Shown here: positions 1-64,000 of the stretch, in pieces | How positions within the stretch are numbered: position 1 is the stretch's first letter | Layout of the letters: every line of letters starts with the position of its first letter | Source of the DNA: a virus | Taxonomy: Duplodnaviria > Caudoviricetes | IMG/VR virus record: IMGVR_UViG_3300044641_005618 | Direction: 5' to 3' (one strand) | DNA: 64,000 nucleotides | Position numbers and translations under genes: made by a program | The notes under the pieces: generated by a model | Databases searched by the model: none | The model's input: only the letters and a program-made list of their open reading frames with translations | Told to the model about the DNA's origin: nothing

Positions 1-1
1 T

Positions 2-1771
2 AATATCCTTGAAGGTGTCGAGTACAATTTTCATGTACCTTTCACCGTCAACTTCTCCACCCTTAAACCCTTTCATGAAGTCTGAGAGGAATTTTTGGAT
101 ACCCGTTCCAACGTCTTTTCCTGCCTGTTCGGGGTTGAAATAGCTCGCAAGTGCCTTAAAAGTCTCTGCTAAGCCCCTGCCGAGTGCTTCAGCTAGGCTC
201 TTCTTACCTGAGGCTATATCAGACCCTAAGTTCTCAAAGTTGTCCTGCAGTTCAGTTAAAGGTCTCGCAAGAGCCCCGATAATTGAGTTGACGGGTCCTA
301 TCAAAAGGTTCCCCGCTGAGTTCATCATGTTAGCAAAACTTTGCAACAGCGGCCCGAATTGAGTCGCTATCACTTCGATCGGAGAGTCTGCTGACTTGTA
401 GAAGTCATCGAGGTTTTTTATAAATCGAACCCTGTTGTTCTTCTGTTGTTCCTCAATCTTCTGTATCTCAGCCTCTTTCCTGCCTTGTTTCGCAAGTGCT
501 TCTAAAACTTCCTTGTTTCGCCTATCGTACTTCGCTATTTGCTTGTCTCTCGCACCACTTGAGGTCATCATTGCTAAGGTCTTCTCTCCCTGTTTGCCAA
601 TGTCTGCTGTTAATGTGAGAATACCGGACGGACCGAGAAAGGTGTCGTTTACGGACTGCATACCACCTGCAATCGTATTCTTAGCTTCTTCAAGAGCAGC
701 CTCAGGCATTGCGATCGAGAAACCGTAACTGGCTGCCTTGATCCTTCCCTCGACAGTGTTACCGAACTTTTTAAGACCTTCTTTGAGGGATGAGACGAGG
801 ATCGGGTTGTTTTCAAAGACGGATAATTGTCTGTTGATTGTCCCCGATCCAAGGAACTGTGTAACTCCCATAGCAGCCTGGGGTGCGTACGCTGGACTAG
901 TAATTACAGATCCGATTTGGGAGTACAAGATAGCGAGTTTCTTGCCGACGCCGTTTTCTCCCCCCATCACTTCATTTAGTTTCTCCCTACTTACAATAGA
1001 AAGGTCTGTGATGCCTTTCTCCTTTAGCATCACAGGGAGCAGGTTGTCGCCGAGCTGTCTTGACAGAATTTGTATGGTTTTTGAGCTTACTGTACTTGTT
1101 CGAATAATCTCGTTAATCGCGCTATCCATGGAGCGACTAATGTTCTTCGTCTGAAGGTACATATCGTTCGAAGCGTCCTTCAATGCCTGACCCTCTTTGC
1201 CGGCCAGTCCCTGTTTGAACATTCCCTCTTTATTCAGGGACCCGAACAAGGAACCACGAGCCATGACATCTCCAAGCTGGTCTTGAACTGCCTCAGAGTA
1301 TCTCTTTCCTACGAACCCTAGACCCTGCTGAAGGATGTTTACAGCGGAAGAGGCCCCCGCTGTTAAAGCATTCGCAAACCCTTCTCCTACTTTTATGAGT
1401 GCGTTTGCCTCGAGAATTTTCCCCAGAATCTTTGCATCTTCCTGCGCTGCCTTTAACCCGGACTTATCGATGGGGAGCCCTTTCTTCGACACCGAGTCAA
1501 GGTCTTTGCCAAGCATCTGAACTTCTTCGCGAGCTGCTTGAATACCGGATTTGTCGAACTTAAACTGAAGCTTGTTCAGAGTCTTCATTTCATTCTGAAG
1601 AGTCTTCAGCTCTGAGTTAGCCGCCTTAAATCCGTCTCGCAAAGATACCGCAGCATTATCCTTGCTGAGGGGTTTGCTCAGCTTCTGAAACTCCTTATTT
1701 AGATCCCTTAGCTTCTTGGTAATTTGATCGTCAAACTTACCAATCAGTGTAAAGGTCTTATTCTCCGCCAT
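2..1771 (-). CDS. Tail tape measure protein (partial, runs off window start)
   Basis: Not in the ORF track because it has no stop in the window. Hand translation from ATG 1771 gives MAENKTFTLIGKFDDQITKKLRDLNKEFQKL..., an open, Ala/Gly/Leu/Lys-rich helical frame typical of tape measure proteins. GGGTAAA motif at 1811-1817. Confidence 0.75.
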   Translation of the reverse strand, partial: MAENKTFTLIGKFDDQITKKLRDLNKEFQKLSKPLSKDNAAVSLRDGFKAANSELKTLQNEMKTLNKLQFKFDKSGIQAAREEVQMLGKDLDSVSKKGLPIDKSGLKAAQEDAKILGKILEANALIKVGEGFANALTAGASSAVNILQQGLGFVGKRYSEAVQDQLGDVMARGSLFGSLNKEGMFKQGLAGKEGQALKDASNDMYLQTKNISRSMDSAINEIIRTSTVSSKTIQILSRQLGDNLLPVMLKEKGITDLSIVSREKLNEVMGGENGVGKKLAILYSQIGSVITSPAYAPQAAMGVTQFLGSGTINRQLSVFENNPILVSSLKEGLKKFGNTVEGRIKAASYGFSIAMPEAALEEAKNTIAGGMQSVNDTFLGPSGILTLTADIGKQGEKTLAMMTSSGARDKQIAKYDRRNKEVLEALAKQGRKEAEIQKIEEQQKNNRVRFIKNLDDFYKSADSPIEVIATQFGPLLQSFANMMNSAGNLLIGPVNSIIGALARPLTELQDNFENLGSDIASGKKSLAEALGRGLAETFKALASYFNPEQAGKDVGTGIQKFLSDFMKGFKGGEVDGERYMKIVLDTFKDI

Positions 1772-1823
1772 TCTCTTTTCTCGTGCAGAAATAGCCGGGT
1801 GTTAATAGACTTTACCCTTAGTA

Positions 1824-3347
1824 CTAAAACTGCCCTTGACCCCGAGGCAGTGTCTTTCTAACCTCAACCCCATTGTTAGTGTAACTCACGGTACTCTCTC
1901 CCTTTTTATTCACATTGACTCTCACATTCGTTGCTCCTGATGGTACTCCGGGAATTTTCGTTGTCGGCGAAACACCTTGATTAGTCTGTCCAGCCACGCC
2001 GTCTCTTCTCCGGGACGAGTTGGTTTGCTGCTGATTCACAACTACCGGACGAGTCGATAGAACACTCGCAACGGCACCTAAATTCGAGGTAGTCCCGGAA
2101 ACTGTTTTGCTTGCTACGTCTCTCCCGTCATCAACTTGGTACGAGGGAACTTGTGAAAAGGAAATGTCAACCTTGGCACGTGTTGCAAGGCCAGTCAAGT
2201 CTCTCATTTCCTCCTTCACCTTCACCTCCTTAATAAGGAAGCACCCACCATCAACATCACCATATCTCTTATTATTTGCATAGACCCAATACACGGGTAC
2301 CTTAACGTAGCCGTTTTGCGTGTCCAGTGTGAAACTCAGGAGTTTTTCCAAGTCAGAAACCTTCCCTTCAATGGTCTTCCCCCTTGTGAAACCCTCCACA
2401 AGAGCGTTTGACATACTTAGTTCCCTCATTCCCCGGCTGCCCGATATCACGGGTGGCAGGTTTGTGCCGAAAATTGGAACTCTATCCACCTGAACGGCGG
2501 TTGACCAGGAAATTTCTTCAGGTGCGCAGATAAAGTTCCACACTGAGGACTGTTGTGAATCTTGAGAGAAGGGTTGTCCTACTGTGGAGCTTGTAAGAAT
2601 CTGCGGGATCGTCGATATTGCCTTAAATGCGTCAGGGCTCCCAAACGGAACACCACGAAAGGAACCCGCTAAGTTGGCTTGTTTTGTCAAGTCTCCGAGG
2701 ACAGCTCCAGAGGCACTCTGAAATGCTGCTGAGTAGTCGGCCTTCGGTGTTGGGGGCAATCCCCCTGAAGACGGAACACTTTGCCCTGCAGGTAGAGATG
2801 TTTGAACACCACTCCCACCCCTACCCGACACTTGATCCGTAATTTCCGCCTGGGCTCCAGAAACTGCGGGCTTAATAGAAAACACCACGTCAGCACCGTT
2901 TGTTCCAGGGTTGTAAGCGTACCCTTGGTAGTCTGCGTCTGGCTCGTTTCCTGCCCCTGGAAAGAACTTGGTTGGGCTACTTACTGTTGCCGGGAATAAT
3001 GTACCCAGAAGGTCTCTCGACAAGTTACTAACCGCGTTTCCCGCAAAGTCTTGAACCAACGAACCCAGGGGGCCAAGGGCTTTTGAGTTGACGATAGAAG
3101 CCGTCAAGGACTGGGATATGGCTTGACTACCGGTTGAAATTAGCCCCGGTGTTACTGCCGAGCTCAAAAACGAAGTGAGTGACTGCGGGCTTAACCCTGC
3201 GGTGCTCGCCCACTGGTCTGACAATTTGGGGCTCAAAGCCACTCGGACCGCTGAAGACGCGAGATTATTTATTAAACCCCCTGCAACACCGTTCACAAGG
3301 GAGTTTGAGCTTACTGAGATTGTAGGAATGACTCCGGAAAAGGCCAT
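1824..3347 (-). CDS. Tail tube-like / baseplate-proximal structural protein
   Basis: Central segment (FICAPEEISWSTAVQVDRVPIFG...RELSMSNAL...VKVKEE...RAKVDISF) resembles tube-initiator domains of contractile tails. Start placed at ATG 3347, which overlaps the upstream stop (TAATG). Confidence 0.5.
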   Translation of the reverse strand: MAFSGVIPTISVSSNSLVNGVAGGLINNLASSAVRVALSPKLSDQWASTAGLSPQSLTSFLSSAVTPGLISTGSQAISQSLTASIVNSKALGPLGSLVQDFAGNAVSNLSRDLLGTLFPATVSSPTKFFPGAGNEPDADYQGYAYNPGTNGADVVFSIKPAVSGAQAEITDQVSGRGGSGVQTSLPAGQSVPSSGGLPPTPKADYSAAFQSASGAVLGDLTKQANLAGSFRGVPFGSPDAFKAISTIPQILTSSTVGQPFSQDSQQSSVWNFICAPEEISWSTAVQVDRVPIFGTNLPPVISGSRGMRELSMSNALVEGFTRGKTIEGKVSDLEKLLSFTLDTQNGYVKVPVYWVYANNKRYGDVDGGCFLIKEVKVKEEMRDLTGLATRAKVDISFSQVPSYQVDDGRDVASKTVSGTTSNLGAVASVLSTRPVVVNQQQTNSSRRRDGVAGQTNQGVSPTTKIPGVPSGATNVRVNVNKKGESTVSYTNNGVEVRKTLPRGQGQF

Positions 3348-4018
3348 TATTTCCACCCTTGGCTACGGGTTTTCTTCACGTTAGTGTTCTTCTTATCGTC
3401 CCTCTTCACATCTTTCACAATTTGGGGAATTGCATCCAGAGAGGACTCGTCTAGGCGATATGTGCAAATCCACCCTCGCTCAGTTGGTGCAATCTCAAAG
3501 TTGAAACGGTGACTGTCGTACTGAAAAGTTCCTGCGAACGTTCCGTCGTCTACTTGCAAAAAGTCGTTCGAACTTGATGGGTACTTGCCCTTAGCATCAC
3601 GAATGCTGTTTACCGAGTCCCCGAAAACACTCTCAATAACGCTTGTAAGTACCCTTTCAACTTTTTCAGCAGTTCCCAGGTTATCCTCAACGAAGTCGTC
3701 TGAAATACTCTGAGGGTCGCTTGCGCTATCCCAGAGCTTTTCGGGGGAAATATTCTCTATGGACTCTGCAGACGGCCAGTGATCGGGGTTTACCTTTTGT
3801 AGCAACTCTAAGGTCTCGTCAACTTCTTCAGTACTCAGGTCTTCCACCCCCTCAACCTTAGAGAGTGCAGAGACTAGTGAAACGTCTCCATCGGCGAATT
3901 CGTGGGCAAAGTTATCCAGGTAACCCTGAGGAATGCTTGCAGCATTTCCTCCGCACGCTTCGAGAAGAAGGTGCGCCATTGAACTACAATGGGCGAAGTA
4001 GGATAAGTCGGACTGCAT
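3347..4018 (-). CDS. Hypothetical protein (223 aa, acidic)
   Basis: ORF track; GGGTAAA motif at 4043-4049; stop overlaps the next start. Confidence 0.7.
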   Translation of the reverse strand: MQSDLSYFAHCSSMAHLLLEACGGNAASIPQGYLDNFAHEFADGDVSLVSALSKVEGVEDLSTEEVDETLELLQKVNPDHWPSAESIENISPEKLWDSASDPQSISDDFVEDNLGTAEKVERVLTSVIESVFGDSVNSIRDAKGKYPSSSNDFLQVDDGTFAGTFQYDSHRFNFEIAPTERGWICTYRLDESSLDAIPQIVKDVKRDDKKNTNVKKTRSQGWK

Positions 4019-4060
4019 CCCGGCACAATCATTCTCCCTAGTTTTACCCGTTTTACCGCC

Positions 4061-5062
4061 CTAAAGTCTCGTTGGTGAATCTAAACCCACCTTAGCAAAC
4101 TGAATTAGGGTCTGATCAAAGTGGTCACTCCGAAGGTTAACTCCGGGTTCATTTAAGCATTCTACAAGGTTTTCATACCATGGGGCGTCTTTTTCTATAT
4201 TGTAGTCAAGGTTGGGTTCTGTCAAATCGAATAAGGATTTTGGGCTGCCTGGTGGCAAATTATCTCCCATGTCACCAAATTTAACTTTCCAGTCGGCAAG
4301 ATTTTTGGGGTGGTCTAAGTCGAAACCCATCCTCCATTTAGTATGCTCAATTACACCTGCATTATCTACAAGTCTTGCTTGAATTTTCTCTTTTGGGAAG
4401 GGGACACGAGTGTTTGCGAAATACACTCCAATGTCTTCATCTACAAGTTGAGACCAATCTCTGTCTAGGGTGGATAGCAAAATTTGCCGGTCTCTTACAA
4501 CAGACCCTGGTTCGCTATCTCGAGAAAGCCGATAAACGGCCCCGGCAATATCATCGGCCTCAAAACCTTCCTGAGAGAACACCGGATAGTACTTGTTGAC
4601 GTATTCCCACCCTATGTCAAAGATGCGCCAAAACGTATCTGTCTTGTCCCCCCGAGTACCTTTGTAATTAGTTGGAATTTCTGATATGTTTTTTCCTTTC
4701 TTCTCGGCATATTCTACCCAGGCGGTCTGAACTTCTGTGGACTCTATCATGACCCGGTCGCGCCAGTAGTTCCCTGTGTCTTTGAACCGACTATCCGCAA
4801 CCACGACTATACGGTAGGGGTGCCTCGGGAGCATATCTGGCCCCCGGTTAATTTTTAGGGCCCAACACCCTTTTATCAGTTTGTCCTCTACATCCTTATT
4901 TACAGACCCCTCGACTTTATCTTCGAACCACCGTTTCACGTCGTGTAAATAAACGTGGAAATCAACAACTACGAGTGGGGCGGGGTTACTATCGAGCTTA
5001 AAGTAGGACTCTAATTTTGGTCTTGGCGTTTCACTTTCACTCATATAATTCAGCGGTAGCAC
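4061..5062 (-). CDS. 5'-3' exonuclease / flap endonuclease (T4 RNase H-like)
   Basis: FEN-family acidic motifs VVVDF, YKGTR, FEADDIAG, TLDRDWSQL, GDMGDNLP. Confidence 0.85.
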   Translation of the reverse strand: MLPLNYMSESETPRPKLESYFKLDSNPAPLVVVDFHVYLHDVKRWFEDKVEGSVNKDVEDKLIKGCWALKINRGPDMLPRHPYRIVVVADSRFKDTGNYWRDRVMIESTEVQTAWVEYAEKKGKNISEIPTNYKGTRGDKTDTFWRIFDIGWEYVNKYYPVFSQEGFEADDIAGAVYRLSRDSEPGSVVRDRQILLSTLDRDWSQLVDEDIGVYFANTRVPFPKEKIQARLVDNAGVIEHTKWRMGFDLDHPKNLADWKVKFGDMGDNLPPGSPKSLFDLTEPNLDYNIEKDAPWYENLVECLNEPGVNLRSDHFDQTLIQFAKVGLDSPTRL

Positions 5063-5093
5063 CCTTATTCTAGGTTCTACCGCTATTCGTAAA

Positions 5094-5327
5094 CTATATT
5101 GTTTTCGGCATAGGTAAGTCTATGTAGTATGCCGGAAGGCCAACTTCTTCCTCGGAAAATCGCGAGTCAGATAAACTGTGCCATTCACCTGATTTAAAGA
5201 GCCACACGTCACAATTTGACACTTGAAAGTCCCCACTCCTATCCGAGAATGCGACCCAGTATTCTTTGTCGACCGGGGGGGAATCCTCCGCAATCTTCCA
5301 GAATCCTTTTGCGATTTGATTATTCAT
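5094..5327 (-). CDS. Hypothetical protein (77 aa)
   Basis: ORF overlaps the thyX stop, in operon context. Confidence 0.6.
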   Translation of the reverse strand: MNNQIAKGFWKIAEDSPPVDKEYWVAFSDRSGDFQVSNCDVWLFKSGEWHSLSDSRFSEEEVGLPAYYIDLPMPKTI

Positions 5328-6127
5328 GTTAGGGGTAATTGTGCTCTTAAGATCTCAACTTCGGCCTTTAGTTTCAAAATCTCACGATCCTTCACGTCTT
5401 CAGCGTATAAGGGCTTTTGTGTCTTCTCATCGAACAGAGAGCGATAGATGGTCGGAAACTGTGTTGAGAAGATTGTTCGAACTGCCCGTGCTAGCTCAAC
5501 GTGCTCCCACTGTGCCACACCTTCATCGTCTCTCACTCCGATGTAGTGAATGAAGGAGCGGACGCTTCCCTTCAGGTACATGCGAGTGTAAACCCCTTCT
5601 GGTAACACAAATCGGGCCATCTCTTTTGCGATGCCCTTGTCCAGAAGGTTTGTGTAGGACTGGAGCGCTGCTTTATACGCAAACTCAAACTCAGCCAACA
5701 TAAAGTCTGTGAGGCTGGGGTCCTCGGCTACAAAACTGTTTTGCCGGTTCTTGGTGTCTTGCAACCGCGCCTGTTCAGGCATGTAGAAGAGATCCTTGAA
5801 TGTTGGTAAGTCCTCCGTATGCTTGCGCATCATTTCTTGGTTCTCATACCGCCCCGAAAACTGCTGAAATTTGAACGAACTATGCCTAAGAACCTGAACA
5901 GAAATTGCAAGCGGTGTTACAACTTCCACGGTGAGGTCGGCCTGGTCAAACACGCTCCAGTGGCCCTCTTTCGCACAGTACTTGAGCAGATGCTCAATTT
6001 TAGGGTTGCTCTGGTCTTTGCTCGTTACGCGTGCGATGTATGCTATCAGCTCCTCCCCTTGGGGGGTGGTGCTTACAAGGCGAGATTTGCTGGAGCCTTC
6101 GATGAACCACGGATTGTTATTCTCCAT
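5324..6127 (-). CDS. thyX: FAD-dependent thymidylate synthase
   Basis: IAYIARV, HWSVFDQA, QVLRHSSFKFQQFSGRY (ThyX signature variant), AKEMARFVLP, AQWEH. Confidence 0.95.
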   Translation of the reverse strand: MENNNPWFIEGSSKSRLVSTTPQGEELIAYIARVTSKDQSNPKIEHLLKYCAKEGHWSVFDQADLTVEVVTPLAISVQVLRHSSFKFQQFSGRYENQEMMRKHTEDLPTFKDLFYMPEQARLQDTKNRQNSFVAEDPSLTDFMLAEFEFAYKAALQSYTNLLDKGIAKEMARFVLPEGVYTRMYLKGSVRSFIHYIGVRDDEGVAQWEHVELARAVRTIFSTQFPTIYRSLFDEKTQKPLYAEDVKDREILKLKAEVEILRAQLPLT

Positions 6128-6128
6128 G

Positions 6129-6509
6129 TCAAGAAGCTCCCTGTGAGGTTAGACGGGCTTCGAGTCTATCAGCAATCCCCGCGACAATCTCAGCCATAGT
6201 GGCTACGGCAGTGGAGTCATTGATCTTAATAGCCGGATCTTGAACACTGAAAAAAGGGTGTTCCACGGGCTCATTCCCCCTTTGTGACTCTTCACCCGAG
6301 GACAATGCAAGAAACTCGTCGTAGTCTAACGGGTAGCCTATTGCTCTCAAGAACCGCTCAAAATTCTCAATCATTTCGCTAAGGTCCGCCTCAGACGAAA
6401 ACTGTATAGATACTCGTGGGTCGGATGGATCTTCGGCGTCAATGAAAGCTGGGAACCCCTCGGTGGAAGGCTCGTAGAGAAAGGTAATTGTACCAAACAT
6501 TGTATTCAA
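6129..6509 (-). CDS. Hypothetical protein (126 aa)
   Basis: ORF tightly packed in the operon. Confidence 0.65.
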   Translation of the reverse strand: MNTMFGTITFLYEPSTEGFPAFIDAEDPSDPRVSIQFSSEADLSEMIENFERFLRAIGYPLDYDEFLALSSGEESQRGNEPVEHPFFSVQDPAIKINDSTAVATMAEIVAGIADRLEARLTSQGAS

Positions 6510-7126
6510 AAGTCGAGAGAAATTTCGTCAGAGCTTAATGCGGCAAGGTCTAAACCTTTCGCCATGAGATCCATAATACGAACGGTAGATATGCAATCTG
6601 CAAGGGCGTCGTGTGCGGGCAACCCGGACAAGTTTGGAAGTTTCTGCCAGCGCACACCGCCCTTGCTTTCGTTCCACTCACCCCTCCACTCTGAGTACCT
6701 GTCCATGCAACAACTCGCCCCCGAAAATTTGGGAACCGCCATGTTATACTTCTTATACAAGTGTACTAAAAGGGCAATGTCAAAGTCTGCGTTATACGCT
6801 ACAACGTGCTTGTTTTCGAGTACAAAGGATATTAGCTTTGCAACTTGAGGGAAGACAGGGCTCTCACTAACCATGTCGTTGGATATACCGTGTATCCCAA
6901 CTAGCTGGTCACTCATTGGCTGAGCGGGTTTTATCAGCATGGAAAACAACGGTCGCATAGCGGTGTTTGTTACAGTGAGTTGAACAATTTCCGTTGTGGG
7001 GTCGTTTCTCAGAATTCCCGTGGTTTCGCAGTCAATGACTACGGTTTTTGTATCAGCAAGGCGCTCTTTCGCCCATTCTGACGATTTTCGCTTGAGCTCT
7101 TTAAACTCTAACTCTGTTGGTTTCAC
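6506..7126 (-). CDS. DEDDh 3'-5' exonuclease (DnaQ/epsilon-like)
   Basis: ExoI VIDCETTG, ExoII AYNADFD, ExoIII AHDALADC. Confidence 0.92.
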   Translation of the reverse strand: MKPTELEFKELKRKSSEWAKERLADTKTVVIDCETTGILRNDPTTEIVQLTVTNTAMRPLFSMLIKPAQPMSDQLVGIHGISNDMVSESPVFPQVAKLISFVLENKHVVAYNADFDIALLVHLYKKYNMAVPKFSGASCCMDRYSEWRGEWNESKGGVRWQKLPNLSGLPAHDALADCISTVRIMDLMAKGLDLAALSSDEISLDF

Positions 7127-7376
7127 TGTTTAGGTAAGTTTCTAAGGCGGGGTCGTCCGCTTCAGCTTCATTGTAGGTTGCCTCTAAGGGAGGTAAACTC
7201 TGGGCGTCACGGTACTCCCTCTCGATCCTTTCGTGCCATTCTATCACCTTCGTGAAAGCAACGATTAGGTCTGTTGCGTAGCCTCGGACTCTCTCACGGT
7301 TTCCCGGCCCGTCTTGCAAAACGAACTCAAAGTAAGTTCGTCCGTTATGGTCGTGGCTTTCGATTTCAATCTTCAT
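7101..7376 (-). CDS. Hypothetical protein (91 aa)
   Basis: ORF overlapping both neighbours in the operon. Confidence 0.6.
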   Translation of the reverse strand: MKIEIESHDHNGRTYFEFVLQDGPGNRERVRGYATDLIVAFTKVIEWHERIEREYRDAQSLPPLEATYNEAEADDPALETYLNSETNRVRV

Positions 7377-7740
7377 AGTTCTTAGTTAGAGACACAGGGA
7401 GAATCCCATAATCTTCGAGTCCAAACAGGCCCCTGTCAATTGACTTCCCCCCCATCCGAGTGTAGGAGTAAACCTTACCGGTGAAGCGCACACGCTCGTT
7501 CTTTCCGGGTACGCCCCCGGCCATCTTAAACTGCCTCTTCAACACCCACAAATGGTCAAGGTAAATTGACTCTCCCAGTGGCAAAGGGGTTACAAAAACG
7601 TTCACAAGGCATAACGAATCAAGATCTTTTCTCTTACCGTGGGGGCGAAACTCTTTCACTCTGCCTGAGCAATCCACCTCAGTTCCCAGTAGGTACTTCA
7701 GATCATCTCGCTGTCGTATTACTGAGGATGTTTCTGTCAC
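7366..7740 (-). CDS. Hypothetical protein (124 aa)
   Basis: First ORF of the DNA-metabolism block. Confidence 0.6.
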   Translation of the reverse strand: MTETSSVIRQRDDLKYLLGTEVDCSGRVKEFRPHGKRKDLDSLCLVNVFVTPLPLGESIYLDHLWVLKRQFKMAGGVPGKNERVRFTGKVYSYTRMGGKSIDRGLFGLEDYGILPVSLTKNYED

Positions 7741-7814
7741 ATTTAGTGAGTTGTTTCTACTTGGAGTTTAGCGCTGTTAAGCCAAGGGTAAAGCTTCTTA
7801 CACGAACCTACTCG

Positions 7815-8573
7815 ATGAGCGACACACTCGGCAAACAAACATTCGGACTAACCAAAAAAGACTACACCGACAAACTAAGTAGAATTATAGAGAACCACCG
7901 AGTAAATTCCCAGCTTATCGGTGAACCAAAGGATTTCGTCTTAAGGTCGTGCCGAGTCACACCTACATGGGAAAAGTTGTCAACAGACCCCGAAGTTAAG
8001 CTCTATCTTAGGAATGTCGATATCGCCGGTGGGATGAGAGTGAAAATGCTAAGCCTCGAAAGAGGTGGCTCCAAGCAACCTGTACCCAAGAAGAAACTTA
8101 TCGACTTTTTGTACCCTCCCAAGAAAATCTCAACCAGTGCAAGCTCAGAGGAGAAGCATTTTAATGCGGTAAAAGCAGCCATGAGGAGCGGTGTGTCTCA
8201 ACAGCTGAAGGATTTTCGAGACTCTGTGAGTCTTCCGGCAACTTGCTACCTAACGGGAAAGAATCTAAGGAGGGGCATGAAGACAGACGTAGACCACGTG
8301 GGTTTGTCTTTTGCTGAAATTGCCGATTCGTTTGTTAGACTAAACTCGTTGACCTATGTGGATATTTTCTTAGTGGGACCACCCACGGCGAAGGAGTTTA
8401 AGGACAAAACCCTGTGGAAAGAATGGAAAAGCTATCACCTTGCAAAGGCTAATTTTTCTCTGGTGTGCTCCTCGGCTAATCGGTCAAAGGGGTGCGAGGG
8501 TTACAAAACTTCTGAGGAAGTTCTGGGGTCTTTCTCCAAATGTGATACGGAGGATCTTTCCCTGGATTTTTGA
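7815..8573 (+). CDS. Putative HNH-type nuclease with DCL/DUF3223-like N-terminal region
   Basis: Only clear plus-strand gene. Start placed at ATG 7815 (MSDTLGKQ), 22 nt after GGGTAAA at 7786-7792. C-terminal CYLTG...DVDH...ANFSLVCSSANRSKG looks like a beta-beta-alpha-metal motif. DUF3223 similarity is from memory only. Confidence 0.45.
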   Translation: MSDTLGKQTFGLTKKDYTDKLSRIIENHRVNSQLIGEPKDFVLRSCRVTPTWEKLSTDPEVKLYLRNVDIAGGMRVKMLSLERGGSKQPVPKKKLIDFLYPPKKISTSASSEEKHFNAVKAAMRSGVSQQLKDFRDSVSLPATCYLTGKNLRRGMKTDVDHVGLSFAEIADSFVRLNSLTYVDIFLVGPPTAKEFKDKTLWKEWKSYHLAKANFSLVCSSANRSKGCEGYKTSEEVLGSFSKCDTEDLSLDF

Positions 8574-8605
8574 AATAGTACAAATCCAGGTGTTCGTTGA
8601 CTTTT

Positions 8606-9317
8606 TTAGTTAAAGCAGCCTAAGTGGGTGTTCGGCCCTACTGATTGATGGTAACCGTAATCGTTCCACCACTTATTTGAGCCCCCTGAACTCTGCACAT
8701 CGGTGGACGCAGTGTATTGAAGCGTGCCTGTTTTACCCGATGCACCAAAGGTCACGCTGTAAACGCCACTAGTTAACGAGTTTCTGTTTAACCAGACGCC
8801 TTCACTGCCGGTGAACGTTGCGACACCCGTTGACGTAGCGCTGACCAGCTGACGACATTTGCTGCCCCGCAGAAGCTGTAATTACCGAAAAGATAAAACG
8901 CACCGAAAAACAAGTCAAATCTATTTGTCCATGTGTGGGCAACCGGGGGACCGCTTGCTGATGATGTCGCCGTATTAAAAAAGTAGTCAAAACGTTGTGC
9001 CTTTTGGCTAGTGTCAGAAAGCCCTGAGTTATTATTTAGATAGTCTACAGCTGCAGATAGTGACTGCCCCGAAGGGGCCCATATCACGGAATCATCGTTA
9101 CAGGTTAAGTCCTTGTATATGAAATTTCTTTGGTTTGGCGTTGCTCCTGTATCCATGGCGCCACCAGACGGGTTGAGTTGCAACGGCCTTGTATTGCCAC
9201 TTCTGCTTGGTACAGGTACGTAAACGATTGTTGATGTTGTAAACGTCAGCACGGATGGCTCAGGCCCCACGCCAACGCTGCCCAGAAACGCTGGATCTCG
9301 AAAGCCAAATCCCTCAT
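8606..9317 (-). pseudogene. Frameshifted fibre-associated gene (two apparent 1-nt deletions)
   Basis: ATG 9317 is one base out of frame with GFGFRDPAFLGSVGVGPEPS... The frame shifts again near 8845 into VSATSTGVATFTGSEGVWLNRNSLTSG...LGCFN* (stop 8606-8608). The span is 712 nt; adding 2 nt gives 238 codons. Confidence 0.5.
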
Positions 9318-9321
9318 CCTC

Positions 9322-10611
9322 TTACCCCTGCACCGTGTAAACTGCCGTAGCGTCATCATTAGACGTCCCCCAGAAGCGCACGCTGAGAATCGCTGTTTTA
9401 CCTGCCGCAATAGTTGAGGGCACCGTAGCCGGTGACTGAGTGAATATCCAGCTCGGGAAGGTGAACGCACGGGATGTGCTGTCACAAATGATCCGAATTG
9501 ATACTTCTCGTCCGGCTTCGAGATTGCTTGTCGTAAACGTAACTGGGCCAGCAAGGACAAGGGTGGCCATTTTACCGGCTAAGACACCCATGTCCAGGTT
9601 CACCGTGGCCGCGTAAGTTAGGGTAGTTGGAGAGTCTTCGGTTGCCTGTGGCCCAGTGGGACCCACGGGTCCAACTAAAGAAACGAAAGTACCCCAAGTA
9701 CTTTCAGTCTTTGGCCCATAGAAAGTTGAATTGGTTGTATCAATATAGAAGTCCCCCACGAATCCAAGAGCTAAGCCTGGCGACCCTGGCCCAGAGAGTA
9801 TAGTTTTTCCACTCACTCCCGAGGCACCAGTCGCACCCGCCGCCCCCACTCCCGTCGCTCCCGTGGCCCCCGTGGCCCCCGCCCCGGTTGCGCCTACCGC
9901 CCCCGTGGCCCCAGTTGTTCCAACCCCCGTCGCCCCGGACGCACCAATTAGACCGGTTTCACCGACTGGGCCAGTTGGCCCTGTAACCCCAATCGGACCG
10001 GTTGCTCCAGTAGCCCCAGCTACTCCAACGCCTGTCGCCCCCGTCGCCCCGGTTGCACCAACGGCTCCCGTCGCCCCGGACGCACCAATTAGACCGGTTT
10101 CACCGACTGGGCCAGTTGGCCCTGTAACCCCAATCGGACCGGTTGCTCCAGTAGCCCCAGCTACTCCAACGCCTGTCGCCCCGGTTATTCCAACGCCCGT
10201 AGCACCAACGGCTCCTGTCGCCCCTACAACTCCAACACCCGACGCACCCGTTGCCCCGACTGCACCCGTTGCCCCGACTGCCCCCGAAACTCCTGTGGCA
10301 CCTTGGGGAGGGTCCCGTTGAATAGAGTTCCATGAGAAGCCATTCCAAACATTGAGAGACCCTTCAGTTGTGTCGTACCATAGCTCCCCTAGGCACAGAC
10401 CCAAGAAGTATGGGGCTGAAACCCCAGAGTTTGGGGGTTCTGGGCCAACATGGCACGGACCGACCTTTCTGAGATTACCCTCAGTGTCTGCGAAGTATAA
10501 ACCAGGTTCTTCAGTACCTATGTTTGCAGCTAACTGCCCGTCCTGTAAAGTAAGGGGGTTCGGTCTTTTTTTCTCGTCTGTACTTCGTAGAACCAAGGTG
10601 GTTTGAGACAT
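9322..10611 (-). CDS. Collagen-like tail fibre protein
   Basis: Long G-X-Y (GATGATG) run. N-terminal fibre-anchor-like domain (LRS...KRP...GQLA.N...EPGLYFAD...[10 protein letters not shown]) shared with 11929 and 17519. Confidence 0.8.
9926..10182. repeat. Direct repeat, 116 bp identical, 141-bp period, in collagen region
   Basis: 9926..10041 = 10067..10182 by direct comparison. Confidence 0.9.
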
Positions 10612-10673
10612 ACTCTCCTTAGGGTTTTTCGACTCTTATTGAAAGTTATACCCTTTGGGACAACGGGGCAGTG

Positions 10674-10949
10674 TTAACTAAAGCCTACTGGCCATATTTG
10701 GCCGGTGGATCTTAGTACAACTTGAAGGGTGGCAACAACAACTGGATCAAATCCGGCTGTTACAAAGTTGATGCCCCCGGCATTTCCGATACTAGGTGTC
10801 ACAGGGTTAACGCCGGTAATTTGTGTGGTAAATCCCGCTGGAGCTACTCTCGATTGTGGGCCAAGATCTCTCAGAGCAATAATTGACCCCGCAAAAGATC
10901 CACTATCCCAAAGTGCTCCCGATATGCTCTGCGCTGTGGTTATTGACAT
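10674..10949 (-). CDS. Small fibre-associated hypothetical protein (91 aa)
   Basis: Start overlaps the upstream stop; Gly/Thr/Ser-rich composition. Confidence 0.65.
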   Translation of the reverse strand: MSITTAQSISGALWDSGSFAGSIIALRDLGPQSRVAPAGFTTQITGVNPVTPSIGNAGGINFVTAGFDPVVVATLQVVLRSTGQIWPVGFS

Positions 10950-11923
10950 CAGACTGTTCGTGCGAGGAATACGGGGTTGCTAGTTATACCATTCTGGGAC
11001 CCGCTGTTTGCAAACGTTAATATCTCGTATTCTTCTACCCCGGCAGTTACCGTGGCATTGTCTTGTATCGCTAAGATGTTACTATTTTTAATGGAAGAAA
11101 TGCCGAAGTCTGTCGGTAAATCCGTTGAATGTACGCTAGTGAGCCGAATACCATTGAATACCGGGTTAAAGTTTGTGCCCGCACTCGGATTTGCATCTGT
11201 TGTCCAACCGGGCAAGACAAAACCTTCTTGAGGAAACTCTGCAATGCCAGTTGAACCAAAATTAACTGGAATGCTATACACCGTGCAGTTTACATCAAAA
11301 GAATGCCCCTGAGAAGACGTGCCTATACTTGAACCAAGAAGAAGCTCCCGCCTATTACGGTGAATGGAGTTTATCCTAACTCGCCTATCAGGTGCAATGA
11401 CCCGATAGATGCCACTATGGTATCCAAGATTTAAGTTGTAAAACGCCCTAAAAGTTGCACCGGGAGGGTCAATCGTAATCGTCTGATATGTTGTACCAGT
11501 TCTAAGTACAAAAAAGCTTCGCCCACTTGATGTGTAACGGGTAATTGAGAAGCTAATTGATGTGGAAATCGCCAGAAGTGCAAACGCTGAGTCAAGATTA
11601 GCAGTATTAGTGCTAAACCAATCTACATATTGCGTACCAGCACCACCAACACCTGCTGGAATCTTGGATGTAACATTCCACCCTGTACTGGTTCTAACCC
11701 AGACTCCAGTTCCATCGAACGAGAACCAGTAGTATGTTTTACCGTAAGTTTTGGCGGCATCATAAGTAATCTCTAAAACCCGGTGTTCTCTGCCACCAGA
11801 AGAAAAAGAGTCGTGCCAGGCTGTCATTAACCCGGCGCCAATAAAGGCATCTCGTACTGCATCTGTGACTTGAATGATTGTCCAAGGCGCAACGGCGGCA
11901 TATGATTGTTTGGTGACGGCCAT
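10949..11923 (-). CDS. Fibre-associated / receptor-binding hypothetical protein (324 aa)
   Basis: Beta-rich Thr/Ser/Gly/aromatic composition, inside the fibre cluster. Confidence 0.6.
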   Translation of the reverse strand: MAVTKQSYAAVAPWTIIQVTDAVRDAFIGAGLMTAWHDSFSSGGREHRVLEITYDAAKTYGKTYYWFSFDGTGVWVRTSTGWNVTSKIPAGVGGAGTQYVDWFSTNTANLDSAFALLAISTSISFSITRYTSSGRSFFVLRTGTTYQTITIDPPGATFRAFYNLNLGYHSGIYRVIAPDRRVRINSIHRNRRELLLGSSIGTSSQGHSFDVNCTVYSIPVNFGSTGIAEFPQEGFVLPGWTTDANPSAGTNFNPVFNGIRLTSVHSTDLPTDFGISSIKNSNILAIQDNATVTAGVEEYEILTFANSGSQNGITSNPVFLARTV

Positions 11924-11928
11924 AATTG

Positions 11929-12861
11929 TTAGTTCTCCTGAGGATGAGTTGTTGTGGTTAAGGTTATTGCGCTGGACCCCTCGCTACGTTTGACTAATCT
12001 AACGTAAACAAGGCCGTTTGAGTCTCCCTGAAGAAGTGGGACAGGGTTTTGAATAATTGTTTCGGGTGTCAGGGTTGTTACATTTTCCGAGTATGGCTTA
12101 TTGTCCCCGAGGTTTATAATAGACTGCAAAGGACCGCCGGGCGTTGATCGGGGGTCTGCCGATCTTTGTGCACTTGACCTGTACATTCTGACCCATGCTG
12201 GGTCGGAAACTTGAATGGCGACTAGTTCTGAAAGTTTTCCTAAGTTCATTGTAAAGTTTTCCTCGTCCCCTTGGGACAGCAAACTGGTGGTGTGGGTGGT
12301 GTTTACTCTCATGGCCCCCACAGGACCTGTAGCTCCTATGTCGCCCGCAGGACCCGTAGCCCCGATGACACCTACACCCGTAGCCCCAGCAGGGCCCGTA
12401 GCCCCAGTAGCTCCAATCGCACCAGAAGTTCCTACACCTGTAGCCCCAGCAGGGCCCGTAGCCCCAGTAGCTCCAATCGCACCAGAAGTTCCTACACCTG
12501 TAGCCCCAGCAGGGCCCGTAGCCCCCGTGACACCGGTTGCACCGGGTGACGGACCGCCATCCCCAAGAATTGCAAACCACGAGAAGCCATCCCAGATATT
12601 GAGTGCCCCTTCAGTTGTGTCATACCACATTTCGCCGACACAGTTTCCACCGTGGTAAGACTGGGGGACACCGGAGTTTGGTGGCTCTGGACCAACGTGA
12701 CACGGCCCAACTTTTCGAAGACTCCCATCAGTGTCGGCAAAGTACAAACCTGGCTCTGCAGGGTCTATGTTTACTGCTAACTGCCCTGGAAAAAGAGTTT
12801 CAGGGTTCGGACGCTTCTTTTCTACCCCGCTTCTAAGAATCTGAATTGTTCGAGTCGTCAT
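11929..12861 (-). CDS. Collagen-like tail fibre protein (paralogue of 9322..10611)
   Basis: Same N-terminal domain ([15 protein letters not shown] is identical) plus G-X-Y repeats. Start placed at MTTRTIQ. Confidence 0.8.
12371..12525. repeat. Tandem repeat, 60-bp unit, about 2.6 copies
   Basis: Unit accagaagttcctacacctgtagccccagcagggcccgtagccccagtagctccaatcgc; encodes collagen triplets. Confidence 0.9.
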
Positions 12862-12885
12862 GGGTACTCCCTCGTTCAAGGGAAA

Positions 12886-13368
12886 TTAAAGGTGAACTTC
12901 GACCGTGAAGCTTTGGGAGGTAGAGCTGACTTGCCCAACTGAGTTAAAAGCATTGACTCTGCAAGTGTAAGTGCCCGTGGAGTCTTGCGTAGTATCTTCA
13001 AGAGTCAAAGAACTAGATGTAGCGTCGGGGACTACCAGCCCACTTAAGCCCACCCATTGGTACGTAACCTCACACTCCTTTGACGAGTACTCGCAATTCA
13101 GAACTATGTTGCTACCAACATGGGCTCGTTGGAATGAGTTGCTAATGTTGAGGGGAGTGAGACTAGGGGAGCCGAGAATGGCGTTGGTGGTGAAAGATGG
13201 GTCAATTTCACGAGCACGGTTGACGGCGTCTTCCAAGGTTAAAAACTCCTCGAACGTGGATTCGTCCGGGGCTCCGGTGTTGGCACCAGCAATGTGGATG
13301 AGTGAGACTCCAGTGGGCAAAATAGCTAACCCGCAAGTGTTGGGGGTTTGCACGGTGTAATTTTTCAT
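12886..13368 (-). CDS. Ig-like domain virion protein
   Basis: I-set pattern VLNC...TYQW...SSSLTL...DSTGTYTCRV. Confidence 0.8.
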   Translation of the reverse strand: MKNYTVQTPNTCGLAILPTGVSLIHIAGANTGAPDESTFEEFLTLEDAVNRAREIDPSFTTNAILGSPSLTPLNISNSFQRAHVGSNIVLNCEYSSKECEVTYQWVGLSGLVVPDATSSSLTLEDTTQDSTGTYTCRVNAFNSVGQVSSTSQSFTVEVHL

Positions 13369-13372
13369 AATT

Positions 13373-13993
13373 TTAGTTGTTAGTTACAATCCAACCGGAG
13401 GAAACGAGAGTAGCTTTTGCCGCTAAACCAGCTGGTCCCGGTGGGGAATTTGTCCCACCGGAAATGTTTATTGAACGATTTCCGGTTGATGAGCCCCGTC
13501 CAGCCGCAATAGCAACAAGAATAGCATCAACTGAGGATTGATTTAAGGCATTATTGTTAAAGTAGTATTGAATGGGGAAGCCAACGGTACTCGTTTTAAT
13601 AATTCCTATTCTCGTGATGGCCGTTAGAAGGGGGCAGTTGGCAATACTTACAACTCCCCCATTAGTTTCAATGTTAAGCCCGTCTATGTTTTCCAATCTT
13701 TCTGCATTAATTATAAATGTAGACTCCGGCGCCGTATAATATGGAGAGTACCAAACATCCACCATTTTAGTCACAAATGACCCGCTTACCGCACCGCCGC
13801 CGCCCAGGGTGAGAATTCTAAATGAGTTAAAAGTTACAGTTCGATAGGGGTCTGGACAAGACACGTTCGGGGTAATATCCGACCCCAGGAAAAGGATGGG
13901 AGGATAAACAGCTGACACCGGGTCGGATGCGTAAATACCGGGATAAGACCCAATATTGCTATCATTACCATAAAATTGTGAAAGTGAAGACAT
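13373..13993 (-). CDS. Fibre-associated protein (206 aa)
   Basis: C-terminal NALNQSSVDAIL...INISGGTN...AKATLVSSGWIV resembles capping segments of phage surface proteins; coupled to the upstream fibre. Confidence 0.5.
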   Translation of the reverse strand: MSSLSQFYGNDSNIGSYPGIYASDPVSAVYPPILFLGSDITPNVSCPDPYRTVTFNSFRILTLGGGGAVSGSFVTKMVDVWYSPYYTAPESTFIINAERLENIDGLNIETNGGVVSIANCPLLTAITRIGIIKTSTVGFPIQYYFNNNALNQSSVDAILVAIAAGRGSSTGNRSINISGGTNSPPGPAGLAAKATLVSSGWIVTNN

Positions 13994-16900
13994 TAGCTAA
14001 GCCTCCAACCGTTTGTAGAGTCAATGTAAGTAAAGGTCATAGCAGCATACTTTTTGTCAAGGGTGAGGTTTTGTGAAAGTCCCATTATGTTTGAGCCGTT
14101 GCGGCCAACTACAGTATTCAACCAAGTGCCAGCAACAACTACAGTCAGGGCGTCTCCAGGGGAGGGTGTTGCTGGTAATGTAATCGTTTTTCCTGAGGCG
14201 GTGACAACCACGTAGTCGGGTACTGAAGCCGTGTAGTTGTCATTAACTACTACAACTGGAATTCCACCGGTTGAAGTCTGAACCCACTGCCTCGATGTTC
14301 CGTCGTTGTACAGAATGAAGAGGGCTCCGGAGTTAGGATTCCAGTACAACGACCCGTCTATTGCCCCCTCGGGGGAACTTCCAATCGAAGGTGCAGTGGT
14401 AAGGGCGGGAACTTTGAGCTTGACTGTCGAGTCCGAGACATCAATACCCAACCCCCCTGTAATATCCGAGGAAATATTCTGGTTGTTGCTCTCGGGGAAG
14501 TAGCTCCCAAGGTCGGCTACACCCAGGGTCTCATTCGTGCTTAAGTCAGTTAACCCTGCAGCAGTTACAAAATAACCTTCCTGATTTGAGCCTGTTGCGT
14601 AAACACGGCCCCCAAGCTGGTTGGTGAAGTAGTAAGTGAACTGGTTTTGAATTGACAAGTCCCCTTGATAAGACGGTAAAGCTTTCGTGTAGTTTAAGAA
14701 ACCCGCCCACTCCCAAGAATGGCCAAACATGCGGACTGTGGATGGCCTACGGAAGTCAATAGACCAGTGTGCCAAGGCATTCGCCACTCCCGACGGCGCA
14801 TACCCTTTCATGTCCTCACTATTTGATGTGTCAAGCTCCCTGTTAGGGGTTGTGGTAGGAGTCAATAAGCTTCTGGCTTGGCTATTAGTAAAGCCGATGC
14901 CAACTAGAAACTGGTAGAGACCACGGTAGTCAGTAGCAGTAGTATACTGGCCCTTAATTGCTTCGTCGTTCGTCCAGCATGTTGTTAAGTTGTATCCACA
15001 ATTCGAAGTTCCGGCTAAACCGTCCGTGTCGTTGTCAAAGACAACTACAGGAGTGGTGTTCAGGAAGAAGTCGTAAGCATTGTAGTCAGACTCCATGTGA
15101 ACGTACGACTCTTTCCACTTCTCGAAGTCGAAAACAGTGTCGAAGTTTTTAAGGACACAACTATAGTGTTTATTCAGGTGGCGTACTGTTTCTCCCTTGC
15201 GGTAGTACTCACCAGGGGTCCAAGTTTTGACTGCGTTGGACCGCTGTAAAACAACTCTGGACTTTTTAGCAACAGCGTCTGAGCCAATTGGAACCAAGTC
15301 CGACTTTTTCACAATAACCAAGTCCGAGTCTGACATGAGGCTTAGAACAGGTCCCCCAGGAGAGGTTTGTAGAACGTAGTCTCTCATCGGAGAGCGAACA
15401 TTCGGGTTCGTGTTTGTGATGTTTACGCTAAACTGCCTCTGGCTCGGGGACCTTGTGTCAACTAGGCGACGAATAAACACTCGACTACCTGAAAGGCTCG
15501 CCTGGTTACCCGTACCCCCAGGCACACCACCGATCTGATTCTGCATTGCAGCAGATATCTTAATTTGCTCGGGGTTTGCAGCATCCCAGGCGCCCGTAGC
15601 TAAAGGTGCTCTCCAGGAAAAACCTCGTGGGTTTTCTATCCAAAGGTAACTTCCAGCTTTGAACGTGTAATTTCTGGAAGCCAGAATTTGAGGCTCTCCT
15701 GAATAAACTTCCGACTCCAAAAGTGGTTTGTCTAGAGTTATAATAGTTGAGTTGTTCACCTGACCGGAAGAGACCTTGCCGATCTCAATGGTTCTGACGA
15801 CAGTTTGCTGATCCGCTAAGTTGGTGGCAACGTTTATGGTTGCAACGTCCCAATTCGTATCTTGAGGAAAAGCCTCAGACTTGTAACCTTCGGCTAAAGC
15901 AGCACAGCCACCGAAGGAACTATTGGAGTTAGTTATTGAGATTTCTCCGCCGCTTTTCACCCAGTGGTGCACACCTTGCCCAATGGCAAACACGGAAACC
16001 TCCTGAACGAACGCGTCGTTAATAGCTCGTATATGGTAGGACCTTCGAGTAGGGTCCATTCTCAGGTTGTTGGGGTCTAGGGTAATATAGGTGTTGTAGT
16101 TGGAAATCGTGTTCCCCCAAACGTTCGTGAAGGCGTTATATCTCTGCCAACAGTACAAGTCTCTCTGCAGGGAAACTCCAGTGAACTGAGATGTTACGAT
16201 GGACTTAAACCCGGTCACATCATTCCCATCCGCGTTTATGCCACAGAGGCCATAGCTGGATCTTATGGAACAGTTAAAAATGTACGGAGAGGAGCCGGTG
16301 ATTCCGTCAGTGGTCTCCTCCGGAATCCCTGAGGGTTGGGGTGCAACAATTTCGGTCTCTCCTGGGTTTGTGATGAGGTTTGGACTGAGTTGAGCGAAAA
16401 TTGTCTGAGCTTTAGCGTAGTACGCAGTTAGGTCAGTGTCGGAGACGAACGAGAAGCAATCGAGCAAGTGGTGGCTAGCCGCTAAACCCAGCTTGTCCTT
16501 GAAAGTAAAGTTGAAGAAGAACCCTCCCCCTGTAACGCGAAGAATCGAACCCCTGTTCGTGTCAATGTTCCCGGTCTTGGCCGGAACATAGTTCGGTCTA
16601 ATTATGGTTTTTCTCAAGTCCGCACCAATAACAGACACCCCTCGGGGAAGTATGACCCCGGCGTAAGAGTTGCTGTTCATCGCACTTAACTGGGACTCCG
16701 TTGGAGTCGTGCCGCTAACCCACGGGCTAACTGTAGCGCTCCCTGGCGTCCCATCAATGATGTGCTCTCCTGCCGAGCATTTTATCACAAAGCGGTCAAA
16801 TGCTAACGGGTTCGGTTGTGTTCCCACCTGGAATCGAGCAACCTCAAGAGCGGCTCTTTGAATTGTCTTGAATGGCTTCTGAGGAGTGTACCCTGACACA

Positions 16901-17481
16901 GCCATCTGATTTGTTACAATCGGTGAAACGGTGTTATCATAAATTCCTGAGACAAAAATGTCACTCCCAATCTGAGGGTTAACGTAAAGGGTGTAAGTCC
17001 CTGTGAGAAGTGCCTGGTTTAAGTCCGGTGGCCCATAAGATGCCGGAACCCAAGAGGTTCCTGTGCAAATGTACAGTCGCTCACTTTCACTGTTCCAGTA
17101 CAGACTTCCGATTGTGGCTTCGTCTTCGTTTGTTCCAATTTCAGGGACATTTTCAACTGTCCCGAAAGGTAGCGAGACTTTTATCGCCGTGCCGACTAAA
17201 TTTAAGCCAAATCCCGGATTCCTAACAACCCACGAAAGCACCCCGTTGGTGCCAACGGTGAGCTGACCACCAACCACCGGGGCAGCGGGCCAAACATACG
17301 AGTTAAAGGCTGTATTGCTGTTAGTTTTAATCACCCCTGACGAGGTCGAAGCATTGAAGGAAATAGTCCCGTCCAGCCCTATTGTTACGCCAGCCCCCTC
17401 CTTAACCCCCTGGGGCTGACCAGATAAAACAGCGCCCTTGCCGCTGTCTCCCATGAGTAGTTGAGCTCTTGTTAATGCCAC
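13993..17481 (-). CDS. Large tail fibre / spike protein (1162 aa)
   Basis: Motifs LYVNP...KPFKTIQRAALE, RGVSVIGADLRKTIIRP, GSSPYIFNCSIRS resemble cyanophage-type fibres; beta-helix-like core. Confidence 0.75.
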   Translation of the reverse strand: MALTRAQLLMGDSGKGAVLSGQPQGVKEGAGVTIGLDGTISFNASTSSGVIKTNSNTAFNSYVWPAAPVVGGQLTVGTNGVLSWVVRNPGFGLNLVGTAIKVSLPFGTVENVPEIGTNEDEATIGSLYWNSESERLYICTGTSWVPASYGPPDLNQALLTGTYTLYVNPQIGSDIFVSGIYDNTVSPIVTNQMAVSGYTPQKPFKTIQRAALEVARFQVGTQPNPLAFDRFVIKCSAGEHIIDGTPGSATVSPWVSGTTPTESQLSAMNSNSYAGVILPRGVSVIGADLRKTIIRPNYVPAKTGNIDTNRGSILRVTGGGFFFNFTFKDKLGLAASHHLLDCFSFVSDTDLTAYYAKAQTIFAQLSPNLITNPGETEIVAPQPSGIPEETTDGITGSSPYIFNCSIRSSYGLCGINADGNDVTGFKSIVTSQFTGVSLQRDLYCWQRYNAFTNVWGNTISNYNTYITLDPNNLRMDPTRRSYHIRAINDAFVQEVSVFAIGQGVHHWVKSGGEISITNSNSSFGGCAALAEGYKSEAFPQDTNWDVATINVATNLADQQTVVRTIEIGKVSSGQVNNSTIITLDKPLLESEVYSGEPQILASRNYTFKAGSYLWIENPRGFSWRAPLATGAWDAANPEQIKISAAMQNQIGGVPGGTGNQASLSGSRVFIRRLVDTRSPSQRQFSVNITNTNPNVRSPMRDYVLQTSPGGPVLSLMSDSDLVIVKKSDLVPIGSDAVAKKSRVVLQRSNAVKTWTPGEYYRKGETVRHLNKHYSCVLKNFDTVFDFEKWKESYVHMESDYNAYDFFLNTTPVVVFDNDTDGLAGTSNCGYNLTTCWTNDEAIKGQYTTATDYRGLYQFLVGIGFTNSQARSLLTPTTTPNRELDTSNSEDMKGYAPSGVANALAHWSIDFRRPSTVRMFGHSWEWAGFLNYTKALPSYQGDLSIQNQFTYYFTNQLGGRVYATGSNQEGYFVTAAGLTDLSTNETLGVADLGSYFPESNNQNISSDITGGLGIDVSDSTVKLKVPALTTAPSIGSSPEGAIDGSLYWNPNSGALFILYNDGTSRQWVQTSTGGIPVVVVNDNYTASVPDYVVVTASGKTITLPATPSPGDALTVVVAGTWLNTVVGRNGSNIMGLSQNLTLDKKYAAMTFTYIDSTNGWRLS

Positions 17482-17518
17482 TGTTCAGAACTAACATATA
17501 TAAAGAGTTTTACCCTAG

Positions 17519-20500
17519 TCATAGCACACCCGTCTCGTTCGCCAGAGATAGGACTATACCCGGCCCCCACCTTAAGAAACTACTCCCGTACTTACCCTGG
17601 TTTGGACAGAAAATAAACTCTGCGTTGGACACTACTCGTAGGTTTGCTACGGTGTTAGGTAGAGGGGCGTCAGTCGGGTCTAAGAAAGTCAAAACAGAAT
17701 TTTCCACAGTGTAGGATACACCAGGTAACTGCAACGCACCACCCAAGCTGAGCATAATATTCTCCGCTGTTACAGCAGAAGCATTCACCACCTTACCTCC
17801 GTACTTTAAGGGGAATGAAGTTCTAGCCCCGTTAAACTCCCCACTAATGTCGTCAAGTGAGTAAACTTCTACAGGGTAAGTCGAACGCAAAGACCAGTAC
17901 GAACCCGAACAAACAGATCTAATGTCTAGGGTAGTTCCTTCGGGGGGAACTCCTGTGAAGGAAAACCGAACAGTTGTTGGAGAGGTCCTCTCAACAGAAT
18001 AAGAGAACGGCAGAGAAGAGTTGACAGCGGACAAGGGTATTTGCTCCACCCCACCCAAAAATACGAACGTGTTGTTGGCGGTGACTTCCAGTGGGGCCAA
18101 TAAGCTTGGGTCTAAGGGAATGGTGGCCGTGAAGTTCGTTCTTGCTCCGTCAAAGGGCTCAACGAAGCTCAAAGACGCAACGGTTAGAGTTCGATTTGAG
18201 TCAACACTGGTTACAACCCGAATATTGCAGGACAAGCCTGCTGGAGGGGATTCTGCGAATTGGATCCTGTTCCCGATCAGAGAGTAGTTCACAAAGGGCT
18301 TTTGTACAGAAGCTCCGAGAGTTACAAATAAGGATTCTGCGGACAGCTGATCTGGCGGTATTGCTAAGCCACTGCGAGTCAAGTCAAAGGTTGAACGGGA
18401 CCCGTTGAGCTCAGGTGAGATGTCGTCGGCAGAGTATACAACAACTTGAGAAGGGAACTCAACGTATGGCTGTTCTTCATATATTTGTTGGTTGCTGGGG
18501 TTAATTGTCGGAGTAGAGTACTCGTAGAAGTTCGCTGTTAGCGCTTGACGCTGTGGGCCAAACTGAACAATTTCCCCCTTATCATTCACTCCCATTACGG
18601 TAAGTCTCCCGCTCCAAGTAGTGGTGGCTTGGTAGTCGGTAGCTAACTTTCGAGTGAAGTCGTTGCTCTGAAACTCGGGGAGTCCTCGAGAGTAGTTATA
18701 GTAACCCGCGTAAGCCCAAGTGTGGGTGTTGGCAGATATAATCGAAGGTTGGTTAAATTCAAGAGGCCATTTATCTACCGTCAATGAGTAACCGTTTGTG
18801 GGAAGATTACCAACGAGGGACATAATTGACATTAGCCGTTCCCCCCAGTACTTTGGAACCAAATAAGGTTTTAGGACCCCCTTTGAATAGCCCATGACTT
18901 CAAAGAAGCGATACATTGCCCTTTTTGTGCTAGTCCAATCGGGGTCGTAAAGCTCAGGCTGAGGGAGTGGATTTGTACTACAAACTGTGACTACAGTCTG
19001 CTGTGGCCAGTTGTTTCCCGGTAGTGTTGTCGGGTAGTAACTGTTCTCATAAGTTAGACGTATTCCTCGAACGACGGTTCCGTTCAAGTTTATGACTCGA
19101 ATGTACTCAACACCAGAAGAAGAACTAAGTCGAATCACCGACGTTGTTTGACGTGGGTTCTCAATATCAACAGACGACAAAACGGAAAATTCCACTATTG
19201 AGGGTCGGTATCTCCGGGGTAGCGGAGTTAAGGTGGCGTCTTGTTTCAATTGCACCTCAGTCAAAGCAGAGACCGTGTAGGTGGCAGCGCCATCAGCTAA
19301 GTCTTTTAGGCACAGTCCAAGACTCTCTGTGCTGTCGTCCCCGTCATAAACACTCTGAGAAGAGTAAGTTGGGTAGGGGTCAGTGGCACCTCTAAAGTAG
19401 CTCTGCTCTGAGTACCCCTCTGTACTCAGGTAGGAGTCGATCGCGTAAGAACCTTGAAAAGTTTCTGAGACCTTTTCTTGTTTTTCCAGGACACTTGTGT
19501 CAACGAACGGTGAGCAGGTCTCGATCGGAGCCACAGAGAAAGGACCAAAGCTGTCCGTGAAACTTGAAGCCTCACCGTAATAAACGCAGTTCCACAGGTT
19601 GTTTTCAGCGGCGTACCAGTTTCTGTTTCTGTATGTCGTGTACGATCCAGACGGAAGGTTGAAATTACTTCCTTGCCCCCAGGGGCGACTGTAGTCGGTC
19701 GCCGTAATTGCCACATAGTAAGTAAGATCTTGGTTACTATCCCCAATGACGTAATTAAACTGAGGGGAAGACCCTTGTCCACCCGTCTCCATGGCGTCAA
19801 CTGTGAAGAGTCTCCCCCAACCCCCCAGGACCCCTGGGTCGAATTGAACATTCGGTCTTAGCGAAATTGAACCCTGTTGTTGGCTGGTTTGGTTTAGTCT
19901 TAGTACGGATCCTATTTGTGGGGCAATAGCGTTCGGTAGGGTGTTTCTTATAAACAGACTGTACGATCTTTCAAAGTCTTGTCTTGGGTCAGTAAACCTT
20001 CGAATATAGGGGACACCAAGAATTGGTAGTAGACTCTCATCATTCGGTATCGTACTGTCTGATGACCTTAAGCGGAGTTTAGCGAAGTTTACGGGGTCCC
20101 CAAGGCCAGTAATAACCGTTGGCCCCCCGTCTGCGGCAAAAAATCCGCGGTAGGTGCAGGACTCAGTTTCAACCCAAAGTGCTGTCCCTGGCCCTAAGGA
20201 GTAAGGAAGTAAGTGACAAGGGGAAAAGTCTGAGCTCAGCTCTAGTATTTGCGTGTTCGGGTCCTCGGGGTCGATATAAATCGCCTTAATCTTTCCCCCA
20301 AGGGAAAGTATTCTCTTGTTGTCTGGGTTCTCTACCTGAGACTTAAGCAGGGCCAGTGGCCTTTGAACGCCCTCAAGAACGAATCCCTTTCCGTTAGGCT
20401 TCGCACCGCCTATTGTGTTAATTCCAAGGAAACCCTCAGACTTAAACGCAACCGATCCGAAGTTTGTCGTGCTATTTGTTAGGCTGCAGGTTCCGCCGTT

Positions 20501-22291
20501 TAGTGCCCAAACCCCAATCGCAGGGCCGATACTATACACAGATTGAAACTGCCCGTGAGCCCCATTCCTGACGCGGAACCCGAAGTGTCGAAAGTCCCTT
20601 TCGATGTCTACAATTCCTATGCTTTGGCCGCCTGGCTCCGTGAGGCTCTTGTAGTAATACCGTATGTTATTTACGGGAGTGGAGTTTAACAAGGAAAGTT
20701 GATCCTTCACTGTAACGTCGGACAGCGAAGAAGGGCGAAGCTCCACTGGAGTCGATAGAAACTTCGCTTCAGTCAAATTCCACCACTTTTGCTCTGGTAG
20801 CTTCGTGGCCGGGTTTACGAGGGTTGTGTAAATTTCGTACACGCACGGGTCGTTCTGTAAAGAAACCGCTGTGCAAGAGACTGCGACTACCGACTTAAAC
20901 CCGGAAACAGACGCCCCGTCGAAATCCCCCCAGTTCATGCCATAGTCGGATCTGAGAACAACGTCTTTTGCGTAAAACGGCGAGTTTCTCGTGGTGTTTG
21001 AATCCTCGTTGTTAGGGTAGGCCCCAACTGGGGCTACGATTGTATAGTCCCCGCTATCTACTAGGGACATGCCCTTTGTGACTTTCCCGCCAAAGAAGTC
21101 AGGAAATGCCTTCTGAACTTTCGTGAAGTACTCACCAATCTCAAATAAAGTTGCGTTTTCGAACACCTTGAGCCTGTGAGCAGACTTTAGAGTGTTTTCC
21201 ACTAAAAACTTCGGCGTTGTCTTATCACTGAATGTCGGTAAAGAGGAGAAAGGTACGTACTCCGCAGCGGGAGTCTCTGTTTGAGACCCGAAAGATAAGT
21301 AAAAGCGGTCAGTATCAATGGGGACAACATAGTAGTTCCCTGCGGTGAATGTCCCTGTGCTCTGATCCACAGTCGGCTCGAAACTTACGGACGCGACATC
21401 ATTGAATAAGTGTCCGTGCGGTCTTTCGGAAATAAAAACGGCTAGTCCGTTTTCTTCTGTAATTGAAATAACAGTTCTCGATGACAATTTGTCAACTACG
21501 GAGAAGGACTCAGCTACAGAATTTCCTACGCATTTGAAAATTGAGCTTAAGGGTTGGTCAATTCCTCGATAAGCTGCAGGAAATGCCGGGTTGAAATATG
21601 ACGGAACAAATGCCGGGGAAACAACGCACTTTTTTAGATCGAGCCCTATAATAGAGATGCCGAAGGGGACAATTATCCCTCCACTTAGTGGGTTGAACTG
21701 CTGGAGTTGCGCAGTTGTAACTTTGTCGCCTGAAGAAGAGAAATTTACAGTGAAGTCATCGAGGCTAACGCCGGGGCCATTGTTGGCTGTTATGAGAGAG
21801 GAGGAGAGAAGGATCGTATAGCGATTGCTTTCGTTCGAAGTGGGGAAACCAGCTAAAACGCGGCTTATGTATATCTTCGAAAGCTCAAGTATTGCTCGGG
21901 ATAAAGTCTGAAAGGGCAAGGCTTGCCCGTCGTTTCGAAGAGAATCCGTTGAGTACTTAAACTCAGGCGCAACAAACACTATGCTCCCCCCGCCACCGAG
22001 GAAAGGAGCGGACACCGTGCGCCATTGACTCGTTGCGTCTCCTACATTGAGTGTGCCGTCCTCGGTGTCGAACCACAACTCTCCCTTTTCCGGGAGGTTC
22101 GTAGGAGGAAGGGGCAGCACTGAGGGGGGCCCAACTTTAATTACTTGACCGTCAGTGACTGAGAAGAAAAGCCCTGGTTCTTCGCTGTTTGTGTTTAAGC
22201 CGATTTCACCTGGCGGAAGGTGAGACGCACTCGGCCTCTTTCCGGCGATTGAGGAGCGCTTCAGAACTATTCGTTTGGCTTTGGCTGACAT
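17519..22291 (-). CDS. Large tail fibre protein (1590 aa), paralogue of 13993..17481
   Basis: Shared core (PFQTLSRAILE, GISIIGLDLKK, GFKSVVA, HTWAYAGY); N-terminal IVLKRSS...KRP domain; C-terminal DDIS..FNG.R..F.L repeats. Confidence 0.75.
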   Translation of the reverse strand: MSAKAKRIVLKRSSIAGKRPSASHLPPGEIGLNTNSEEPGLFFSVTDGQVIKVGPPSVLPLPPTNLPEKGELWFDTEDGTLNVGDATSQWRTVSAPFLGGGGSIVFVAPEFKYSTDSLRNDGQALPFQTLSRAILELSKIYISRVLAGFPTSNESNRYTILLSSSLITANNGPGVSLDDFTVNFSSSGDKVTTAQLQQFNPLSGGIIVPFGISIIGLDLKKCVVSPAFVPSYFNPAFPAAYRGIDQPLSSIFKCVGNSVAESFSVVDKLSSRTVISITEENGLAVFISERPHGHLFNDVASVSFEPTVDQSTGTFTAGNYYVVPIDTDRFYLSFGSQTETPAAEYVPFSSLPTFSDKTTPKFLVENTLKSAHRLKVFENATLFEIGEYFTKVQKAFPDFFGGKVTKGMSLVDSGDYTIVAPVGAYPNNEDSNTTRNSPFYAKDVVLRSDYGMNWGDFDGASVSGFKSVVAVSCTAVSLQNDPCVYEIYTTLVNPATKLPEQKWWNLTEAKFLSTPVELRPSSLSDVTVKDQLSLLNSTPVNNIRYYYKSLTEPGGQSIGIVDIERDFRHFGFRVRNGAHGQFQSVYSIGPAIGVWALNGGTCSLTNSTTNFGSVAFKSEGFLGINTIGGAKPNGKGFVLEGVQRPLALLKSQVENPDNKRILSLGGKIKAIYIDPEDPNTQILELSSDFSPCHLLPYSLGPGTALWVETESCTYRGFFAADGGPTVITGLGDPVNFAKLRLRSSDSTIPNDESLLPILGVPYIRRFTDPRQDFERSYSLFIRNTLPNAIAPQIGSVLRLNQTSQQQGSISLRPNVQFDPGVLGGWGRLFTVDAMETGGQGSSPQFNYVIGDSNQDLTYYVAITATDYSRPWGQGSNFNLPSGSYTTYRNRNWYAAENNLWNCVYYGEASSFTDSFGPFSVAPIETCSPFVDTSVLEKQEKVSETFQGSYAIDSYLSTEGYSEQSYFRGATDPYPTYSSQSVYDGDDSTESLGLCLKDLADGAATYTVSALTEVQLKQDATLTPLPRRYRPSIVEFSVLSSVDIENPRQTTSVIRLSSSSGVEYIRVINLNGTVVRGIRLTYENSYYPTTLPGNNWPQQTVVTVCSTNPLPQPELYDPDWTSTKRAMYRFFEVMGYSKGVLKPYLVPKYWGERLMSIMSLVGNLPTNGYSLTVDKWPLEFNQPSIISANTHTWAYAGYYNYSRGLPEFQSNDFTRKLATDYQATTTWSGRLTVMGVNDKGEIVQFGPQRQALTANFYEYSTPTINPSNQQIYEEQPYVEFPSQVVVYSADDISPELNGSRSTFDLTRSGLAIPPDQLSAESLFVTLGASVQKPFVNYSLIGNRIQFAESPPAGLSCNIRVVTSVDSNRTLTVASLSFVEPFDGARTNFTATIPLDPSLLAPLEVTANNTFVFLGGVEQIPLSAVNSSLPFSYSVERTSPTTVRFSFTGVPPEGTTLDIRSVCSGSYWSLRSTYPVEVYSLDDISGEFNGARTSFPLKYGGKVVNASAVTAENIMLSLGGALQLPGVSYTVENSVLTFLDPTDAPLPNTVANLRVVSNAEFIFCPNQGKYGSSFLRWGPGIVLSLANETGVL

Positions 22292-22341
22292 TTGCTAAAG
22301 AGCTTAAGACTGTGTGCAGAGGCACTCATACTTTTACCCCC

Positions 22342-22503
22342 TCAAATGTACCTCGCTGCCTCTTTCGCCTCAGAGCTCACTCCGCGTTTCCCAAGCTCCA
22401 TTGCCGTGTTAAGAATTTCCCGAGCGCGACTTCTTTCGCGTGGGTTTCCCCTCACCCTCTTGTAGAGGGACATTAAGTCCAGGTACTTTTGATCCTTTTC
22501 CAT
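22342..22503 (-). CDS. Small kinase-associated protein (53 aa), not in ORF track
   Basis: Hand translation MEKDQKYLDLMSLYKRVRGNPRERSRAREILNTAMELGKRGVSSEAKEAARYI*. Start overlaps the kinase stop (TAATG). Paralogous to 24805..24957. Confidence 0.75.
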   Translation of the reverse strand: MEKDQKYLDLMSLYKRVRGNPRERSRAREILNTAMELGKRGVSSEAKEAARYI

Positions 22504-23771
22504 TAACTAACCCCTTCGTATAGTATGGAAATAAGCCTTGCAGCGTCGTCCTTGCCGATCTTACCCCAAGCACCTTTGTTGTAAGAGCTGAGTGGTTGGT
22601 CTAAACTGTGGGTCACCACCTCAGCAATATCGTCTTTGTTAAGACCAAGCTTTTCCATCTCGGTGTAAACTTTGATTCGGTTTCGTATAATCTTCCCGAG
22701 GTTTGTTTGGGGGGTAGTACCCTTCGAAGTAGCTGTAGCGGATGGTGGCAAGTAAAACTGCTTGTTGTCTCGTGCCTGGAAATCCCCTGAGTTTTCATTG
22801 AGTGGCTTTCTGAGCATTGCACCAGGGGGTAGTAAGTACCTCACCGATAAAACTCCAATGGCCTCTGAGAGAGCTGCACGAGGGTCATCCTGTGAAACAC
22901 CGAAGTCAACAAAACGTGCTTTCCCCTTGTCATCGATAATTACGTTTCCTACGTGGGCGTCATTATGGGCAACACCTTGCTCATGGAGTTTCTTTCGTAG
23001 GGCGTAGTAAGAGTCGCCCACAGTTGTGTTTCCAACTGGGCTTTCGTAAGAGTCAAAGTCTTCAGCTGACTTACCCTTTACACGGGACATTGCTATTCTT
23101 CCAGGGTAGTACCCAGCGTTGTTGAACTCAGCAGACTTATTCATCTCAGCCGAGATTAGCTTGGGGGTTATATCCTTTCCACTTAATTTCTCAAGAATTC
23201 TCACTTCATTTTCCCCCACCTCCCCTCTTTTCACGACTACGGACGGGGGTGGTTTGGATGCAATTACCGCTCCGTACAATCCTGATCCTAGCCCTTTTGA
23301 CCCCGACTCGTACGACTGTTTCCAGTCGTAGCTACCACCTAACTTTAGGGTTGGTGTGAACTCGGTGTCGAATTCGAGTGCGTTTTGGCGTTCTTGAATA
23401 GCTGGGCGGTCCGCCCTGGTGTGCTTAACCCATGTGTCAAAGAGTGCCTTTTCAACTTTCGTAGCCCTGTCTATCTCCTCGTCCGTCATATACTCTTTGT
23501 TACGTAGCTCAGCAAGCTGGCGCTCTGCCTCCCGCTTTAACGAGGGGAAGTCACTACTGGCATTGACCGTTGCCTTCGGGCCTAAGGCTAGGGCATCAAT
23601 AAGGTCCTTGACCAAGGGGTTTGTCTCGCCATTCTTAGCAACTTTGCCTGCTAAGGACCCCTGTAAGTTTTCTACTTGGTGGGATAGTTTAGGGGTCAAG
23701 GAGGCTCTGCACTTAGCCTCGCGGCTAATGCAGGTACCTCCACAGCTCTTCCCCTTAGTGCAGCGCTTCAT
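22503..23771 (-). CDS. Ser/Thr protein kinase-like protein with N-terminal Cys motif
   Basis: Gly loop GLGSGLYG, VVVK, ENE, catalytic HNDAHVGN, VDFG; N-terminus KRCTKGKSCGGTCI. Confidence 0.85.
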   Translation of the reverse strand: MKRCTKGKSCGGTCISREAKCRASLTPKLSHQVENLQGSLAGKVAKNGETNPLVKDLIDALALGPKATVNASSDFPSLKREAERQLAELRNKEYMTDEEIDRATKVEKALFDTWVKHTRADRPAIQERQNALEFDTEFTPTLKLGGSYDWKQSYESGSKGLGSGLYGAVIASKPPPSVVVKRGEVGENEVRILEKLSGKDITPKLISAEMNKSAEFNNAGYYPGRIAMSRVKGKSAEDFDSYESPVGNTTVGDSYYALRKKLHEQGVAHNDAHVGNVIIDDKGKARFVDFGVSQDDPRAALSEAIGVLSVRYLLPPGAMLRKPLNENSGDFQARDNKQFYLPPSATATSKGTTPQTNLGKIIRNRIKVYTEMEKLGLNKDDIAEVVTHSLDQPLSSYNKGAWGKIGKDDAARLISILYEGVS

Positions 23772-24223
23772 TTTCTATTAGCGACTTCACCTGGTTCTTT
23801 GAAGTTATGTAGCAGTTCTTGTAAGCGATCGATACGGGTACTCATAGAGTCAATCCGCTCTGAGTAGGAAGTCTCCATACCGGCAGCGATATTGTGGTCG
23901 TCATTGTTCTTTCGAGCCAGGTCAAGCGTTGCCATTTTGCCGTCAATTTCCTCGCGCTCTTTCACAAGTTTCTTTGTCGCAGCCATCTGCCTTTGAAGTT
24001 CTTGAAACGCTCCACGCTGTCGAGAGAGCTTCATGGCAAAGCCCAAGTCAGCAATTGCTCTCGATATCGCTTCGTGCCGCTCGCCCATAGCGTCGTACTC
24101 CCCGAAGCTGGGGCGGAGAGTCGAGGTGGCTGAGGGTTCCATCACAGTTCCTCGGTAGTAATCCGTCGGAGTGTGGGAGAAACCTTCAAGCTGAAGTTCA
24201 TTCTCGGGGAAGTTAGGATTCAT
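23768..24223 (-). CDS. Hypothetical coiled-coil protein (151 aa)
   Basis: ORF with GGGTAAA at 24265-24271. Confidence 0.7.
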   Translation of the reverse strand: MNPNFPENELQLEGFSHTPTDYYRGTVMEPSATSTLRPSFGEYDAMGERHEAISRAIADLGFAMKLSRQRGAFQELQRQMAATKKLVKEREEIDGKMATLDLARKNNDDHNIAAGMETSYSERIDSMSTRIDRLQELLHNFKEPGEVANRK

Positions 24224-24286
24224 GGGTTCCCTTCTTGAGAAAAGAGATTCTTGTTGTACATAACTTTACCCTTCACTACTGTGGGT

Positions 24287-24808
24287 CTAACCGCCGAGCT
24301 GACGAATTTGACTCTGTATGGCCTGGCGCCCACTCTCGGTGGTTTGACTCGCTAAGGCTTTCTTAAGCCCTTCTACCCTGTTCGTTTGAACTGCGGAGGA
24401 CTGCGACTGGGTCGGCTGCTTTGCGAACGGCACTTTTTGCTTCGGGCCCACCTTTGCCTCTCCTGCAACAGACCCCCAGGCTACGATTACTGGCTTGCCT
24501 CCCTTGATGGCCCAGCCGAACTTCTTCCCCTCAACCGTAAAAGCCTTTTTATTGGCTGCGGACGCTTGCTCTTTTGTTGACGCCCCGGCACCTTGTTTCT
24601 GAGCTTCGTTGCTTAGCTGCTCTTCTTGCTTGCTTCTTTTCGACGTGTCGAAATCTTTCCCCCCGGTCCCCCCAACTTTCCTGCACACACCGTATACCAT
24701 CTTCTCATCGGATTCACACGCCGCAAAGTCCCAGTCGATAATTGTGTAGTGGACACCTTCGATTGAGTGATCAACTGAAGGGAAGTTAAAATTGTTCATG
24801 GGTGTCAC
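24287..24808 (-). CDS. Hypothetical basic protein (173 aa)
   Basis: Contains DFAAC...YGVCRK, a weak relative of the Cys module in neighbouring genes. Confidence 0.7.
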   Translation of the reverse strand: MTPMNNFNFPSVDHSIEGVHYTIIDWDFAACESDEKMVYGVCRKVGGTGGKDFDTSKRSKQEEQLSNEAQKQGAGASTKEQASAANKKAFTVEGKKFGWAIKGGKPVIVAWGSVAGEAKVGPKQKVPFAKQPTQSQSSAVQTNRVEGLKKALASQTTESGRQAIQSQIRQLGG

Positions 24809-24957
24809 AGGTAGGCGGCGGCTTTAAACTCTTCTTCAGATACTGTTCCGGATTTAGCTAGTTTTTGCATAGCTTTGAAAATCACAGATGCTTCCTTCTC
24901 CTCGCCTTGAAAGAGTGCGTGTTTTCGGTAAGAGGCGAGTTTAACATAGATGCTCAT
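24805..24957 (-). CDS. Small kinase-associated protein (50 aa), not in ORF track
   Basis: Hand translation MSIYVKLASYRKHALFQGEEKEASVIFKAMQKLAKSGTVSEEEFKAAAYL*. Start overlaps the kinase stop (ATGA). Confidence 0.75.
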   Translation of the reverse strand: MSIYVKLASYRKHALFQGEEKEASVIFKAMQKLAKSGTVSEEEFKAAAYL

Positions 24958-25841
24958 AGAATTCCCTCGTAAAGGGATTTGAGAAACTCCTTGACTTCGG
25001 AGTTTGAAAGATTCCTAATCGCCGGAGGTAGATCCGCTTCTTTGGTTCGTATTTCTACAGAATCATTCGAGTCGAACTTCAAGTTCGACACAACTTTACC
25101 CCAGTTCTCTTGAAATTTTCTGTATAGAACACTTCCCTGGCCGTCGTCTTCACCGAAAGCGGTTCTCGAGGAAGAGTCTTTGTTGGTAAGTAAGGCCTCC
25201 ACTAAAGCGTGACGGCTACCAATTTGAGATAGACCGAAATCTACGAACATAGTTCTCTTGGTTTTCGGGTCATAGAATACGTTTCCGTCGTGAGTATCGT
25301 TATGAGCTATTCCCGCCAAATGCATTCGAGCTCTTGCTCTCATCATGGAATCAATTTGCTCAACCTTTTGTTCCTTAGACAGGGACTGAGAAGATAGGGG
25401 CTTTCCTTTCGCTTCTTTCATTTGAATCATTCCGTCTCCCGAGGTGACATGCCCCCCAAATATAATTCTATTCACTAATTTCTCGTTTTTTAAGGGTGTA
25501 ACAGAAACTAAAGATGGGGCCAATCCTGTCCCACTTAAACGAGTTAGAGCTTCAGCTTCATGTTGACCTATTTTTCCTTTCTTAATAACTGTAGGAGGTG
25601 GACCCGCGTTCAAACGAACCTCCCCCATGTCCCCTTTTCCAAACGCTTCCCCCTCGTCAAACGCTTTCTGTATACTCCTTTTTTCGTTTTCTTGGCCCAC
25701 TTCAACCCCTTTTCTGCACCGTCCGGCTGTGCCGTAGTGCGTGCCGTCCAACCTTTCACAACGTGTGAAATCGTGAACCCCGGTGAGGAGTTCCCTCACC
25801 CTTTGAACAGAGTTATCTGTAAAGTAACCGAGTTTGCTCAT
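24954..25841 (-). CDS. Second Ser/Thr protein kinase-like protein
   Basis: FGKGDMG, TVIK, QHE, HNDTHDGN, VDFG; N-terminal DFTRCERLDGTHYGTAGRCRKG module. Start placed at ATG 25841. Confidence 0.85.
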   Translation of the reverse strand: MSKLGYFTDNSVQRVRELLTGVHDFTRCERLDGTHYGTAGRCRKGVEVGQENEKRSIQKAFDEGEAFGKGDMGEVRLNAGPPPTVIKKGKIGQHEAEALTRLSGTGLAPSLVSVTPLKNEKLVNRIIFGGHVTSGDGMIQMKEAKGKPLSSQSLSKEQKVEQIDSMMRARARMHLAGIAHNDTHDGNVFYDPKTKRTMFVDFGLSQIGSRHALVEALLTNKDSSSRTAFGEDDGQGSVLYRKFQENWGKVVSNLKFDSNDSVEIRTKEADLPPAIRNLSNSEVKEFLKSLYEGIL

Positions 25842-25851
25842 GAGATTGAAA

Positions 25852-26193
25852 TTACCATTTCTCACGGTCTGACCAATACGCAGCAGAAGACTTCCCCTTC
25901 GCAATATTAGCAGCATGCCTCGCCTTAAACGACTGCCGTCTGGCCTTGTAAGACTCTGACTCTCCCTCTTTCTTCGGTGACCCCTTCACACCTTGCTGCC
26001 CGAATCGAATCAGCTTGCCCCCTTTGGGTGCACCGGGATAGCACGACTTTACAATATGGGAGCTTGTTGGGTGACTCGGAGTGGCGTGAGGGTCGTTACA
26101 GTCAAGAGAGCTTTTGTCTACCTTTTCCGCATACTTTTCCAGTGCAGCCTCTCGAAAAGAAGCGTAGGACGAATTGTCAAATGATCCCCACAT
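25852..26193 (-). CDS. Basic phage protein of unknown function
   Basis: C-terminal KLIRFGQQGVKGSPKK...ARRQSFKARH...SAAYWS...W resembles a recurrent phage family. Start placed at MWGSFD. Confidence 0.65.
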   Translation of the reverse strand: MWGSFDNSSYASFREAALEKYAEKVDKSSLDCNDPHATPSHPTSSHIVKSCYPGAPKGGKLIRFGQQGVKGSPKKEGESESYKARRQSFKARHAANIAKGKSSAAYWSDREKW

Positions 26194-26197
26194 TGTC

Positions 26198-26572
26198 TCA
26201 ATCTTCGTATTGCAACGCGTCGGCAACCGAGGTCATGCTGTTCTCAGCCTCAGCCAACTTTGCCGCCATCCACGGACTCAGATTCGTGTAAGGCCCAACC
26301 AGTTCCAGTATAGTTTCAATATTGTCCCTCATAGATCGCAACTGAGAAATGGCCATGCTGCCGTTCGGTTCGACTTCCCTGTCGTCTTCGGCAGCGTCTT
26401 CGTAGTCGGAGTCGTAGTCATCCTCGTCGTCCTCACCCATAAAGAAGGTGTCAGGGTCCCTCCCTGGCTCTTTCTCGAATGCTGGAGCAACTCCCATGAA
26501 GTTGCTGGGGTTTTCAACCCCGTACTTGTAAGCGCTGTAAGCTTCCGGTGAAAAGGATCCCCAGTGACTCAT
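26198..26572 (-). CDS. Hypothetical acidic protein (124 aa)
   Basis: N-terminal WGSF...Y motif shared with 25852; GGGTAAA at 26598-26604. Confidence 0.7.
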   Translation of the reverse strand: MSHWGSFSPEAYSAYKYGVENPSNFMGVAPAFEKEPGRDPDTFFMGEDDEDDYDSDYEDAAEDDREVEPNGSMAISQLRSMRDNIETILELVGPYTNLSPWMAAKLAEAENSMTSVADALQYED

Positions 26573-26605
26573 TTCTGTAAGTGGTTAACTACCTAACTTT
26601 ACCCC

Positions 26606-26977
26606 TTAGTTATTCGCGTTCTCCCTATGCCTGTAAAACTGCATAGAAAGCTCTTCCACTTTATCGACTAGCCGGTTGTGGTCTGTCTTCAGAGTGTACT
26701 TCTCAGGAAGTTCCGCTCGCATATCGTTAAGAGCTTTCTCAACATTCTTAATGTGGGAAAGGACATTCTCGTTTTGAACTGTATTCGCTGCAATCAGAGC
26801 GTTAATTCTTTTGTCGTTCTCCTCAATAAGACGTTCTATCTTTTGGTCTGCGTTGTTTCTCAGGTACTGAACTCTTTTTTCGTTCTTACCTTGAATTACA
26901 AAGGTGCCACCGACACCTGCAAGACCGGCTGTGAAAATCCAGCCGCAGATTATGAGTGGTATTTCAAAAAGTCCCAT
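26606..26977 (-). CDS. Membrane-anchored coiled-coil protein (123 aa)
   Basis: N-terminal hydrophobic helix followed by a heptad-rich segment. Confidence 0.65.
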   Translation of the reverse strand: MGLFEIPLIICGWIFTAGLAGVGGTFVIQGKNEKRVQYLRNNADQKIERLIEENDKRINALIAANTVQNENVLSHIKNVEKALNDMRAELPEKYTLKTDHNRLVDKVEELSMQFYRHRENANN

Positions 26978-26979
26978 GT

Positions 26980-27774
26980 TTACTCCGGCAACCTTGACTG
27001 ACCAGCTTCGACCGCTGCTCTAGCTGCTTTCCTTGAGCTCCTTCTTGCACTCGGAGCCTCTTCGCTGAAGTCTGGGGAAGGCAAGCCTGACTCCCCTTGC
27101 CCCATTCGATCTTTCACCGTTTGGGGAAGACCCGACTCCCAGCCGTACTTCTTAGCAATGCGAATAATCTCGGACATAATTTTGCGCGGGTTCGCTGCCC
27201 TGCCCACGGAAGACCACGCCGCTGAGACATCTTGAGTGCTCGCAATGGGGAAGGACATACCGGGCCCAGCAAACTCTCCCCGCTCCTCTCCGGACTGCAG
27301 CTTCTGCCTTTTATTTGCGGACCACTCTCGAAAGTCTGCGTCGCTTTTCGCTGCTGCTTTGCAAGAGTCGCATTTGCATTTTCCAGTCCCTTTGCACGTT
27401 GTTTGTGAGAAGGGCTGAGGCATAGACATTAGCTCAGTGTCATCGGCGAAATTATACTCTTTTCTTTTTATTTCACGAAATGCCGCTATCCTGGCCCGTT
27501 TACGCCCGAAAATCTCTTTCATAGCAGCTTGGCCGTCTGCGTGAGCATCTCGGTCACGATTGACTAAGTTTTCTTTCTTCTGACGGCTAGCCTTGTTGGC
27601 GTCTAAGAGTGCCTCGTTGTGAAAAGACATATTACCGTCTTTGTCAGTTCGCCACTTTTTTCCTGTGCGGTTCATTTCCTCAAGTTTGTCTGTGGAAATA
27701 GCTGTAGCCGCATTCATGGAACCGCCGACTCCCGGCAGGGTTACAGACGAAAAGTCTAAGTTAGCACCGTACAT
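26980..27774 (-). CDS. Hypothetical protein (264 aa)
   Basis: GGGTAAA at 27799-27805; charged, with a CKGTGKCKCDSC segment. Confidence 0.7.
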   Translation of the reverse strand: MYGANLDFSSVTLPGVGGSMNAATAISTDKLEEMNRTGKKWRTDKDGNMSFHNEALLDANKASRQKKENLVNRDRDAHADGQAAMKEIFGRKRARIAAFREIKRKEYNFADDTELMSMPQPFSQTTCKGTGKCKCDSCKAAAKSDADFREWSANKRQKLQSGEERGEFAGPGMSFPIASTQDVSAAWSSVGRAANPRKIMSEIIRIAKKYGWESGLPQTVKDRMGQGESGLPSPDFSEEAPSARRSSRKAARAAVEAGQSRLPE

Positions 27775-27853
27775 AGGGGTCTTACGTTGATTCTTAACTT
27801 TACCCTCTTTTCGCTCAGAAACGGACTCCAGGGTTTACTTCCCCACGTAAACG

Positions 27854-28174
27854 TTAGACCTTACTTTCTTCGTCCAAGTTGTCGTCTTCTTTGGTCTTGC
27901 GCTTGCGGCTCCCTCGCACAGTTGAAATTATTTCCGAAACATTTTGCCCTGAGGAGGGGACTAAAAGTGCTAAAATTGTGGTGAGTGCTAGTTTCCCGGT
28001 CTCGTTAAAAGTATTGGTCGCATTGTTACAGATAAGGGTTACTTTTGTGGAGTCTTTGTCACGTTCTGCGTAGGACTGGCAGGACCACGTTTGATACCCT
28101 ACAATTAGAAACTGAATTAGAAATATACCTGCTAATGCTCGAATAAGCAGAGCTCTCTCGTTGAATTGAACCAT
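27854..28174 (-). CDS. Two-TM membrane protein (106 aa)
   Basis: Two hydrophobic segments and a charged C-terminus; GGGTAAA at 28197-28203. Confidence 0.65.
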   Translation of the reverse strand: MVQFNERALLIRALAGIFLIQFLIVGYQTWSCQSYAERDKDSTKVTLICNNATNTFNETGKLALTTILALLVPSSGQNVSEIISTVRGSRKRKTKEDDNLDEESKV

Positions 28175-28197
28175 GCTTGCCCCGCTAGTATAGAGTT

Positions 28198-28878
28198 TTA
28201 CCCTTTCAAGGACAGCAAAACCGAGAGAAGAGAAAGATCTCCGAGAAGTTTAGCTGAGGTTGCTTGAGAGGTTTGCTCAGAAAAGGATGCCTCAGAACCT
28301 CTAAATAACTTCTGAAGCCTTAAAAGGTCGGCGCTGTACTTTCGTGATATGGCGCCCGAAATTTGGGCCACTTTGGGAAGTTTTGACCCTACAAACGCAG
28401 CACCAACTCCAGTGAACTTTCCTGCAAGTAGGGGCAGAGCTTGATGGATAATCTCACGACTTTCCTGGCTGGTTAGAAAACTGTCCACGCCCGCGTGGGC
28501 ACTTTTTCCCAGGAACGCGGCAGAAGCTTCTGTGAGCAGGTCCCTTACAAAGTCCTCACCCGACCTTAAATGGCGAGAGTGAAGTCCCGTGGCAACCACC
28601 GCTTGAACAATTGTTTCCGACAACTTTTCTGTGGTTTCCGGGGGTATGCCGTAGCGAGTTTCCAGGTACTTTGATACCAAGGGTCCAACAACTTTCCCCG
28701 CTTTCCACGACGTTACGTTGGCCCCAACATGCTCTCCAAGGTGCAACAACCTCTCGCTGTTACGCGAGAGACTGTCGCTCACTGGCGCCGGCAACTTTTT
28801 CTCGCACTTAAAATCCTTGCTTATGCAAGTCGCTGAGCAAGACTTTCCTGCTGTGCATTTTTTCCTAGGATTGCCCAC
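28198..28878 (-). CDS. Hypothetical protein with N-terminal KKC..GKSC..TCI motif (226 aa)
   Basis: Same Cys motif as the kinase at 22503. Confidence 0.7.
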   Translation of the reverse strand: MGNPRKKCTAGKSCSATCISKDFKCEKKLPAPVSDSLSRNSERLLHLGEHVGANVTSWKAGKVVGPLVSKYLETRYGIPPETTEKLSETIVQAVVATGLHSRHLRSGEDFVRDLLTEASAAFLGKSAHAGVDSFLTSQESREIIHQALPLLAGKFTGVGAAFVGSKLPKVAQISGAISRKYSADLLRLQKLFRGSEASFSEQTSQATSAKLLGDLSLLSVLLSLKG

Positions 28879-28890
28879 TGATTGTTCCCC

Positions 28891-29493
28891 TTAGTCATGG
28901 CCAGGGTCAAGGTCAGAGTCAAGGTCAGAGTCAAGGTCGTCTTCGCTTTCATTCAAGAGCTCGTCTACTATGCGGTCAATATCCTCGTCAGATAGCTCTT
29001 CGTCATAGTCGTCTTCCAGTTCTTCCAGTTCGTCCGACTCATCCAGCTCGGATTCTTCGCTCAAGAGCTCGTCGATTAACCGTTCTACTTCGTCATCGGT
29101 AAGCTCCGGCTCGTCTTCTTCGCCCGTGTCAAAATAAGCGTCATCTTCGTAGTCGTCATCTTCGAGCGAATCCTCAGAAAGCTCTTCACCGTCGCCATCT
29201 GCAAGAAGCTGATCAATAAGCTCCTCAAGCTCTTCGTCGGAGAGCTCTTTCTCGGGTTCTTCAATTCCTGGAACAAGAATTTGATTGGCTTGAAAGTCCT
29301 TGTTTGACCCGTCGTTCGCTTTCCACAAACCAGTGTGCTGAATCCACGGCGAAGTGTTCAGAACTAAGTTGGTTGGAAGGCCCGTGTATTTATCAGTCTC
29401 TTGGTCTTCCGGCTCAAGGATCTGTGCTGCGTAGGCAGCTCTGAACGCTTCAATCGAGTCAGTGTCGAAGTCACCGTTGATTCTGTTAGACAT
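28891..29493 (-). CDS. Highly acidic repeat protein (200 aa)
   Basis: Three copies of EL[ST]D[DE]....[LI][IV]D.LL; GGGTAAA at 29518-29524. Confidence 0.75.
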   Translation of the reverse strand: MSNRINGDFDTDSIEAFRAAYAAQILEPEDQETDKYTGLPTNLVLNTSPWIQHTGLWKANDGSNKDFQANQILVPGIEEPEKELSDEELEELIDQLLADGDGEELSEDSLEDDDYEDDAYFDTGEEDEPELTDDEVERLIDELLSEESELDESDELEELEDDYDEELSDEDIDRIVDELLNESEDDLDSDLDSDLDPGHD

Positions 29494-29534
29494 TGTATGG
29501 TTTGTGGACTGCTAAACTTTACCCTCCGATCACC

Positions 29535-29900
29535 TCAGATCGATTCGTACTTGCCTGAAACATCCTGCAGCATCTTTCCGTTGCCTTGGAGGTTCTCTCG
29601 GTACTTCTTGATCTCGGATTGGACATCGGCGCGGAACTTTCCTTCCTCGATAAGCTTTCTCTTGCGTTCTTCTTGGGTCTCTTCAGACTTTTCAATAAGT
29701 CGTCCATCTGCGGTAACTTCAAGGTCGCTTTGTAGCTTCGATGGGGCAGCAGGATTCGGATTCACCTCAAGAGTTAAACGATCAAGCAACTTGTCGAAGT
29801 GATCTCGAAGTGAGCGGCGGCAGATAGCGTTGGCGGATATGTCCATTGGACCGCACGGTACGCGATACAGCTTCTCAATTTTGTCCTTCGTCTTTAGCAT
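29535..29900 (-). CDS. Hypothetical protein (121 aa)
   Basis: ORF tightly packed with neighbours. Confidence 0.65.
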   Translation of the reverse strand: MLKTKDKIEKLYRVPCGPMDISANAICRRSLRDHFDKLLDRLTLEVNPNPAAPSKLQSDLEVTADGRLIEKSEETQEERKRKLIEEGKFRADVQSEIKKYRENLQGNGKMLQDVSGKYESI

Positions 29901-29902
29901 AG

Positions 29903-30238
29903 TTATGCTCCATTACGGGGCTTTTCCACCCATTCTTTGTCGTAGTCAGCGTAATGCCGGCCCTTTTGCTTTTCCTTGAGTGGCTTTGCCGATGCTTTGT
30001 TCGACTCTCTCATACCAAGGATCAAGGTGTCTCGCATTGCTCGAAGTTGCTCGCGGGGGATTGTGCACAGGTTGCTGTCGCGATACGAACGGAACTTGTG
30101 AGCAACATCTGAAGGGTCGTCACACTGCAAGAAAACGGACCATACCCCGTAGGATTGAGGGTGGCTGAGGGAGCCAGGCGGTAGGCTTTGCTCCAAGGCC
30201 AAGCGGTCGGGGCGAGGGAAGCGAGTGTCTCTCCTCAT
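29903..30238 (-). CDS. Hypothetical protein (111 aa)
   Basis: ORF with upstream GGGTAAA near 30311. Confidence 0.65.
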   Translation of the reverse strand: MRRDTRFPRPDRLALEQSLPPGSLSHPQSYGVWSVFLQCDDPSDVAHKFRSYRDSNLCTIPREQLRAMRDTLILGMRESNKASAKPLKEKQKGRHYADYDKEWVEKPRNGA

Positions 30239-30358
30239 GGTTTTGCCTCAAGGCTGGGCTTTGGCGGGGCACAAATCACGGTGCTGTTGTTATGTCTGGC
30301 TATGGTGAGTTTTACCCCCCCCCTCTCCATTTTAACCTTAGAGGGGCCGAAGCCCCTG

Positions 30359-30943
30359 TCAATCTTCTGTGTCTACTCCGGGAATTTCTCCTCTGAACAT
30401 CATATCGTCGTCTGTTTGCCTTGCCCAGTAACTCTCTTTCAGGTCTGAAACTGAGGGAAGGCCTCTTTTCGGTATGTTAAAGTCTTTTAAGGCTTCTACC
30501 ACTTCTTTAGCAATTCCTTGTCTCTGCGATTTAGTTAATTCACTGGGCCATAACTCATCTTTTCGAATTTCTTTAACAATAGATTCAACGGTTAAATTAA
30601 CCTTGGCTTTAACCATAGACGGGGTTGTAACCTTGCCCCCACTTCTTTGAGCTGTGGCTTTCTTTTCTACCGGTTGTTTGGCTTCTTCAGTACCCTTCTT
30701 ACACTTCCCTCGGGTGCCATAGGCCGAGCCGTCGGCTCGGACACACCGTGTAAAGTCAAAAGAGCCAAGGAGTGTGTTCACAGCTTCTTCAATGAATGGG
30801 TATTTGTTCCCGTAATTTTCAGAGAAGGACAAACCTTCGGATGCTAACGCATCCGCTTCATTGCGGAGTTCTAAAGCTTCGCCTAAGTTACCTTTCAGTG
30901 CTTCTGAGAGGGCTTCGAGGTAACAGTGGTCGAGTTTGTTCAT
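30359..30943 (-). CDS. Hypothetical protein with duplicated leader and DFTRC module
   Basis: MNKLDHCYLEALSEAL... leader identical to 38289..38900, then DFTRCVRADGSAYGTRGKCKKG. Confidence 0.75.
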   Translation of the reverse strand: MNKLDHCYLEALSEALKGNLGEALELRNEADALASEGLSFSENYGNKYPFIEEAVNTLLGSFDFTRCVRADGSAYGTRGKCKKGTEEAKQPVEKKATAQRSGGKVTTPSMVKAKVNLTVESIVKEIRKDELWPSELTKSQRQGIAKEVVEALKDFNIPKRGLPSVSDLKESYWARQTDDDMMFRGEIPGVDTED

Positions 30944-30944
30944 G
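30774..30944. repeat. 171-bp exact repeat, copy 1
   Basis: Identical to 38731..38901 by direct comparison. Confidence 0.95.
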
Positions 30945-31000
30945 GTTGACAATCAGAAAGTTGCGGGAGAGTTTCACCCCCATCTTTTTATTTTACCCTT

Positions 31001-31029
31001 AAGAAAGGGGCCTTTCGGCCCCTTGTCTT
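31001..31029 (-). terminator. Rho-independent terminator after phoH
   Basis: Minus strand AAGGGGCC-GAAA-GGCCCCTT followed by TCTT. Confidence 0.7.
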
Positions 31030-31060
31030 AGTCATGCCACCCCGTCAAGGAAAGTAGTGA

Positions 31061-31783
31061 TCAAGCTTCGTAAGCCTCCAAGATTTCAGCTATAATTCCA
31101 TTTCTTACAATATCCTCTCTTTCAAACTTAACTCTCCCTACGCCCCGAATGGAGGAAAGTCGATGGTAGCAGTCTAAGAGTCCGTTTTCAGGTTTAAACA
31201 CATCGAGGTCAATTTGTCTAGTGTCCCCTGTAATGATAACTTTTGAATCTTTTCCAACCCTACTAATGACGGTTTTGACGTTTTCAGGCATAGAGTTCTG
31301 AGCCTCATCAAAAAGAATCAGACACTCATTTAGCGATCTTCCCCGTAAGTCCTCTAGAAGAGTGGGCTCTACAATTTTCTTATCGACCAAGTAGTCAGCA
31401 GCCCCCCTACTCTTAGTCATTACAACCAAATTGTCGTATACTGGCCCAACAAGAGGTTTCATCTTTTCCTCAAGCGTTCCAGGCAAGGCACCCCTACTTC
31501 TTTGATGAGAGCATCCTACATCACTTCGAATGTAGTAAACTTTCTGTATATTACCTTTTGAAATCTCAGTCAAACCCCACCACAGGGCCACAAGAGTTTT
31601 CCCAACTCCGGACGGTCCAATAGCTATGGTAACTGTATTTTTATTCAAAGAAGTCCAAAGATCTTCTTGGCGGTCAGACTTTGAGTAGAAGGGTATGACA
31701 TCCATACCCCGGCCATAGGAACGTTCAACCGTTTGAGCTGTTTCAGCGCGACGTGACTTGCGCTTGTCTCGACTTTTCAACAT
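31061..31783 (-). CDS. phoH: PhoH-family ATPase
   Basis: GPSGVGKT, GALPGTLEEK, LRGRSL, ILFDEAQN, GDTRQID, DIVRNG. Confidence 0.95.
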   Translation of the reverse strand: MLKSRDKRKSRRAETAQTVERSYGRGMDVIPFYSKSDRQEDLWTSLNKNTVTIAIGPSGVGKTLVALWWGLTEISKGNIQKVYYIRSDVGCSHQRSRGALPGTLEEKMKPLVGPVYDNLVVMTKSRGAADYLVDKKIVEPTLLEDLRGRSLNECLILFDEAQNSMPENVKTVISRVGKDSKVIITGDTRQIDLDVFKPENGLLDCYHRLSSIRGVGRVKFEREDIVRNGIIAEILEAYEA

Positions 31784-31963
31784 GGTATAAGAGGACTTGA
31801 CAACAGTGGATAGCTTGTATTCTTCGTTGATAACCAGGACTACATAATCCTCCCCCTTTTTCGAAACGAATGGTAGAGTTTATTGTGAAAGGGAAACCCT
31901 ACGGGCTAGTTTCACCCGTTGGCCCCCCCCCCCCTTTTTTTTGACTAAATGGTGGCGTTTAAG

Positions 31964-32167
31964 TCACTCGTGAATCCTTTCTACGAATAGATCGAAACCG
32001 TCAGCCCCGCCACACCACCGAGAGTAGGAGTCTTCTGGGATCACATACTGGGGTCTTTTCTTAGCTTGGTCAAGGTACCTGTCTGAGGCAGGGTCTGTAA
32101 TGAGACAACGAGTCCCGTGCAACTCCTGCATTATTGCAGTGTTTTTATCAGTTGGTGAAATAGCCAT
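31964..32167 (-). CDS. Hypothetical protein (67 aa)
   Basis: ORF between the second terminase and phoH. Confidence 0.55.
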   Translation of the reverse strand: MAISPTDKNTAIMQELHGTRCLITDPASDRYLDQAKKRPQYVIPEDSYSRWCGGADGFDLFVERIHE

Positions 32168-32229
32168 TTTAACTGTTGAGAAACAACAGCAACTTTTTGT
32201 GCGGTTGCGAATCGCAATCTACACCGGAA

Positions 32230-33651
32230 TTAAACAGCAGGTGGAAGCAGTTCCATGAAACTAACCAAAATAGCATCCATTATATCTGAGTACGATCCAA
32301 TGCACTCCCAACTTTTAAACAACACGTTGTGTATATCTGAGTTGGATGCTACTTTCCCCGACTTTACCATTAGATTGATCGCAAGTGCCTTAGCCACCAC
32401 TCTCTCCTTGCTCACTCGAACAGGTAAACCTAGCTTCTCTAGGTACTGTCTCCAGTGCTTACTCGCCCAGGACGACTCGATAACAACTTCTGTCACGCCG
32501 TATGCTTTGGCAGCCAGAGAAACAATTACGCCAACAGTCTCCAAGTCCCAATTCGCCTGGTACGCGTCGAGAACGTACACACAGTCCTTTTCCTTCGTGG
32601 ATCCAGCCACACAAATCCCAGTCATATCCGCGTTGCCTGGCGAGCAAGAGGGGTCAATAGATATAATAACCTTGTCCAGGTGTGGGATCTCAGAGCAGAC
32701 TCCGAACCCAGTGTTGGACACCCCTTTGTACAACCACGAGAACTTTACATCTCCGATTGTTTTCCGTAAGTCCTGTAGATTCTTCGGGCTAAATGTGGGG
32801 TTTCGGAAGGAAAGAGCGTCATTGATACCCTGCCCAACTTTCCTACCTAGAATATCAACCTTGGCTTCTTCTTCGCTCTCAATGATGGCGGATAAGTTAA
32901 TGTGAACGGCTCCGTTCGGGTTTGAGACTGGGTCAAAGACACCGTACTTTTCCAGAAAGTAGCTGAAAATATCCCCCTCACCTCTTCGAGACCCGAGAAC
33001 AACTGTGGCCCTATTCGCTACTCCCAGGGTTCCAATTTGCTCCACCCATTCACTATTAACACCATTACCCATATACTTATGGTAGTCATCGATCAACCAA
33101 ACTCCGGCCCCTCTGAATCCCCCGTAGGCGAGACCGCACACAGAACTCCCAGGAGCAGACGGCGAAACATGGTGCGGTTCCAACTGAACTTTCGAAAAAA
33201 TCCCTCCAGAGGAAGGAGTACTAATCAGTTCCTTCACCCTACTTGCTGCAAATCTGGATGCACTTTGGTCGTAAGAAGTTACGACATGACTAACAGTAGA
33301 GTCTTTCCTTAAGAGCCAGGACAATAAGTGAACCCCCAGAGTGGTTTTTCCTGATCGTGGTGGCATTGACACGAGGAGAATTGGGTACCTTCCTTCGGCG
33401 ATGTCCTCAAAGGCGGACCCTATCACTTCGTACGCTTTTGTATCGAGCGGTGCGTTTTCGAGTGCGAAACCTCCTGCACCGGACACAAGATCGCAGAAAG
33501 CAAGAAAGCTACTTTTCGCACTTTCCTTAGCGAACGCTTCTTGAGGTAACCCCTCAAGTTTCAGCTCAAGGAGTTTTCGTCGGTAGCTCCTCCAGCTTGA
33601 GTGCTCTGCTAGCTGAGAAGCGTGCGTTATTTTTTGGTGTTTAAGTGACAT
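32230..33651 (-). CDS. Terminase large subunit paralogue (divergent second copy)
   Basis: Walker A MPPRSGKT, Walker B WLIDD, nuclease SIDPS...ADMTGICV...SDIMDA; N-terminus homologous to 33685..35448. Confidence 0.8.
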   Translation of the reverse strand: MSLKHQKITHASQLAEHSSWRSYRRKLLELKLEGLPQEAFAKESAKSSFLAFCDLVSGAGGFALENAPLDTKAYEVIGSAFEDIAEGRYPILLVSMPPRSGKTTLGVHLLSWLLRKDSTVSHVVTSYDQSASRFAASRVKELISTPSSGGIFSKVQLEPHHVSPSAPGSSVCGLAYGGFRGAGVWLIDDYHKYMGNGVNSEWVEQIGTLGVANRATVVLGSRRGEGDIFSYFLEKYGVFDPVSNPNGAVHINLSAIIESEEEAKVDILGRKVGQGINDALSFRNPTFSPKNLQDLRKTIGDVKFSWLYKGVSNTGFGVCSEIPHLDKVIISIDPSCSPGNADMTGICVAGSTKEKDCVYVLDAYQANWDLETVGVIVSLAAKAYGVTEVVIESSWASKHWRQYLEKLGLPVRVSKERVVAKALAINLMVKSGKVASNSDIHNVLFKSWECIGSYSDIMDAILVSFMELLPPAV

Positions 33652-33684
33652 CTTGTGGTTGTGTTTGTGTTGTCTTGGATTGAG

Positions 33685-35448
33685 CTAATTAAAAAGGTCG
33701 TAGCCGGATCCGCTCCGAAGACCTCGGCTGCGGCCACCCCGGAAAATGCCCCTATCAAGTGTCTCGGCAGACTGGGGGTCAGGGTCGTTTAAGCCCGTAC
33801 TGCGGGGGACTCTTCGGCCCCCGACCGATACAATTCGCTCTTCGAAAAGCCCACCGTAGGATTGACCGTCTCTGAACATCGGTCTGCGTAGGTCACCAGC
33901 CCATTTTCGACTCTGAATGATCGAGTCTTGTATACCCCGATCCACAGAGTCAATTTTGAGCGAGTAGTAAGTCAGCGCCCATACCATGGCGTCAGTACTA
34001 TCGTCGTGGCGAACATACGGGAAAGAAGTTAGTTCCTTTACGAACGCGTCAGTCCATAGTCCTCGAACCAGTATAACGCGATGGTTTTCGAGTAAAGGGC
34101 AGACTGCCTGAAGACGTGTCGTCTTTGACTTCAGCGGCCTCATTTCCTCGATAGGTATCTTAGCCTCTCGCTTCAGCATTTGAATGAGAGAGTGCCCCGA
34201 TGCGGCTTTCTCAATGCATAATACCTTTGCGTTGTATAAGGCGTAATGTTGCTTTACCGAGTCAATCAAGTCAGGAAAGCCCCACTTACCCTTAACAATC
34301 TCACGAATGTAAACAGTATCTGGATTACGAGTGTTTATGCCCGCGACGCAGATTGCACTTTCATCTGCTTTCTCTCGCTCGGAGAAAGCGCAGTCAACTC
34401 CAAACCATACAACGTCCAGGGGAGGGCAGTCTTCCTCCTCAATTACCTTGACCCAGCTATTCTTTACAATCTGTCCCTCAGCCGATACAGGAACCCCTTG
34501 GTAAAGTGCTGCGAACTTAAAGCTACCCATTATCTTTTTCTGGGACTCAAGCATCGGAACAGAGAAAGCGGGGTTGTCGGGCCAGTGGCTTTCTCCCATC
34601 TCTCTTCCCAGCGGATCATTATCAGGGTCTTCACAGAGCCCTGCTATGTTTATCCACCTCCATCCAAAAGGATTATCTTCCGGGTCGTATAAACCATCTC
34701 CATCCATCAAGACCCCGTGAAGGTCTTTTTCATGAAAACGGGTTGCTATAATAACTTGAGCGTAGTGGTTTGTTCTTCGTGTGGACATTTGCTCTGCCCA
34801 CCAACTTTCTAAATTGTCCAGCGCTGCTTTAGAGTCAGAAGATTTCAATGGGTCGTCAATTAGTGCTGCACCAATACCCGTGGATTCCATGTCTATGGTT
34901 CCAGACGTGAACCCAGTGAGAATACCTCCAACGGATGTCGCAAGTACATAACCACCACCCACTAAATCATATTTCGAGTCACGGTTAAATCCTGAAAACT
35001 CAGGAAAGACCTTCCTAAACGAGGGAGTCTTCATCATTACGACAGCTTCTCTGTGAAACTTTTGAGATAAAGAAGCCCCGTAGGAAGCCAAGATGTGTTG
35101 GGTTCTTTCGTCTTTTCCGAGCAACCACGCCAGGAACATTGTGGAAAGCATAGACTTTCCTGAACGCGGGGGGCACGAAATAATAAGCCGATTGTATCGA
35201 CGTTCGTAAAGATCCTCAAAGGCACTTGCAATGATCTCGTGAAAGGGGGAAACGTTTAAGTCCCCATTTTTCATGATGTCACAAAAGGCCAGGAAACAAT
35301 CTCGGGCAGCCTTAAACCTGAACTCCTGAATTACAGATCGAGGTGCTTCAAGAAGTTCAAGCTCTCGAATACCCTTCGTATATTTTCTCCACCGGGATTT
35401 TTCCTCTAGCTGAGAAGCGTGTGTTATAGACGGGGGGCGAAAGTTCAT
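33685..35448 (-). CDS. terL: Terminase large subunit
   Basis: CPPRSGKS, ALIDDP, IATRFH, GVDCAF...DESAIC, HDDSTDA. Confidence 0.93.
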   Translation of the reverse strand: MNFRPPSITHASQLEEKSRWRKYTKGIRELELLEAPRSVIQEFRFKAARDCFLAFCDIMKNGDLNVSPFHEIIASAFEDLYERRYNRLIISCPPRSGKSMLSTMFLAWLLGKDERTQHILASYGASLSQKFHREAVVMMKTPSFRKVFPEFSGFNRDSKYDLVGGGYVLATSVGGILTGFTSGTIDMESTGIGAALIDDPLKSSDSKAALDNLESWWAEQMSTRRTNHYAQVIIATRFHEKDLHGVLMDGDGLYDPEDNPFGWRWINIAGLCEDPDNDPLGREMGESHWPDNPAFSVPMLESQKKIMGSFKFAALYQGVPVSAEGQIVKNSWVKVIEEEDCPPLDVVWFGVDCAFSEREKADESAICVAGINTRNPDTVYIREIVKGKWGFPDLIDSVKQHYALYNAKVLCIEKAASGHSLIQMLKREAKIPIEEMRPLKSKTTRLQAVCPLLENHRVILVRGLWTDAFVKELTSFPYVRHDDSTDAMVWALTYYSLKIDSVDRGIQDSIIQSRKWAGDLRRPMFRDGQSYGGLFEERIVSVGGRRVPRSTGLNDPDPQSAETLDRGIFRGGRSRGLRSGSGYDLFN

Positions 35449-35477
35449 ATTACACTGTTATACGTTTTACGGGTCTC

Positions 35478-35753
35478 TCACTCAATACTTTTTAGCAACT
35501 TCGTAAGTGTCCCGTTATATTCTTTCGCCAGGATCTGCTCCTGTTTGCTCTCCGAATCGGTCAGACTCACAATATCCGACACAATCTCGCGGTGTGCTTT
35601 CACAGCCGAGTTGAACACGGTCACAAGATCCCGAGTACTACACTCCTCCAAGTGGTCTTGAAGCAGCTCAAGAGCGTCTTCAGCAACCTGCAATGCTGCT
35701 GCGGCAAGGGTCTCTTTCTGCCTCAGAATTTTGTCGTTCGAATTTGTTATCAT
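35478..35753 (-). CDS. Probable terminase small subunit
   Basis: Helical 91-aa ORF directly upstream of terL; start ATG 35753 overlaps the upstream stop. Call rests on position. Confidence 0.5.
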   Translation of the reverse strand: MITNSNDKILRQKETLAAAALQVAEDALELLQDHLEECSTRDLVTVFNSAVKAHREIVSDIVSLTDSESKQEQILAKEYNGTLTKLLKSIE

Positions 35754-35902
35754 AGTGTTTTTCTGCATCGTGAGCACCCTGTATTTGAAGTTGGGTAACT
35801 CTTGAAGTTTTGCAATTGTTTAAGGATCGCCTGTGCCAAGGCTGTATTGTTGGACTTAACGGCAACGTCATACTGTGCCCAGAGCTGTGCGGGAGTTGCC
35901 AT
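35750..35902 (-). CDS. Small hypothetical protein (50 aa)
   Basis: MATPAQLWAQYDVAVKSNN...GCSRCRKTL; fills the gap between two genes exactly. Confidence 0.6.
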   Translation of the reverse strand: MATPAQLWAQYDVAVKSNNTALAQAILKQLQNFKSYPTSNTGCSRCRKTL

Positions 35903-35904
35903 AC

Positions 35905-37128
35905 TTAACAGAGACTCGGAGGATTTGGTCCGCCTTCGCAAGGAATACAGCCGAGCTTCCACAAGGAATTAATCGACGCAAGCTCGAAGGAATCTTGTAT
36001 CAACCAACCTTTACCCTGCGGAGACTGGGCTACAAAGTAGAACCGTCCCTGCGGTGTTTGAATAAACGTGTCTGGCTTCACACCGACGAGTGCTCCGCCC
36101 ATCAAAGTTTGCAACTTGCCATTCGGGTCCAGAGGATCCGAGTACAAGGTTTGATTCGCCCCCCTTACAACTGCGAACTCCCCGAAAGTGAGTCCCGAAG
36201 ACCAAGACGCATCTTTCACACTTAGAGGGTCTATCCCCCCCTTAGTCGCACCGGAAACCGTGTTCCTCCAAAGATCCACAGCGTAACGAGCAAGCTTTTT
36301 CCCGGAGTTAACGTAGAAAACTTCCTTTATGGGCTGCTTTGTTGTGGCGTTCCAAATTGTTACAACCAAGCGACCGTCCGCCGTGAAATTCTTATTACTT
36401 AGCAAGTAGATCGGCTGATTTAAAGGATCTTCGAGGAATACTTCACTCGGGCTGCGAACATAGACCCAATCTCCTGACTGCGTAAGTTCTTCGCTCCACT
36501 GCACTCCGAGTGCGTCTGTGAACGCAGCCTCCAGGGGATTCGTTTCAGGGTACCACGGCACATACACACTCCCCGTTGCTTCATCGAGGACACCAGCCAA
36601 AGGCAAAGAAGTTAGGACATTTAGAGTGGGAAAAATTTGGCGGCAATCACCACGTTGAACACAGGGGTCGAGTGCGATATACGGCAGGGTTTCCTCGATA
36701 GTTACGGACCAGTTTTGAGTGTAGGTGTACTGGGACTCCGGGCTTAAGCCTGTGAACTGGGACGTAGAGCATCGAAAAGGTTCCAAAACTTGCACGTAAG
36801 CACCCGAAGGGGCACTCCCCGACAGTGTGATTTTTGCGCCCATGAGGAGTTGCGTGGCAAAGTCGTGTCCGGAACTCGTCAGGTAGTTTTGGCACGAAAA
36901 GTTAAGCTCGAAATTGAGAGTGTCTTCGTATATGAAAGGCACTCGGTTTTTAACATTGCTTGTTGAGCTTTCGTAGCGCACAACAATGTTGTTCGTCTGA
37001 GTTACAACGCCCTCATTCTCAACCGCGTCAGCCAAACGCAATACATTAACCCCAATTGGTATGAGGGGGGAGGCAATAAGAGAGTCGCAGAGGAATTGCT
37101 CTATTTTAGTTATTGTATTCAGTTCCAT
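35905..37128 (-). CDS. Tail completion / terminator-like protein (Mu gp37-like N-terminus) with C-terminal extension
   Basis: N-terminal ~150 aa (IVVRYESS...LNFEL...LLMGAKITLSG...YTQ.W) fits the tail-terminator pattern; adjacent to a gp36-like gene. Confidence 0.55.
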   Translation of the reverse strand: MELNTITKIEQFLCDSLIASPLIPIGVNVLRLADAVENEGVVTQTNNIVVRYESSTSNVKNRVPFIYEDTLNFELNFSCQNYLTSSGHDFATQLLMGAKITLSGSAPSGAYVQVLEPFRCSTSQFTGLSPESQYTYTQNWSVTIEETLPYIALDPCVQRGDCRQIFPTLNVLTSLPLAGVLDEATGSVYVPWYPETNPLEAAFTDALGVQWSEELTQSGDWVYVRSPSEVFLEDPLNQPIYLLSNKNFTADGRLVVTIWNATTKQPIKEVFYVNSGKKLARYAVDLWRNTVSGATKGGIDPLSVKDASWSSGLTFGEFAVVRGANQTLYSDPLDPNGKLQTLMGGALVGVKPDTFIQTPQGRFYFVAQSPQGKGWLIQDSFELASINSLWKLGCIPCEGGPNPPSLC

Positions 37129-37140
37129 TTAGGTTAGGAC

Positions 37141-38220
37141 TTAAGGGTAGATCGTATCAGAGCCGTTAACGCGATAGCCGCCTGCGTCGTTCGGCTCTGT
37201 AATTTGTGGAGTCCCACCTAAGTCTTCGTAGTTTCGTGCTGAGATCCAGTTAGTTTCAGAGTTGTTTTGCCCCGTTGCCCCGAAACCAGCACGAAAGTCC
37301 GGAGCCTGGTCTCCCGCCATGTCCGTGTTCCATCCGCCGAAACCTTTACCTGAAACTCCGTTGTACCGTTGGGGGACGCGCCAAGAACGCATGATCCCAG
37401 CTTTCGTATCTATAGCTGAGTCACCGTGGCCCGCACGAACCGAAGTCATTTCTCGTTCAGCGTCGAGTTGTTTTAGTGCTTCGGTGTAATCCTTGAAAAC
37501 ATCTTCTCTTCGCCGGACATTATCTAGGTAGTATCGGGCTATAATCAGTGCCGTTCGGCGGCGGTTGCTCGTAATTAGGACCTTTCCCGCTTTCCCTGAC
37601 TGCTCAATGTATGAGTCTATGAGAGCGTTTGCATCCTCGATTGCCATTCGCATCTTGGCAACATTCACCGAGTTTGCACTCGCGTCGTCAATGTTTGTAA
37701 GTTGTACGGCTTCCTTGAGTCCGTAAGCGATAATGAAATCGTCGGGAGACGCGCTACGCGGGTCGGACCTGTTTGGCGTTAAAACACCTGAGCGATCTTG
37801 ATGCGGATAGCCGTAACCGCCAATAGTCTGCCCAAGGTTGGAACCCTTGCGAGAGCTTTCCGTTTGTTCGCTCGGTGTGAGCGTGTTTCGGACCGAAACT
37901 CGGTAAAAGCCTCGTACTGCGTTTCTTTTCTTTACAACATCACTAGCTGTGGAGGGGACTAGCCCCCTCATGCAGGACGCTAAGGCGACGGGGGGCTCAT
38001 AGGAAACAAATACCTCGTCCCACGCAGACAAGCAGCTGTCTAGCCCAAGGGATACCATTGTGTCCGAGGAGTACACAAGTGTCTCGACACCGTACTGGCC
38101 GTAGTTCACAGTGAAGGAACTTATGGGGACACTGACCCGAGTGTCAAGTGGGCTATCGAAGTACAGAACAACTGTACTCGGCGCTGAAAGTATGGCCTCC
38201 TTTATCTGCGGTACTGACAT
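37141..38220 (-). CDS. Head-tail connector (Mu gp36/DUF1320-like) fused to a SwmB-like Ig domain
   Basis: DFIIAYGLKEAVQLT...AIEDANALIDSYI...IARYYL...DYTEALKQL; N-terminal VVLYFDSPL...SFTV...VFVSYEPP. Confidence 0.75.
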   Translation of the reverse strand: MSVPQIKEAILSAPSTVVLYFDSPLDTRVSVPISSFTVNYGQYGVETLVYSSDTMVSLGLDSCLSAWDEVFVSYEPPVALASCMRGLVPSTASDVVKKRNAVRGFYRVSVRNTLTPSEQTESSRKGSNLGQTIGGYGYPHQDRSGVLTPNRSDPRSASPDDFIIAYGLKEAVQLTNIDDASANSVNVAKMRMAIEDANALIDSYIEQSGKAGKVLITSNRRRTALIIARYYLDNVRRREDVFKDYTEALKQLDAEREMTSVRAGHGDSAIDTKAGIMRSWRVPQRYNGVSGKGFGGWNTDMAGDQAPDFRAGFGATGQNNSETNWISARNYEDLGGTPQITEPNDAGGYRVNGSDTIYP

Positions 38221-38288
38221 TCGGCTCTTTCCTTGTACAAGGTTTTACCCTGCTGCCCAAGGAAAGTCGGAGCCCCACGAAAGCTACC

Positions 38289-38900
38289 TCACATCAGTTT
38301 GTCCCTGCCCATTGACATTTTGTAAGGTTTGCTGCCATGCCTTGTATCTCCCCCATCTAAGCGTATACTATTTCCGGACCGTGTCGCCGACCAATGGGTG
38401 CCACTTTCGTCCTCAAATTTGAACCTTTCCCCCTCCTTTAACTTTCCAAGGGCAGTTTGGTGCTCGGGGTGTAGAACAGCCTTGAACTCAGACCCCTTAC
38501 TGACCACTACCCTGTCACCCTGCTTTCTTACGGAAGTATCCGGACCTTTGGCTGCGAGTCTTTTGAGAGTGGCTTGGGCAGCCATGTCTCTTTCTACCTT
38601 GGTTCGCCTGGCGGGAGAAGTCGCCTTTACCGGTTTGGCTTCTTCAGTTCCTTTTCTGCACTGCCCCGCTGTTCCGTACGCTTCACCGGACGGTTTCACG
38701 CAGCGAGTGAATTCGTACGAATCAAGTAAAGTGTTCACAGCTTCTTCAATGAATGGGTATTTGTTCCCGTAATTTTCAGAGAAGGACAAACCTTCGGATG
38801 CTAACGCATCCGCTTCATTGCGGAGTTCTAAAGCTTCGCCTAAGTTACCTTTCAGTGCTTCTGAGAGGGCTTCGAGGTAACAGTGGTCGAGTTTGTTCAT
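38289..38900 (-). CDS. Hypothetical protein with duplicated leader and EFTRC module
   Basis: Leader identical to 30359..30943, then EFTRCVKPSGEAYGTAGQCRKG and a different C-terminus. Start may extend to 38936. Confidence 0.75.
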   Translation of the reverse strand: MNKLDHCYLEALSEALKGNLGEALELRNEADALASEGLSFSENYGNKYPFIEEAVNTLLDSYEFTRCVKPSGEAYGTAGQCRKGTEEAKPVKATSPARRTKVERDMAAQATLKRLAAKGPDTSVRKQGDRVVVSKGSEFKAVLHPEHQTALGKLKEGERFKFEDESGTHWSATRSGNSIRLDGGDTRHGSKPYKMSMGRDKLM

Positions 38901-38901
38901 G
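38731..38901. repeat. 171-bp exact repeat, copy 2
   Basis: Identical to 30774..30944. Confidence 0.95.
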
Positions 38902-38978
38902 TCTGATGTTGTGAAAATTTCAGGGAGTGTTTTCACCCCTATCTTTTATTTTACCCTTTGCGGACCTGGTCTAGGTAG

Positions 38979-39389
38979 TCAACGCAGCAGGAAGTCTTTC
39001 GGGTCGTTTGACACGGGAGAGAGATTCTCGGACACCCAAAACGAGTAGATATCCTTGTGAGCTCGCACCGAGTACCCTTGGGCGGGGGAGTAGAGACAAT
39101 TTATAAGGAATTGAAAGGCCAGTCGAAGGGGCCACTCGTCTCTCCAGTTGACTTCCCAATTGTCTATCGTGAGCAACTTACCGCTCACTGTGTAGTCTAC
39201 TCGGGATGCTATGCTCCCTCCCCTTAAACCTGGTGAGGGGTAATCGAAAGTTTGAGCAACGGACTCGTAGGGCTCCCCATCATACTTTCCTAGGACATAC
39301 CGCAGCTCACTTGCCCCGTCCTGAAAGTACAAGAAGTCCTGAAAGATAAATTCCCCTTGGCGATAGACCGATGGGCGACGTACTGCCAT
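38979..39389 (-). CDS. Hypothetical protein (136 aa)
   Basis: Coupled ORF in the structural operon. Confidence 0.65.
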   Translation of the reverse strand: MAVRRPSVYRQGEFIFQDFLYFQDGASELRYVLGKYDGEPYESVAQTFDYPSPGLRGGSIASRVDYTVSGKLLTIDNWEVNWRDEWPLRLAFQFLINCLYSPAQGYSVRAHKDIYSFWVSENLSPVSNDPKDFLLR

Positions 39390-39760
39390 TAGACTCTCAC
39401 CAGTGCGTGGAAAGTTCCGTTCCTAGCGACAATAACCCGGTCTCGGTACTCTTTTCCGTCCACAATGAGCCGATCCGTGTTGGTTATTGCTTCGACTCTC
39501 AGGTCCTGTTCGCAAGTCACCGGCTCAAGAAAAGTTGTGGGCACCGCAACAAAGAATCTTTTCTGGCTCAAAAAACTCTTTCCAATCGAAAAGGAAACGT
39601 GCGCATTCACGGAGTTAGCAGCGTAAATTGAGTCGTATACACAGAGGTTCTCAACTACTCCGAGAGATTTGTAGAACACTGGTGCCAATGGGTTTGTAGC
39701 ACTCTGGCCGAACCCCGGAGAGTTGACAAAGCCTGGGTCGTAATCCTCGGTGAACGTCAT
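39389..39760 (-). CDS. Hypothetical structural protein (123 aa), possibly head-closure-like
   Basis: Small beta-rich ORF (TDRLIVDGKEYR) in neck/baseplate context. Confidence 0.45.
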   Translation of the reverse strand: MTFTEDYDPGFVNSPGFGQSATNPLAPVFYKSLGVVENLCVYDSIYAANSVNAHVSFSIGKSFLSQKRFFVAVPTTFLEPVTCEQDLRVEAITNTDRLIVDGKEYRDRVIVARNGTFHALVRV

Positions 39761-40953
39761 TTGAAGGGGTTGGGTAAGGAAGGTAGCTTAGAGAAAACAG
39801 TTTTTATTGTTGCCGCAGGGTTCTGAAGCGTCGAGATGACAAACTTGGTGGCACCCGGAACATAGGAAGGCAGCGACTTCTCTGCCGCATTTTTCACAAA
39901 GTCGGTGGGGTCTGCTATGACTTTTCTAAGAACTTCTGAGAAGTTTAGAACTTTTTGTGCTTGCTGAATCGCTGTCTTCGTAAAATTCGACCCTGGGACA
40001 CTCTCGACTGCGGCGAGAATGTCAGGGTTGTAGGTGGTTATGAACGACCCGGTAATATTATCGATAAACCCAGAATTTCGTGCAAAGCTAAGGGCAGTGT
40101 CTTGGCTGAACAAAGGCCCTTCCACAAACTTGAAAGCTTGTATCGTGCTCATCGGGGGCGGTGCCCACGCTGCAGCAGACCCCCAAGGATTACCGGCAGG
40201 GGCAGTAGAGTACCCGGTTCGCCCCTCTTTTTTCATTTCCTGATGACTTGTAACAAAAACGTGGTCGTATGTTGCAGCCATTTGTCCAGGGCTGAGACGA
40301 TTTCCAGCAGAGTCAACCTGCGATGTAACATCGTTTCCGCCTGCGTGCCCGTGCGCCAAATCTGCGTGCCTTACCCATATGTACTGTCCGTCTCTCTTCA
40401 GACAAATACACACCCAATCTGAGTTCATTGGACCATTTTCTTCAACAACAGTGCAGCCGTGGTTCTCCTTGCACGCCGGGGGCAGACCGCCAGCTTCGTA
40501 TATCGGCAGCCGAGTCATTGTGCTGTTGCTCGGAATCTGTAGAGCTTGCTGAGAGCCGTCGGTCAAATTCTGAGGGTCGTACAGCACGTCTTGCAAAACT
40601 GCATAGTGGTACTCCCCGTTGCTCAAAGAAATATTCACTCTCTTTCCTTCGAGTGTCTTCGGCTGCTTTCCCTTAAATGCTGGGGAAACATCAAGCCAGT
40701 GTGACAAGTTGCTCGACTCTCCTGGCCTTGGTAAAGAAAATTCCCCTGCACCTTCGACTGACGGAATATCCTGAGGGTTCATGGCGTCGAACAGCACCTT
40801 GACTCTTCCCAAGTCTTCAGGGTCCTCAACACTAATTATCGTTCCACGAACAGTTCCCCTGGGTGACCCGGCGTACCTCGCGTTGGCTTCGATGGCTTTC
40901 GCCATCTCGACCTGTTGTCGAATCCATGGAATGTTTCTCAGGCTTTGGGCCAT
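39757..40953 (-). CDS. Baseplate hub / spike protein (gp5/VgrG OB-fold N-terminus)
   Basis: RGTIISVEDPEDLGRVKVLF...SHWL motif. Confidence 0.75.
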   Translation of the reverse strand: MAQSLRNIPWIRQQVEMAKAIEANARYAGSPRGTVRGTIISVEDPEDLGRVKVLFDAMNPQDIPSVEGAGEFSLPRPGESSNLSHWLDVSPAFKGKQPKTLEGKRVNISLSNGEYHYAVLQDVLYDPQNLTDGSQQALQIPSNSTMTRLPIYEAGGLPPACKENHGCTVVEENGPMNSDWVCICLKRDGQYIWVRHADLAHGHAGGNDVTSQVDSAGNRLSPGQMAATYDHVFVTSHQEMKKEGRTGYSTAPAGNPWGSAAAWAPPPMSTIQAFKFVEGPLFSQDTALSFARNSGFIDNITGSFITTYNPDILAAVESVPGSNFTKTAIQQAQKVLNFSEVLRKVIADPTDFVKNAAEKSLPSYVPGATKFVISTLQNPAATIKTVFSKLPSLPNPFK

Positions 40954-40956
40954 AGT

Positions 40957-41250
40957 TTACCGTATCTTGAGGGAAAACTTCGGAGTGTTTTTTGACGGTA
41001 GTCGCTTAGCGAGTGCGGGTGGTCGTAGTGCCGCCTCCGCTTCTTTCACAGGGGGCACCTCAGAGCTTGCCTCAGGGTGAGGTTCCTGGCTAACTCCCTC
41101 CTCCCCGGAGACCCCAATCGGGTCGGTCTCACCGACTAGGCCAGTTGGCCCCGTCACCTCTTCAACAATTGGGTCAGATGAGGTTGTGTCTTCTGTGTGG
41201 GGCAGGGTCAGTTTTTCTGTGTCGGGAGTACTTTTTCTTCGTGTGGTCAT
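40957..41250 (-). CDS. Low-complexity hypothetical protein (97 aa)
   Basis: GGGTAAA at 41273-41279; contains a degenerate collagen fragment. Confidence 0.6.
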   Translation of the reverse strand: MTTRRKSTPDTEKLTLPHTEDTTSSDPIVEEVTGPTGLVGETDPIGVSGEEGVSQEPHPEASSEVPPVKEAEAALRPPALAKRLPSKNTPKFSLKIR

Positions 41251-41280
41251 TTCAGTGAGGTAGCTAAGAGTTTTTACCCG

Positions 41281-43353
41281 TCAAGTCTCAAAGTCGAAAA
41301 CGCCTTCTTCTGACGCAGACAGATCGGCTGCAAATAGTGAGTACCCCACTTTGTAGTGGTTCGCGTCGACAGTTGACGAGGCACCCCCATCTTTGCAGAC
41401 TGACGGATACTTATAAATGCTCGCGTCCCACAATGGTGCTGGAACGACTTCGAGTGTTTCTTCCTTAAGGTCGTTGACAAGAAAGCCACGTAAATTCTCG
41501 GAAGAAGACGAGCGTAAGTACTCCCCGTCCCAGTCACCGTAAGTACTCCCCGGCAAGGAAGTGTTTGCTGTGCGACTGTGAAGAAGGTCGTAGCTCACAA
41601 GCTCGGCCTCGTCAAAGTCATCGTAGGGAGTGTCAAAACCAGGGGCAATATCCGAATTGTCGTAGTCGTCCGACGTCCCTTGACCGTACAAAATATCTGA
41701 GAAAAGGTAAGGTTCTGAGTACAAAAACGGAAGCAACCCCCTCTCACCACCGTACAAAACTACTTGTTCGTACACGAGCGGCTCCGACTGTTCCGGGGGG
41801 CACGACATTTTCTCGGGGTTGGGGGAAGAACCCCAGTACCCGAAATTCTGACAGATTAGGTTTACTTTCTGCCAGGTTTTTTCGTCTCTCCCGTACGCAG
41901 GGGGGAGGCGCACAAAGTACCGCTCCCAGTTCGGGTCACTAGGTCCGTGGTTTGTGTCGGCCCGAAGAGAGTTAGGGCTCCGAAGAAGCTCAAGTTCGCT
42001 CGGAGAGCCAATTACCTGCAAAGCTTCACTTTTCCATGGCCTTAAGAGAGTTCCGCTATCTGCCACATTGGGGGACATGTAGTGAGTGCGGCCACTGAGT
42101 ACGAGGTCGGATATTTTGCAGTTGAAGTTGGATGCTAGGGAGTCAGAAATGCTTATTACAGGCTCACCCACAGACCCAGTGTAAGTCAAAGGTGTATAAA
42201 CAAAGCGGAAAGTTTGAGATGGGGTGTCAATTTCGTACAGAAACTGAAAGTTGTCGGATACGTGAGAAACTCCTTCAAAAACTCTAGCCCCATCACAGTA
42301 AATTACAGCGGCACCAAAGTCCCCAAAGTCTGGAATTGGCCCCCCGCTCTCACTTTCTATATACGCCAAGACATCGTAAAAACTTACGTTCTTGTCGACA
42401 TCGCTCGTATGGACTGAAAACCTTTCGTCAAACCCATGGAGTCCTAGGGCGTCAAAAACAAAGTTAAACGGTAACCGTCCGCCTTTGTTCGACCATACTC
42501 CGTAAAAGTTATCGATCTTTTCTTGAGTGACCCAGTCAGAGGGGTTTGACCAAGGTGACACCCTCACTCGCAAGGTGGAACTTTCGTACGTTAGCTCCCC
42601 TTCGAGACCGAACCCGTTAGAGGAAAGATCTGGGGGGATATCAAGGTACCAGCTCTCTCTCGAAAAGTCATAAGTCGGATTAATTGATACTAAAGAGGTG
42701 GTGAAAGTTACAGGGAGGCTGAAAAAGTACCGTGCACCCGCTACAAATGTGTTAAACTTGTAAGGTATTGTCCTCGCTGTGTTGTACTTCGGGAACAGGA
42801 CAAGGTCGGACCCCTGGACTTCGCAAAGGAAGGAAGCGTCAGCGGTCGAGCCAGGCTCGGGGCGAAAGAATGGGCTGGGCAGATCGCCAGGAGCTATCAC
42901 CTTAAGCTGCTTATTTTCCGAGAGATCAGTGAAGAACTGCTCTCCCAAACCTTCGAAGGTTAAGACATAATTGGACCCATCTTGAGAAACTCCTTTCAGC
43001 AAGTATGAGTAGTCCCCCAAGTAAAAGGTCTGGCCCGTCTGTATTCGTGGGTCTGCCTTTATAATTACTGTGCCGTCCCAGTTGCGAACTTCGACAACTT
43101 CTGGGTGAATGTACCCGTCGTACACACCGAAGGATCCCGTCAAAAGATTTCGCTTTTGGGAGACTGTCGAGGCTAGGTTGGACCAGTATTCAGGACCGCT
43201 CCAGCCCAAAAGCTGGGCGAGCCAGTCAAGCTGGTCGTTTACACGGCTCTCGGTTAGAGCCACTGAGTTAAGTTGCTCGGCAGTTAGGTAGAGGTTTGTG
43301 GTACCGTAGTCCTCAAAGTCACTAACACTGAACGTGGGGTCAAGGTCTGGCAT
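41281..43353 (-). CDS. Baseplate-associated structural protein (690 aa)
   Basis: Long ORF in the baseplate operon; function inferred from context. Confidence 0.55.
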   Translation of the reverse strand: MPDLDPTFSVSDFEDYGTTNLYLTAEQLNSVALTESRVNDQLDWLAQLLGWSGPEYWSNLASTVSQKRNLLTGSFGVYDGYIHPEVVEVRNWDGTVIIKADPRIQTGQTFYLGDYSYLLKGVSQDGSNYVLTFEGLGEQFFTDLSENKQLKVIAPGDLPSPFFRPEPGSTADASFLCEVQGSDLVLFPKYNTARTIPYKFNTFVAGARYFFSLPVTFTTSLVSINPTYDFSRESWYLDIPPDLSSNGFGLEGELTYESSTLRVRVSPWSNPSDWVTQEKIDNFYGVWSNKGGRLPFNFVFDALGLHGFDERFSVHTSDVDKNVSFYDVLAYIESESGGPIPDFGDFGAAVIYCDGARVFEGVSHVSDNFQFLYEIDTPSQTFRFVYTPLTYTGSVGEPVISISDSLASNFNCKISDLVLSGRTHYMSPNVADSGTLLRPWKSEALQVIGSPSELELLRSPNSLRADTNHGPSDPNWERYFVRLPPAYGRDEKTWQKVNLICQNFGYWGSSPNPEKMSCPPEQSEPLVYEQVVLYGGERGLLPFLYSEPYLFSDILYGQGTSDDYDNSDIAPGFDTPYDDFDEAELVSYDLLHSRTANTSLPGSTYGDWDGEYLRSSSSENLRGFLVNDLKEETLEVVPAPLWDASIYKYPSVCKDGGASSTVDANHYKVGYSLFAADLSASEEGVFDFET

Positions 43354-43354
43354 G

Positions 43355-44626
43355 TCACTCCTCCACTTCTACAAGATTGTTTTTCAAAGTGGCATATTCG
43401 TGTCTCATGCAGTTTTGCGGGCTCATCCACAAAGACGAGTACCCGTTCACCTGCGAGAACAGGTTAATGAGGTTTGTATCCAAGGCACGGGTAAGCCAAT
43501 CAGCCAGAGGCTGGTGGTCTGTGTGAACCACCTCTCTCAGATCTGTGATCTTTTCGATTTGGTAAGTCCCGTCAATACTCACGTAGGCCAGTTTGCATAG
43601 AGTGGCCGGTACTTCTTTTCCTGCGCTGTTCGTGACTGTCTTTGGTACGTTGTTTTCGGGGTAAGCAGCTAGGTTAATGACAGAGGTTGCTACTGCGGGC
43701 TTTCTAAGTAAAGACAGGGTACCACTCACAAGGACCCGATTGATTGCCACTTTGGTGTCTGTCCATGTTACTTTCCACCCACGGTTGTACGAGGGTTCCG
43801 GGATTGAAAATTTGAAGTACTGCCCGTTAGCGTCGGACGCAACGTCGGACGCACCCTGTAAGACCCAAACCGGGTTTGAGCAATAGAGGTCGTCGTTTTC
43901 GGGAGGGCTGGACGACACATAAAGCGACGCTGAGCCTGTTACAGAGGAGCCATCGGGGCACCGTAGTTCAACTTCGGTGTAAGCGGCGGGGTGCGGGCTT
44001 TGCCACGACAGGTAGGCTTGCCCCGTGTAAGACGGAAACACACCGTCGAAGTTTCTCCACTCTTGAGACTCAAGGTCCGTGAAAGCGAAAGCGGGGTTGT
44101 ATCTCCACCCTGGCACAGCATCTGTGCTACTTTCCACTCTTATGTCGTATCCAGATAAGGAAAATTTATTGACAGAGTACTCAGCGACAAAGGGTGAGTC
44201 GTCGTAGTAAAGTTGGTAGGCCAGCAGGTACTTTGTGCTTATCATTCCCATTTCTTCCAAGCTTATAATCACAGGGTCAACCGTTAAGCTCCCATACTTC
44301 CAAACCACAACTCCGGACTGAACTGTCAAGAATTTGTTTTCTCCGGAAGACTGAACCTGAAGTGACCCGGTCCCTGAGCGACCGCCCCCCACGGGAATGT
44401 AAGTATAGGCGAATTCGTCATCGAGTCCAAAGTCCAATTTGTAGAGTTGTGAGGCCGACGGCAAACGTGCGTAGATGGGCCTCCCGTTTTCAACCCACTC
44501 AGTTGGGTGAGGGTTGAGCTTAAGCGCATCCACGTATTGGGAGGAAAGATTCACTCCTTGCTCGAAAGTAGAAGATGTTTCAATTTGCGCAGTCCCCCCG
44601 TTCAATGCGACCAGATTCTGACTCAT
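43355..44626 (-). CDS. Baseplate-associated structural protein (423 aa)
   Basis: Coupled to baseplate J; central beta-sandwich-like segment. Confidence 0.55.
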   Translation of the reverse strand: MSQNLVALNGGTAQIETSSTFEQGVNLSSQYVDALKLNPHPTEWVENGRPIYARLPSASQLYKLDFGLDDEFAYTYIPVGGGRSGTGSLQVQSSGENKFLTVQSGVVVWKYGSLTVDPVIISLEEMGMISTKYLLAYQLYYDDSPFVAEYSVNKFSLSGYDIRVESSTDAVPGWRYNPAFAFTDLESQEWRNFDGVFPSYTGQAYLSWQSPHPAAYTEVELRCPDGSSVTGSASLYVSSSPPENDDLYCSNPVWVLQGASDVASDANGQYFKFSIPEPSYNRGWKVTWTDTKVAINRVLVSGTLSLLRKPAVATSVINLAAYPENNVPKTVTNSAGKEVPATLCKLAYVSIDGTYQIEKITDLREVVHTDHQPLADWLTRALDTNLINLFSQVNGYSSLWMSPQNCMRHEYATLKNNLVEVEE

Positions 44627-47448
44627 AGCGCTAACGTCCCCTCTCCGTAGTTCGGCGGGCTAAGTGCAAAAGTTGTTCCCGTGTACCAGGATAAGTCGGG
44701 AATTTGACTCAAGGTTGAGGTGTTTTCCCACACGTATGTTAAACTTGGTGACGAGCTAAAGTTCCTTCCGGAGTTCCGAGGAACAACAGTTATTTGGCAG
44801 GATCCAAGCTTAATCGAAGATGTTTCCACACCGTACTGGGACAGCACCGGCTCTTCACAGCGATAGGAAACTACGTACCGTAGTAAGTTGCCCGCGTACT
44901 CTTCGTACCTTGCAGTGTTGTCGGCGGGTAAGCCGGACCAGTTCGTTACTGTTTTCTGGGGTGTGAATGACTTCATGACTCTGTAATAGTTCCGACCGTC
45001 TTCACTCAAGATCGTGTCTTCCGTGGCGTTCAGGTATGCGGGGTTGAAGTAAGGAATGTAGTCGTCTACGGGGGGAAGGGATGGGCCGAATTCCTCAGAC
45101 TTTACGAACACGCCGTTATTCAGATATATGCTAAAGTCAAATAGGGGGGTGACTGCGGAGGTGGCGGTGTAGGATTTCACATCGGAACCTTCTCGAAAGA
45201 ACGTGCGATCACCCTGAAAAAAGGTGAACATTCTGTCAAATTTTCGCAGGAGTGTGTTGTTCGTTAGCTCGGAAGCTAATTGAGTCTGAAGTGCAGGGTT
45301 AGGGGCAAGGTTATAAACCAACCCTTCGTTAAGCAAATCTTGTATGTTGGTGCTACTCGGAGTGAAGTGCGAAGTCGCAACGTAGTACGTGGCTGGAGAA
45401 GACGAAGTTTCCTTGTACAACAGGTACTGTCCTGGCTTGAACCGAGCTTTGTACTTGTACAAAGGTAAGCCACCATTCCCGTTGAACACGATGGTCTCAG
45501 ATAGGATTCCCGAATCAACAAGATTACTAAAGTATTCCTTAACGGATAGCTGATTTGGTCTATAGGTGAAACCAGCATTTACACGGGCGTACTTCACAAT
45601 TGCGCCCTTTGTTAAGTCTACGTAGTTGTAGTGAGGGTCAACAACGGGATTGGGCCCTCCTCCTACTTGGGGAGTAGAAACCCACGTTCCTTGAGCATAG
45701 GACAACCCCGCAGTAAGCTGAGCAGGAACCACCGGCAGCCCAACTAAAAACTCTGCCTGAGCACCAGTAATATCGTTGGTGGACGGGTTGAGTGTAAAGT
45801 TTTTTGAAACTAGCCAGGCAAATCCTCCTGCACGGCTATTTAAGGGTACTGCAGAGGGACTTTGAGGAATGAAATCTCCTGATAAGTAGTCATATTCCAC
45901 AATTTCAGGGTTTATTGTACCACCAGAGGAATACGTGAAAGAGTTTCCAATTTCCCACGGTGAAAAGGTTTTCACTGCGGAGATTTTCCCGTTCAGGATG
46001 TATGAAGAAACGGCGGAAGAAGAACCGATGCTTAAGTTCTCTAGGACGATGTGCAACCCTTGCTGGGCCGGATCACCGGAGCCGTCGTGGTACACTATGT
46101 CACCAAGGGAGTAGGACCCGGAGGTTAGCGGTCTAATCTGTTTGAGCGTAAGGTTGCCGTAAACCGTCTGATCTTTCTTGTTCGAGGAGTAGGGTGTAAA
46201 GTTTGACTCTACCGGGTAGAAGGTTGGTGCGGGGCTATTGACGAGTACAAGGTTACCCTCTTCCAGCAGGTTGTCGGACGCGGAAAAGTCGTAGATATTT
46301 GTGTATACCGACGCGTTCTTATTGAGGGAGTTCGGAGTGTTGTAGGCTGTTGATACTTTTACAGAAGGGTCTTTGAACCTTGTGTTCGTGTCGAAAGTTG
46401 CGTAGAACGCTGCGTCGATGTCGCTCACAGTCGGAGTCACGTTCGCAGGAAAAACCTGCCCAGGTGTGAAGACTGAGAAGAGACGGTCTCGAAAATTGAG
46501 TGCAGACTCCTTAAAGTTTGACCCGAAAGTCCCGTTGGAGTCCACTTCAACGGTTAAGTTGTACTGAACTTGGCTTAGCGTAATGGGGAATAGGTGCCCT
46601 TGATTCTCAATCGGGACAGAGAAATTTACTGCGTTTTGGCCCAGCGACAGTTGCTGAGTTGTAAGTTCTTGACCGTTTGGCCCAAGCACGAAAAAAGACA
46701 CCTGTCCGTTGGGGCGAAGGTAGTCTTGCGTGTAATTGTATCCGTAGAAGCTGGAGCGATTCGGTTGGACAGAGGTCAAAGTGCCTACACCGTACAAATC
46801 AGTGAAGAAATCTTGCCAGTCGGTGCCACTGACGGGGTTTCTCCTACGAATTAGAGTGAAGAACCTTTCCTGAACTTCCTGAAAAGTCTCGATGTCACTT
46901 CCGCCAACGGATGGTTGAGGGTTTGTTGCAGATAAGTTGAGTGTTCCTGTGTTTGAAGTTCCGGTGATTGAGTTTGCGGGAACGTTATAGGCGGCGCCAA
47001 CAAACTTTGAGTAAACGGGGATTCTGCCGGTGAGGTCTCCAGGCGGAATCACCAGATCGGAGCTTGTAACAAACTCGTAGCTTTCTCCTGAGGTTAGCTG
47101 AGGGTTTGTAGAGAACAGGGTCCCTGCGGGAATAACAGTGGAACTCTTTGAAGGTGGTACCGAAATTACCAGCTCGGCTGTTGAGGTTGTTCCGAGCCTC
47201 CTCATTGCCCCCAAAAAGGGTCCGATCCACTCAATGAGAATTTTGTCAGGGAGCTGGTTGGCCCAGAACAAGAATTCTCCCTGCGCAAAAGCCTGCCCCT
47301 CAAGGAGGACAGCGAGGGGGTTTCCCGCACTGAAGTCGTTAAGGGTTTTGTTAGACGCTTCGTAAACGGTTTGAGCCGCTGCTTTAACCAGGTCAGCTTC
47401 ATTGCGCGGGTCAATGGAAACCGACGGTAACGGTGAATAACGTGGCAT
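44623..47448 (-). CDS. Baseplate J-like wedge protein with large insertion (941 aa)
   Basis: IDPRNE..LV, DFSAGNP...LLE, RRLG...VIPAGT, GAAYNVPANSI, GGSDIET. Confidence 0.85.
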   Translation of the reverse strand: MPRYSPLPSVSIDPRNEADLVKAAAQTVYEASNKTLNDFSAGNPLAVLLEGQAFAQGEFLFWANQLPDKILIEWIGPFLGAMRRLGTTSTAELVISVPPSKSSTVIPAGTLFSTNPQLTSGESYEFVTSSDLVIPPGDLTGRIPVYSKFVGAAYNVPANSITGTSNTGTLNLSATNPQPSVGGSDIETFQEVQERFFTLIRRRNPVSGTDWQDFFTDLYGVGTLTSVQPNRSSFYGYNYTQDYLRPNGQVSFFVLGPNGQELTTQQLSLGQNAVNFSVPIENQGHLFPITLSQVQYNLTVEVDSNGTFGSNFKESALNFRDRLFSVFTPGQVFPANVTPTVSDIDAAFYATFDTNTRFKDPSVKVSTAYNTPNSLNKNASVYTNIYDFSASDNLLEEGNLVLVNSPAPTFYPVESNFTPYSSNKKDQTVYGNLTLKQIRPLTSGSYSLGDIVYHDGSGDPAQQGLHIVLENLSIGSSSAVSSYILNGKISAVKTFSPWEIGNSFTYSSGGTINPEIVEYDYLSGDFIPQSPSAVPLNSRAGGFAWLVSKNFTLNPSTNDITGAQAEFLVGLPVVPAQLTAGLSYAQGTWVSTPQVGGGPNPVVDPHYNYVDLTKGAIVKYARVNAGFTYRPNQLSVKEYFSNLVDSGILSETIVFNGNGGLPLYKYKARFKPGQYLLYKETSSSPATYYVATSHFTPSSTNIQDLLNEGLVYNLAPNPALQTQLASELTNNTLLRKFDRMFTFFQGDRTFFREGSDVKSYTATSAVTPLFDFSIYLNNGVFVKSEEFGPSLPPVDDYIPYFNPAYLNATEDTILSEDGRNYYRVMKSFTPQKTVTNWSGLPADNTARYEEYAGNLLRYVVSYRCEEPVLSQYGVETSSIKLGSCQITVVPRNSGRNFSSSPSLTYVWENTSTLSQIPDLSWYTGTTFALSPPNYGEGTLAL

Positions 47449-47461
47449 TTAAATTCTCCGT

Positions 47462-47938
47462 TCAGTATGTACCGTTGTCCACCACAAGAGCATTCAACTG
47501 GTCGGACAATACTTTTTTCGTTACAAGGTCTGCGTCTGCTAACGCTGCAAATTTCTGGCTGGTTGAGGATGGGCTGATGCCGTTGGCGTTATTGTACTTA
47601 AGGTTGGTCAGGAAACTTCGCGGAGCTTTGTTATAGTTCTGAGTGAGTGTGGGATTTGAGGCGGGGTCAAATCCGAAGCCCCAGTACCCTGAGACAACTT
47701 TTGAACCAGAAATAGGTGTGCCAGACAGAAGTTGACCGGTGCCCGACAAAGTGGGTTGCTCAGTGGTCAGTGTAACGTAGCGGCTGTCTAAGCCTGTAGG
47801 CCCTGTCTTTTCAAGGTCGTCGAGACCCAAGGGGTCGTAGTGCCAGTCAAGGTCTTGGCCGTCAAAGACAATGTTCCTTGCACCATTTAGCCACTCACTT
47901 GTTACGACAACGCCACTTGAAAATAGAGTTTTGGCCAT
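47462..47938 (-). CDS. Hypothetical structural protein (158 aa)
   Basis: GGGTAAA at 47968-47974; heads the baseplate operon. Confidence 0.65.
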   Translation of the reverse strand: MAKTLFSSGVVVTSEWLNGARNIVFDGQDLDWHYDPLGLDDLEKTGPTGLDSRYVTLTTEQPTLSGTGQLLSGTPISGSKVVSGYWGFGFDPASNPTLTQNYNKAPRSFLTNLKYNNANGISPSSTSQKFAALADADLVTKKVLSDQLNALVVDNGTY

Positions 47939-47986
47939 TTCTTCTTAAGGTCTATTCTTACAAAGGTTTTACCCTCTTGTGGACAC

Positions 47987-48012
47987 AAAAAAGCCCCGGT
48001 TAGGGGGCTTTT
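47987..48012 (-). terminator. Rho-independent terminator after the tail tube gene
   Basis: Minus strand GAAAAGCCCC-CTAACC-GGGGCTTTTTT. Confidence 0.8.
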
Positions 48013-48023
48013 CGAGTTGTGAA

Positions 48024-48467
48024 TCAGGTTCGGTCCCAAGAGTTCACGGTTAATTGAATCTCAATCTCCTGGACATTGCCGCTTTCACGGTCAACATCGG
48101 CGGTATTAAGAGACATGAACTGACACCCGTAGCAAGTGTATTGGCCGCCAGCAGGGGCTGATCCGTTTCCAACACAGTCCTTCGGAGTGACTGTAACTGT
48201 GATTTCTCGGCAATTGTACTGCAACCAGTAAATTTCCAACTGCTTGAAGATCGTGGGATCGTACGGAGCAGAAAGGGAGATGTTGTCTACCTTTTTGGGG
48301 CCTACAACTTTGTAAATACGGTTACCAGTACCATTGGCGTAGTCACTGCTACTTGAGGAATCCTTGATTCCGCTGAATTTTGTAAACGTGGCGATTAGTG
48401 TGGGTCCGTCAGGAGCTACGAAGCTAACTTCGTACTGGGACTTTGTAATCGGTCTGAGAATAGCCAT
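48024..48467 (-). CDS. Tail tube protein
   Basis: 147 aa; FTKFSG...GPKKVDNISLS...ITVTV...GCQFMS...DVDRES...EIQLTV, T4 gp19-like pattern. Confidence 0.8.
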   Translation of the reverse strand: MAILRPITKSQYEVSFVAPDGPTLIATFTKFSGIKDSSSSSDYANGTGNRIYKVVGPKKVDNISLSAPYDPTIFKQLEIYWLQYNCREITVTVTPKDCVGNGSAPAGGQYTCYGCQFMSLNTADVDRESGNVQEIEIQLTVNSWDRT

Positions 48468-48495
48468 TGGGTCACCTCCTTGTTACCTTCCCTTA

Positions 48496-51400
48496 TCAGG
48501 ATAGGATGTTGGTGATCATAGCGCCAGAACCAATAAGACCAGTTGCGCCGAGGCCAACTAGGTTAACCACACGTTCAATTGTGATTTCAGCACGAACAAC
48601 GCGGCGTTCACGAATGTAGTATTCGGGACGGACGGCGGGGGTGCCTGTGAGCTGATATGTGTAAGAGAAGGCAGGAGTCGCAGCATTCGCACCACCAGCA
48701 GGCATGATGGAATCAGAAGGACCGTTAGGGCTGTAGAACAGAAGGATACCGTTAGCGGGGAATACCGGCTGTAGGGTTCCATCTTGCGCTAAGTAACGAC
48801 CTTCGGCAACACGTAGGCCACGCTCAAGACCGAAGTAGCGAGCAATGACGTCAGTGTCGACGCTGTCTGCAGATGTGTACTTGATACGATCAAGGATCTT
48901 CTCGTTGGTCAGCAAGAGGTCAAACACGGCAGTACCGACGACTGCGGAGTTTGGACGGATACCGATTTGGTTGGCGACTGCACGCTTGAGGGTTAGGATG
49001 TCTTCAATTGGGTTAGAAGTAGCACCAGACCAGGCGGCGTCTCCAGCAACGGAGCCGTAAGCTGTCTTAAAGTTTGTCCAGGTTGTGAAACCGAGTCCGG
49101 TCTGGGAACCTGCGGTTCCGTTGTAGGGCTCGTAAGGGTTGTAAGTCGCGGTGACGGAAACAGCTTGAGCAACGGTGTACTCGTAGCTGTTCATCAATCT
49201 GGACATTGCATTCCTGGTTTCGATTGCGCGAAGATCTACTTGTGCAGGCAAATTGTTATCGTAAAGGCTCTTTATCCCTTACTTCTTTCTGTTTCCAGAA
49301 AGTTCAGACTATATCTTCACCTTTGCTAAGCAAAGGGCTGGGCGCTCGTGGACGAGTTATTGTTGTCGAAACTCATCGTCTAGTCGTTGAACCTTTTTAC
49401 CACAGAAATCATAGCGATTTCTCGACGTAGTAAACTCGGCTGCTGATTGCCTGTTTCTTTAACGGAAATTCAGGGATCCCAGCAATTCACCCAGTTAATT
49501 TGTGGTTAAGCTGCCACAGCAAGAGCCAAACAACCCTCGCCAGCGTTTTCAATTCAATACTGTTACCGTAAAGGCTCTTTATCCTTTACTTCTTTCTGTT
49601 TCCAGAAAGTTCAGACTATATCTTCACCCTTGTTAGGGTGCTAGGCGCTCTTGTCAGCTTCATCACTGTTCTAGTGGTATGCTGTTAGTCGTTGAACGTT
49701 CTCTCAGTCCCCTGAGAGTTTCGCTGCTGATTGCCTTGTGTTTCAGAGAAGTCACTCCTGAAACCGTCAGGTTTCCCAGCAATTCACCCAGTTTTTCTTT
49801 CAGTTTCTCAACTGATGGAGGCTATTGATTCAACCTCTTCAGGCAATTCCCAGGCGACCACTTCCTGCTCTAGAGCATAAGGCTCAGAGTCGTAGCGGCT
49901 TTGGACGTATGGGATGTTAGTTCCGTAAGCACGACGGAAATCGTTTATAGCAAACTGCTCCTTCCCAAATCTGAGAATTCTCCCAGCGCGGGTAGGGGTG
50001 TCCACAACCGGTGCGATAAACACTTGTTACCGTGAAGGCTCTTTATCCTTCACTTCTTCGCATTTCTGCAAAGATCAGACTATATCATCATCTTCCTTAA
50101 ACTTTTTAACAACGGTTCGCAGAGACTGCCAAGTATTACCTAGACCGGTTAGCCGGAACAGCTTCCTGGCCCCACACTTTTCGTTAGAAACCCAAACTTC
50201 ATGCAATAAACCTAAATTAGACCAAACTTCGACATTAGCCCGAGGGTTTTTAATGCCTGTTCGATCCCGGTCGGGTCTATTAGCGGCTTGCAAGGCGAAT
50301 TGTATAGTTGGTTTACTAAGTGCCTTATCTTTAAGTTTCTGTCTTGATTCTGCACTCCACACTCTGTTCTTGCATAATTCTGCACGAGCGGATCTTTCTT
50401 TATCAGACATTGGAACTTTCCTGGGTCTGGCCTTTCCTTTATTGGATTTGCCAATTTTAAACCTAGTTTCGTCCGAGTGTTTATGATGAGCTAAGGTTTC
50501 GTACACTCTGGAGTTTTTCGAAGACTCCTTGAAAGAGTTTATAGCTTTGCCTAACCTCTTTATGGAAGAGAAAGCTAGAGCCAGTAGGCAGTGAGACAGG
50601 TAGTGCTCTCTGTAGGTGAGTTTGATTAGGTTACCATCTTCATTTCCACCCTTCATGCACTTGGGCACTATATGGTGAATGTGGTGTCCGGGTTCTCGTG
50701 TCAAACTCCTTGGGGGTCTGGAGAGGATAAACTTTATGTACCGTTGGTAGTGTAAGGGAGAGTCGGGCGCTCGTGGAAAGATTATTTCAGGGTTGATCAC
50801 TTTCTAGTCGTTGAACCTTTTTACTTAACACTACTATAGTTAGTAGAGACCCTAAGTAAACTTGGCTGCTGATTGCCTATTTTGCAAAAGCAAAACTAAG
50901 GTATCCCAGCAATTCACCCGATTTTCAATCAGAGTCACCTCTGAGTGGAACCCTATCGATTCGCAATGTTGGTGGACAGTATGTTTTCTCTGCTTACACA
51001 GAGTGTCGGACTATCTTATCGTTTCTTTACAAAACGTTGGGCGCTCTAGCCTGTTATTAAGGGAACTAAATCCCCCAGGTAGTCTCTGAACCTTCTTCCG
51101 GTGTACCGGAAGCTTGGCTGCGGATTGACCCTTTTGCTAAGCAAAAGTAGGCTTTCCCGCAGTTCACCCAATTTCTTTTCCCCTACACCAAAGGGAGCAT
51201 GAAGCCTTGTGCGAGTGTTGTGAGGATTGGCCAGTGTTATCGCAAAAGCTCTTTATCTTTTGCTTCTGTATGTTTCCATACAGGTCAGACTATATCATCA
51301 TCTTTGCTTGAGCAAAGAGTCGGGCGCTCGTGGATTGTTCGCCTGTTCTAGGCTACTTAATCTAGTCGTTGAACCTTGCCCCTATCCCTAGGGGCCTTGG

Positions 51401-51793
51401 CTGCTGATTGCCTATTTTGCAAAAGCAAAACTAAGGTATCCCAGCAATTCACCCGATTTTCAACTTTGTTTGGAAGTTGGGACCCTAATTAATCCACACC
51501 TGCATAAGTTTGTTGTAGCAACTTGTTATCGTAAAGGCTCTTTATCCTTTACTTCTCTACATTTCTGTAAAGTTCAGACTATATCATCATCTTTGCCTGA
51601 GCAAAGAGTCGGGCACTCGTGTCAGCCTCATCACTGTTCTAGTGGTACGCTGTTAGTCGTTGAACCTTGCCCCTATCCCTAGGGGCCTTGGCTGCTGATT
51701 GCCTATTTTGCAAAAGCAAAACTAAGGTGTCCCAGCAATTCACCCGATTTTCAATCAGAGTCACCTCTGAGTGGAACCTTTATGATTCATCAT
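48496..51793 (-). CDS. Major capsid protein, split by six group I introns (7 exons, 351 aa spliced)
   Basis: Exons 51793-51785, 51518-51492, 51230-51192, 50976-50959, 50020-49833, 49554-49533 and 49248-48496 total 1056 nt and read MMNLQQTYAGVDPILTTLAQGFMLPSTNIANFIAPVVDTPTRAGRILRFGKEQF...ELPEEVIENAGEGPAQVDLRAIE... The gene follows the protease and decoration genes. Confidence 0.9.
49249..49532 (-). mobile_element. Group I intron 6 of capsid gene (284 nt, no ORF)
   Basis: P AATTGCTGGGA, Q AATCAGCAGC, R TTCAACGACTA, S GATATAGTCT; P3 CUGGGUG/CGCCCAG; P1 GAGGGU with GCUCUU; ends in G. Confidence 0.9.
49555..49832 (-). mobile_element. Group I intron 5 of capsid gene (278 nt, no ORF, phase 2)
   Basis: P/Q/R/S present; P1 GAGGU with GCCUC; P10 UCAAU with exon AUUGA; ends in G. 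Confidence 0.9.
50021..50958 (-). mobile_element. Group I intron 4 of capsid gene (938 nt) carrying a homing endonuclease
   Basis: P/Q/R/S present; P1 GAAU with GUUC; 7-bp P10 CGAUAGG with exon UUUAUCG; ends in G. Confidence 0.92.
50075..50800 (-). CDS. Intron-encoded HNH homing endonuclease with NUMOD3-like repeats
   Basis: HIHHIVPKCMKGGNEDGNLIKLTYREHYLSH motif, then HSDETRFKIG and WSAESRQKL repeats. Confidence 0.88.
   Translation of the reverse strand: MINPEIIFPRAPDSPLHYQRYIKFILSRPPRSLTREPGHHIHHIVPKCMKGGNEDGNLIKLTYREHYLSHCLLALAFSSIKRLGKAINSFKESSKNSRVYETLAHHKHSDETRFKIGKSNKGKARPRKVPMSDKERSARAELCKNRVWSAESRQKLKDKALSKPTIQFALQAANRPDRDRTGIKNPRANVEVWSNLGLLHEVWVSNEKCGARKLFRLTGLGNTWQSLRTVVKKFKEDDDIV
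50977..51191 (-). mobile_element. Group I intron 3 of capsid gene (215 nt, divergent)
   Basis: P AACTGCGGGAA, Q AATCCGCAGC, R TTCAGAGACTA, S AAGATAGTCC; P3 UUGGGUG/CGCCCAA; P1 UCCCU with GGGGA; P10 UUGGUG with exon CACCAA. Confidence 0.9.
51231..51491 (-). mobile_element. Group I intron 2 of capsid gene (261 nt, no ORF)
   Basis: P/Q/R/S present; P3 UCGGGUG/CGCCCGA; P1 GGAU with GUCC; ends in G. Confidence 0.9.
51519..51784 (-). mobile_element. Group I intron 1 of capsid gene (266 nt, no ORF)
   Basis: P/Q/R/S present; P1 GAAU with GUUC. The 3' splice site could alternatively be 3 nt upstream (51522), adding one Leu. Confidence 0.88.
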
Positions 51794-51881
51794 AATAGAT
51801 GTTTCCTTGTGTGTAAAGTTGACTTCAAAGATTGCCGAAGCAATCTGACCCGCGAGTCCGAAAACTTTGGGGTCACTGTAG

Positions 51882-51889
51882 TTATACCC
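51882..51889 (-). promoter_or_regulatory. GGGTATAA variant of the putative late promoter, upstream of the capsid gene
   Basis: Lies just after a terminator and about 90 nt before the capsid ATG; the same variant occurs at 10646-10653. Confidence 0.55.
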
Positions 51890-51901
51890 TTCTTTTTCAC
51901 G

Positions 51902-51933
51902 AAAAAAGCCCCCAACTCGAAAGTTGAAGGCTC
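51902..51933 (-). terminator. Rho-independent terminator between decoration and capsid genes
   Basis: Minus strand AGCCTTCAACT-TTCG-AGTTGGGGGCT followed by a T run. Confidence 0.8.
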
Positions 51934-51967
51934 TTAGTGAAAACGCACCGAAATGCGTTAGTATTTC

Positions 51968-52441
51968 TCAGGCGAATGAAACCAGCAAGACAGTGCGACC
52001 GCCGATTCGCACGATTTCACGAATGAGCGGTATAGTACCGTCAAGAGTGACGTTGGTCCCGGTATTCGCAGTGGGTAGCGCCTTACCGTCAGCACCAACT
52101 GAAAGCTGGGCGTTGAGTACGAAGGGGGCCACGGCGCTGGCACTCACTTCAACAAGCAAGGAGCCACTGGTGGCCACAGAAGCTTGACGAGCGGTGCGAG
52201 GTTGAGACAGGGCTGTGGGAATGTAGGCCTGGTTCACACCTACAATCTTCCCATCAAACGCGGTCAGGTTGCCAGGGGCGCAAACTTTGTTTGCTCCGGC
52301 GTAGGTTGCGTAAGCAACAACTGCAAACTCAGGAATTTCAACGACTCCAGCCGTTCCACCTTGGTTGTCAGTAGCAGCGGTGAAAGTCTCCGCGTAACGA
52401 ATGAATTGCTTACCGTAAACTGGTGCGATGTTCAAAGACAT
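51968..52441 (-). CDS. Head decoration / capsid cement protein (DUF2190-like)
   Basis: 157 aa, Ala/Val/Gly-rich (IVGVNQ...ASVATSG...VGADGKA), directly upstream of the capsid gene. Confidence 0.7.
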   Translation of the reverse strand: MSLNIAPVYGKQFIRYAETFTAATDNQGGTAGVVEIPEFAVVAYATYAGANKVCAPGNLTAFDGKIVGVNQAYIPTALSQPRTARQASVATSGSLLVEVSASAVAPFVLNAQLSVGADGKALPTANTGTNVTLDGTIPLIREIVRIGGRTVLLVSFA

Positions 52442-52565
52442 TTTGATATTTTCAAAGGGTTATTGGTTTTGTTGTTTCCTCTAGGACTTGTTTTTCACCT
52501 AGCTTAGTTAATCAGGTTTTACCCTGCTTCACCTTAGTTTGAACCATGGTGAGTTCGTTTAAAAG

Positions 52566-53273
52566 TCAACGGTAGTCGATTCGGCAGCGGCAGCGATCGT
52601 AGCACCGGCACTCTTGCCCCGGCATCGGCAGGGTTCCAAAGGGCTGCCACCCCATCTCCCCAAACTTTATGCAGTCGGGGCAAGTTCTCCTGTCCAATAC
52701 TGGCACTCGCCGCATCTCCCGGTAACCCTGCTCTTGTTTGACGTAGGAGTCACCAAGGTTGAAAAATGAGTAGGAAGGGTTTGCAAGGTAGCGAACGACT
52801 CTGGTAACAAGGCTCAGCCAGGACATTTTCGGCTTCGGTGGGAACACCTCTTCGTCTCCTTCGTAAATGTCTTTAAGATCAATTTCCGAGAAATTTATGC
52901 GGTCGTCGCCGAGCATTAGAGTCCCGTCGTTTAAGGCTAGTTCAGTTTGGCTCAAGAATTCCAACAAAGGTGGGAGCATTTGCCCGGTCACAGTGCCCCA
53001 GGCCCGTTCGACTTTTGCTTTCGGTGCGGCTTTCCCTGCCCCCAGGTAAACGGCAGCGAGGGCTGCCGACAGCGTTTTATCAATCAAAGTTCGAGAATAC
53101 TCATCCCAGCGAATATCCTTGTCTCGCAAAGCCTTCACAAGAACTTTCGACTGGTTTGTCATGAGACTTTCCAGCTTCTCTTGTGTTTTCGCTTTGCGAG
53201 CTAAGACCTCTGCTTGAGAGAAGTAGTCCGCTCGCTTTTTCGTTACCTGCCCGACCAAAGTTAGAAGGTCCAT
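52566..53273 (-). CDS. Head morphogenesis protein (Mu gpF / SPP1 gp7-like)
   Basis: C-terminal DRRTCPDC...PMPG..CRC..RCRC motif. Confidence 0.8.
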   Translation of the reverse strand: MDLLTLVGQVTKKRADYFSQAEVLARKAKTQEKLESLMTNQSKVLVKALRDKDIRWDEYSRTLIDKTLSAALAAVYLGAGKAAPKAKVERAWGTVTGQMLPPLLEFLSQTELALNDGTLMLGDDRINFSEIDLKDIYEGDEEVFPPKPKMSWLSLVTRVVRYLANPSYSFFNLGDSYVKQEQGYREMRRVPVLDRRTCPDCIKFGEMGWQPFGTLPMPGQECRCYDRCRCRIDYR

Positions 53274-53305
53274 AGCTTAATCTCCGGGCAGCAGTATCGG
53301 AGCTA

Positions 53306-55885
53306 TCAGCCCCGACCTCCCCAAGGAATGGAACGCTTGATTGCCTCAACGTAATCGCACTCTCCAGCCTGAACCATCTTCATTGCACGAGAATGGGGGT
53401 CTAGATCTTCGTCATCTTCAGGGTCACTGAAACGTCCCTCTGCGACAACTTCACCGAAGTGAACCATGTTGGGCAAACGCTCAAGCAGCGCAAACAACTT
53501 GGTCGTTGGAGTTTCTCCTTCTGCGAAGTCAAGTGTACCGAACTCAAGACCTTCGCAGTAGTTTTGAAGCTCTCTCTGAGGAATTACTCCGTCGGTCATC
53601 TTTCCTTCGGTGTAGAGGCTGTCAACAAAGTCGGCGATGCGTTGCTTACGTGTTTTGGTCTGATGCTCCTGGTACTCTCTCTTCAGGCGAGAATTTTCAT
53701 TCTTAAGATTTTCCAGCTCGCGTTGGAACTCCTCGAACATTTGAACCGGATATCCCATGGGCTTAGCCTGTCCCATTGACCCCATTCCGCAGAAGTCGTC
53801 AGTTTCAGCGAATTCGTTGTCGTCACGGTCGCCATCCTCGTCCGGATCCTCTTCCATAGCGGGACGCTTTTGCCCGTAAGTCGAGCCCTTTCCGGTTCGA
53901 GTCATTGGATCGCGTTCTGCGAACTTGCGAGAAACTTTCCTGGAAGTCCCACACTCTTCCATGTCAAGATCGTCGTCTTCAGCGTGGTCGATCGAAGGCT
54001 TTTCACCCGATCGCTGACGCAGCACACGAACTTTGCGACTACCAACGACACTTTCTAGGTCGACAGCAATGTCGAGGTCGTCCGGCTCTTCCTCGGACCG
54101 GTCTGGGAAGTTTGTGGGTCCGTCTTCGCGACCGTGGGGATCGTTCCCCGCAGAAACACCTGCCTTTTTTGCAGTTCGTGTAACACCGTCGGACTCTTCG
54201 CTGTGATCCGCAATTTCCTTACCTTTGACCGACGCCCTCTTTTGTCCAGAGGTTTGGTGGAGAACGCGAGAAACTTTGTTGCCCTTGGTGCTCTGAAGCG
54301 GCACAGCAATATCTTCGGTGTCGGGCTCTTCCTCAGAGTCCTCAGAGACGGTTGTTGGCCCGCCGTCTCGACCGTGGGGGTCGTTTCCATCGGAGGTTCC
54401 CGGCTTGTTTCTTCCGGGGAGGCCGTACTCACCGTCGTTGTACTGGTCGTCTTCCATTGAACGGCGGCGACCCTCAGGTTGGTCGGCCCAACGGGAATCT
54501 TCGTCCCCTTCACCGTCGAGTGCTTTCGCCAGCTCTTCTCGGTCTTGCTCCTGGTCACCGTCCTTAGCAGTGTTTAAACGGTCCGTGTCTTGCGTCACGT
54601 CTGAAGTCAAACCTTCGCGGTCTTCCTCATCCCCTTGTCCAACCGACTGACGGTCCCCGTAGCTATCGTCGGATGACCGTGCTGTTTTAGAACGACCAGC
54701 TGGATCCCCTGAATCCTTCTCAGCACGTTTTCCAAATGATGCCTGTCTGTTCGCAGTTTTCTTAAACCCTACCTCAGCGTAGTCGCCCTCAGAATCTTCC
54801 TCGTCGGATTCTTCCACCTTCGCTGTCTTGGCCTTCATCTTAGCGATATTTTTCTTGAAAGCCGCAGGAACTTCTCGGTGTTCCTCGGAAAGTTCGTCTT
54901 CATCATCTTCCCCGTCCTCATCGTGGGCTTTGTGCTTAGCCTTCATCTTAGCGATATTTTTCCTGAAAGCAGCGGGAATCTCGCGGTGTTCGTCCGAGAG
55001 TTCTTCGTCGCCTTCTTCAAAAACCTCTTCCACAACTTGTACATGGTGGCCGTGAGCCCCTTTCGCAACTTTGCGAGAGACTCCTTCGTCGAACTTCTCT
55101 TCTGGAAATTTGTCTTCCATGTTTGCTAGACTTTGAGCGGATTCGGAGACTTCAGCTCCTTCACGCCCCATTTTCTTTTTCATTTCGGAAAATTGCTGGT
55201 TAGGGTTTTCGGGGGCGGTACTTTCATCCGCCGAATTTGTAGTTTGTGTCGAATCGACGTCTGTTTCAGTCTGATCGTCTTGGTTTTCTTGTAGCTCTTG
55301 AAGAGAAGAACTCATGTCTCCACGAATTTCCTCAAGCTTTTCCTTTAGGATTTCTAACGGGCTTCGCTCAACAAGAAGTGTGGGACCAAGCTCGTCGTCA
55401 AAGATGTCTTCTGGAGATAGAGCTGAAGCGAAGTTGAACACTCCGTTTCCTTCCTCAGAGAACGAGAAAGGCTCCAAGCCCTTAACCGCAGGGGGCGACG
55501 CCCCCAAAAGTGCCAAGTGCCGGACGCTCCACTGTCCCTCATGGGGGTTAATTGGAGAGTTTGGAGAGTAGAAGGATATGGAGACTTTGCGGTAATGCCC
55601 TTTTTTCACCAAATCTTTAGCAGTGTCAGTGAAGTCGACGTCTGCGTATAGCTTCTCTCCGCTCCTGACCAACTTTTTGACCCACCCGAAAGAAGGAACA
55701 CTGTCGTTGTCCCCAGTATGACCAATAACAAGGGGTGCCTCATGTGTTTGGGGGTCGTAGGAATCAACAACTTGCTGAAGGTCTTGGGGTGTGAAGTCCC
55801 TTTCTACGCCCTGGGCAGAAACCTGGGGTCCCGCCGTAAAAACATGAACACGTTTTGAAAACACTTTGCTACTCGTTGTACTCAT
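53306..55885 (-). CDS. Prohead protease (Mu gpI-like) fused to a long acidic scaffold (859 aa)
   Basis: EAPLVIGH, FGWV, YRKVSISFY, RHLALLGASPPAVKGL; acidic middle region; C-terminal coiled coil. Confidence 0.88.
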   Translation of the reverse strand: MSTTSSKVFSKRVHVFTAGPQVSAQGVERDFTPQDLQQVVDSYDPQTHEAPLVIGHTGDNDSVPSFGWVKKLVRSGEKLYADVDFTDTAKDLVKKGHYRKVSISFYSPNSPINPHEGQWSVRHLALLGASPPAVKGLEPFSFSEEGNGVFNFASALSPEDIFDDELGPTLLVERSPLEILKEKLEEIRGDMSSSLQELQENQDDQTETDVDSTQTTNSADESTAPENPNQQFSEMKKKMGREGAEVSESAQSLANMEDKFPEEKFDEGVSRKVAKGAHGHHVQVVEEVFEEGDEELSDEHREIPAAFRKNIAKMKAKHKAHDEDGEDDEDELSEEHREVPAAFKKNIAKMKAKTAKVEESDEEDSEGDYAEVGFKKTANRQASFGKRAEKDSGDPAGRSKTARSSDDSYGDRQSVGQGDEEDREGLTSDVTQDTDRLNTAKDGDQEQDREELAKALDGEGDEDSRWADQPEGRRRSMEDDQYNDGEYGLPGRNKPGTSDGNDPHGRDGGPTTVSEDSEEEPDTEDIAVPLQSTKGNKVSRVLHQTSGQKRASVKGKEIADHSEESDGVTRTAKKAGVSAGNDPHGREDGPTNFPDRSEEEPDDLDIAVDLESVVGSRKVRVLRQRSGEKPSIDHAEDDDLDMEECGTSRKVSRKFAERDPMTRTGKGSTYGQKRPAMEEDPDEDGDRDDNEFAETDDFCGMGSMGQAKPMGYPVQMFEEFQRELENLKNENSRLKREYQEHQTKTRKQRIADFVDSLYTEGKMTDGVIPQRELQNYCEGLEFGTLDFAEGETPTTKLFALLERLPNMVHFGEVVAEGRFSDPEDDEDLDPHSRAMKMVQAGECDYVEAIKRSIPWGGRG

Positions 55886-57369
55886 ACACGTTTTTTACCC
55901 TTCTTTTCGCCTTCTTCAGCGGGTTCTAAGTCATTCCCGAACACTGAGTCGTAAAGGTTTCCGTCCTCTTCAGGGTTGTACGTGGTTTGCTCACCGGATG
56001 GTTCTTCCTCCGGCTTTGGCTCGTTGTCACCCTCTGAAATTTCTTCAGGGTACTCTCCGTCAGCACCAAAAATAGACCCGTAGAGATCCTCGTCTTCGTC
56101 TGGGTTGAACGTGGTATTCCCCTCTTCCTCTTTCGTCGTGAACTCAGGTGCTTCGTCTTCAAGCTCAATACGAAAATGCCTCCCAACCCACTCCCTACGC
56201 GGTTTGTACCCCTTGTCGATAAGGGCTCCCAGGTCGGTGGCATTGAGGGAAGACTCCTCAATTCGAAACTCCCTTGTGAGGCTTGGCGCTGCAACGTCTA
56301 CACCGAAGTTAAGGTCTACAATCCATCGTACCAGAGTGCGAGTTAAAGTGTGAGAGATCGCTTCGGAAATTTCCGCTGCCTTCACAACTCGAACAACGTT
56401 TGCAACCTGTGAAGAAGCTCTGGATCCAGACTCAGCTTGCCCAGCCTCGTTTTCCCCGCAAAGTATGAGGCTAATTTCCTTGTCGATATAGTCAATCAGT
56501 CCCTTAAACACATCCGGAGTTCCGCTCGGGTTGACAAACTCAAGCTTGTACCCTTCCGGCAAAATTAGCGCAGTTTCCTGAGATAAGTTTGAGATGTGGT
56601 CATAGATCGTGTCAATTTCGGCAGAAGACGCGCTCAAGGGTGCAGTCGCAACAGCTGTGGGTGTCGCATACCGGTCCCCGTAAAGAACGTAGGACTCAAG
56701 GGCTCTTCTTCGGAATTTCACCAGGGGGTAAAGAACTCGCCCTAGCGAAGTTCCGTATGGGTCCCCGTTGTGCTGAGTCCAGTAGCGATTTACGACGAAT
56801 TTTCGAGCAGGGAGCTCAACCCCCTCAAACATACGATTGAAGGTTAAGCACCTCATTGTGAAGCCCGTTTGTGAGTCTTCCGCTTCTTGGAAAACAAATC
56901 GGCGCTGGTCTCTAATTCTTATGTCAAAGGGTATTACCCCGCGTTTTGATTTCTTCCACATTATTTCGCCAACACTAAACCCCACGATAAGGGCTTCAGC
57001 AAGTCCCTTATATATCTCGTCTAAGGGTAATTCTTCGAGGATTTCTGCTACGAAGTCCCTTACTGCAGTATCGCCAGGCTTTGAGCTGTATTCCTCAACG
57101 TACCACGGTCTCGATACAACCTCTTGAACTAACTTTGAGAACGAACTTTGTACGTGCTCGTCAAAGAAAAGCCGCTGATAGACGGAAAGCGCACGGTTCC
57201 CTCCCTTCTGGATGAGAAGGTCGTCACTTGGTCGAACGATGCTATTTCCGGATCCAGTAAAGGGAGAAGAGCTCCCAAACATGTAAATACTGGATAAGTT
57301 ATAAGGGTCGCTCGTATAACTTGAGATCTCCCCCTTCGGTACCGGAGCTGTCTTGAACCTATTTGCCAA
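55882..57369 (-). CDS. Portal protein (Mu gp29/DUF935-like)
   Basis: VGEIMW, RDQRRF, NGDPYGTSLGR.LY, DRYATP, IDYIDKEIS..LCGE. Confidence 0.88.
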   Translation of the reverse strand: MANRFKTAPVPKGEISSYTSDPYNLSSIYMFGSSSPFTGSGNSIVRPSDDLLIQKGGNRALSVYQRLFFDEHVQSSFSKLVQEVVSRPWYVEEYSSKPGDTAVRDFVAEILEELPLDEIYKGLAEALIVGFSVGEIMWKKSKRGVIPFDIRIRDQRRFVFQEAEDSQTGFTMRCLTFNRMFEGVELPARKFVVNRYWTQHNGDPYGTSLGRVLYPLVKFRRRALESYVLYGDRYATPTAVATAPLSASSAEIDTIYDHISNLSQETALILPEGYKLEFVNPSGTPDVFKGLIDYIDKEISLILCGENEAGQAESGSRASSQVANVVRVVKAAEISEAISHTLTRTLVRWIVDLNFGVDVAAPSLTREFRIEESSLNATDLGALIDKGYKPRREWVGRHFRIELEDEAPEFTTKEEEGNTTFNPDEDEDLYGSIFGADGEYPEEISEGDNEPKPEEEPSGEQTTYNPEEDGNLYDSVFGNDLEPAEEGEKKGKKRV

Positions 57370-57430
57370 AGTTACCTCTTTTCACACGCGTTTGGTTTCG
57401 GCATTTATTTCCTGTATAGGTTTTACCCGC

Positions 57431-57808
57431 TTAGTTTCCGAGGGAGAATTCAAGCGGCGGTTGAGGTATCCCGTTGACTTGATAAATTATGTACACTTTG
57501 TATATTCCGTCCTCTCCCGAGGTGATCCAGTCCCCTTTCACGACGAGGGACGACAACCCGGACACATGGGTTTGTATCGAATTTTGAAACTCTGAGTTAA
57601 TTTGTCCGGGGTCGATTATGTCGAGAGTGTGGTCTCCGACGCCGTAGTCCGCCCTCATTACTCGCTCAAAGAACCTCGTTTCAACGACACTTCGAATTTC
57701 CTGCGTCTTCAAGTCATAGTCCGTACTTGTGGCTAAGTTTCCATTCAGCACCCTTAGCGGGTAAGACAAACCTCGCACCGTTGTCGATAAAGTTTGTGGT
57801 ACCGTCAT
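57431..57808 (-). CDS. Baseplate wedge protein (GPW/gp25 family)
   Basis: GLSYPL...IRSVVETRFFERVMRADYG motif. Confidence 0.85.
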   Translation of the reverse strand: MTVPQTLSTTVRGLSYPLRVLNGNLATSTDYDLKTQEIRSVVETRFFERVMRADYGVGDHTLDIIDPGQINSEFQNSIQTHVSGLSSLVVKGDWITSGEDGIYKVYIIYQVNGIPQPPLEFSLGN

Positions 57809-58086
57809 CGTATTAGCCTCAAGAGTTGTGCTTCCAACTTCCGCACTCGCTTATTCACCTCGTCTTTCGGTAGGGAGCTTTGCATAAGCTTTTGAATTTC
57901 TGCTCGTAAGTCCCCGTTACCCATCGAAGGGTACAGGGATGGCTCTACGAAAACTTGCTCTCCGTTAAGTAAAGAAACACAGAGTGCCTCAATTGAGACA
58001 CCCTGCTGTTTTGCTTTTCTTGTAAGTGAGAAGAAGAGTGAGTCAGGAATCTGTAGATTTACTTCCTTGTCTGTTAACTCACTCAT
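57805..58086 (-). CDS. Ribbon-helix-helix DNA-binding protein
   Basis: VNLQIPDSLFFSLTRKAKQQGVSIEALCVSLL fits the CopG/Arc pattern. Confidence 0.65.
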   Translation of the reverse strand: MSELTDKEVNLQIPDSLFFSLTRKAKQQGVSIEALCVSLLNGEQVFVEPSLYPSMGNGDLRAEIQKLMQSSLPKDEVNKRVRKLEAQLLRLIR

Positions 58087-58089
58087 TTT

Positions 58090-61000
58090 TCAACCTAGGC
58101 CCTGAGAATCAAGTTCTCTGTTCATTTGGCCAACAGAGACGCGAATAAGATCAACCTCGATTCTTTCCAGTGTTGGTACGGGGGTGTCAAACACCTTCAC
58201 AAACACAACACCGTTCTCGAGGTTTCCCCCGCTGTTAATGCGCTCGTCACAAATCACTTGGAATGCGTCCGAGGGTCTCGCACCGAAGAGTGCACCGGAA
58301 AGGTAAAGCTGACTCAGAACACTATTCCCAATGGAAACAATTTGGTTGAACACAATACCAAACCCGTCAACAACCGAGAAGATCTGGTTGTCGAAAGCAT
58401 TACGAAGGGATCCATAAACCACGTTCTGAATCACACGAGTGTTCACAAATTGGAACTTACGCTGATCAGCGACGGCTTTGTTAATTCGAGTGCGACCGCC
58501 CCAGACGAACACCGCAGTGTTGGGGTACCCTGGCAAGGAACGAAGAACGTTACAACCATCTGGGTTAAGCAAGTTTTGCTGAGCCGAGTTCACAGAAATT
58601 TGAACGCCAGCAGCGTCTGCGAGTTGGTACTTGGTACCTGCAGGGGGGAACTGGAACCCTTCGGAGCGGTAACGGCGAGCTGCGATCCCGGTCACATACG
58701 GAGAGGGGGGAACAAATTGTCCTGCCGAGTTCTCCACGTATGGGCCGTAGAAAGCAATGAAGCCGAAGGCATTGAAGTAGCGCTGGCTGTCCTCGAATAG
58801 TCTGTTGACATTGTCAACACCCGCTTCCACAAACACAGCTTGGGGTTCGCCTGCAAATCCAACACCACGAAGTGCTTCGTCGATAATTTCGGTAGACGTG
58901 ATGGTCTCGAATCTCCACAGATTTGTGCTTGGTGTTTGTTCAGGAGTGAGAGCAAATTCAACTTGTGAACCGTAACAAACAGTGGAAACTGTGCTCAAGT
59001 CACCGCCAAGGGTGTTCGCCGGCACAACAACCCAACTGTAGGATGAGCCGTCAAATGTAACCGCCAACCTGTCCCCGACAACGACTCGTGTAACTCCGTC
59101 AGGAGCAACGGAGTTCGCCGGTGCAACCGTAACGTTAAAATAAACTCCGCTCAATTTTGAGAGAGCTGCTTGAATTGCAACTCCAGTGCTGTCAACGAGG
59201 AGACCACAAGCGGTGACGTATGGCGTCACAGAAACAAGCTTTCCGAGGACAACAGTGGTACTTGCGCTGAAGTTTCCTCCGAAAATCGGATCGATCACAG
59301 GGACGATGTGTGCTTCCGAGGAGAAGTTTTGGTCCACAGTGGGGGTGCAAAGAAAGTTCTCAACACTCGTTGAGGTCTCCCCAGGCCCCACAAGTTCTAA
59401 AGAGGGTAACCACCCCGCGTTAGCAGTTTCACCGTACGGGTAGACGTGCTCCGACCCAATAACTAAAGGACTTGAGTTCAGGTACAGGGATACAGTTGGA
59501 TCGTCGTTCGCCGTGAGCAAGTTGTGATCGTACGCACGGTCTGCGATTGTACCCGAAGCCAGTCCGTACTTTCTCCCTCGAACCAACGGAACAACGCTCA
59601 ACTCCGAGAGGTTTACAGTAGTTAACCCGCCGCCTAGGACCGAAGTGTACAGGATGGTGGGACTCGTGGAAATGCTTACCATCCCAACAGGATAGGGAAC
59701 GTAAGAACCTGCAAGGTAGTTGGAGCTAGAAGTTGCAAGTACAAACTTATCGGGGTCAATTACCTTAACATAATAAGCTTGTAGATTGTTTCTAACTGTT
59801 GCCTTAAAGAGGGTTGCAGTGCCTGCCAGAATGGGCTTAGTAAAGAAAAGTTTCTGTCCGTTAACTAATTTGTGAGATGTTACTCCGAAGGAAGCGGCAC
59901 CGGTGTATCCTGGGACAGTGCTTGAGGAAAGCACAGTTGAGGGGTTGAATAGTGAGCGGCTTACAAAGGATAGGCGGTAGTCATCGGTGGTGTTCTGTAA
60001 GCTTCCAGGTAAGTGGAGAGTGTTCACAAAAGCAGGAGCACCAGTCAGATTGTGAATCAAGTTTGAGGTCTGACCCTCAATAGTTACAGGTAAATCCCAC
60101 TGGGGTGTGGTATAAGTCGCTTGAGCTGTACTTGAAGTTGGGGATGCAACACTGAATGCTCCGGAGGGAGTTAGAGGTGCGTTTAATGCAGCACTGGTAC
60201 CCCCCAAGGCTGTAACTTCAGCCAGAATTGACACAGCTTGAGTAGAAGTTTGTGCGATATAAACGTATTGTACTTGTCCGTCTGATGGGTACGTTCCGTA
60301 TTGGGCACTGGAAAGTGGGGGTGCCACGAAGTACACCTCAGTTGAGGTTTCTCCAAGTGGAAGTAGGGGCAGAAAATCCGCGCCAAGGCCACTCAATGTT
60401 ACTCGTTGAATCTGGTAGTCTACCGGCCAAACTGTGCTTGACCCCAGGGCGAAGACTCCCCGGTTGGCTAGAGAGGCAGAGGATGTGACTGTGAACTTGG
60501 CTAAGTCCAGGAGGCCAACAGTTTCGCCCTCCGCTACTCCCTCCACTGACGACTGAACAGCAACCTTAGGGTCGTAGCCGGGAACTAGGGTCTGGTGTTT
60601 TAGACGGTCGTATGTTACTTCTTCACCCTTCCACTGATAGATGGCGTTATCAACCAGGTATAGGTTGTCGGTTACAAGGTCTTCTGCGGGCTGATGCGGA
60701 GTGTATTCTTTGTACTTGTTTACGTCGGTAACAAGGAAGGAGCCTGGGTCTGCTGCGGCCATCCACTTAAAGTTGTTGTCCTGGCAGTGTGCGGCAGCTG
60801 CTGCTCCAACTAGGGACCGGCCTTCGGCGTCGAATTGAGCGTACGCGGTGGGAGTTACAAGGTACCCTTGGTTTGCTTGTCCGTCAAAGGCAGTGTTAAT
60901 ACACTGAACGTAATCCTGAGGAACTCGCTCAAGATTGTTTTGAAGGCCAACGACATTTTGAATACTGTACGCGGTCTGCATTAAGACCTTTTGCGCTCCA

Positions 61001-61743
61001 ACTGGCAGTTGCTCGGTTACTACGGAAACACTCCCGTCGTAGGTGGCTGCTGCAATTGTTACGTAGCCGCTTTCCGAGTTTGAGGAAGGGAGCAAATCGT
61101 TTGCGAGGCCCGAGTCACGAACGAATATGGCACTGCTTACACTTGGGTTACTTTGAATAGCTGCGGCGATTGAGCTTGAAATTGCGGCAGAAATTTTGCG
61201 GTTATTGACCTTGTCACCGGAAATGTAATCAACAGGAATTACTGTTGGCACGCCGAGCCATTCCCCTTCGGATGTGTATCCGTTTGAGCCGTCTCCAGCA
61301 ACAAGCTTCAATCCGTTTAAGATAAGCTGTGCATAAACTACGTCGCCAGCTTTAAGGGTAGATGGAAGGCCAGTGCTACTAATCTTGGAGCCCGACGGAA
61401 GAATCTCTATTTCTACAATCTGGTTTGGAGTTCCAACACGAACGACTCGAAGATCACCAACTTGCGCATTCAAAAAGAATGCATTCACACAGTTGTAGCT
61501 AAGGAGGGGAATACGAGTTTCGGGAACTTTCCCTACCAAGGCTTTGTAGTCGGTTAGTGAAGATACTGGAACTGGTGTGTTGAAAGGGAAACGTGCGACA
61601 GTGACGTCTTCCTCAGTTTCAACCAACATGTAAGTTGTGTTGAACGAGGCAATACCGGTGGAAGCTACATTTCCAACACGCTCGTTGATATATGTACCTG
61701 GTGCTCCGGGGACGATACCGGTGCCGAAAGAAAAAGTTGCCAT
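58090..61743 (-). CDS. Tail sheath protein with large insertion (1217 aa)
   Basis: N-terminal APGTYINE; C-terminal AFYGPY...VPPSPYVTG, VWGGRT, FVNTRVI, PVPTLERI. Start placed at ATG 61743. Confidence 0.92.
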   Translation of the reverse strand: MATFSFGTGIVPGAPGTYINERVGNVASTGIASFNTTYMLVETEEDVTVARFPFNTPVPVSSLTDYKALVGKVPETRIPLLSYNCVNAFFLNAQVGDLRVVRVGTPNQIVEIEILPSGSKISSTGLPSTLKAGDVVYAQLILNGLKLVAGDGSNGYTSEGEWLGVPTVIPVDYISGDKVNNRKISAAISSSIAAAIQSNPSVSSAIFVRDSGLANDLLPSSNSESGYVTIAAATYDGSVSVVTEQLPVGAQKVLMQTAYSIQNVVGLQNNLERVPQDYVQCINTAFDGQANQGYLVTPTAYAQFDAEGRSLVGAAAAAHCQDNNFKWMAAADPGSFLVTDVNKYKEYTPHQPAEDLVTDNLYLVDNAIYQWKGEEVTYDRLKHQTLVPGYDPKVAVQSSVEGVAEGETVGLLDLAKFTVTSSASLANRGVFALGSSTVWPVDYQIQRVTLSGLGADFLPLLPLGETSTEVYFVAPPLSSAQYGTYPSDGQVQYVYIAQTSTQAVSILAEVTALGGTSAALNAPLTPSGAFSVASPTSSTAQATYTTPQWDLPVTIEGQTSNLIHNLTGAPAFVNTLHLPGSLQNTTDDYRLSFVSRSLFNPSTVLSSSTVPGYTGAASFGVTSHKLVNGQKLFFTKPILAGTATLFKATVRNNLQAYYVKVIDPDKFVLATSSSNYLAGSYVPYPVGMVSISTSPTILYTSVLGGGLTTVNLSELSVVPLVRGRKYGLASGTIADRAYDHNLLTANDDPTVSLYLNSSPLVIGSEHVYPYGETANAGWLPSLELVGPGETSTSVENFLCTPTVDQNFSSEAHIVPVIDPIFGGNFSASTTVVLGKLVSVTPYVTACGLLVDSTGVAIQAALSKLSGVYFNVTVAPANSVAPDGVTRVVVGDRLAVTFDGSSYSWVVVPANTLGGDLSTVSTVCYGSQVEFALTPEQTPSTNLWRFETITSTEIIDEALRGVGFAGEPQAVFVEAGVDNVNRLFEDSQRYFNAFGFIAFYGPYVENSAGQFVPPSPYVTGIAARRYRSEGFQFPPAGTKYQLADAAGVQISVNSAQQNLLNPDGCNVLRSLPGYPNTAVFVWGGRTRINKAVADQRKFQFVNTRVIQNVVYGSLRNAFDNQIFSVVDGFGIVFNQIVSIGNSVLSQLYLSGALFGARPSDAFQVICDERINSGGNLENGVVFVKVFDTPVPTLERIEVDLIRVSVGQMNRELDSQGLG

Positions 61744-61841
61744 TTGGGTAGATTCCTCCTTTTCCTTACCTTTGTGCCGGCGAGGATAAGTCCGGCGGTG
61801 GTGCCCGTAGGCCAAAGGTTTAGGGTGTATACCTAGAGGTT

Positions 61842-62204
61842 TTACCCTACCTGTCCGGTAACAACTTCGGAGCTATCGAGTGACCACCCGTTCAACCTGC
61901 TCACTTCACGAAGGGCGGACCGATTGTAGGATGACAAGGACAAAAAGTATTCTGCTTCGCTTGAAAAGGGGTAGAAGTCCAAGGATGTCTGCCCTGAACT
62001 TCTACCGAATATTGGGGACTGCTGTGATGCCCCTGACCCTGCTGTGTTTGCCCCCTCTTGAAGAACTGTCCCTGGAGGGGGAAGCTCAACGACAGACCAC
62101 TTGGGGTTGTAGTTTAGAACTTCTCGGTAAGCCAAGGAGTCCGAGTGAAACCCGTACCCTAGCTTTCTCCAGGTCATTCCAGGTTGGAAGACAAATGATT
62201 TCAC
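61842..62204 (-). CDS. Tail X / LysM-like baseplate protein
   Basis: QPGMTWRKLGY...YREVLNYNP...PPPGTVL. Confidence 0.65.
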   Translation of the reverse strand: MKSFVFQPGMTWRKLGYGFHSDSLAYREVLNYNPKWSVVELPPPGTVLQEGANTAGSGASQQSPIFGRSSGQTSLDFYPFSSEAEYFLSLSSYNRSALREVSRLNGWSLDSSEVVTGQVG

Positions 62205-62206
62205 GA

Positions 62207-62620
62207 TTAAGCAGACCTACGTGCGCGGGCCATGAGAGCCGCACCAGCTTCGGTTCCACGTGTGAGTTGGAAACCCTCCTGACTTGCAATCTCTTTAACT
62301 TCCTTTTGAAGCTGTGCCGACGGGATGAAAGGGTCTACTTCACCGTCTAGTCTTTTTGAGAGCTTTTCTTGTACGGAAGCTTCAATGGACTCCTTGCTCT
62401 GCTTTTCTTTCAACGCAGTTGTTTCAGATGTCTTAAGCTCCACCGTGGCGGGCTCTTGCGACGGTTTCTCAACCTTGTCCTCAACGGTTGAATCGGCGTT
62501 GTTCCCCTCGGCAGGTGCAACTTCGCTCTTGTCTTCGACCCACGCCTCGTCTACGTCCGGCGTTGCGGGGTTGTCTCCAAGAAATTGTCCCTTGTCGTCC
62601 TTAGCTCTTGTCTTTGTCAT
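62207..62620 (-). CDS. Hypothetical protein (137 aa)
   Basis: RAKDDKGQFLGDNPATPDVDEAW N-terminus followed by an acidic linker. Confidence 0.7.
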   Translation of the reverse strand: MTKTRAKDDKGQFLGDNPATPDVDEAWVEDKSEVAPAEGNNADSTVEDKVEKPSQEPATVELKTSETTALKEKQSKESIEASVQEKLSKRLDGEVDPFIPSAQLQKEVKEIASQEGFQLTRGTEAGAALMARARRSA

Positions 62621-62629
62621 GGTGATGAG

Positions 62630-63040
62630 TTAATTGAGAATGTGTTTCCAGGCGATTCCTGAAAGTTTTTCGAGAGATGACTTAGGCACCCCCATCCACG
62701 GCCTTGCAGCCATGTTTTTTGTACCAAACTGGTGGTAGGGTCCTACACTAGTCGTAAGGACCGCAAAGCGATCGTTTTTAAGGTAAGATAAGACTTTTGC
62801 AGTATCCTGCATCTTTCCTGTTACCCTGAGAATTGGGAGATCGCCGTACTGCTTTCTCTTCCAAGCACGGTACTGTGTTGTAAGTGGGCGCCAGGCTCGA
62901 CCGTTCGTGTCAGTCTGGTTTTTCCAGTACGGTTTGTTTTCGTTTAGGAGTACAGGGGCCCACTCTAACTTCGTGGGTTCCCACCAATTTGGGTTGAATG
63001 GCTCACCCTTGAAAGGTGTTCTTAGGTTAAACTTGAACAT
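62630..63040 (-). CDS. Virion morphogenesis protein (Mu gpG-like)
   Basis: WRPL...ILRVTGKM...YHQFGT.NM.ARPWMG. Confidence 0.85.
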   Translation of the reverse strand: MFKFNLRTPFKGEPFNPNWWEPTKLEWAPVLLNENKPYWKNQTDTNGRAWRPLTTQYRAWKRKQYGDLPILRVTGKMQDTAKVLSYLKNDRFAVLTTSVGPYHQFGTKNMAARPWMGVPKSSLEKLSGIAWKHILN

Positions 63041-63465
63041 TAGCGGCCTGCTCTCCTTGACTTTTTGATCTCGTCTTGCTGCTGCTCAGCAACTTTCTGA
63101 TTTATTTCAATCATGCGCTTTATTCGTGACATCGGTTGAGCTTCAAGCCAGTCGATTCCGCTGTCCCAGCGTTGCTTGTTCAGGTGGAACGAAATCTCCA
63201 TCCAACTTTCCGGAGTGAGAATACTCTCGTTGAGAATATTATCAGTGACCCACTTGTAGAGGGCTCGAAAGTTGGTGGAGGATAAAGTCTCAAGACTTTC
63301 AGGGTTCTTTATTAACCTGACAAGTAGTCCCATGGCACTTAAACCCTTATCTTGTAGAACTCTAGCGAAGATAAAGTCTTTCGGGACAATGTCCCGAACA
63401 TGGACTGCCTTGTTTCGCCCTACCGATACTAAAAAGGAAAAGTCTTCGAGTTCTTCAACGGTTAT
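63040..63465 (-). CDS. Tail assembly chaperone C-terminal extension (-1 frameshift product)
   Basis: The frame is open from ATA at 63465 (ITVEELEDFSF...HVRDIVPKDF...), upstream of the tracked ATG 63333, and is in the -1 frame of the chaperone. Confidence 0.7.
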   Translation of the reverse strand: MTVEELEDFSFLVSVGRNKAVHVRDIVPKDFIFARVLQDKGLSAMGLLVRLIKNPESLETLSSTNFRALYKWVTDNILNESILTPESWMEISFHLNKQRWDSGIDWLEAQPMSRIKRMIEINQKVAEQQQDEIKKSRRAGR

Positions 63466-63785
63466 TTTGGGTCTTTCTTTCCTTCTTCGGACCCGTTAGC
63501 CTGTTTAATCAACCCGACTACAACCTTCAGGTCTCGAGCACCCATGTCTGCAACTTCGTCAAAGGACACTTTTTCAGGCCCCACGTTTAGTCGTTCAACA
63601 AGGTGAAAGCTCTGCCGTGTCTCCCCGAGTGCCGACAATTCGTCCTCGATATAGAGCAGGTCTCGTCCAGTCATTTCACGAACTGTGATCTGTCTTCCGT
63701 CCGACAAGGCTCCGCTAAAGGTTAGAAGATCGTGACGGGTGTTTGGTTCTGCGGGTGGGTTTGGTTCTGTAGCTACAGTTCGCAT
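63462..63785 (-). CDS. Tail assembly chaperone
   Basis: ITVREMTGRDLL...VSFDEVADMGARDL pattern; GGGTAAA at 63814-63820. Confidence 0.75.
   Translation of the reverse strand: MRTVATEPNPPAEPNTRHDLLTFSGALSDGRQITVREMTGRDLLYIEDELSALGETRQSFHLVERLNVGPEKVSFDEVADMGARDLKVVVGLIKQANGSEEGKKDPK
63465..63471 (-). promoter_or_regulatory. -1 ribosomal frameshift slippery site C CCA AAA
   Basis: X XXY YYZ heptamer immediately before the chaperone stop codon. Confidence 0.7.
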
Positions 63786-63800
63786 GGTGATGTTGTATCT

Positions 63801-63998
63801 TTACCGCTCTAGTTTTACCCTAGCTTCTAAGAGCCTTTCCTCAATGAAAAAATCCCCCTGCCCAGGGGGGAGGGAGAGATAAAGCTTATTTGCGACTTCC
63901 CAACTTTTCTTCGCACTTTCCCTGTCACCTAGTTCCAGGCGATCGTAAATGTCCTCGATCCAACTCTCTGTGACTTCTTTCCTAAAGTCGGGGTCTAG
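63801..63998 (-). CDS. Hypothetical protein, 3' part (runs off window end)
   Basis: Hand translation LDPDFRKEVTESWIEDIYDRLELG...EARVKLER*. Confidence 0.6.
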   Translation of the reverse strand, partial: LDPDFRKEVTESWIEDIYDRLELGDRESAKKSWEVANKLYLSLPPGQGDFFIEERLLEARVKLER

Positions 63999-64000
63999 GG

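Follow-up and report, generated by a model that had tools for sequence, protein, structure and literature searches.

The kinase genes and their products

The window considered here is a stretch of 64,000 nucleotides of viral DNA (IMG/VR record IMGVR_UViG_3300044641_005618), and its source is a large lake cyanophage. Its minus strand carries two kinase genes, each directly followed by a small gene. Kinase 1 (422 aa) is encoded at 22503..23771 and kinase 2 (295 aa) at 24954..25841, in agreement with the coordinates stated in an earlier note on this DNA. Mechanical calling extends the kinase 2 frame to 25916; position 25841 is taken as the start because two relatives agree on it, namely L005, where the orthologue is a called gene of 293 aa that lies, as here, 10 nt from the upstream gene, and G001, where a remnant of the gene is found. 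The two kinases are paralogous (36% identity across 165 aa, E 2e-22).

Kinase 1 consists of an N-terminal Cys4 module, a linker and an atypical RIO/Bud32-like kinase domain (residues ~150-422) with the terminus LYEGVS. Kinase 2 has a disordered N-terminal tag of ~60 residues and a kinase domain (~62-295) with the terminus LYEGIL. The earlier note had read the Gly loop, β3 Lys, αC Glu, HxDxxxxN and DFG in both proteins, and all of these are found: Gly loop G68/G70/G73, K87, E95, H180-N-D182...N187 and D201-F-G203 in kinase 2, and K181, E189, H269-N-D271...N276 and D289-F-G291 in kinase 1. Across an alignment of 23 sequences, G70, K87, E95, H180, D182, N187, D201 and G203 (kinase 2 numbering) are invariant, and kinase 1 has their equivalents. 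The features specific to this family are the C-terminus LYEG[IV] and the motifs GDWQ and GIR.

The AF2 model of kinase 2 has a mean pLDDT of 81.6, exceeding 90 over most of the kinase domain, and a Foldseek search with it finds CK2, GSK3 and PKR at E ~1e-7. The nearest folds (VIA-align) are Rio2 (Z 13.3), Rio1 (12.2), WaaP (12.1), Bud32 (11.2) and OspG (11.0); the RIO, Bud32, Kdo/WaaP and OspG/NleH matches span Z 11-13.3, with rmsd values of 3.4-5.5 Å across 148-194 residues. The fold of kinase 2 is equally close to small-molecule kinases (WaaP, APH) and to protein kinases. The profile scores for these best structural matches are weak and lie far below the family cut-offs: Bud32 (TIGR03724) gives 35.5 bits against a cut-off of 125, and a RIO1 profile match (28.1 bits) occurs only in the relative L037. 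The Pfam matches of kinase 1 are limited to the catalytic loop, with APH at 24.3 bits, barely above its cut-off of 23.2, ABC1 at 22.9, level with its cut-off, and Pkinase at 22.2. The gathering threshold of Pkinase (PF00069), 31.7 bits, is reached by neither kinase 1 nor kinase 2 (21.1 bits, again in the catalytic loop only); the relatives L037 and L078 do exceed it. Having both the motifs and the bilobal fold, the window kinases belong to the protein kinase-like superfamily (Pkinase/APH/ABC1/RIO clan), and their likeness to RIO and Bud32, as judged from the model, is real and not exclusive.

The N-terminal tags were traced with jackhmmer within the window. The tag of kinase 2 (25662..25841, minus strand; motif DFTRC.R.DG..YGT.G.C.KG), which is disordered in the AF2 model, also heads the ORFs at 30359..30952 (E 2e-23) and 38289..38936 (E 2e-20). 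The Cys4 module of kinase 1 (23697..23771, minus strand; C..GKSCGG.C......C) is common to the ORF at 28198..28878 (E 1.5e-17) and is likewise present in kinases of L005, L036 and L038. Pfam gives no match to MuF (PF04233) in either window kinase.

The small partner genes and their family

Small partner 1 (53 aa, the 'YK..R' subtype) is encoded at 22342..22503 and small partner 2 (50 aa, the 'RK.ALF.G.E' subtype) at 24805..24957, both on the minus strand. The start of each overlaps the stop of the preceding kinase, as had been described from the sequence, through a TAATG junction (1 nt) for the first pair and an ATGA junction (4 nt) for the second. Both small partners are genuine genes under purifying selection, with dN/dS of 0.12-0.25 for the first and 0.11 for the second, and both are present as predicted proteins in public collections. 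The reading of these ORFs as chance frames or untranslated spacers is rejected as having a negligible probability. All that speaks for it is that the ORFs are short and that BLASTP does not match one copy to the other; it is opposed by the selection values, 117 family representatives, a pLDDT of 95, a start conserved at the kinase stop and a peptide from the homologue in the virion proteome of S-CREM2 (PMC10665884).

The earlier note had described the two small proteins as aligning paralogs. Their direct similarity is weaker than this implied: BLASTP gives no alignment of the two, and their Smith-Waterman score of 39 was equalled by 8 of 5000 shuffles. The homology itself is secure, since an intermediate (L005 8285-8443) and a family profile join both proteins, placing them in one family. 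A profile of six members retrieved 117 cluster representatives at E ≤ 0.001 among 1.84 billion proteins, with matches that always extend to the C-terminal residue. The window partners score about 1e-25 to 1e-30 against this profile, which contains both of them, and independent members from other loci score 1e-13 to 1e-22.

The family is defined by a three-helix domain of ~50 aa located directly downstream of a family kinase, as is seen for both window ORFs, and follows the pattern Y..LM..[YR]K ... A ... L...G.VS ... Y[LIM]-COOH. About 90% of the representatives terminate in Tyr-Leu/Ile; the penultimate residue is Tyr in 109 of 120, and conservation within the family amounts to 96% for the Lys, 93% for the Tyr and 88% for the Ser of G.VS. 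The AF2 model of small partner 2 (pLDDT 95.3) has three helices, at 3-16, 20-35 and 41-49, and the terminus AAYL. No DNA-binding domain or HipS-like fold was detectable in the partner by Pfam, AF2 and structure comparison, and the family of about 120 cluster representatives has no entry in Pfam, NCBIfam or PHROG.

Linkage and co-divergence

A profile search for co-occurrence of the small family downstream of kinases, proposed in the earlier note, yielded about 40 viral loci in which the small gene directly follows a family kinase. The kinase-first search found the partner next in the viral loci L012-L044, with overlaps of 1, 4 or 11 nt or gaps of 20-57 nt, and the partner-first search found a family kinase immediately upstream in every viral locus. 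A 98%-complete relative of 277 kb encodes three kinases and three partners, paired one to one. The kinase distances co-vary with the partner distances (Mantel r = 0.85), and none of 5000 permutations reached this value. The exceptions are a family kinase without a partner (L038) and three orphan partners (L036 1964, P0112 and P0096), the first of which occupies the syntenic site in L036 without a kinase. The pair of kinase 2 and partner 2 is itself an indel between close relatives. The pairing is near-obligate, not absolute.

Predicted complex of kinase 2 and its partner

The prediction of a cognate complex, another of the proposed checks, covered the pair of kinase 2 and small partner 2. Three runs gave ipSAE values of 0.91, 0.91 and 0.90 against 0.01 for the best of three controls, so this pair passes its controls. 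In the calibration of the tool, 58 of 80 solved complexes reached the ipSAE mark, as did 2 of 110 mismatched pairs; because custom alignments were used, these counts apply only approximately here. The runs share at least 95% of contacts, with a partner pLDDT of at least 91.

The modelled interface on kinase 2 comprises the Gly loop (67-75), V85, K87, the hinge (144-151), D182, H184, G186, N187, F189, V200, D201, G203, L204 and R265. Partner Y49 is placed against V75, V85, K87, A144, V200 and D201, the lining of the adenine pocket. K12, L15 and F16 are predicted to contact D182, G203, L204 and R265, and the conserved Ser to contact hinge residues 150-151. The model thus puts the partner inside the catalytic cleft and its C-terminal Tyr into the adenine pocket; the conservation of this Tyr and of the Lys across the family fits the modelled pose.

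Association with virions in relatives

A link between distant members of the family and the virion is seen in three metagenomic contigs (L078-L080), where a portal gene is followed by a fusion of MuF (PF04233; 35.7 bits, cut-off 29.6) with a kinase, then by a TGATG junction and the partner. MuF toxins have this layout, in that a small gene of presumed immunity function usually comes after them (PMC5576092). The kinase part of the fusion matches the family HMM at E 1e-36 and ends in LYDGI. Among isolated phages, the virion proteome of S-CREM2 contains 21 peptides of the ORF14 kinase and one of ORF13, and virions of S-CRM01 are also reported to contain kinases; such cyanophage virion kinases were labelled 'PKN8' or 'APH/ChoK-like' (PMC10665884). 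ORF13 is a member of the small partner family. The kinases of S-CRM01 (g130), S-CREM2 (ORF14), S-H34 and S-B68 are homologous (tblastn, 26-30% identity over the catalytic core), and each is followed by a small-family member. The four records annotate these small genes as hypothetical only, and the S-CREM2 paper does not mention the pairing (PMC10665884).

The capsid-targeting sequence (CTS) of T4 is an N-terminal leader of 10 residues, hydrophobic at positions 4 and 7 and with L/I-x-E at 8-10; in T4 internal proteins and Alt, non-structural proteins which are loaded into the prohead and ejected into the host, the leader is cut after L/I-x-E (PMC9026906). The T4-like cyanophage kinases and the long-form partners start with a leader of this kind, which was found in 24 of 39 long-form partners and in 1 of 2000 shuffles. 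In these relatives the partner is probably co-packaged rather than left behind, because it has its own leader and one virion peptide, and with a co-packaged partner the simple model in which immunity stays behind fails. The window differs from T4 internal proteins and Alt in that its partners are leaderless, beginning directly at the conserved domain, and its kinases bear longer Cys-containing tags of putative function in place of a T4-type leader. The window's own kinases would be packaged as well, to judge from the relatives and from the N-terminal tags shared with other proteins.

Proposed role of the pairs

Each pair is best explained as a virion-packaged effector kinase and its cognate inhibitor, bound at the active site, a reading to which a probability of about 0.55 is assigned. 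An atypical, catalytically intact kinase would be expressed late, together with the head and tail genes, and would probably be packaged in the capsid, its site of action being the next host. Translational coupling would supply the 50-aa partner in roughly equal amount to the kinase. The partner, folded as a three-helix unit, would be seated in the catalytic cleft, where helix 1 with its near-invariant Lys would cover the catalytic Asp together with the residues that follow DFG, and the near-invariant C-terminal Tyr-Leu/Ile would insert into the adenine pocket. With both sites occupied in this way, neither ATP nor substrate could enter, and the kinase would stay silent both in the cell that makes it and inside the capsid. 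Release may come with ejection: unfolding could free the kinase, as could the loss of its partner or a dilution that leaves only a few molecules in each cell.

The earlier note had read the two pairs as a duplicated module of kinase and inhibitor or of kinase and substrate. The module is supported by the linkage at about 40 loci and by the complex model, in which the inhibitor is favoured over the substrate because the partner fills the ATP and substrate cleft. Its suggestion of virion-delivered kinases restrained during assembly gains from the virion kinases of S-CREM2 and S-CRM01 (PMC10665884) and from the MuF-kinase fusion, with the caveat that the partner probably travels along in the T4-like relatives.

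Among the alternatives, the partner may be an obligate structural or packaging subunit, i.e., a chaperone or adaptor that stabilizes a minimal kinase and escorts it into the prohead, or an activator, the occupancy of the cleft being incidental or an artefact. This is unlikely, yet it is the strongest of the rivals. Rio, Bud32 and OspG, which are closest in fold, are minimal kinases acting together with partners, translational coupling suits a stoichiometric complex, and the CTS-like leader of the T4-like partner and its peptide in S-CREM2 virions mean that it travels with the kinase. Against this, the modelled interface spans the Gly loop, β3 Lys, catalytic Asp and DFG Asp, with Tyr in the adenine pocket, so that a kinase bound in this manner could not be active; the T4-like kinases carry CTS-like leaders of their own, which makes an adaptor unneeded, and the window partners have no tag.

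Less probable again is a superinfection-immunity protein, made in the infected cell, that mainly neutralizes kinases ejected by related, later-infecting phages. Small genes after MuF toxins were proposed as immunity genes, and the layout here is the same, a toxin with a small ORF downstream (PMC5576092); the L036 orphan at the syntenic site resembles an orphan immunity gene, and the second pair varies as an indel among close relatives. The strict one-to-one coupling and the stop/start overlap suggest instead a self-directed control, although this role is compatible with that of the packaged, inhibited kinase because the binding mechanism is identical. The least probable of the three is a kinase substrate or phospho-regulated switch, modified for example at the Ser of G.VS or the C-terminal Tyr. 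Both residues are conserved, and the partner is predicted to touch the catalytic loop; in the model, however, the Tyr occupies the adenine pocket instead of the acceptor site, the Ser touches the hinge, and the residues nearest to D182 are Lys, Leu and Phe, none of which has a hydroxyl.

A broader version of the packaged, inhibited kinase is advanced more tentatively than the reading itself, as somewhat short of an even chance. The partners would form a new class of encoded, folded ATP-site inhibitors, the catalytically competent effector kinases of cyanophages would be packaged locked, the Tyr lock would open on ejection and dilution, and the paralogous pairs would be mutually specific, so that several kinases could be controlled independently. 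Cyanophage virion kinases have been reported repeatedly, and the literature examined on them is silent on how an active host-directed kinase is tolerated during assembly, which a dedicated stoichiometric active-site plug would explain. The unannotated family of about 120 clusters is new and has copies in the isolated phages S-CRM01 and S-CREM2, in which it is directly testable. If the pose is true, the partner would offer a compact natural scaffold for the inhibition of RIO/Bud32-like kinases.

Comparison with known systems

A close parallel is provided by MuF toxins (PMC5576092; MuF-fused effectors, PMC5512222). They share with L078-L080 a portal-adjacent MuF protein with an effector as its C-terminal domain, here a kinase, and a small partner next; with the window and about 40 loci, a variable C-terminal effector followed by a small ORF. 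The common logic is a capsid-borne effector with a cognate small protein, and the pairs described here would carry this effector-plus-immunity logic, known from temperate phages, over to large cyanophages of lytic type. The window kinases differ in bearing other N-terminal tags instead of MuF, their phages look lytic whereas MuF toxins belong to temperate ones, and the partner family is unrelated to known immunity families. The word 'kinase' is absent from the main text of PMC5576092. The virion kinases of S-CRM01, S-CREM2, S-H34 and S-B68 differ from those of the window in their larger size (650-820 aa) and T4-CTS-like leaders, and the window phage is not T4-like; up to three pairs occur per genome.

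The Ser/Thr kinase HipT is neutralized by HipS, which inserts a Trp at the active site (PMC10627512). A small protein with a bulky aromatic residue in or near the kinase active site is likewise predicted here, while the two systems have no relation in sequence or fold: HipS resembles the N-subdomain of HipA, HipT is a HipA-type kinase, and for the window kinases neither Pfam (E ≤ 1) nor NCBIfam gives a match to any HipA family. HipBST is a chromosomal, autoregulated toxin-antitoxin system with the DNA-binding HipB, of which no counterpart is seen here. The comparisons of the earlier note with HipA/HipT and with T7 gp0.7 are analogies, not homologies. Gp0.7 is a phage protein kinase credited with remodelling the host at an early stage of infection; it is not known to be virion-borne, a cognate inhibitor of it is not known, and general searches with the pairs showed no similarity to it. 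It resembles the window kinases as a phage-encoded protein kinase and differs as an early product from kinases in a late context.

Protein inhibitors that fill the catalytic cleft are known in p27Kip1-CDK2 and PKI-PKA. The Tyr of p27 occupies the adenine pocket of CDK2, as modelled here for the C-terminal Tyr of the partner. p27Kip1 and PKI are eukaryotic proteins with intrinsic disorder and bear no sequence relation to the partner, for which a folded three-helix structure is predicted.

Two kinase genes, each followed by a small gene

The minus strand carries every gene in the kinase region of the window. Read in the direction of transcription, a 124-aa ORF (25852..26226) is followed by kinase 2 (24954..25841, 295 aa), its partner small 2 (24805..24957, 50 aa), a 173-aa and then a 151-aa ORF, kinase 1 (22503..23771, 422 aa), its partner small 1 (22342..22503, 53 aa) and, last, a tail-fibre-like protein of 1590 aa. 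For kinase 2, a start at 25841 is preferred over the mechanical ORF start at 25916, as the orthologue of this kinase in L005, a 52-kb contig of a more distant relative, and its remnant in G001, a relative at 93% identity, agree on it. Because the region has terminase genes (32230..35448) on one side and tail-fibre genes (9322..22291) on the other, both identified by PHROG matches, the late or structural context assumed for the kinases in the earlier note is reasonable. Two adjoining ORFs on the terminase side (32230-33651 and 33685-35448) each have a PHROG match to the terminase large subunit (E 2e-18 and 2e-82), which makes them tandem TerL paralogues.

Kinase 1 and kinase 2 are paralogues, with 36% identity over 165 aa (E 2e-22). 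The catalytic elements, which had been described as intact, are indeed all invariant in an alignment of 23 relatives; the same alignment defines the family-specific motifs GDWQ, GIR and a C-terminal LYEG[IV].

The kinase and partner genes are joined by TAATG in pair 1 and by ATGA in pair 2. At these and other junctions, the codons for the conserved kinase C-terminus YEG[IV] read TA[CT] GA[GC] GG. (window 22503-22520 and 24954-24975), so that a GAGG-like Shine-Dalgarno motif lies 7-10 nt ahead of the partner start codon. The ribosome-binding site may constrain the protein motif and vice versa.

The small proteins form one family

The earlier note had aligned the two small proteins with each other. 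Pairwise, this alignment is weak: BLASTP of small 1 against small 2 returns nothing, the local alignment score of 39 is equalled in 8 of 5000 shuffles, and the direct comparison, taken alone, is only suggestive. Since BLASTP between them is empty, homology has to be drawn from intermediates and profiles. L005 has pair 1 as well as pair 2, with a small 1 that bridges both small types; through this intermediate and the profile, the claim of a single family stands.

The profile, built from six sequences and searched against 1.84 billion representatives, retrieved 117 proteins at E <= 0.001, almost all of them 44-89 aa long, and the match extends to the last residue every time. Of 120 representatives, 109 have Tyr as the penultimate residue and 107 end in Leu, Ile, Met or Val; a Lys of helix 1 and a Gly are each conserved at 96%, and the Val-Ser following the Gly at 93% and 88%. 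The size of this family, the dN/dS of the small frames (0.11-0.25) and an AF2 model of three helices with pLDDT 95 exclude the reading of the small ORFs as a non-coding artefact.

The family has no Pfam, PHROG or NCBIfam model. The Foldseek search of the partner fold against the PDB gave no significant relative, the ESM Atlas gave sub-threshold TPR-like leads only, which were set aside, and a word-indexed protein search returned close copies alone. An alignment of 29 small proteins was too little conserved for a pattern scan, and sub-alignments served instead; one such pattern, of limited sensitivity, found no member in 185,579 bacterial and archaeal genomes.

Kinase and partner travel and diverge together

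The co-occurrence of small genes downstream of kinases, proposed earlier as a check, was confirmed in both directions of search. Scanning viral contigs from the kinase alignment gave 36 loci. In L012-L044, with the exception of L038, the profile search places the start of a small member over or shortly after the stop of a family kinase; the two genes overlap by 1, 4 or 11 nt or are 20-57 nt apart, and the kinases range from 295 to 1462 aa. In the reverse search from the small proteins, a family kinase lies directly upstream in 27 of 27 viral loci, one of which (L069) has a second pair too. A 98%-complete relative of 277 kb encodes exactly three kinases and three partners, one partner adjoining each kinase. 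The distances between kinases follow those between partners, with a Mantel r of 0.85 that none of 5000 permutations reaches. Because paralogous pairs share one genome, this correlation shows that each pair was duplicated, and has since diverged, as a unit. Fusion of kinase and partner by a programmed frameshift is rejected, because their relative frame is not constant across loci (overlaps of 1, 4 and 11 nt; gaps of 14-57 nt).

There are exceptions. L038 holds the sole family kinase without a partner; downstream of the kinase there (2392-3222) lie two ORFs of about 120 aa, paralogues with the common segment MPPLTIRKPETL...GRFYRLF..NGKR.AK. At the syntenic site, L036 has a partner without a kinase: a 290-aa protein, in which the N-terminal tag of kinase 2 is fused to a domain homologous to the window ORF 25852..26226 (phrog_7595), precedes the orphan small member (1071-2128). 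The gene upstream of the marine member P0112 is a non-kinase. Another member, P0096 (L081 277-585, 102 aa), carries the small-partner domain twice in tandem; the 276 nt before it contain no ORF, and a family kinase was not found on its 2.5-kb contig.

The kinase 2/small 2 pair itself behaves as an indel and is missing from G001 (window 24761-25845 versus L004 9082-9249). Between kinase 1 and the 151-aa ORF, G001 has an inserted 280-aa ORF (L004 7188-8030) with the tag of kinase 2, DFTRC.R.DG..YGT.G.C.KG, and a different C-terminal part. Since G001 is without the kinase 2 pair and with this tagged ORF, tagged genes of putative cargo seem to come and go as cassettes.

Relatives of the kinase are found in virions

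Evidence from relatives ties the kinase to the virion through a MuF fusion, virion proteomes and capsid-targeting-like leaders. In L078-L080, the family-kinase domain forms the C-terminal part of a 739-aa protein (family HMM E 1e-36, ending in LYDGI), whose N-terminal MuF head-morphogenesis domain scores over the Pfam threshold. The portal gene is followed by the MuF-kinase gene and then by the partner, with a TGATG overlap. Such MuF fusions are seen as capsid-borne effectors (PMC5512222), and MuF toxins usually have a small presumed immunity gene downstream (PMC5576092).

S-CRM01, S-CREM2, S-H34, S-B68 and other isolated T4-like cyanophages encode a homologous kinase and then a small-family member, annotated as hypothetical only. 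Among isolated phages, tblastn with the long-form small member matched cluster-C T4-like cyanophages only, and the short form had no match. The kinases gp161 and gp162 of S-CBWM1 are without a partner. In the S-CREM2 virion proteome, the kinase was detected by 21 unique peptides and the partner, ORF13, by one peptide (PMC10665884); the same study also reports kinases in S-CRM01, S-TIM5 and S-CBWM1 virions.

In the T4-like cyanophages, both kinase and partner start with a ten-residue leader, MK.L..F[LI].E, present in 24 of 39 long-form family representatives and in 1 of 2000 shuffles. The capsid-targeting sequence (CTS) of T4, cleaved by the prohead protease, is hydrophobic at positions 4 and 7 and has L/I-x-E at 8-10 (PMC9026906), rules with which the leaders agree. 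Genes beside the pair in S-CREM2 (L085), S-CRM01 (L049), L086 and L087 also have CTS-like leaders or L/I-x-E near the N-terminus, among them an S-CREM2 gene annotated as a CRISPR-associated endonuclease, and several of the flanking-gene products were detected in the S-CREM2 virion proteome. This suggests that the pair lies in a cluster of internal-protein genes.

The window partners are without the leader, and the window kinases have N-terminal modules common to other window proteins. The tag of kinase 2, about 60 aa long, recurs on ORFs 30359-30952 and 38289-38936 (E 2e-23 and 2e-20), and the Cys4 module of kinase 1 on ORF 28198-28878 (E 1.5e-17); the C-terminal domains of these ORFs are unrelated.

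Predicted complex and mode of action

The complex of kinase 2 and small 2, a cognate pair as the earlier note had proposed for modelling, was predicted in three runs, each protein with its own family alignment. The ipSAE values were 0.91, 0.91 and 0.90, against a top value of 0.01 among three controls. When the tool was calibrated, 58 of 80 solved complexes reached the ipSAE mark, as did 2 of 110 mismatched pairs; these counts apply only roughly here, because custom alignments were supplied. The runs had at least 95% of contacts in common, with a partner pLDDT of at least 91, and the prediction supports binding of small 2 to kinase 2.

The predicted interface on kinase 2 comprises the Gly loop (67-75), V85, K87, the hinge (144-151), D182, H184, G186, N187, F189, V200, D201, G203, L204 and R265. 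In the model, the final seven partner residues are inserted into the nucleotide site, where Y49 contacts V75, V85, K87, A144, V200 and D201, positions that in kinases generally line the adenine pocket. From helix 1, K12, L15 and F16 sit over the catalytic Asp and the beginning of the activation segment. The model thus puts into the active site the two surface features that are best conserved in the family, namely the Lys and the C-terminal Tyr. Geometrically, p27-CDK2 is a nearer analogy than HipS-HipT. The latter is a precedent in which a small protein silences the kinase by an inserted aromatic residue (PMC10627512).

A partner in the modelled pose would exclude both ATP and substrate, and because of this block the model speaks for an inhibitor rather than an activator or a substrate. 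A role as kinase substrate is disfavoured by the modelled geometry, which brings no partner hydroxyl residue close to D182. The pose disagrees as well with a chaperone, adaptor or activator, although co-packaging of partner and kinase agrees with such a role. A superinfection-immunity protein is, by comparison, compatible with inhibition, because the binding mode is identical, and it agrees with the orphan partner of L036 and the indel of the kinase 2/small 2 pair.

The preferred account is a packaged effector kinase held off by its partner. The kinase would be produced late and then packaged, and the partner, synthesised alongside, would hold it inactive within the producing cell and also in the capsid where the two are packaged together. 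The kinase would turn active after ejection, perhaps released by unfolding in passage, by dilution to few molecules per cell or by loss of the partner.

Relation to known kinases and toxin systems

The earlier note had not recognised the module as a described system, and this agrees with the partner family having no described relatives and with a literature search that found no mention of the kinase/partner pairing. The pair would work like effector-immunity or toxin-antitoxin pairs. Some relatives share the architecture of MuF toxins, whereas the defining MuF feature is absent from the window genes. The window kinases are not of the HipA type and belong to none of the curated kinase families: their Pfam matches are confined to the catalytic-loop region, at or below threshold, and all sequence-family scores are far under the cut-offs. 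As a single query against viral contigs, kinase 2 gave no match. Its AF2 model has a confident kinase domain behind a disordered segment (residues 1-50), and the closest solved folds are minimal atypical kinases, namely Rio2 (Z 13.3), Rio1 (12.2), WaaP (12.1), Bud32 (11.2) and OspG (11.0). The window kinases are treated here as a separate family inside the kinase-like superfamily. The partial matches in L045-L047 are other kinase types and were set aside. In L037 (1837-6222), a protein of 1462 aa combines an OspG-like kinase domain, near residues 473-538, with a C-terminal family kinase domain, and the small partner lies 57 nt downstream.

Follow-up and report, generated by a model that had tools for sequence, protein, structure and literature searches.

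The major capsid gene of a crAss-like Zeta phage (cMAG OLRF01000054) is broken into five fragments, three intervening segments carry group I intron-type domains, and the intron load of these phages was interpreted as an infestation of core genes by selfish elements (Yutin et al. 2021, PMC7886860). As at the locus described here, the gene belongs to a metagenomic phage, codes for the major capsid protein and is split into several pieces. It has four interruptions, whereas six are found here and eleven in the relative L056; its introns were spotted through the protein domains that they encode, without RNA evidence for that gene, and both the capsid family and the host (Bacteroidota gut phages) are different. 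Here, in contrast, most introns are ribozymes of 215 to 284 nt that lack an ORF, crowded into 303 nt of coding sequence.

In Faustovirus E12, the major capsid gene has 13 exons, with micro-exons of 13 nt and up, and RNA-seq junctions show its splicing; group I introns account for five of the 12, and homing endonucleases occur in two (PMC6247863). The combination of micro-exons and group I introns in a capsid gene is the same as here, but Faustovirus is a eukaryotic giant virus, 7 of its 12 introns are spliceosome-like, and they measure 396 to 3256 nt, over about 17 kb. Its endonucleases are of the GIY-YIG type, and the putative one here is HNH-like. In fungal mitochondrial cox1 and rDNA, too, a single conserved gene is packed with numerous group I introns and homing endonucleases, with micro-exons and an intron number that varies by strain. 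These arrays differ in being organellar and eukaryotic, in their LAGLIDADG/GIY-YIG endonucleases, in their much larger introns and in a common dependence on protein maturases. The mitogenomes of Ophiostoma are intron-rich (PMC12308204).

The capsid gene of mycobacteriophage LittleE is interrupted once, by an 819-bp intron whose endonuclease ORF runs on the opposite strand. Its splicing was verified by N-terminal sequencing and RT-PCR, and is efficient enough for the hundreds of capsid subunits in each virion (Pope et al. 2013, PMC3706429). A capsid intron of lactococcal phage Tuc2009 is cited in the same paper, and capsid-gene introns have also been published for crAss-like Delta/Zeta phages (PMC7886860). 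LittleE and Tuc2009 resemble the present case in having a capsid-gene intron that follows an exon-terminal U, ends in G and is polymorphic among close relatives, but LittleE has one intron where this gene has six. An earlier note on this DNA, made from the sequence, had stated that phage group I introns are mostly reported in DNA-metabolism genes and usually number one to three per gene; this was overstated, given the published capsid introns of Tuc2009, LittleE, crAss-like Delta/Zeta phages and Faustovirus.

Several introns per gene are also found in orf142 of Staphylococcus phage Twort, which has three, with exon skipping reported according to the citation of Landthaler and Shub (1999) in PMC11878797. 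The introns of orf142 and of T4 td, nrdB and nrdD have a P7.1/P7.2-type insert and stop codons in frame close to the 5' splice site (PMC11878797; PMC2988022); those described here likewise have an insert at the P7.1/P7.2 position and such stops. Introns of the Twort and T4 type are self-splicing and lie mostly in DNA-metabolism genes. Surveys of cultured phages give "two or even three" introns per gene as the maximum (PMC11878797). To judge by the literature searched, the array described here packs group I introns more densely than any other bacteriophage gene does: six, and in one relative eleven, over about 360 nt. Multi-intron capsid genes being known (crAss-like Zeta, Faustovirus, LittleE), we therefore regard it as an extreme case of a known kind, with no new mechanism.

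Our analysis of the window, a stretch of 64,000 nt, confirmed that the major capsid gene of this cyanophage-like freshwater virus is broken up by six group I introns, with micro-exons down to 9 nt. Its features, in the direction of transcription, are as follows.

51803..51808, minus strand: AAGGAA, putative Shine-Dalgarno-like element 9 nt before the ATG, read from the sequence
51785..51793, minus strand: exon 1, 9 nt (ATGATGAAT, MMN), by spliced alignment
51519..51784, minus strand: intron 1, group I, 266 nt, after CDS nt 9; RF00028 89.2 bits; P1 GAAU/GUUC with U.G; 3' end G
51492..51518, minus strand: exon 2, 27 nt (LQQTYAGVD), by spliced alignment
51231..51491, minus strand: intron 2, group I, 261 nt, after CDS nt 36; RF00028 97.1 bits
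51192..51230, minus strand: exon 3, 39 nt (PILTTLAQGFMLP), by spliced alignment
50977..51191, minus strand: intron 3, group I, 215 nt, after CDS nt 75; RF00028 66.0 bits; P1 UCCCU/GGGGA
50959..50976, minus strand: exon 4, 18 nt (STNIAN), the inner letters of an RNA joint
50021..50958, minus strand: intron 4, group I, 938 nt, after CDS nt 93; ORF inserted in the P8 loop; RF00028 72.2 bits; 7-bp P10
50075..50800, minus strand: intron-4 ORF, up to 241 aa, putative homing endonuclease with an HNH-like motif and NUMOD3
49833..50020, minus strand: exon 5, 188 nt, by spliced alignment; 100% identical in contigs L001-L007
49555..49832, minus strand: intron 5, group I, 278 nt, after CDS nt 281 (phase 2); RF00028 103.2 bits; P1 GAGGU/GCCUC
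49533..49554, minus strand: exon 6, 22 nt (end of the V codon, then IENAGEG), placed from intron-less homologues
49249..49532, minus strand: intron 6, group I, 284 nt, after CDS nt 303; RF00028 85.3 bits; 10-bp P1
48496..49248, minus strand: exon 7, 753 nt (250 aa and stop), bearing the Phage_cap_E match; PF03864 and S-CBWM1 similarity

A spliced-alignment dynamic program found exactly six interruptions and 0 mismatches, with exons of 9, 27, 39, 18, 188, 22 and 753 nt, as had been read from the sequence. Their joining yields a frame of 351 aa identical to the database protein P0002, whose coding sequence is uninterrupted on public contigs. All six introns fall, as previously noticed, inside the first 303 coding nt, after nt 9, 36, 75, 93, 281 and 303. 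Another position for exon 6 (49559-49538) was rejected: it ends in G and gives ...VIELKTLAP..., where intron-less homologues have ...VIENAGEGP...

The gene product is, judging from profile and structure matches, a predicted major capsid protein of the Phage_cap_E/HK97-like type. In a Pfam profile search, exon 7 matched PF03864 (Phage_cap_E) with an E value of 1.4e-10, and both exon 7 and the identical full-length P0002 scored 40 to 41 bits against a cutoff of 22.9. Comparison with intron-less capsid homologues, proposed in the earlier note as a check, showed the spliced 351-aa product to be colinear with them, and its colinear match to PDB 3bjq, a solved structure of this capsid family (residues 11 to 139, E 4e-28), spans five of the six junctions. 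Synechococcus phage S-CBWM1, the closest cultured relative, has a capsid gene without interruption; its gp175, annotated "major capsid protein", is 62% identical in amino acids, and the order portal, Mu-like protease/scaffold, capsid, tail-tube-like protein and baseplate J is common to S-CBWM1 and the window. The virus appears to be an uncultured freshwater myovirus akin to S-CBWM1, with a picocyanobacterium as its probable host.

The Rfam covariance model RF00028 matched six times over its full length (1 to 253) on the minus strand between 49249 and 51784, at 66.0 to 103.2 bits (gathering score, 50 bits), which bears out the six group I introns originally proposed. The GACTA and TAGTC strands of P7 occur once each in all six, as had been noted (GACUA/UAGUC). 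Every upstream exon ends in T and every intron in G, the U...G boundaries are unique, and a pairing of 4 to 10 bp between exon and guide at intron nt 7 to 11 (P1) begins in each case with the expected U.G pair. P3 forms 7 bp; its compensatory variants are UC/GA, UU/AA and CU/AG within the window and UA/UA in relatives, and such 7-bp pairings were found in 34 of 34 located family members. The co-variation described for P3 in the earlier note holds, except that the 3' strand of intron 5 reads CGCCUAG and not CGCCCAG. Compensatory changes were also observed in the P9 and P9.1 hairpins; in the predicted fold, intron 3 is without the 3' P9.1-like hairpin. All six introns have an insert of 34 to 37 nt between P7 and P3' that folds as an interrupted hairpin (z -0.3 to -2.3), which is consistent with subgroup IA, with IA1, IA3 and the IA2 named in the earlier note all possible. 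An in-frame stop occurs 3 to 27 nt inside each intron. Long near-identical blocks are common to the introns, which are paralogues of one another. These data establish the ribozyme identity, the exact boundaries and the restored frame.

Of the six, only intron 4 carries an endonuclease-like ORF, which sits in the P8 loop; the RF00028 alignment places the insertion inside the model P8. NUMOD3 scored 21.3 bits against a cutoff of 20.4, and Pfam HNH 12.6 bits, under its cutoff of 21.4, with an HH...N...H pattern visible in the translation. Where the ORF starts is uncertain, since its frame overlaps the ribozyme core on the 5' side. Relatives have orthologues of it at this site, with 63 to 81% amino-acid identity. 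In this group of HNH/NUMOD3 endonuclease ORFs, those at the same site are orthologous and those at different sites are distant paralogues.

An intron census covered 80 of 280 IMG/VR relatives, using an nhmmer profile, and Rfam on selected loci. The capsid gene is intron-less in 58 of the 80 and carries the same intron family in 19, with numbers that range from 0 to 11 (contig L056), which shows a presence/absence polymorphism. About 13 sites are used, all within the first ~120 codons. Short and ORF-bearing versions both occur at sites 9, 41, 93, 281 and 303; at site 93, relatives have an ORF-bearing intron (938 to 953 nt), an ORF-less one (263 to 277 nt) or none. The family was not found outside the capsid gene in the 64-kb window or in the flanks of the relatives. 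Apparent introns in contigs whose sequence begins within the gene (L008, L010, L042), or caused by an indel near codons 142 to 150, were discarded as spurious, and a boundary at site 93 of L056 obtained by a forced U...G shift was rejected for giving a wrong peptide. Conservation as the sole reason for the N-terminal clustering was also rejected, since codons 281 to 320 match the N-terminal third in conservation and are intron-free.

We consider it about 90% probable that the capsid gene has been colonised by six related subgroup-IA-like group I introns, excised from one precursor, of a selfish family spread by homing. The gene would be transcribed as a single precursor in which each ribozyme folds independently, the last 4 to 10 nt of the upstream exon pairing with the guide at intron nt 7 to 11. 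Removal would proceed by the standard two-step guanosine-initiated transesterification, for which the introns are probably autocatalytic, and would yield a 1056-nt mRNA for the 351-aa capsid protein; the in-frame stops 3 to 27 nt into the introns would bar ribosomes from the ribozyme cores. The introns would be selfish elements of one family, with homing probably driven by the P8-loop HNH/NUMOD3 endonucleases, and would have diversified across the phage lineage, reaching about 13 target sites within that third of the gene which is most conserved.

The earlier note had suggested that the array could act as a "timing or yield gate". It would then be an adaptive regulator in which six splicing events limit or delay capsid output. 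Exon 1 has 9 nt, and codon 3 takes part in P1 of intron 1; with only 9 nt between the ATG and its 5' splice site, intron 1 might be coupled to translation initiation, and in the RNA runs unspliced contigs of introns 2 and 3 occur beside spliced ones. Splicing kinetics, however, cannot be read from contig depths, and most close relatives make the same protein from an intron-less gene. An intron number of 0 to 11, mostly none, is the mark of mobile selfish elements and not of a conserved regulator, so that we regard such a role as improbable; a selfish intron/endonuclease family accounts for the pattern more simply.

A further reading of the selfish family, which is possible but which we hold only tentatively, is that the 5' third of the capsid gene is a battleground of co-infecting relatives, where endonucleases convert intron-less competitors (marker exclusion). 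The radiation to about 13 sites would then have occurred because each new endonuclease specificity cuts and converts the capsid gene of intron-less competitors, in an arms race reaching up to 11 introns per gene. On this reading, dense arrays with exons of 8 to 39 nt would also require the ribozymes to fold in coordination, because one micro-exon gives P10 to one of them and P1 to the next.

Joining at the predicted junctions was observed in contigs of four lake metatranscriptome runs (X15, X16, X18, X19), at five of the six sites exactly and at the sixth within 1 to 3 nt. At junction 1, about 51784 is joined to 51517/51515; at junction 2, the joint 51230 to 51492 skips 261 nt and occurs in four RNA runs and 0 DNA runs. 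Exon 4 shows as 17 letters between the two sides of the joint 50020 to 51191, in four RNA runs, and a synonymous variant of exon 6 as 21 letters within the joint 49249 to 49833. The latter was seen in X16 only; X15, X18 and X19 have loose ends at that junction. At the contig level, no joined junctions were found in the DNA runs X1-X4, where the introns are present at full depth. Excision that is precise and restores the capsid frame is thus seen in RNA runs only, in agreement with the spliced junctions that had been predicted. Exon-skipping joints of the kind reported for Twort were not found in the four RNA runs at the contig level. The odd joints 49194 to 51270, 49233 to 51609, 50074 to 51285 and 51333 to 49686 lie in blocks common to introns and were taken as assembly chimeras, not as exon skipping. 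The RNA evidence consists of assembled metatranscriptome contigs from strains ~2% different from the window, and DNA and RNA come from separate samples. L012 was considered as DNA of the RNA-run strain, but at about 98.5% it matches that strain no better than the window does; in X4 DNA, all six introns are present, with SNPs in common with the RNA strain.

The introns could in principle be real while the six-intron allele is decaying or defective and not productively spliced, the joined RNA coming only from intron-less relatives. Such relatives are common (58 of 80), so some joined contigs could stem from them, and the divergence and separate sampling of the RNA point the same way. Nevertheless, this is very improbable. 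In four DNA runs the depth of the six-intron allele is about that of the phage DNA on either side (roughly 30-110x), and 14 DNA runs, from 14 studies of 2020-2024, contain 76 to 96% of its words. Its exons show no defect of frame, their product is identical to P0002, and its six ribozyme cores all score well over the RF00028 threshold. Moreover, the RNA runs hold intron-containing contigs alongside joined ones, and the partly joined contigs L004-L007 (sample type not given) carry the same exon SNPs. An assembly artefact that inflated the number of introns or scrambled their order is hardly credible: although the introns share long near-identical blocks, Logan contigs break within introns and some RNA contigs are repeat-mediated chimeras, DNA contigs of X1-X3 span every exon-intron boundary and tie each unique exon to both flanking introns with 0 differences (X4, 2 differences on one contig), the segments 49292-49615, 49599-50787, 50923-51392/51425, 51434-51592 and 51749-51900 tile the array, and the independent IMG/VR contigs L008, L012 and L014 use the same sites.

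The array resides in a single essential, very highly expressed gene, and offers a natural system for how tandem ribozymes 8 to 39 nt of exon apart fold and splice without mutual interference and for how an intron/endonuclease family multiplies inside one gene. Lakes harbour alleles with 0 to 11 introns side by side, so that intron gain and loss can be observed in time-series metagenomes. ORF callers were expected to annotate only the last exon of this gene. Indeed, truncated calls of 232 to 266 aa are frequent in the protein database, and gene callers, by reducing the protein to its last exon in many entries, affect viral annotation and MCP-based phylogenies.

The Rfam search placed six RF00028 group I introns in the window, all within 49285-51798 on the minus strand, with scores of 66.0-103.2 bits (gathering score, 50 bits) and each match covering model positions 1-253. 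No other Rfam family reached threshold across the whole 64 kb. The presence of a six-intron capsid gene, as read from the sequence in the earlier note, is thus confirmed. Moreover, the minus strand and the exon sizes proposed there give a single open frame of 1056 nt, whose 351-aa spliced product is the same at every residue as P0002, a database protein encoded without interruption on public contigs. An independent spliced-alignment dynamic program found these six interruptions again, without a mismatch, and under the rule that the exon ends in U and the intron in G, a single boundary fits per intron. Comparison with intron-less homologues, a check that the earlier note had proposed, located exon 6, since these homologues read WELPEEVIENAGEGPAQVD in this region.

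Exons of the capsid gene in the window
51793-51785, minus strand, exon 1
51518-51492, minus strand, exon 2
51230-51192, minus strand, exon 3
50976-50959, minus strand, exon 4
50020-49833, minus strand, exon 5
49554-49533, minus strand, exon 6 (placed by intron-less homologues)
49248-48496, minus strand, exon 7

Within 48496-51793, the G+C content is 43.9% in introns versus 52.1% in exons (whole window, 49.1%), resembling the exon/intron compositional contrast reported for the Faustovirus MCP gene.

Both exon 7 and the full-length P0002 match Pfam Phage_cap_E, and residues 11-139 align colinearly with PDB entry 3bjq ("Phage-related protein"; E 4e-28). All junctions but the first (at codon 3), five in total, fall within that range. 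Among cultured phages, Synechococcus phage S-CBWM1 (Aokuangvirus; capsid 62% and portal 61.5% aa identity) is the closest relative, and its gene for gp175, "major capsid protein," is uninterrupted. The capsid gene is accompanied by genes for a Mu-like portal, a Mu-like protease/scaffold, a tail-tube-like protein, and baseplate J. Judged from this relationship and these neighbors, the phage is a freshwater virus, uncultured and related to a cyanomyovirus, and its predicted host is a picocyanobacterium.

The ribozyme elements could be followed in each intron. P1 pairs the last 4-10 nt of the upstream exon with a guide at intron nt 7-11, starting with a U·G wobble in all six, and intron 4 additionally has a 7-bp P10. 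The P7 motifs GACUA and UAGUC occur once each per intron. The covariation of P3 described in the earlier note extends well beyond the window: among 39 introns compared, P3 formed 7 bp in each of the 34 that the motif search located (five were missed), with compensatory variants UC/GA, CU/AG, UU/AA, and UA/UA. An insert of 34-37 nt between P7 and P3' in every intron folds as an interrupted hairpin. This is where subgroup IA introns typically have P7.1/P7.2, so that the six are subgroup-IA-like and the IA2 of the earlier note is a candidate assignment. P7' is followed by a P9 of 6-8 bp with a GAAA tetraloop (GUAA in intron 3) and, in five of the six introns, by a further hairpin of 7 bp that shows compensatory changes.

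Splicing was explored in lake-water sequence data, with evidence that is at contig level throughout and RNA strains that differ by ~2% from the window. Of the region's 31-mers, 76-96% were present in 14 DNA runs (14 studies) and just 43-54% in six metatranscriptome runs. Contigs from four RNA runs (X15, X16, X18, and X19) contain joints across intron 1 (51517/51515 to 51784), intron 2 (51230 to 51492), and introns 3 and 4 (50020 to 51191, the 17 letters between being exon 4). For introns 5 and 6, X16 has the joint 49249 to 49833, whose 21 intervening letters are exon 6 in a synonymous variant, and in X15, X18, and X19 the exon 5/6/7 join is seen as loose ends. No such joints occur in contigs of four DNA runs (X1-X4), where intron depth equals flank depth and each exon is linked to both adjoining introns, with zero differences in X1-X3. 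All six introns are still present in X4, which has seven SNPs in common with the RNA strain.

The junction search in RNA suggested by the earlier note therefore returned joined contigs from RNA only, to be read within the limit that intron-less relatives are common. Productive splicing of the six-intron allele is the only reasonable reading, since a persistent, abundant phage needs its capsid gene, and the main interpretation, a capsid gene with six group I introns, is supported. The contig L012 was considered as DNA of the RNA-run strain and was rejected on comparison. The gene is fully joined in three Logan contigs (L001-L003), which continue into the downstream gene. Four JGI contigs (L004-L007, records without a stated sample type) have sites 4-6 joined, keep introns 1-3 in varying combinations, and carry the same exon SNPs; they look like splicing intermediates.

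The downstream gene (48024-48467; 147 aa; weak, sub-threshold match to the T4 gp19 tail tube) is found together with the spliced capsid mRNA on the joined contigs L001-L003, consistent with cotranscription. In X16, a 121-nt contig wholly within intron 6 (49345-49452) has a word depth of ~282, comparable to that of exons, which may reflect excised intron RNA that is stable, or else k-mers piling up from blocks common to several introns.

In-frame stop codons occur 3-27 nt into each intron, so that ribosomes entering an unspliced intron would halt before the core. Exon 1 is only 9 nt long and AAGGAA precedes the ATG by 9 nt, which would place the first 5' splice site within the footprint of the initiating ribosome. 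The proposal that splicing acts as a timing or yield gate on capsid production is unsupported.

Among the best 80 IMG/VR relatives, the gene is full-length and uninterrupted in 58, and 19 harbor introns of the window's family, without exception on the gene strand and 5' of the last exon. Rfam-confirmed introns number 11 in L056, five in L014, five in L012, and three in L018.

Intron arrays in relatives
L056:1671-4999 (IMGVR_UViG_3300027763_000031, 127-kb contig), 11 group I introns (Rfam)
L014:2374-5352 (IMGVR_UViG_3300044625_001067, 277-kb contig), five introns, also in L017

In silico splicing of L056 gives a 351-aa frame, with conserved sequence matched at 10 of 11 junctions (the site-93 boundary excepted) and exons before the last of 9, 32, ~52, ~57, 10, 32, 81, 8, 22, 15, and 38 nt. 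L014 and L017 have introns at coding nt 41 and ~356, both unused in the window, and ORF-bearing introns at 41 and 303; the size of the L014 contig suggests that some members of the lineage are jumbo phages. The recurrent insertion sites (coding nt 9, 36, 41, 75, 93, ~150, 160, ~192, 273, 281, 303, 318, and ~356) all lie within the first ~120 codons, the best-conserved stretch of the gene, where majority identity is 99.4% (aa) and 92.2% (nt), versus 94.0% and 88.1% in the rest of the gene. Conservation explains this clustering only partly, because codons 281-320 are similarly conserved yet free of introns.

Identity among the window introns is 55-79%, and for each there is at least one relative whose same-site intron is 84-100% identical. 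Introns at sites 9, 41, 93, 281, and 303 come in two versions, a short one (~215-300 nt) and an ORF-bearing one (~800-950 nt), and the ORFs share 55-97% aa identity at the same site and 24-54% between sites. This is the pattern expected if a homing intron/endonuclease family had multiplied and been retargeted within one gene. The intron-4 ORF matches NUMOD3 just over the cutoff and an HNH-like motif under it. Its frame is open back across the P7.2/P3'/P8 core (50690-50800), and the read-through peptide KV(I/T)(N/D)P..I.FPRAPD recurs in the ORF-bearing introns that relatives carry at sites 9, 41, and 93. This peptide probably reflects conserved RNA and not protein, so that the assigned start of the ORF is tentative.

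Single capsid-gene introns are reported for lactococcal phage Tuc2009 (as cited in PMC3706429) and mycobacteriophage LittleE (PMC3706429). The crAss-like Delta/Zeta phages have capsid-gene introns, with one Zeta MCP in five fragments (PMC7886860), Faustovirus E12 has 13 exons and 12 introns, five of them group I (PMC6247863), and a Jug phage genome contains 18.5 group I introns on average, terL being split into 2-3 fragments (PMC12880540). Both mechanism and kind are thus already known, and the array is an extreme new case of a known type that should interest ribozyme and phage-evolution specialists. No description of capsid introns in this phage group was found in open-access papers and bioRxiv. 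The new aspects are how densely introns are packed in a bacteriophage gene (six in the window and 11 in L056), micro-exons measuring 8-39 nt, the spread of a single intron family to ~13 sites, and support from environmental RNA.

Many public gene calls in this family (P0006, P0016, P0019, P0021, P0025, P0028, P0032, P0033, and others) are truncated to 232-266 aa, on long contigs of up to 282 kb, and likely represent the last exon alone, a systematic annotation error caused by the introns.

Follow-up and report, generated by a model that had tools for sequence, protein, structure and literature searches.

Six group I introns in the major capsid protein gene of a lake phage as mosaics of one another

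The DNA analysed here (the window, 64,000 nucleotides of IMG/VR virus record IMGVR_UViG_3300044641_005618) carries a capsid gene that is interrupted six times by sequences sharing long, nearly identical blocks. Did these six introns arrive one by one, or did they multiply within the gene and exchange parts? An earlier note on this DNA had proposed the latter, with spread in cis by reverse splicing or ectopic insertion and subsequent gene conversion that swapped ribozyme domains.

The capsid gene and its six introns

The gene, from a lake phage with a close relative of 277-kb genome, encodes a major capsid protein (Phage_cap_E family) and lies on the minus strand (48496..51793), as do all features given below. 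Exon 1 (51785..51793, 9 nt, ATG ATG AAT), exon 2 (51492..51518, 27 nt), exon 3 (51192..51230, 39 nt), exon 4 (50959..50976, 18 nt, 3′ end GCG AAT), exon 5 (49833..50020, 188 nt), exon 6 (49533..49554, 22 nt) and exon 7 (48496..49248, 753 nt, stop included) were joined into a CDS of 1056 nt (351 aa). Its translation was 100% identical to the 351-aa protein P0002, an uninterrupted ORF on Logan contigs, and could be aligned over its full length with intronless homologues and the capsid protein of Synechococcus phage S-CBWM1, the closest isolate by this protein (66.7% identity), which suggests freshwater picocyanobacteria as the host group. Exon 7 matched Pfam PF03864 (Phage major capsid protein E) at 41.2 bits (cut-off 22.9). 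Entries for the 351-aa protein in protein databases were fragments of 232–327 aa; gene callers miss or truncate capsid genes split into exons of 8–39 nt, and viral marker-gene surveys are affected.

The intervening sequences were intron 1 (site 9, 51519..51784, 266 nt, without ORF), intron 2 (site 36, 51231..51491, 261 nt), intron 3 (site 75, 50977..51191, 215 nt), intron 4 (site 93, 50021..50958, 938 nt, its P8 loop containing an endonuclease ORF), intron 5 (site 281, 49555..49832, 278 nt) and intron 6 (site 303, 49249..49532, 284 nt). With the Rfam covariance model RF00028 they scored 89.2, 97.1, 66, 72.2, 103.2 and 85.3 bits, respectively, i.e. 66–103 bits for six of six, above the gathering cut-off of 50. 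Every 5′ exon ended in U (T in the DNA), and a guide sequence with the pairing G (U.G in P1) was found 8–20 nt into each of the six introns; at site 303 the guide covaried with the exon between the window and a related genome (L049). All six ended in G, whereas one intron of a relative, at site 93 in L049, did not. RNAalifold on 21 family members detected compensatory changes in 28 of 43 consensus pairs, including a P7.1-like helix and the 3′ hairpin, and an insert of ~35 nt between the 5′ strand of P7 and P3′ contained one covarying helix (alignment columns 182–187/210–213). All six are genuine group I introns, with a predicted IA-like architecture in which the extra helix between P7 and P3′ is P7.1-like.

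RNA contigs from three metatranscriptomes contained exact exon-exon joints at introns 1, 2 and 3+4, and these joints were absent from DNA run X1. Across intron 1 these contigs joined 51518 to 51785, exactly the 261 nt of intron 2 were skipped in three RNA runs, and a joint from 50020 to 51191 had the letters of exon 4 between both sides. The spliced contigs belonged to a sister strain of the window phage (18 synonymous differences), whose allele type lacks introns 5 and 6 in DNA; a fully intron-less DNA allele may be an alternative source of the joints at introns 1, 2 and 3+4. An RNA joint across introns 5 and 6 was rejected as splicing evidence because its exon-6 sequence was that of the L002-type allele, which is without both introns in DNA. 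Dips in RNA depth over the introns were derived from contigs and were therefore excluded from the evidence.

As the earlier note had remarked, intron 3 was the outlier, being 55–60% identical to the other introns (vs 62–79% among the remaining five) and without the 3′ hairpin typical of those five. In a wider alignment it was 95–99% identical to the site-75 introns of two relatives (L002 and L011) and 44–45% to introns at other sites. Intron 3 seems to form a lineage of its own. That introns 1, 2, 4, 5 and 6 are one family, which radiated inside the capsid gene, is well supported.

Shared blocks among the introns

By direct comparison, the four shared blocks of the earlier note were all recovered at their coordinates and with their mismatch counts. 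Introns 1 and 2 shared P3-P4-P5-P6 (51654..51754, partner 51363-51463; one mismatch in 101), introns 1 and 4 shared P1 with the guide, P2, P3 and P5 (51687..51778, partner 50861-50952; one mismatch in 92), introns 5 and 6 shared the P7 3′ strand, P9 and the 3′ hairpin (49561..49628, partner 49254-49321; two mismatches in 68), and the best 54-mer of introns 1 and 5 (51612 vs 49644) had four mismatches. An independent repeat search recovered the same repeat families, and introns 1 and 4 do both follow an AAT, at the ends of exons 1 and 4. Read by module, intron 1 was identical to intron 4 in P1-P2, nearly identical to intron 2 in P3-P6 and similar to intron 5 in P7.1; intron 5, in turn, was nearly identical to intron 6 in the block from P9 to the 3′ end.

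Runs of concordant polymorphic sites in the pairs 1/2, 1/4 and 2/4 were longer than in all 5000 column shuffles (global p <= 2e-4), and a PHI-type recombination test gave p = 5e-4. Informative sites were clustered by region, grouping introns 1+4, then 1+2+4, then 1+2, then 1+5 and then 5+6, and four-gamete quartets were found, nine of them for P6 x P7.1. Trees of single domains were discordant: in AU tests, with clades picked (as was a 12% module threshold) after the alignment had been seen, the 5′ clade fitted P1-P5 (p 0.84) and was rejected by P6-P7.1 (4e-7), which also rejected the P9 clade (3e-68).

Could the blocks be nothing but the conserved catalytic core, kept alike by purifying selection without recombination? 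Core stretches of 13–23 nt (J2/3-P3-P4, P4′-J4/6, J6/7-P7, P3′ and P7′) were indeed nearly invariant in all copies, and were present in more than 117 unrelated viral contigs among the matches listed. However, the blocks also take in the variable hairpins P2, P5, P6, P7.1 and P9, which differ sharply in other copies, and including these they were 97–99% identical, against 62–79% over whole introns within the five; moreover, different pairs of introns were nearly identical in different regions, tests limited to polymorphic sites were significant, and segment trees rejected each other's clades. Purifying selection alone is thus barely credible as an explanation, and the shared blocks are neither chance nor merely conserved core.

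Mis-joined or collapsed repeats, or mixed strains, could also give apparent mosaics. In DNA run X1 the Logan unitigs are interrupted at the repeated blocks and intron 1 occurs in two versions, and all sequences used here are short-read metagenome assemblies, in which some module combinations could be strain chimeras. However, for each intron single unitigs joined the 5′ part to the upstream exon and the 3′ part to the downstream exon, and other paths through the repeats would lose exons of an essential gene. Identical introns were also recovered from independent assemblies (intron 2 in L005, introns 5 and 6 in L001), the five introns of L007 all recurred in L010, and module sharing was seen in many separate samples. 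An assembly artefact is therefore highly improbable.

The sequences support the proposal that recombination swapped domains and made the introns mosaics of one another: segments were discordant, exchange boundaries fell at the invariant core, and modules were shared more often within genomes than between them (below).

The intron family and its endonucleases in related lake viruses

Members of the same family were found at 13 or more sites, all in the capsid gene's first ~356 nt, and each genome carried between 0 and 11 introns (the maximum in L049). Intron sets differed even among near-identical phages: L002, L005, L007 and the window have exon-7 proteins 98–100% identical. P1-P2 tracked the insertion site, and hairpins P5, P6, P7.1, P8 and P9 reassorted between the invariant core stretches. 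Between introns at different sites, a near-identical P5 was found in 24% of same-genome pairs vs 5% of different-genome pairs (p = 5e-4), and a near-identical P6 in 13% vs 4% (p = 5e-4); modules common to different genomes were also found.

The nearest relatives of all six introns, among the matches listed, were in this capsid gene; the nearest introns elsewhere were at most 62% identical to those of the window, again among the matches listed, so that unrelated genes supplied no closer relatives. For the five family introns, the best paralogues were 58–77% identical and same-site copies 73–100%. In a 98%-complete 277-kb relative every above-threshold intron match fell within the capsid gene, such confinement being examined on the 64-kb window and two relatives, and megablast against isolated phages returned only two short core matches. 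Since the five introns form one family whose nearest relatives are all in the same gene, multiplication within the gene is favoured over six separate arrivals. This part of the earlier proposal holds for five of the six introns, intron 3 being a separate lineage; spread in cis has to be widened to a process of the whole population rather than one private to the window genome, given the 13 sites, the 0 to 11 introns and the cross-genome modules. The further expectation that the repeats promote deletions was not borne out, as relatives lacking the exons between introns numbered 0 of 80.

Six independent arrivals from an outside pool of phage introns, with exchange mostly between genomes in co-infection, would agree with several observations: introns sharing this core and 3′ hairpin occur in other genes of other viral contigs, many modules are common to different genomes, intron 3 is distinct, and site-specific endonucleases would let ordinary homing from another phage fill each site. 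This reading is nevertheless unlikely, being opposed by the capsid-gene location of the nearest relatives, by the confinement of intron matches in the 277-kb relative and by the greater sharing of modules within genomes. Against it, too, introns at sites 9 and 93 had homologous P1-P2 and guide sequences in several lineages; the likeness of these two targets was only the 4-nt GAAU, paired by the same guide, which fits reverse splicing without proving it.

The ORF in intron 4 (50075..50800, 241 aa) begins in the P7.1/P3′ region, ends in the 3′ strand of P7 and encodes a putative homing endonuclease with an HNH-like motif and NUMOD3. It matched phrog_655 ‘homing endonuclease’ (E 1.3e-22) and NUMOD3 (21.3 bits, cut-off 20.4), and scored 12.6 bits with Pfam HNH, below the cut-off of 21.4; the motif HHIHHIVP...N...EH was visible in its translation. 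Site-93 orthologues in L011, L017 and L078 were 63–81% identical, and L005 has a version of intron 4 without the endonuclease gene. Across the family, endonucleases were 55–86% identical within a site and 27–46% between sites, all three tested matched phrog_655, orthologues stayed at one site, and alleles with and without the intron coexisted; a recoded allele (nt 291–315) also existed. Judged from these identities, the endonucleases appear site-specific, at least five sites having their own diverged type. Since identity between sites is only 27–46%, the colonisation of sites is probably old, and only the ribozyme conversions would be recent.

Because intron 4 resembles the intron at site 9 of L005 (similarity 0.91), a single endonuclease cassette moving between sites was considered; it was rejected, their endonucleases being only 39–40% identical over 128 aa. 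Beyond the upstream ribozyme elements P6 and P7.1, the two introns had in common only the ~15 initial codons, where the ORF overlaps the ribozyme.

Proposed mechanism and known systems

The overall explanation that we consider probable is that, of the six introns, a five-member family radiated in the capsid gene and its modules were swapped by recombination. Each site would have its own guide sequence, and during co-infection the endonucleases would drive ordinary homing into the intron-less alleles of related phages. Homologous recombination (gene conversion) would begin and stop in the invariant core stretches, transferring a whole hairpin between them (P5, P6, P7.1, P8 or P9) from copy to copy, mostly among the copies of one genome and also between genomes; exchange within a genome and between co-infecting genomes may both be compatible with the gene conversion pattern. 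Because a whole hairpin moves at once, base pairing, and presumably the ribozyme, would be preserved. The nearly identical blocks of 92–101 nt in the window would be recent conversion tracts. Conversion as the mechanism, its direction and the first colonisation of new sites are what we infer from this pattern, and reverse splicing or endonuclease-driven ectopic insertion could have been the route of spread.

A more speculative and rather doubtful reading is that the 5′ third of the capsid gene is a self-renewing ‘intron nursery’ that doubles as a weapon between phages. If so, recombination among resident introns would yield new combinations of ribozyme and guide that colonise further sites, and the endonucleases would cut intron-less capsid alleles of co-infecting relatives, so that the array and flanking recoded exon tracts would be preferentially inherited. 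This would resemble the interference competition by a single intron endonuclease in PhiPA3/PhiKZ (PMC12908238), one enzyme there corresponding to a battery here.

The array is an unusually rich natural record of the spread and recombination of group I introns, in which peripheral ribozyme domains would act as exchangeable cassettes flanked by core ‘linkers’, a matter relevant to ribozyme evolution and engineering. According to a review, direct evidence for reverse-splicing mobility is absent and ectopic mobility is a goal for future work (PMC3984707). In this gene family introns have changed site independently many times, guides covary with exons, site-specific endonuclease paralogues are present, and alleles that have or lack each intron occur naturally; together these could make colonisation of new sites by group I introns testable by comparison and by phage crosses. 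No published description of a mosaic intron array in a capsid gene was found in the literature.

Among phages, group I introns that encode HNH or GIY-YIG homing endonucleases are known from T4 td/nrdB/nrdD, the DNA polymerase genes of SPO1/SP82 and Twort (PMC2988022, PMC3984707). As here, the gene interrupted by the self-splicing ribozyme is essential to the phage, the endonuclease is encoded in a peripheral loop, close relatives differ in intron presence, and flanking exon sequence is co-converted. Unlike those introns, one family occupies 6 (window) to 11 (L049) sites of a single gene here, exons are as short as 8–39 nt, the gene is structural rather than one of DNA metabolism, and several site-specific endonuclease paralogues are present in it.

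Twort orf142 reportedly holds three group I introns in one gene and undergoes exon skipping, in work ascribed to Landthaler and Shub (1999). These introns of the Staphylococcus phage are cited from that work in a passage of PMC11878797. Several related group I introns lie close together in one phage structural gene in both cases, three in orf142 vs 6–11 here. We know of no description of module shuffling at population level, or of occupancy of 13 sites, for orf142. Bryk and Belfort (Nature, 1990) reportedly described T4 introns that exchanged domains through recombination at core sequences common to them. In both systems recombination at homologous cores between introns of one phage genome would produce chimeric introns; those of T4 arose in laboratory selections from introns in different genes, whereas here the pattern is natural, widespread and within one gene, and the mosaics look functional.

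Many group I introns per genome, with genes in several fragments and splicing backed by metatranscriptome reads, have been described in crAss-like and Jug gut phages (PMC12880540). Their introns are spread over many genes, terL being in 2–3 fragments; in contrast, all detectable introns of the 277-kb relative are crowded into the 5′ third of a single gene, as mosaics of each other. Finally, group I introns of rDNA that are related yet lie at different sites have been cited as circumstantial support for reverse splicing (PMC3984707). They too are related introns along one gene, whose targets are alike only in a few guide-pairing nucleotides; the capsid array differs in occupying a protein-coding phage gene, with far more sites, endonucleases present and more independent site changes.

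Structure and splicing of the capsid gene

Nearly all long ORFs of this phage-like window lay on the minus strand, and the public runs containing the stretch were lake-water metagenomes. Six group I introns were detected in the 64 kb, all at 49285-51798 (-), scoring 66-103 bits in Rfam (cut-off 50). The ORF 3′ of the last intron encoded a Phage_cap_E major capsid protein, and a protein search with this last-exon protein found full-length homologues of 351 aa, which guided placement of the exons, all on the minus strand: E1 (51793-51785, 9 nt), E2 (51518-51492, 27 nt), E3 (51230-51192, 39 nt), E4 (50976-50959, 18 nt), E5 (50020-49833, 188 nt), E6 (49554-49533, 22 nt) and E7 (49248-48496, 753 nt). 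Introns I1-I6 were inserted after CDS positions (sites) 9, 36, 75, 93, 281 and 303. Joined E1-E7 encoded a 351-aa protein identical to the homologue P0002; every 5′ exon ended in U and every intron in G, and identical boundaries came out of a separate spliced-alignment routine. By capsid protein the nearest isolate was Synechococcus phage S-CBWM1 (66.7% identity), whose gene was uninterrupted.

A stop codon in the exon frame lay 0-8 codons into every window intron, before P3 (TAA at once in I2, after 1 codon in I4, 2 in I3, 7 in I1 and 8 in I5 and I6), which would keep ribosomes off the ribozyme core. Many truncated capsid versions (232-327 aa vs 351 aa) were found in public protein sets (P0001, P0005-P0007, P0016, P0019, P0021 and P0025); gene callers place their starts within an intron or directly downstream of one, and the capsid gene is routinely mis-annotated as a result.

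In Logan contigs of three metatranscriptomic runs, joints skipped exactly I2 (261 nt), I1 (266-268 nt) and I3+I4, the last retaining 17-18 nt of E4 in between; these joints were absent from X1, the DNA run richest in this stretch. RNA contigs L081-L083 began 20-30 nt 5′ of the ATG and encoded an intact protein; of their 18 synonymous differences from the window, nine fell at successive third-codon positions in 291-315. These results support excision of I1-I3, and of I4 where present, at the predicted junctions; since the 291-315 tract was of the allele type of related contigs L002 and L005, both without I5 and I6 in DNA, the support is confined to these introns of a sister strain.

Mosaic introns and exchange of ribozyme modules

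From sequence alone, the earlier note had described the capsid introns as mosaics, and its four shared blocks were all exact on direct comparison: 101 nt between I1 and I2 (1 mismatch), 92 nt between I1 and I4 (1 mismatch), 68 nt between I5 and I6 (2 mismatches) and 54 nt between I1 and I5 (4 mismatches). Whole-intron identity was only 62-79% among I1, I2, I4, I5 and I6, and 55-60% between these and I3. A conserved core alone might leave such blocks, but parsimony-informative sites of the six-intron alignment formed consecutive zones with conflicting groupings: I1+I4 in P1-P2, I1+I2+I4 vs I5+I6 in P3-P5, I1+I2 vs I4+I6 in P6, I1+I5 in P7.1, and both I1+I4 and I5+I6 in P9. Runs of concordant polymorphic sites in three intron pairs exceeded all 5000 column shuffles (global p <= 2e-4), and a PHI-type neighbour-incompatibility test was also significant (p = 5e-4), indicating that the mosaicism is real and goes beyond a conserved core, which does not explain the blocks. 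Mosaicism with gene conversion among the capsid introns, the reading for which the earlier note had proposed recombination detection, domain-wise trees and a survey of introns in related genomes, is well supported.

Thirty-nine distinct introns were aligned and each hairpin clustered into types. Hairpins with discrete variants alternated with nearly invariant stretches (GAAAATCGGGTGAATTGCTGGGA, CAATCAGCAGCCAAG, AAGGTTCAACGACTA, CACGAGCGCCCGA and GATGATATAGTCTGA), and the shared blocks of the window began and ended in or beside these stretches. P1-P2 tracked the insertion site (mean similarity 0.79 in same-site pairs vs 0.44 in other pairs), as the pairing required between guide sequence and exon would predict. 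Types of P5, P6, P7.1, P8 and P9 occurred in many combinations over sites and genomes. Four-gamete quartets, in which two types at each of two hairpins occur in every combination, numbered 9 for P6 and P7.1 and were also present for several further hairpin pairs. Domain-wise trees were discordant, segments rejecting each other's clades: a clade of window-lineage site-9 and site-93 introns fitted P1-P5 (p 0.84) but was rejected by P6-P7.1 (p 4e-7), which also rejected a shared-P9 clade (p 3e-68); as the groups were picked after inspection of the alignment, these p-values are optimistic, though the effect is large. In RNAalifold on 21 endonuclease-less members, 28 of the 43 pairs showed compensatory changes, some of them in a helix lying between P7 and P3′ and in the 3′ hairpin of the family, indicating that the hairpin variants are maintained as working helices.

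Among introns at different sites, near-identical modules were commoner in same-genome than in different-genome pairs (label permutation p = 5e-4), shared P5 being found in 24% vs 5%, P6 in 13% vs 4% and P8 in 10% vs 4%. One P5 variant was carried by 6 of the 11 introns of the related contig L049. In other genomes those sites mostly bore other variants (window sites 9 and 281, L007 sites 41 and 353), except that the L007 site-281 intron carried the variant repeated in L049. This pattern points to exchange between intron copies of a single genome, although different genomes had modules in common as well.

Misassembly as the source of the window's mosaics is unlikely: X1 unitigs did break at the repeats, but single unitigs joined each intron 5′ end to the upstream exon and each 3′ end to the downstream exon, identical introns recurred in independent assemblies, and any alternative path through the repeats would cost an essential gene some of its exons. 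Individual module combinations may stem from a mixture of co-occurring strains. X1 also held a second I1 version with a ~620-nt insert (joint 51592 -> 50758; window 50758-51592), the site-9 endonuclease form of L002 and L005, at a depth of 17 vs ~100; one sample thus contains strains that differ in intron form.

Site occupancy, endonucleases and origin of the family

An IMG/VR scan with exon 7 gave 80 loci, about three quarters of them with a capsid gene uninterrupted on spliced alignment. Introns in the remainder were at sites 9, 36, 41, 75, 93, ~150, 160, ~192, 273, 281, 303, 318 and ~356, of which ~150, ~192 and ~356 are manual adjustments of the automatic 149, 191 and 353, made to have the exon end in U and the intron in G. 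L049 (IMGVR_UViG_3300027763_000031, 2662-6699; exon-7 protein 93% identical) contained eleven group I introns, with exons down to 8 and 11 nt, and the array of L181 was similar. The L049 site-93 intron (3292-3568) ended in ...TATATTA and lacked a terminal G ahead of exon TTCATAGCA, which may reflect a sequence error or a defective intron. On an unrelated viral contig (L145, IMGVR_UViG_3300020414_002119, 3679-5877) at least 6 introns sharing these core motifs lay in tandem in another gene; the capsid family may not be alone in having dense intron arrays.

Phages with exon-7 proteins 98-100% identical to that of the window carried different intron sets: only sites 9 (with endonuclease), 36 and 75 in L002; 9 (with endonuclease), 36, 75, 93 (no endonuclease) and 318 in L005; and 9, 41, 281, 303 and ~356 in L007 and L010. 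Alleles with I5 and I6 (window, L007) and near-identical alleles without them (L002, L005, L081-L083) differed at nine consecutive synonymous third positions (window 49237-49545, CDS nt 291-315). In the alternative tract, G replaces the U of the site-303 splice position and a GUGGAU arises that pairs with the site-318 guide; L005 has the site-318 intron in place of I5 and I6. The difference resembles a resistant target or a co-conversion tract.

The P8 loop of I4 contained a 241-aa ORF matching phrog_655 'homing endonuclease' (E 1.3e-22) and NUMOD3; an HNH-like motif was visible, its Pfam HNH score being under the cut-off. Endonucleases grouped by site (9, 93, 281 and 303; 55-86% identity within groups), with one site-41 example, and each site would be maintained by its own homing enzyme. 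Identity between sites was only 27-46%, indicating that the sites were colonised long ago; ribozyme parts 99% identical between sites must then be recent conversions.

Introns sharing the core motifs were common in other genes and on other viral contigs. The earlier note had held that closer relatives in unrelated genes would speak against multiplication within the gene; the best non-capsid introns among the matches listed had <= 62% identity to any window intron, the best paralogues in the capsid gene 58-77% for the five family introns (45% for I3), and same-site copies 73-100%. All above-threshold RF00028 matches of a 277-kb relative (98% complete), and likewise of a 201-kb relative, were in the capsid gene. 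I3 (site 75), already called the outlier, had 95-99% identity to same-site copies and ~45% to everything else, and is best read as a separate lineage. Multiplication within the gene is supported for five of the six introns, recast as an old, population-wide radiation.

Site-9 and site-93 introns had homologous P1-P2 and the same guide, GGUUCC, in several lineages. Their target sites had only GAAU in common, which is the P1 pairing length and much below that of an endonuclease recognition site; colonisation by reverse splicing would fit this likeness, which is compatible with it but not proof. I1 and I4 had the same guide, both upstream exons (51785-51793 and 50959-50976) ending in GAAU. E2-E4 total 84 nt, so that joining of E1 to E5 stays in frame, and exon skipping like that of Twort orf142 is conceivable.

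Comparison with known intron systems

Homing endonucleases in group I introns, exon co-conversion and phage genes with two or three introns are all established (PMC2988022, PMC3984707, PMC11878797), and gut phages rich in introns are known (PMC12880540). Our literature search found no report of a single intron family at 13 sites in one phage gene, of exons down to 8 nt between introns, of several site-specific endonuclease paralogues inside one gene, or of natural combinatorial exchange of ribozyme hairpins. Introns of T4 have reportedly been recombined at shared core sequences in the laboratory.
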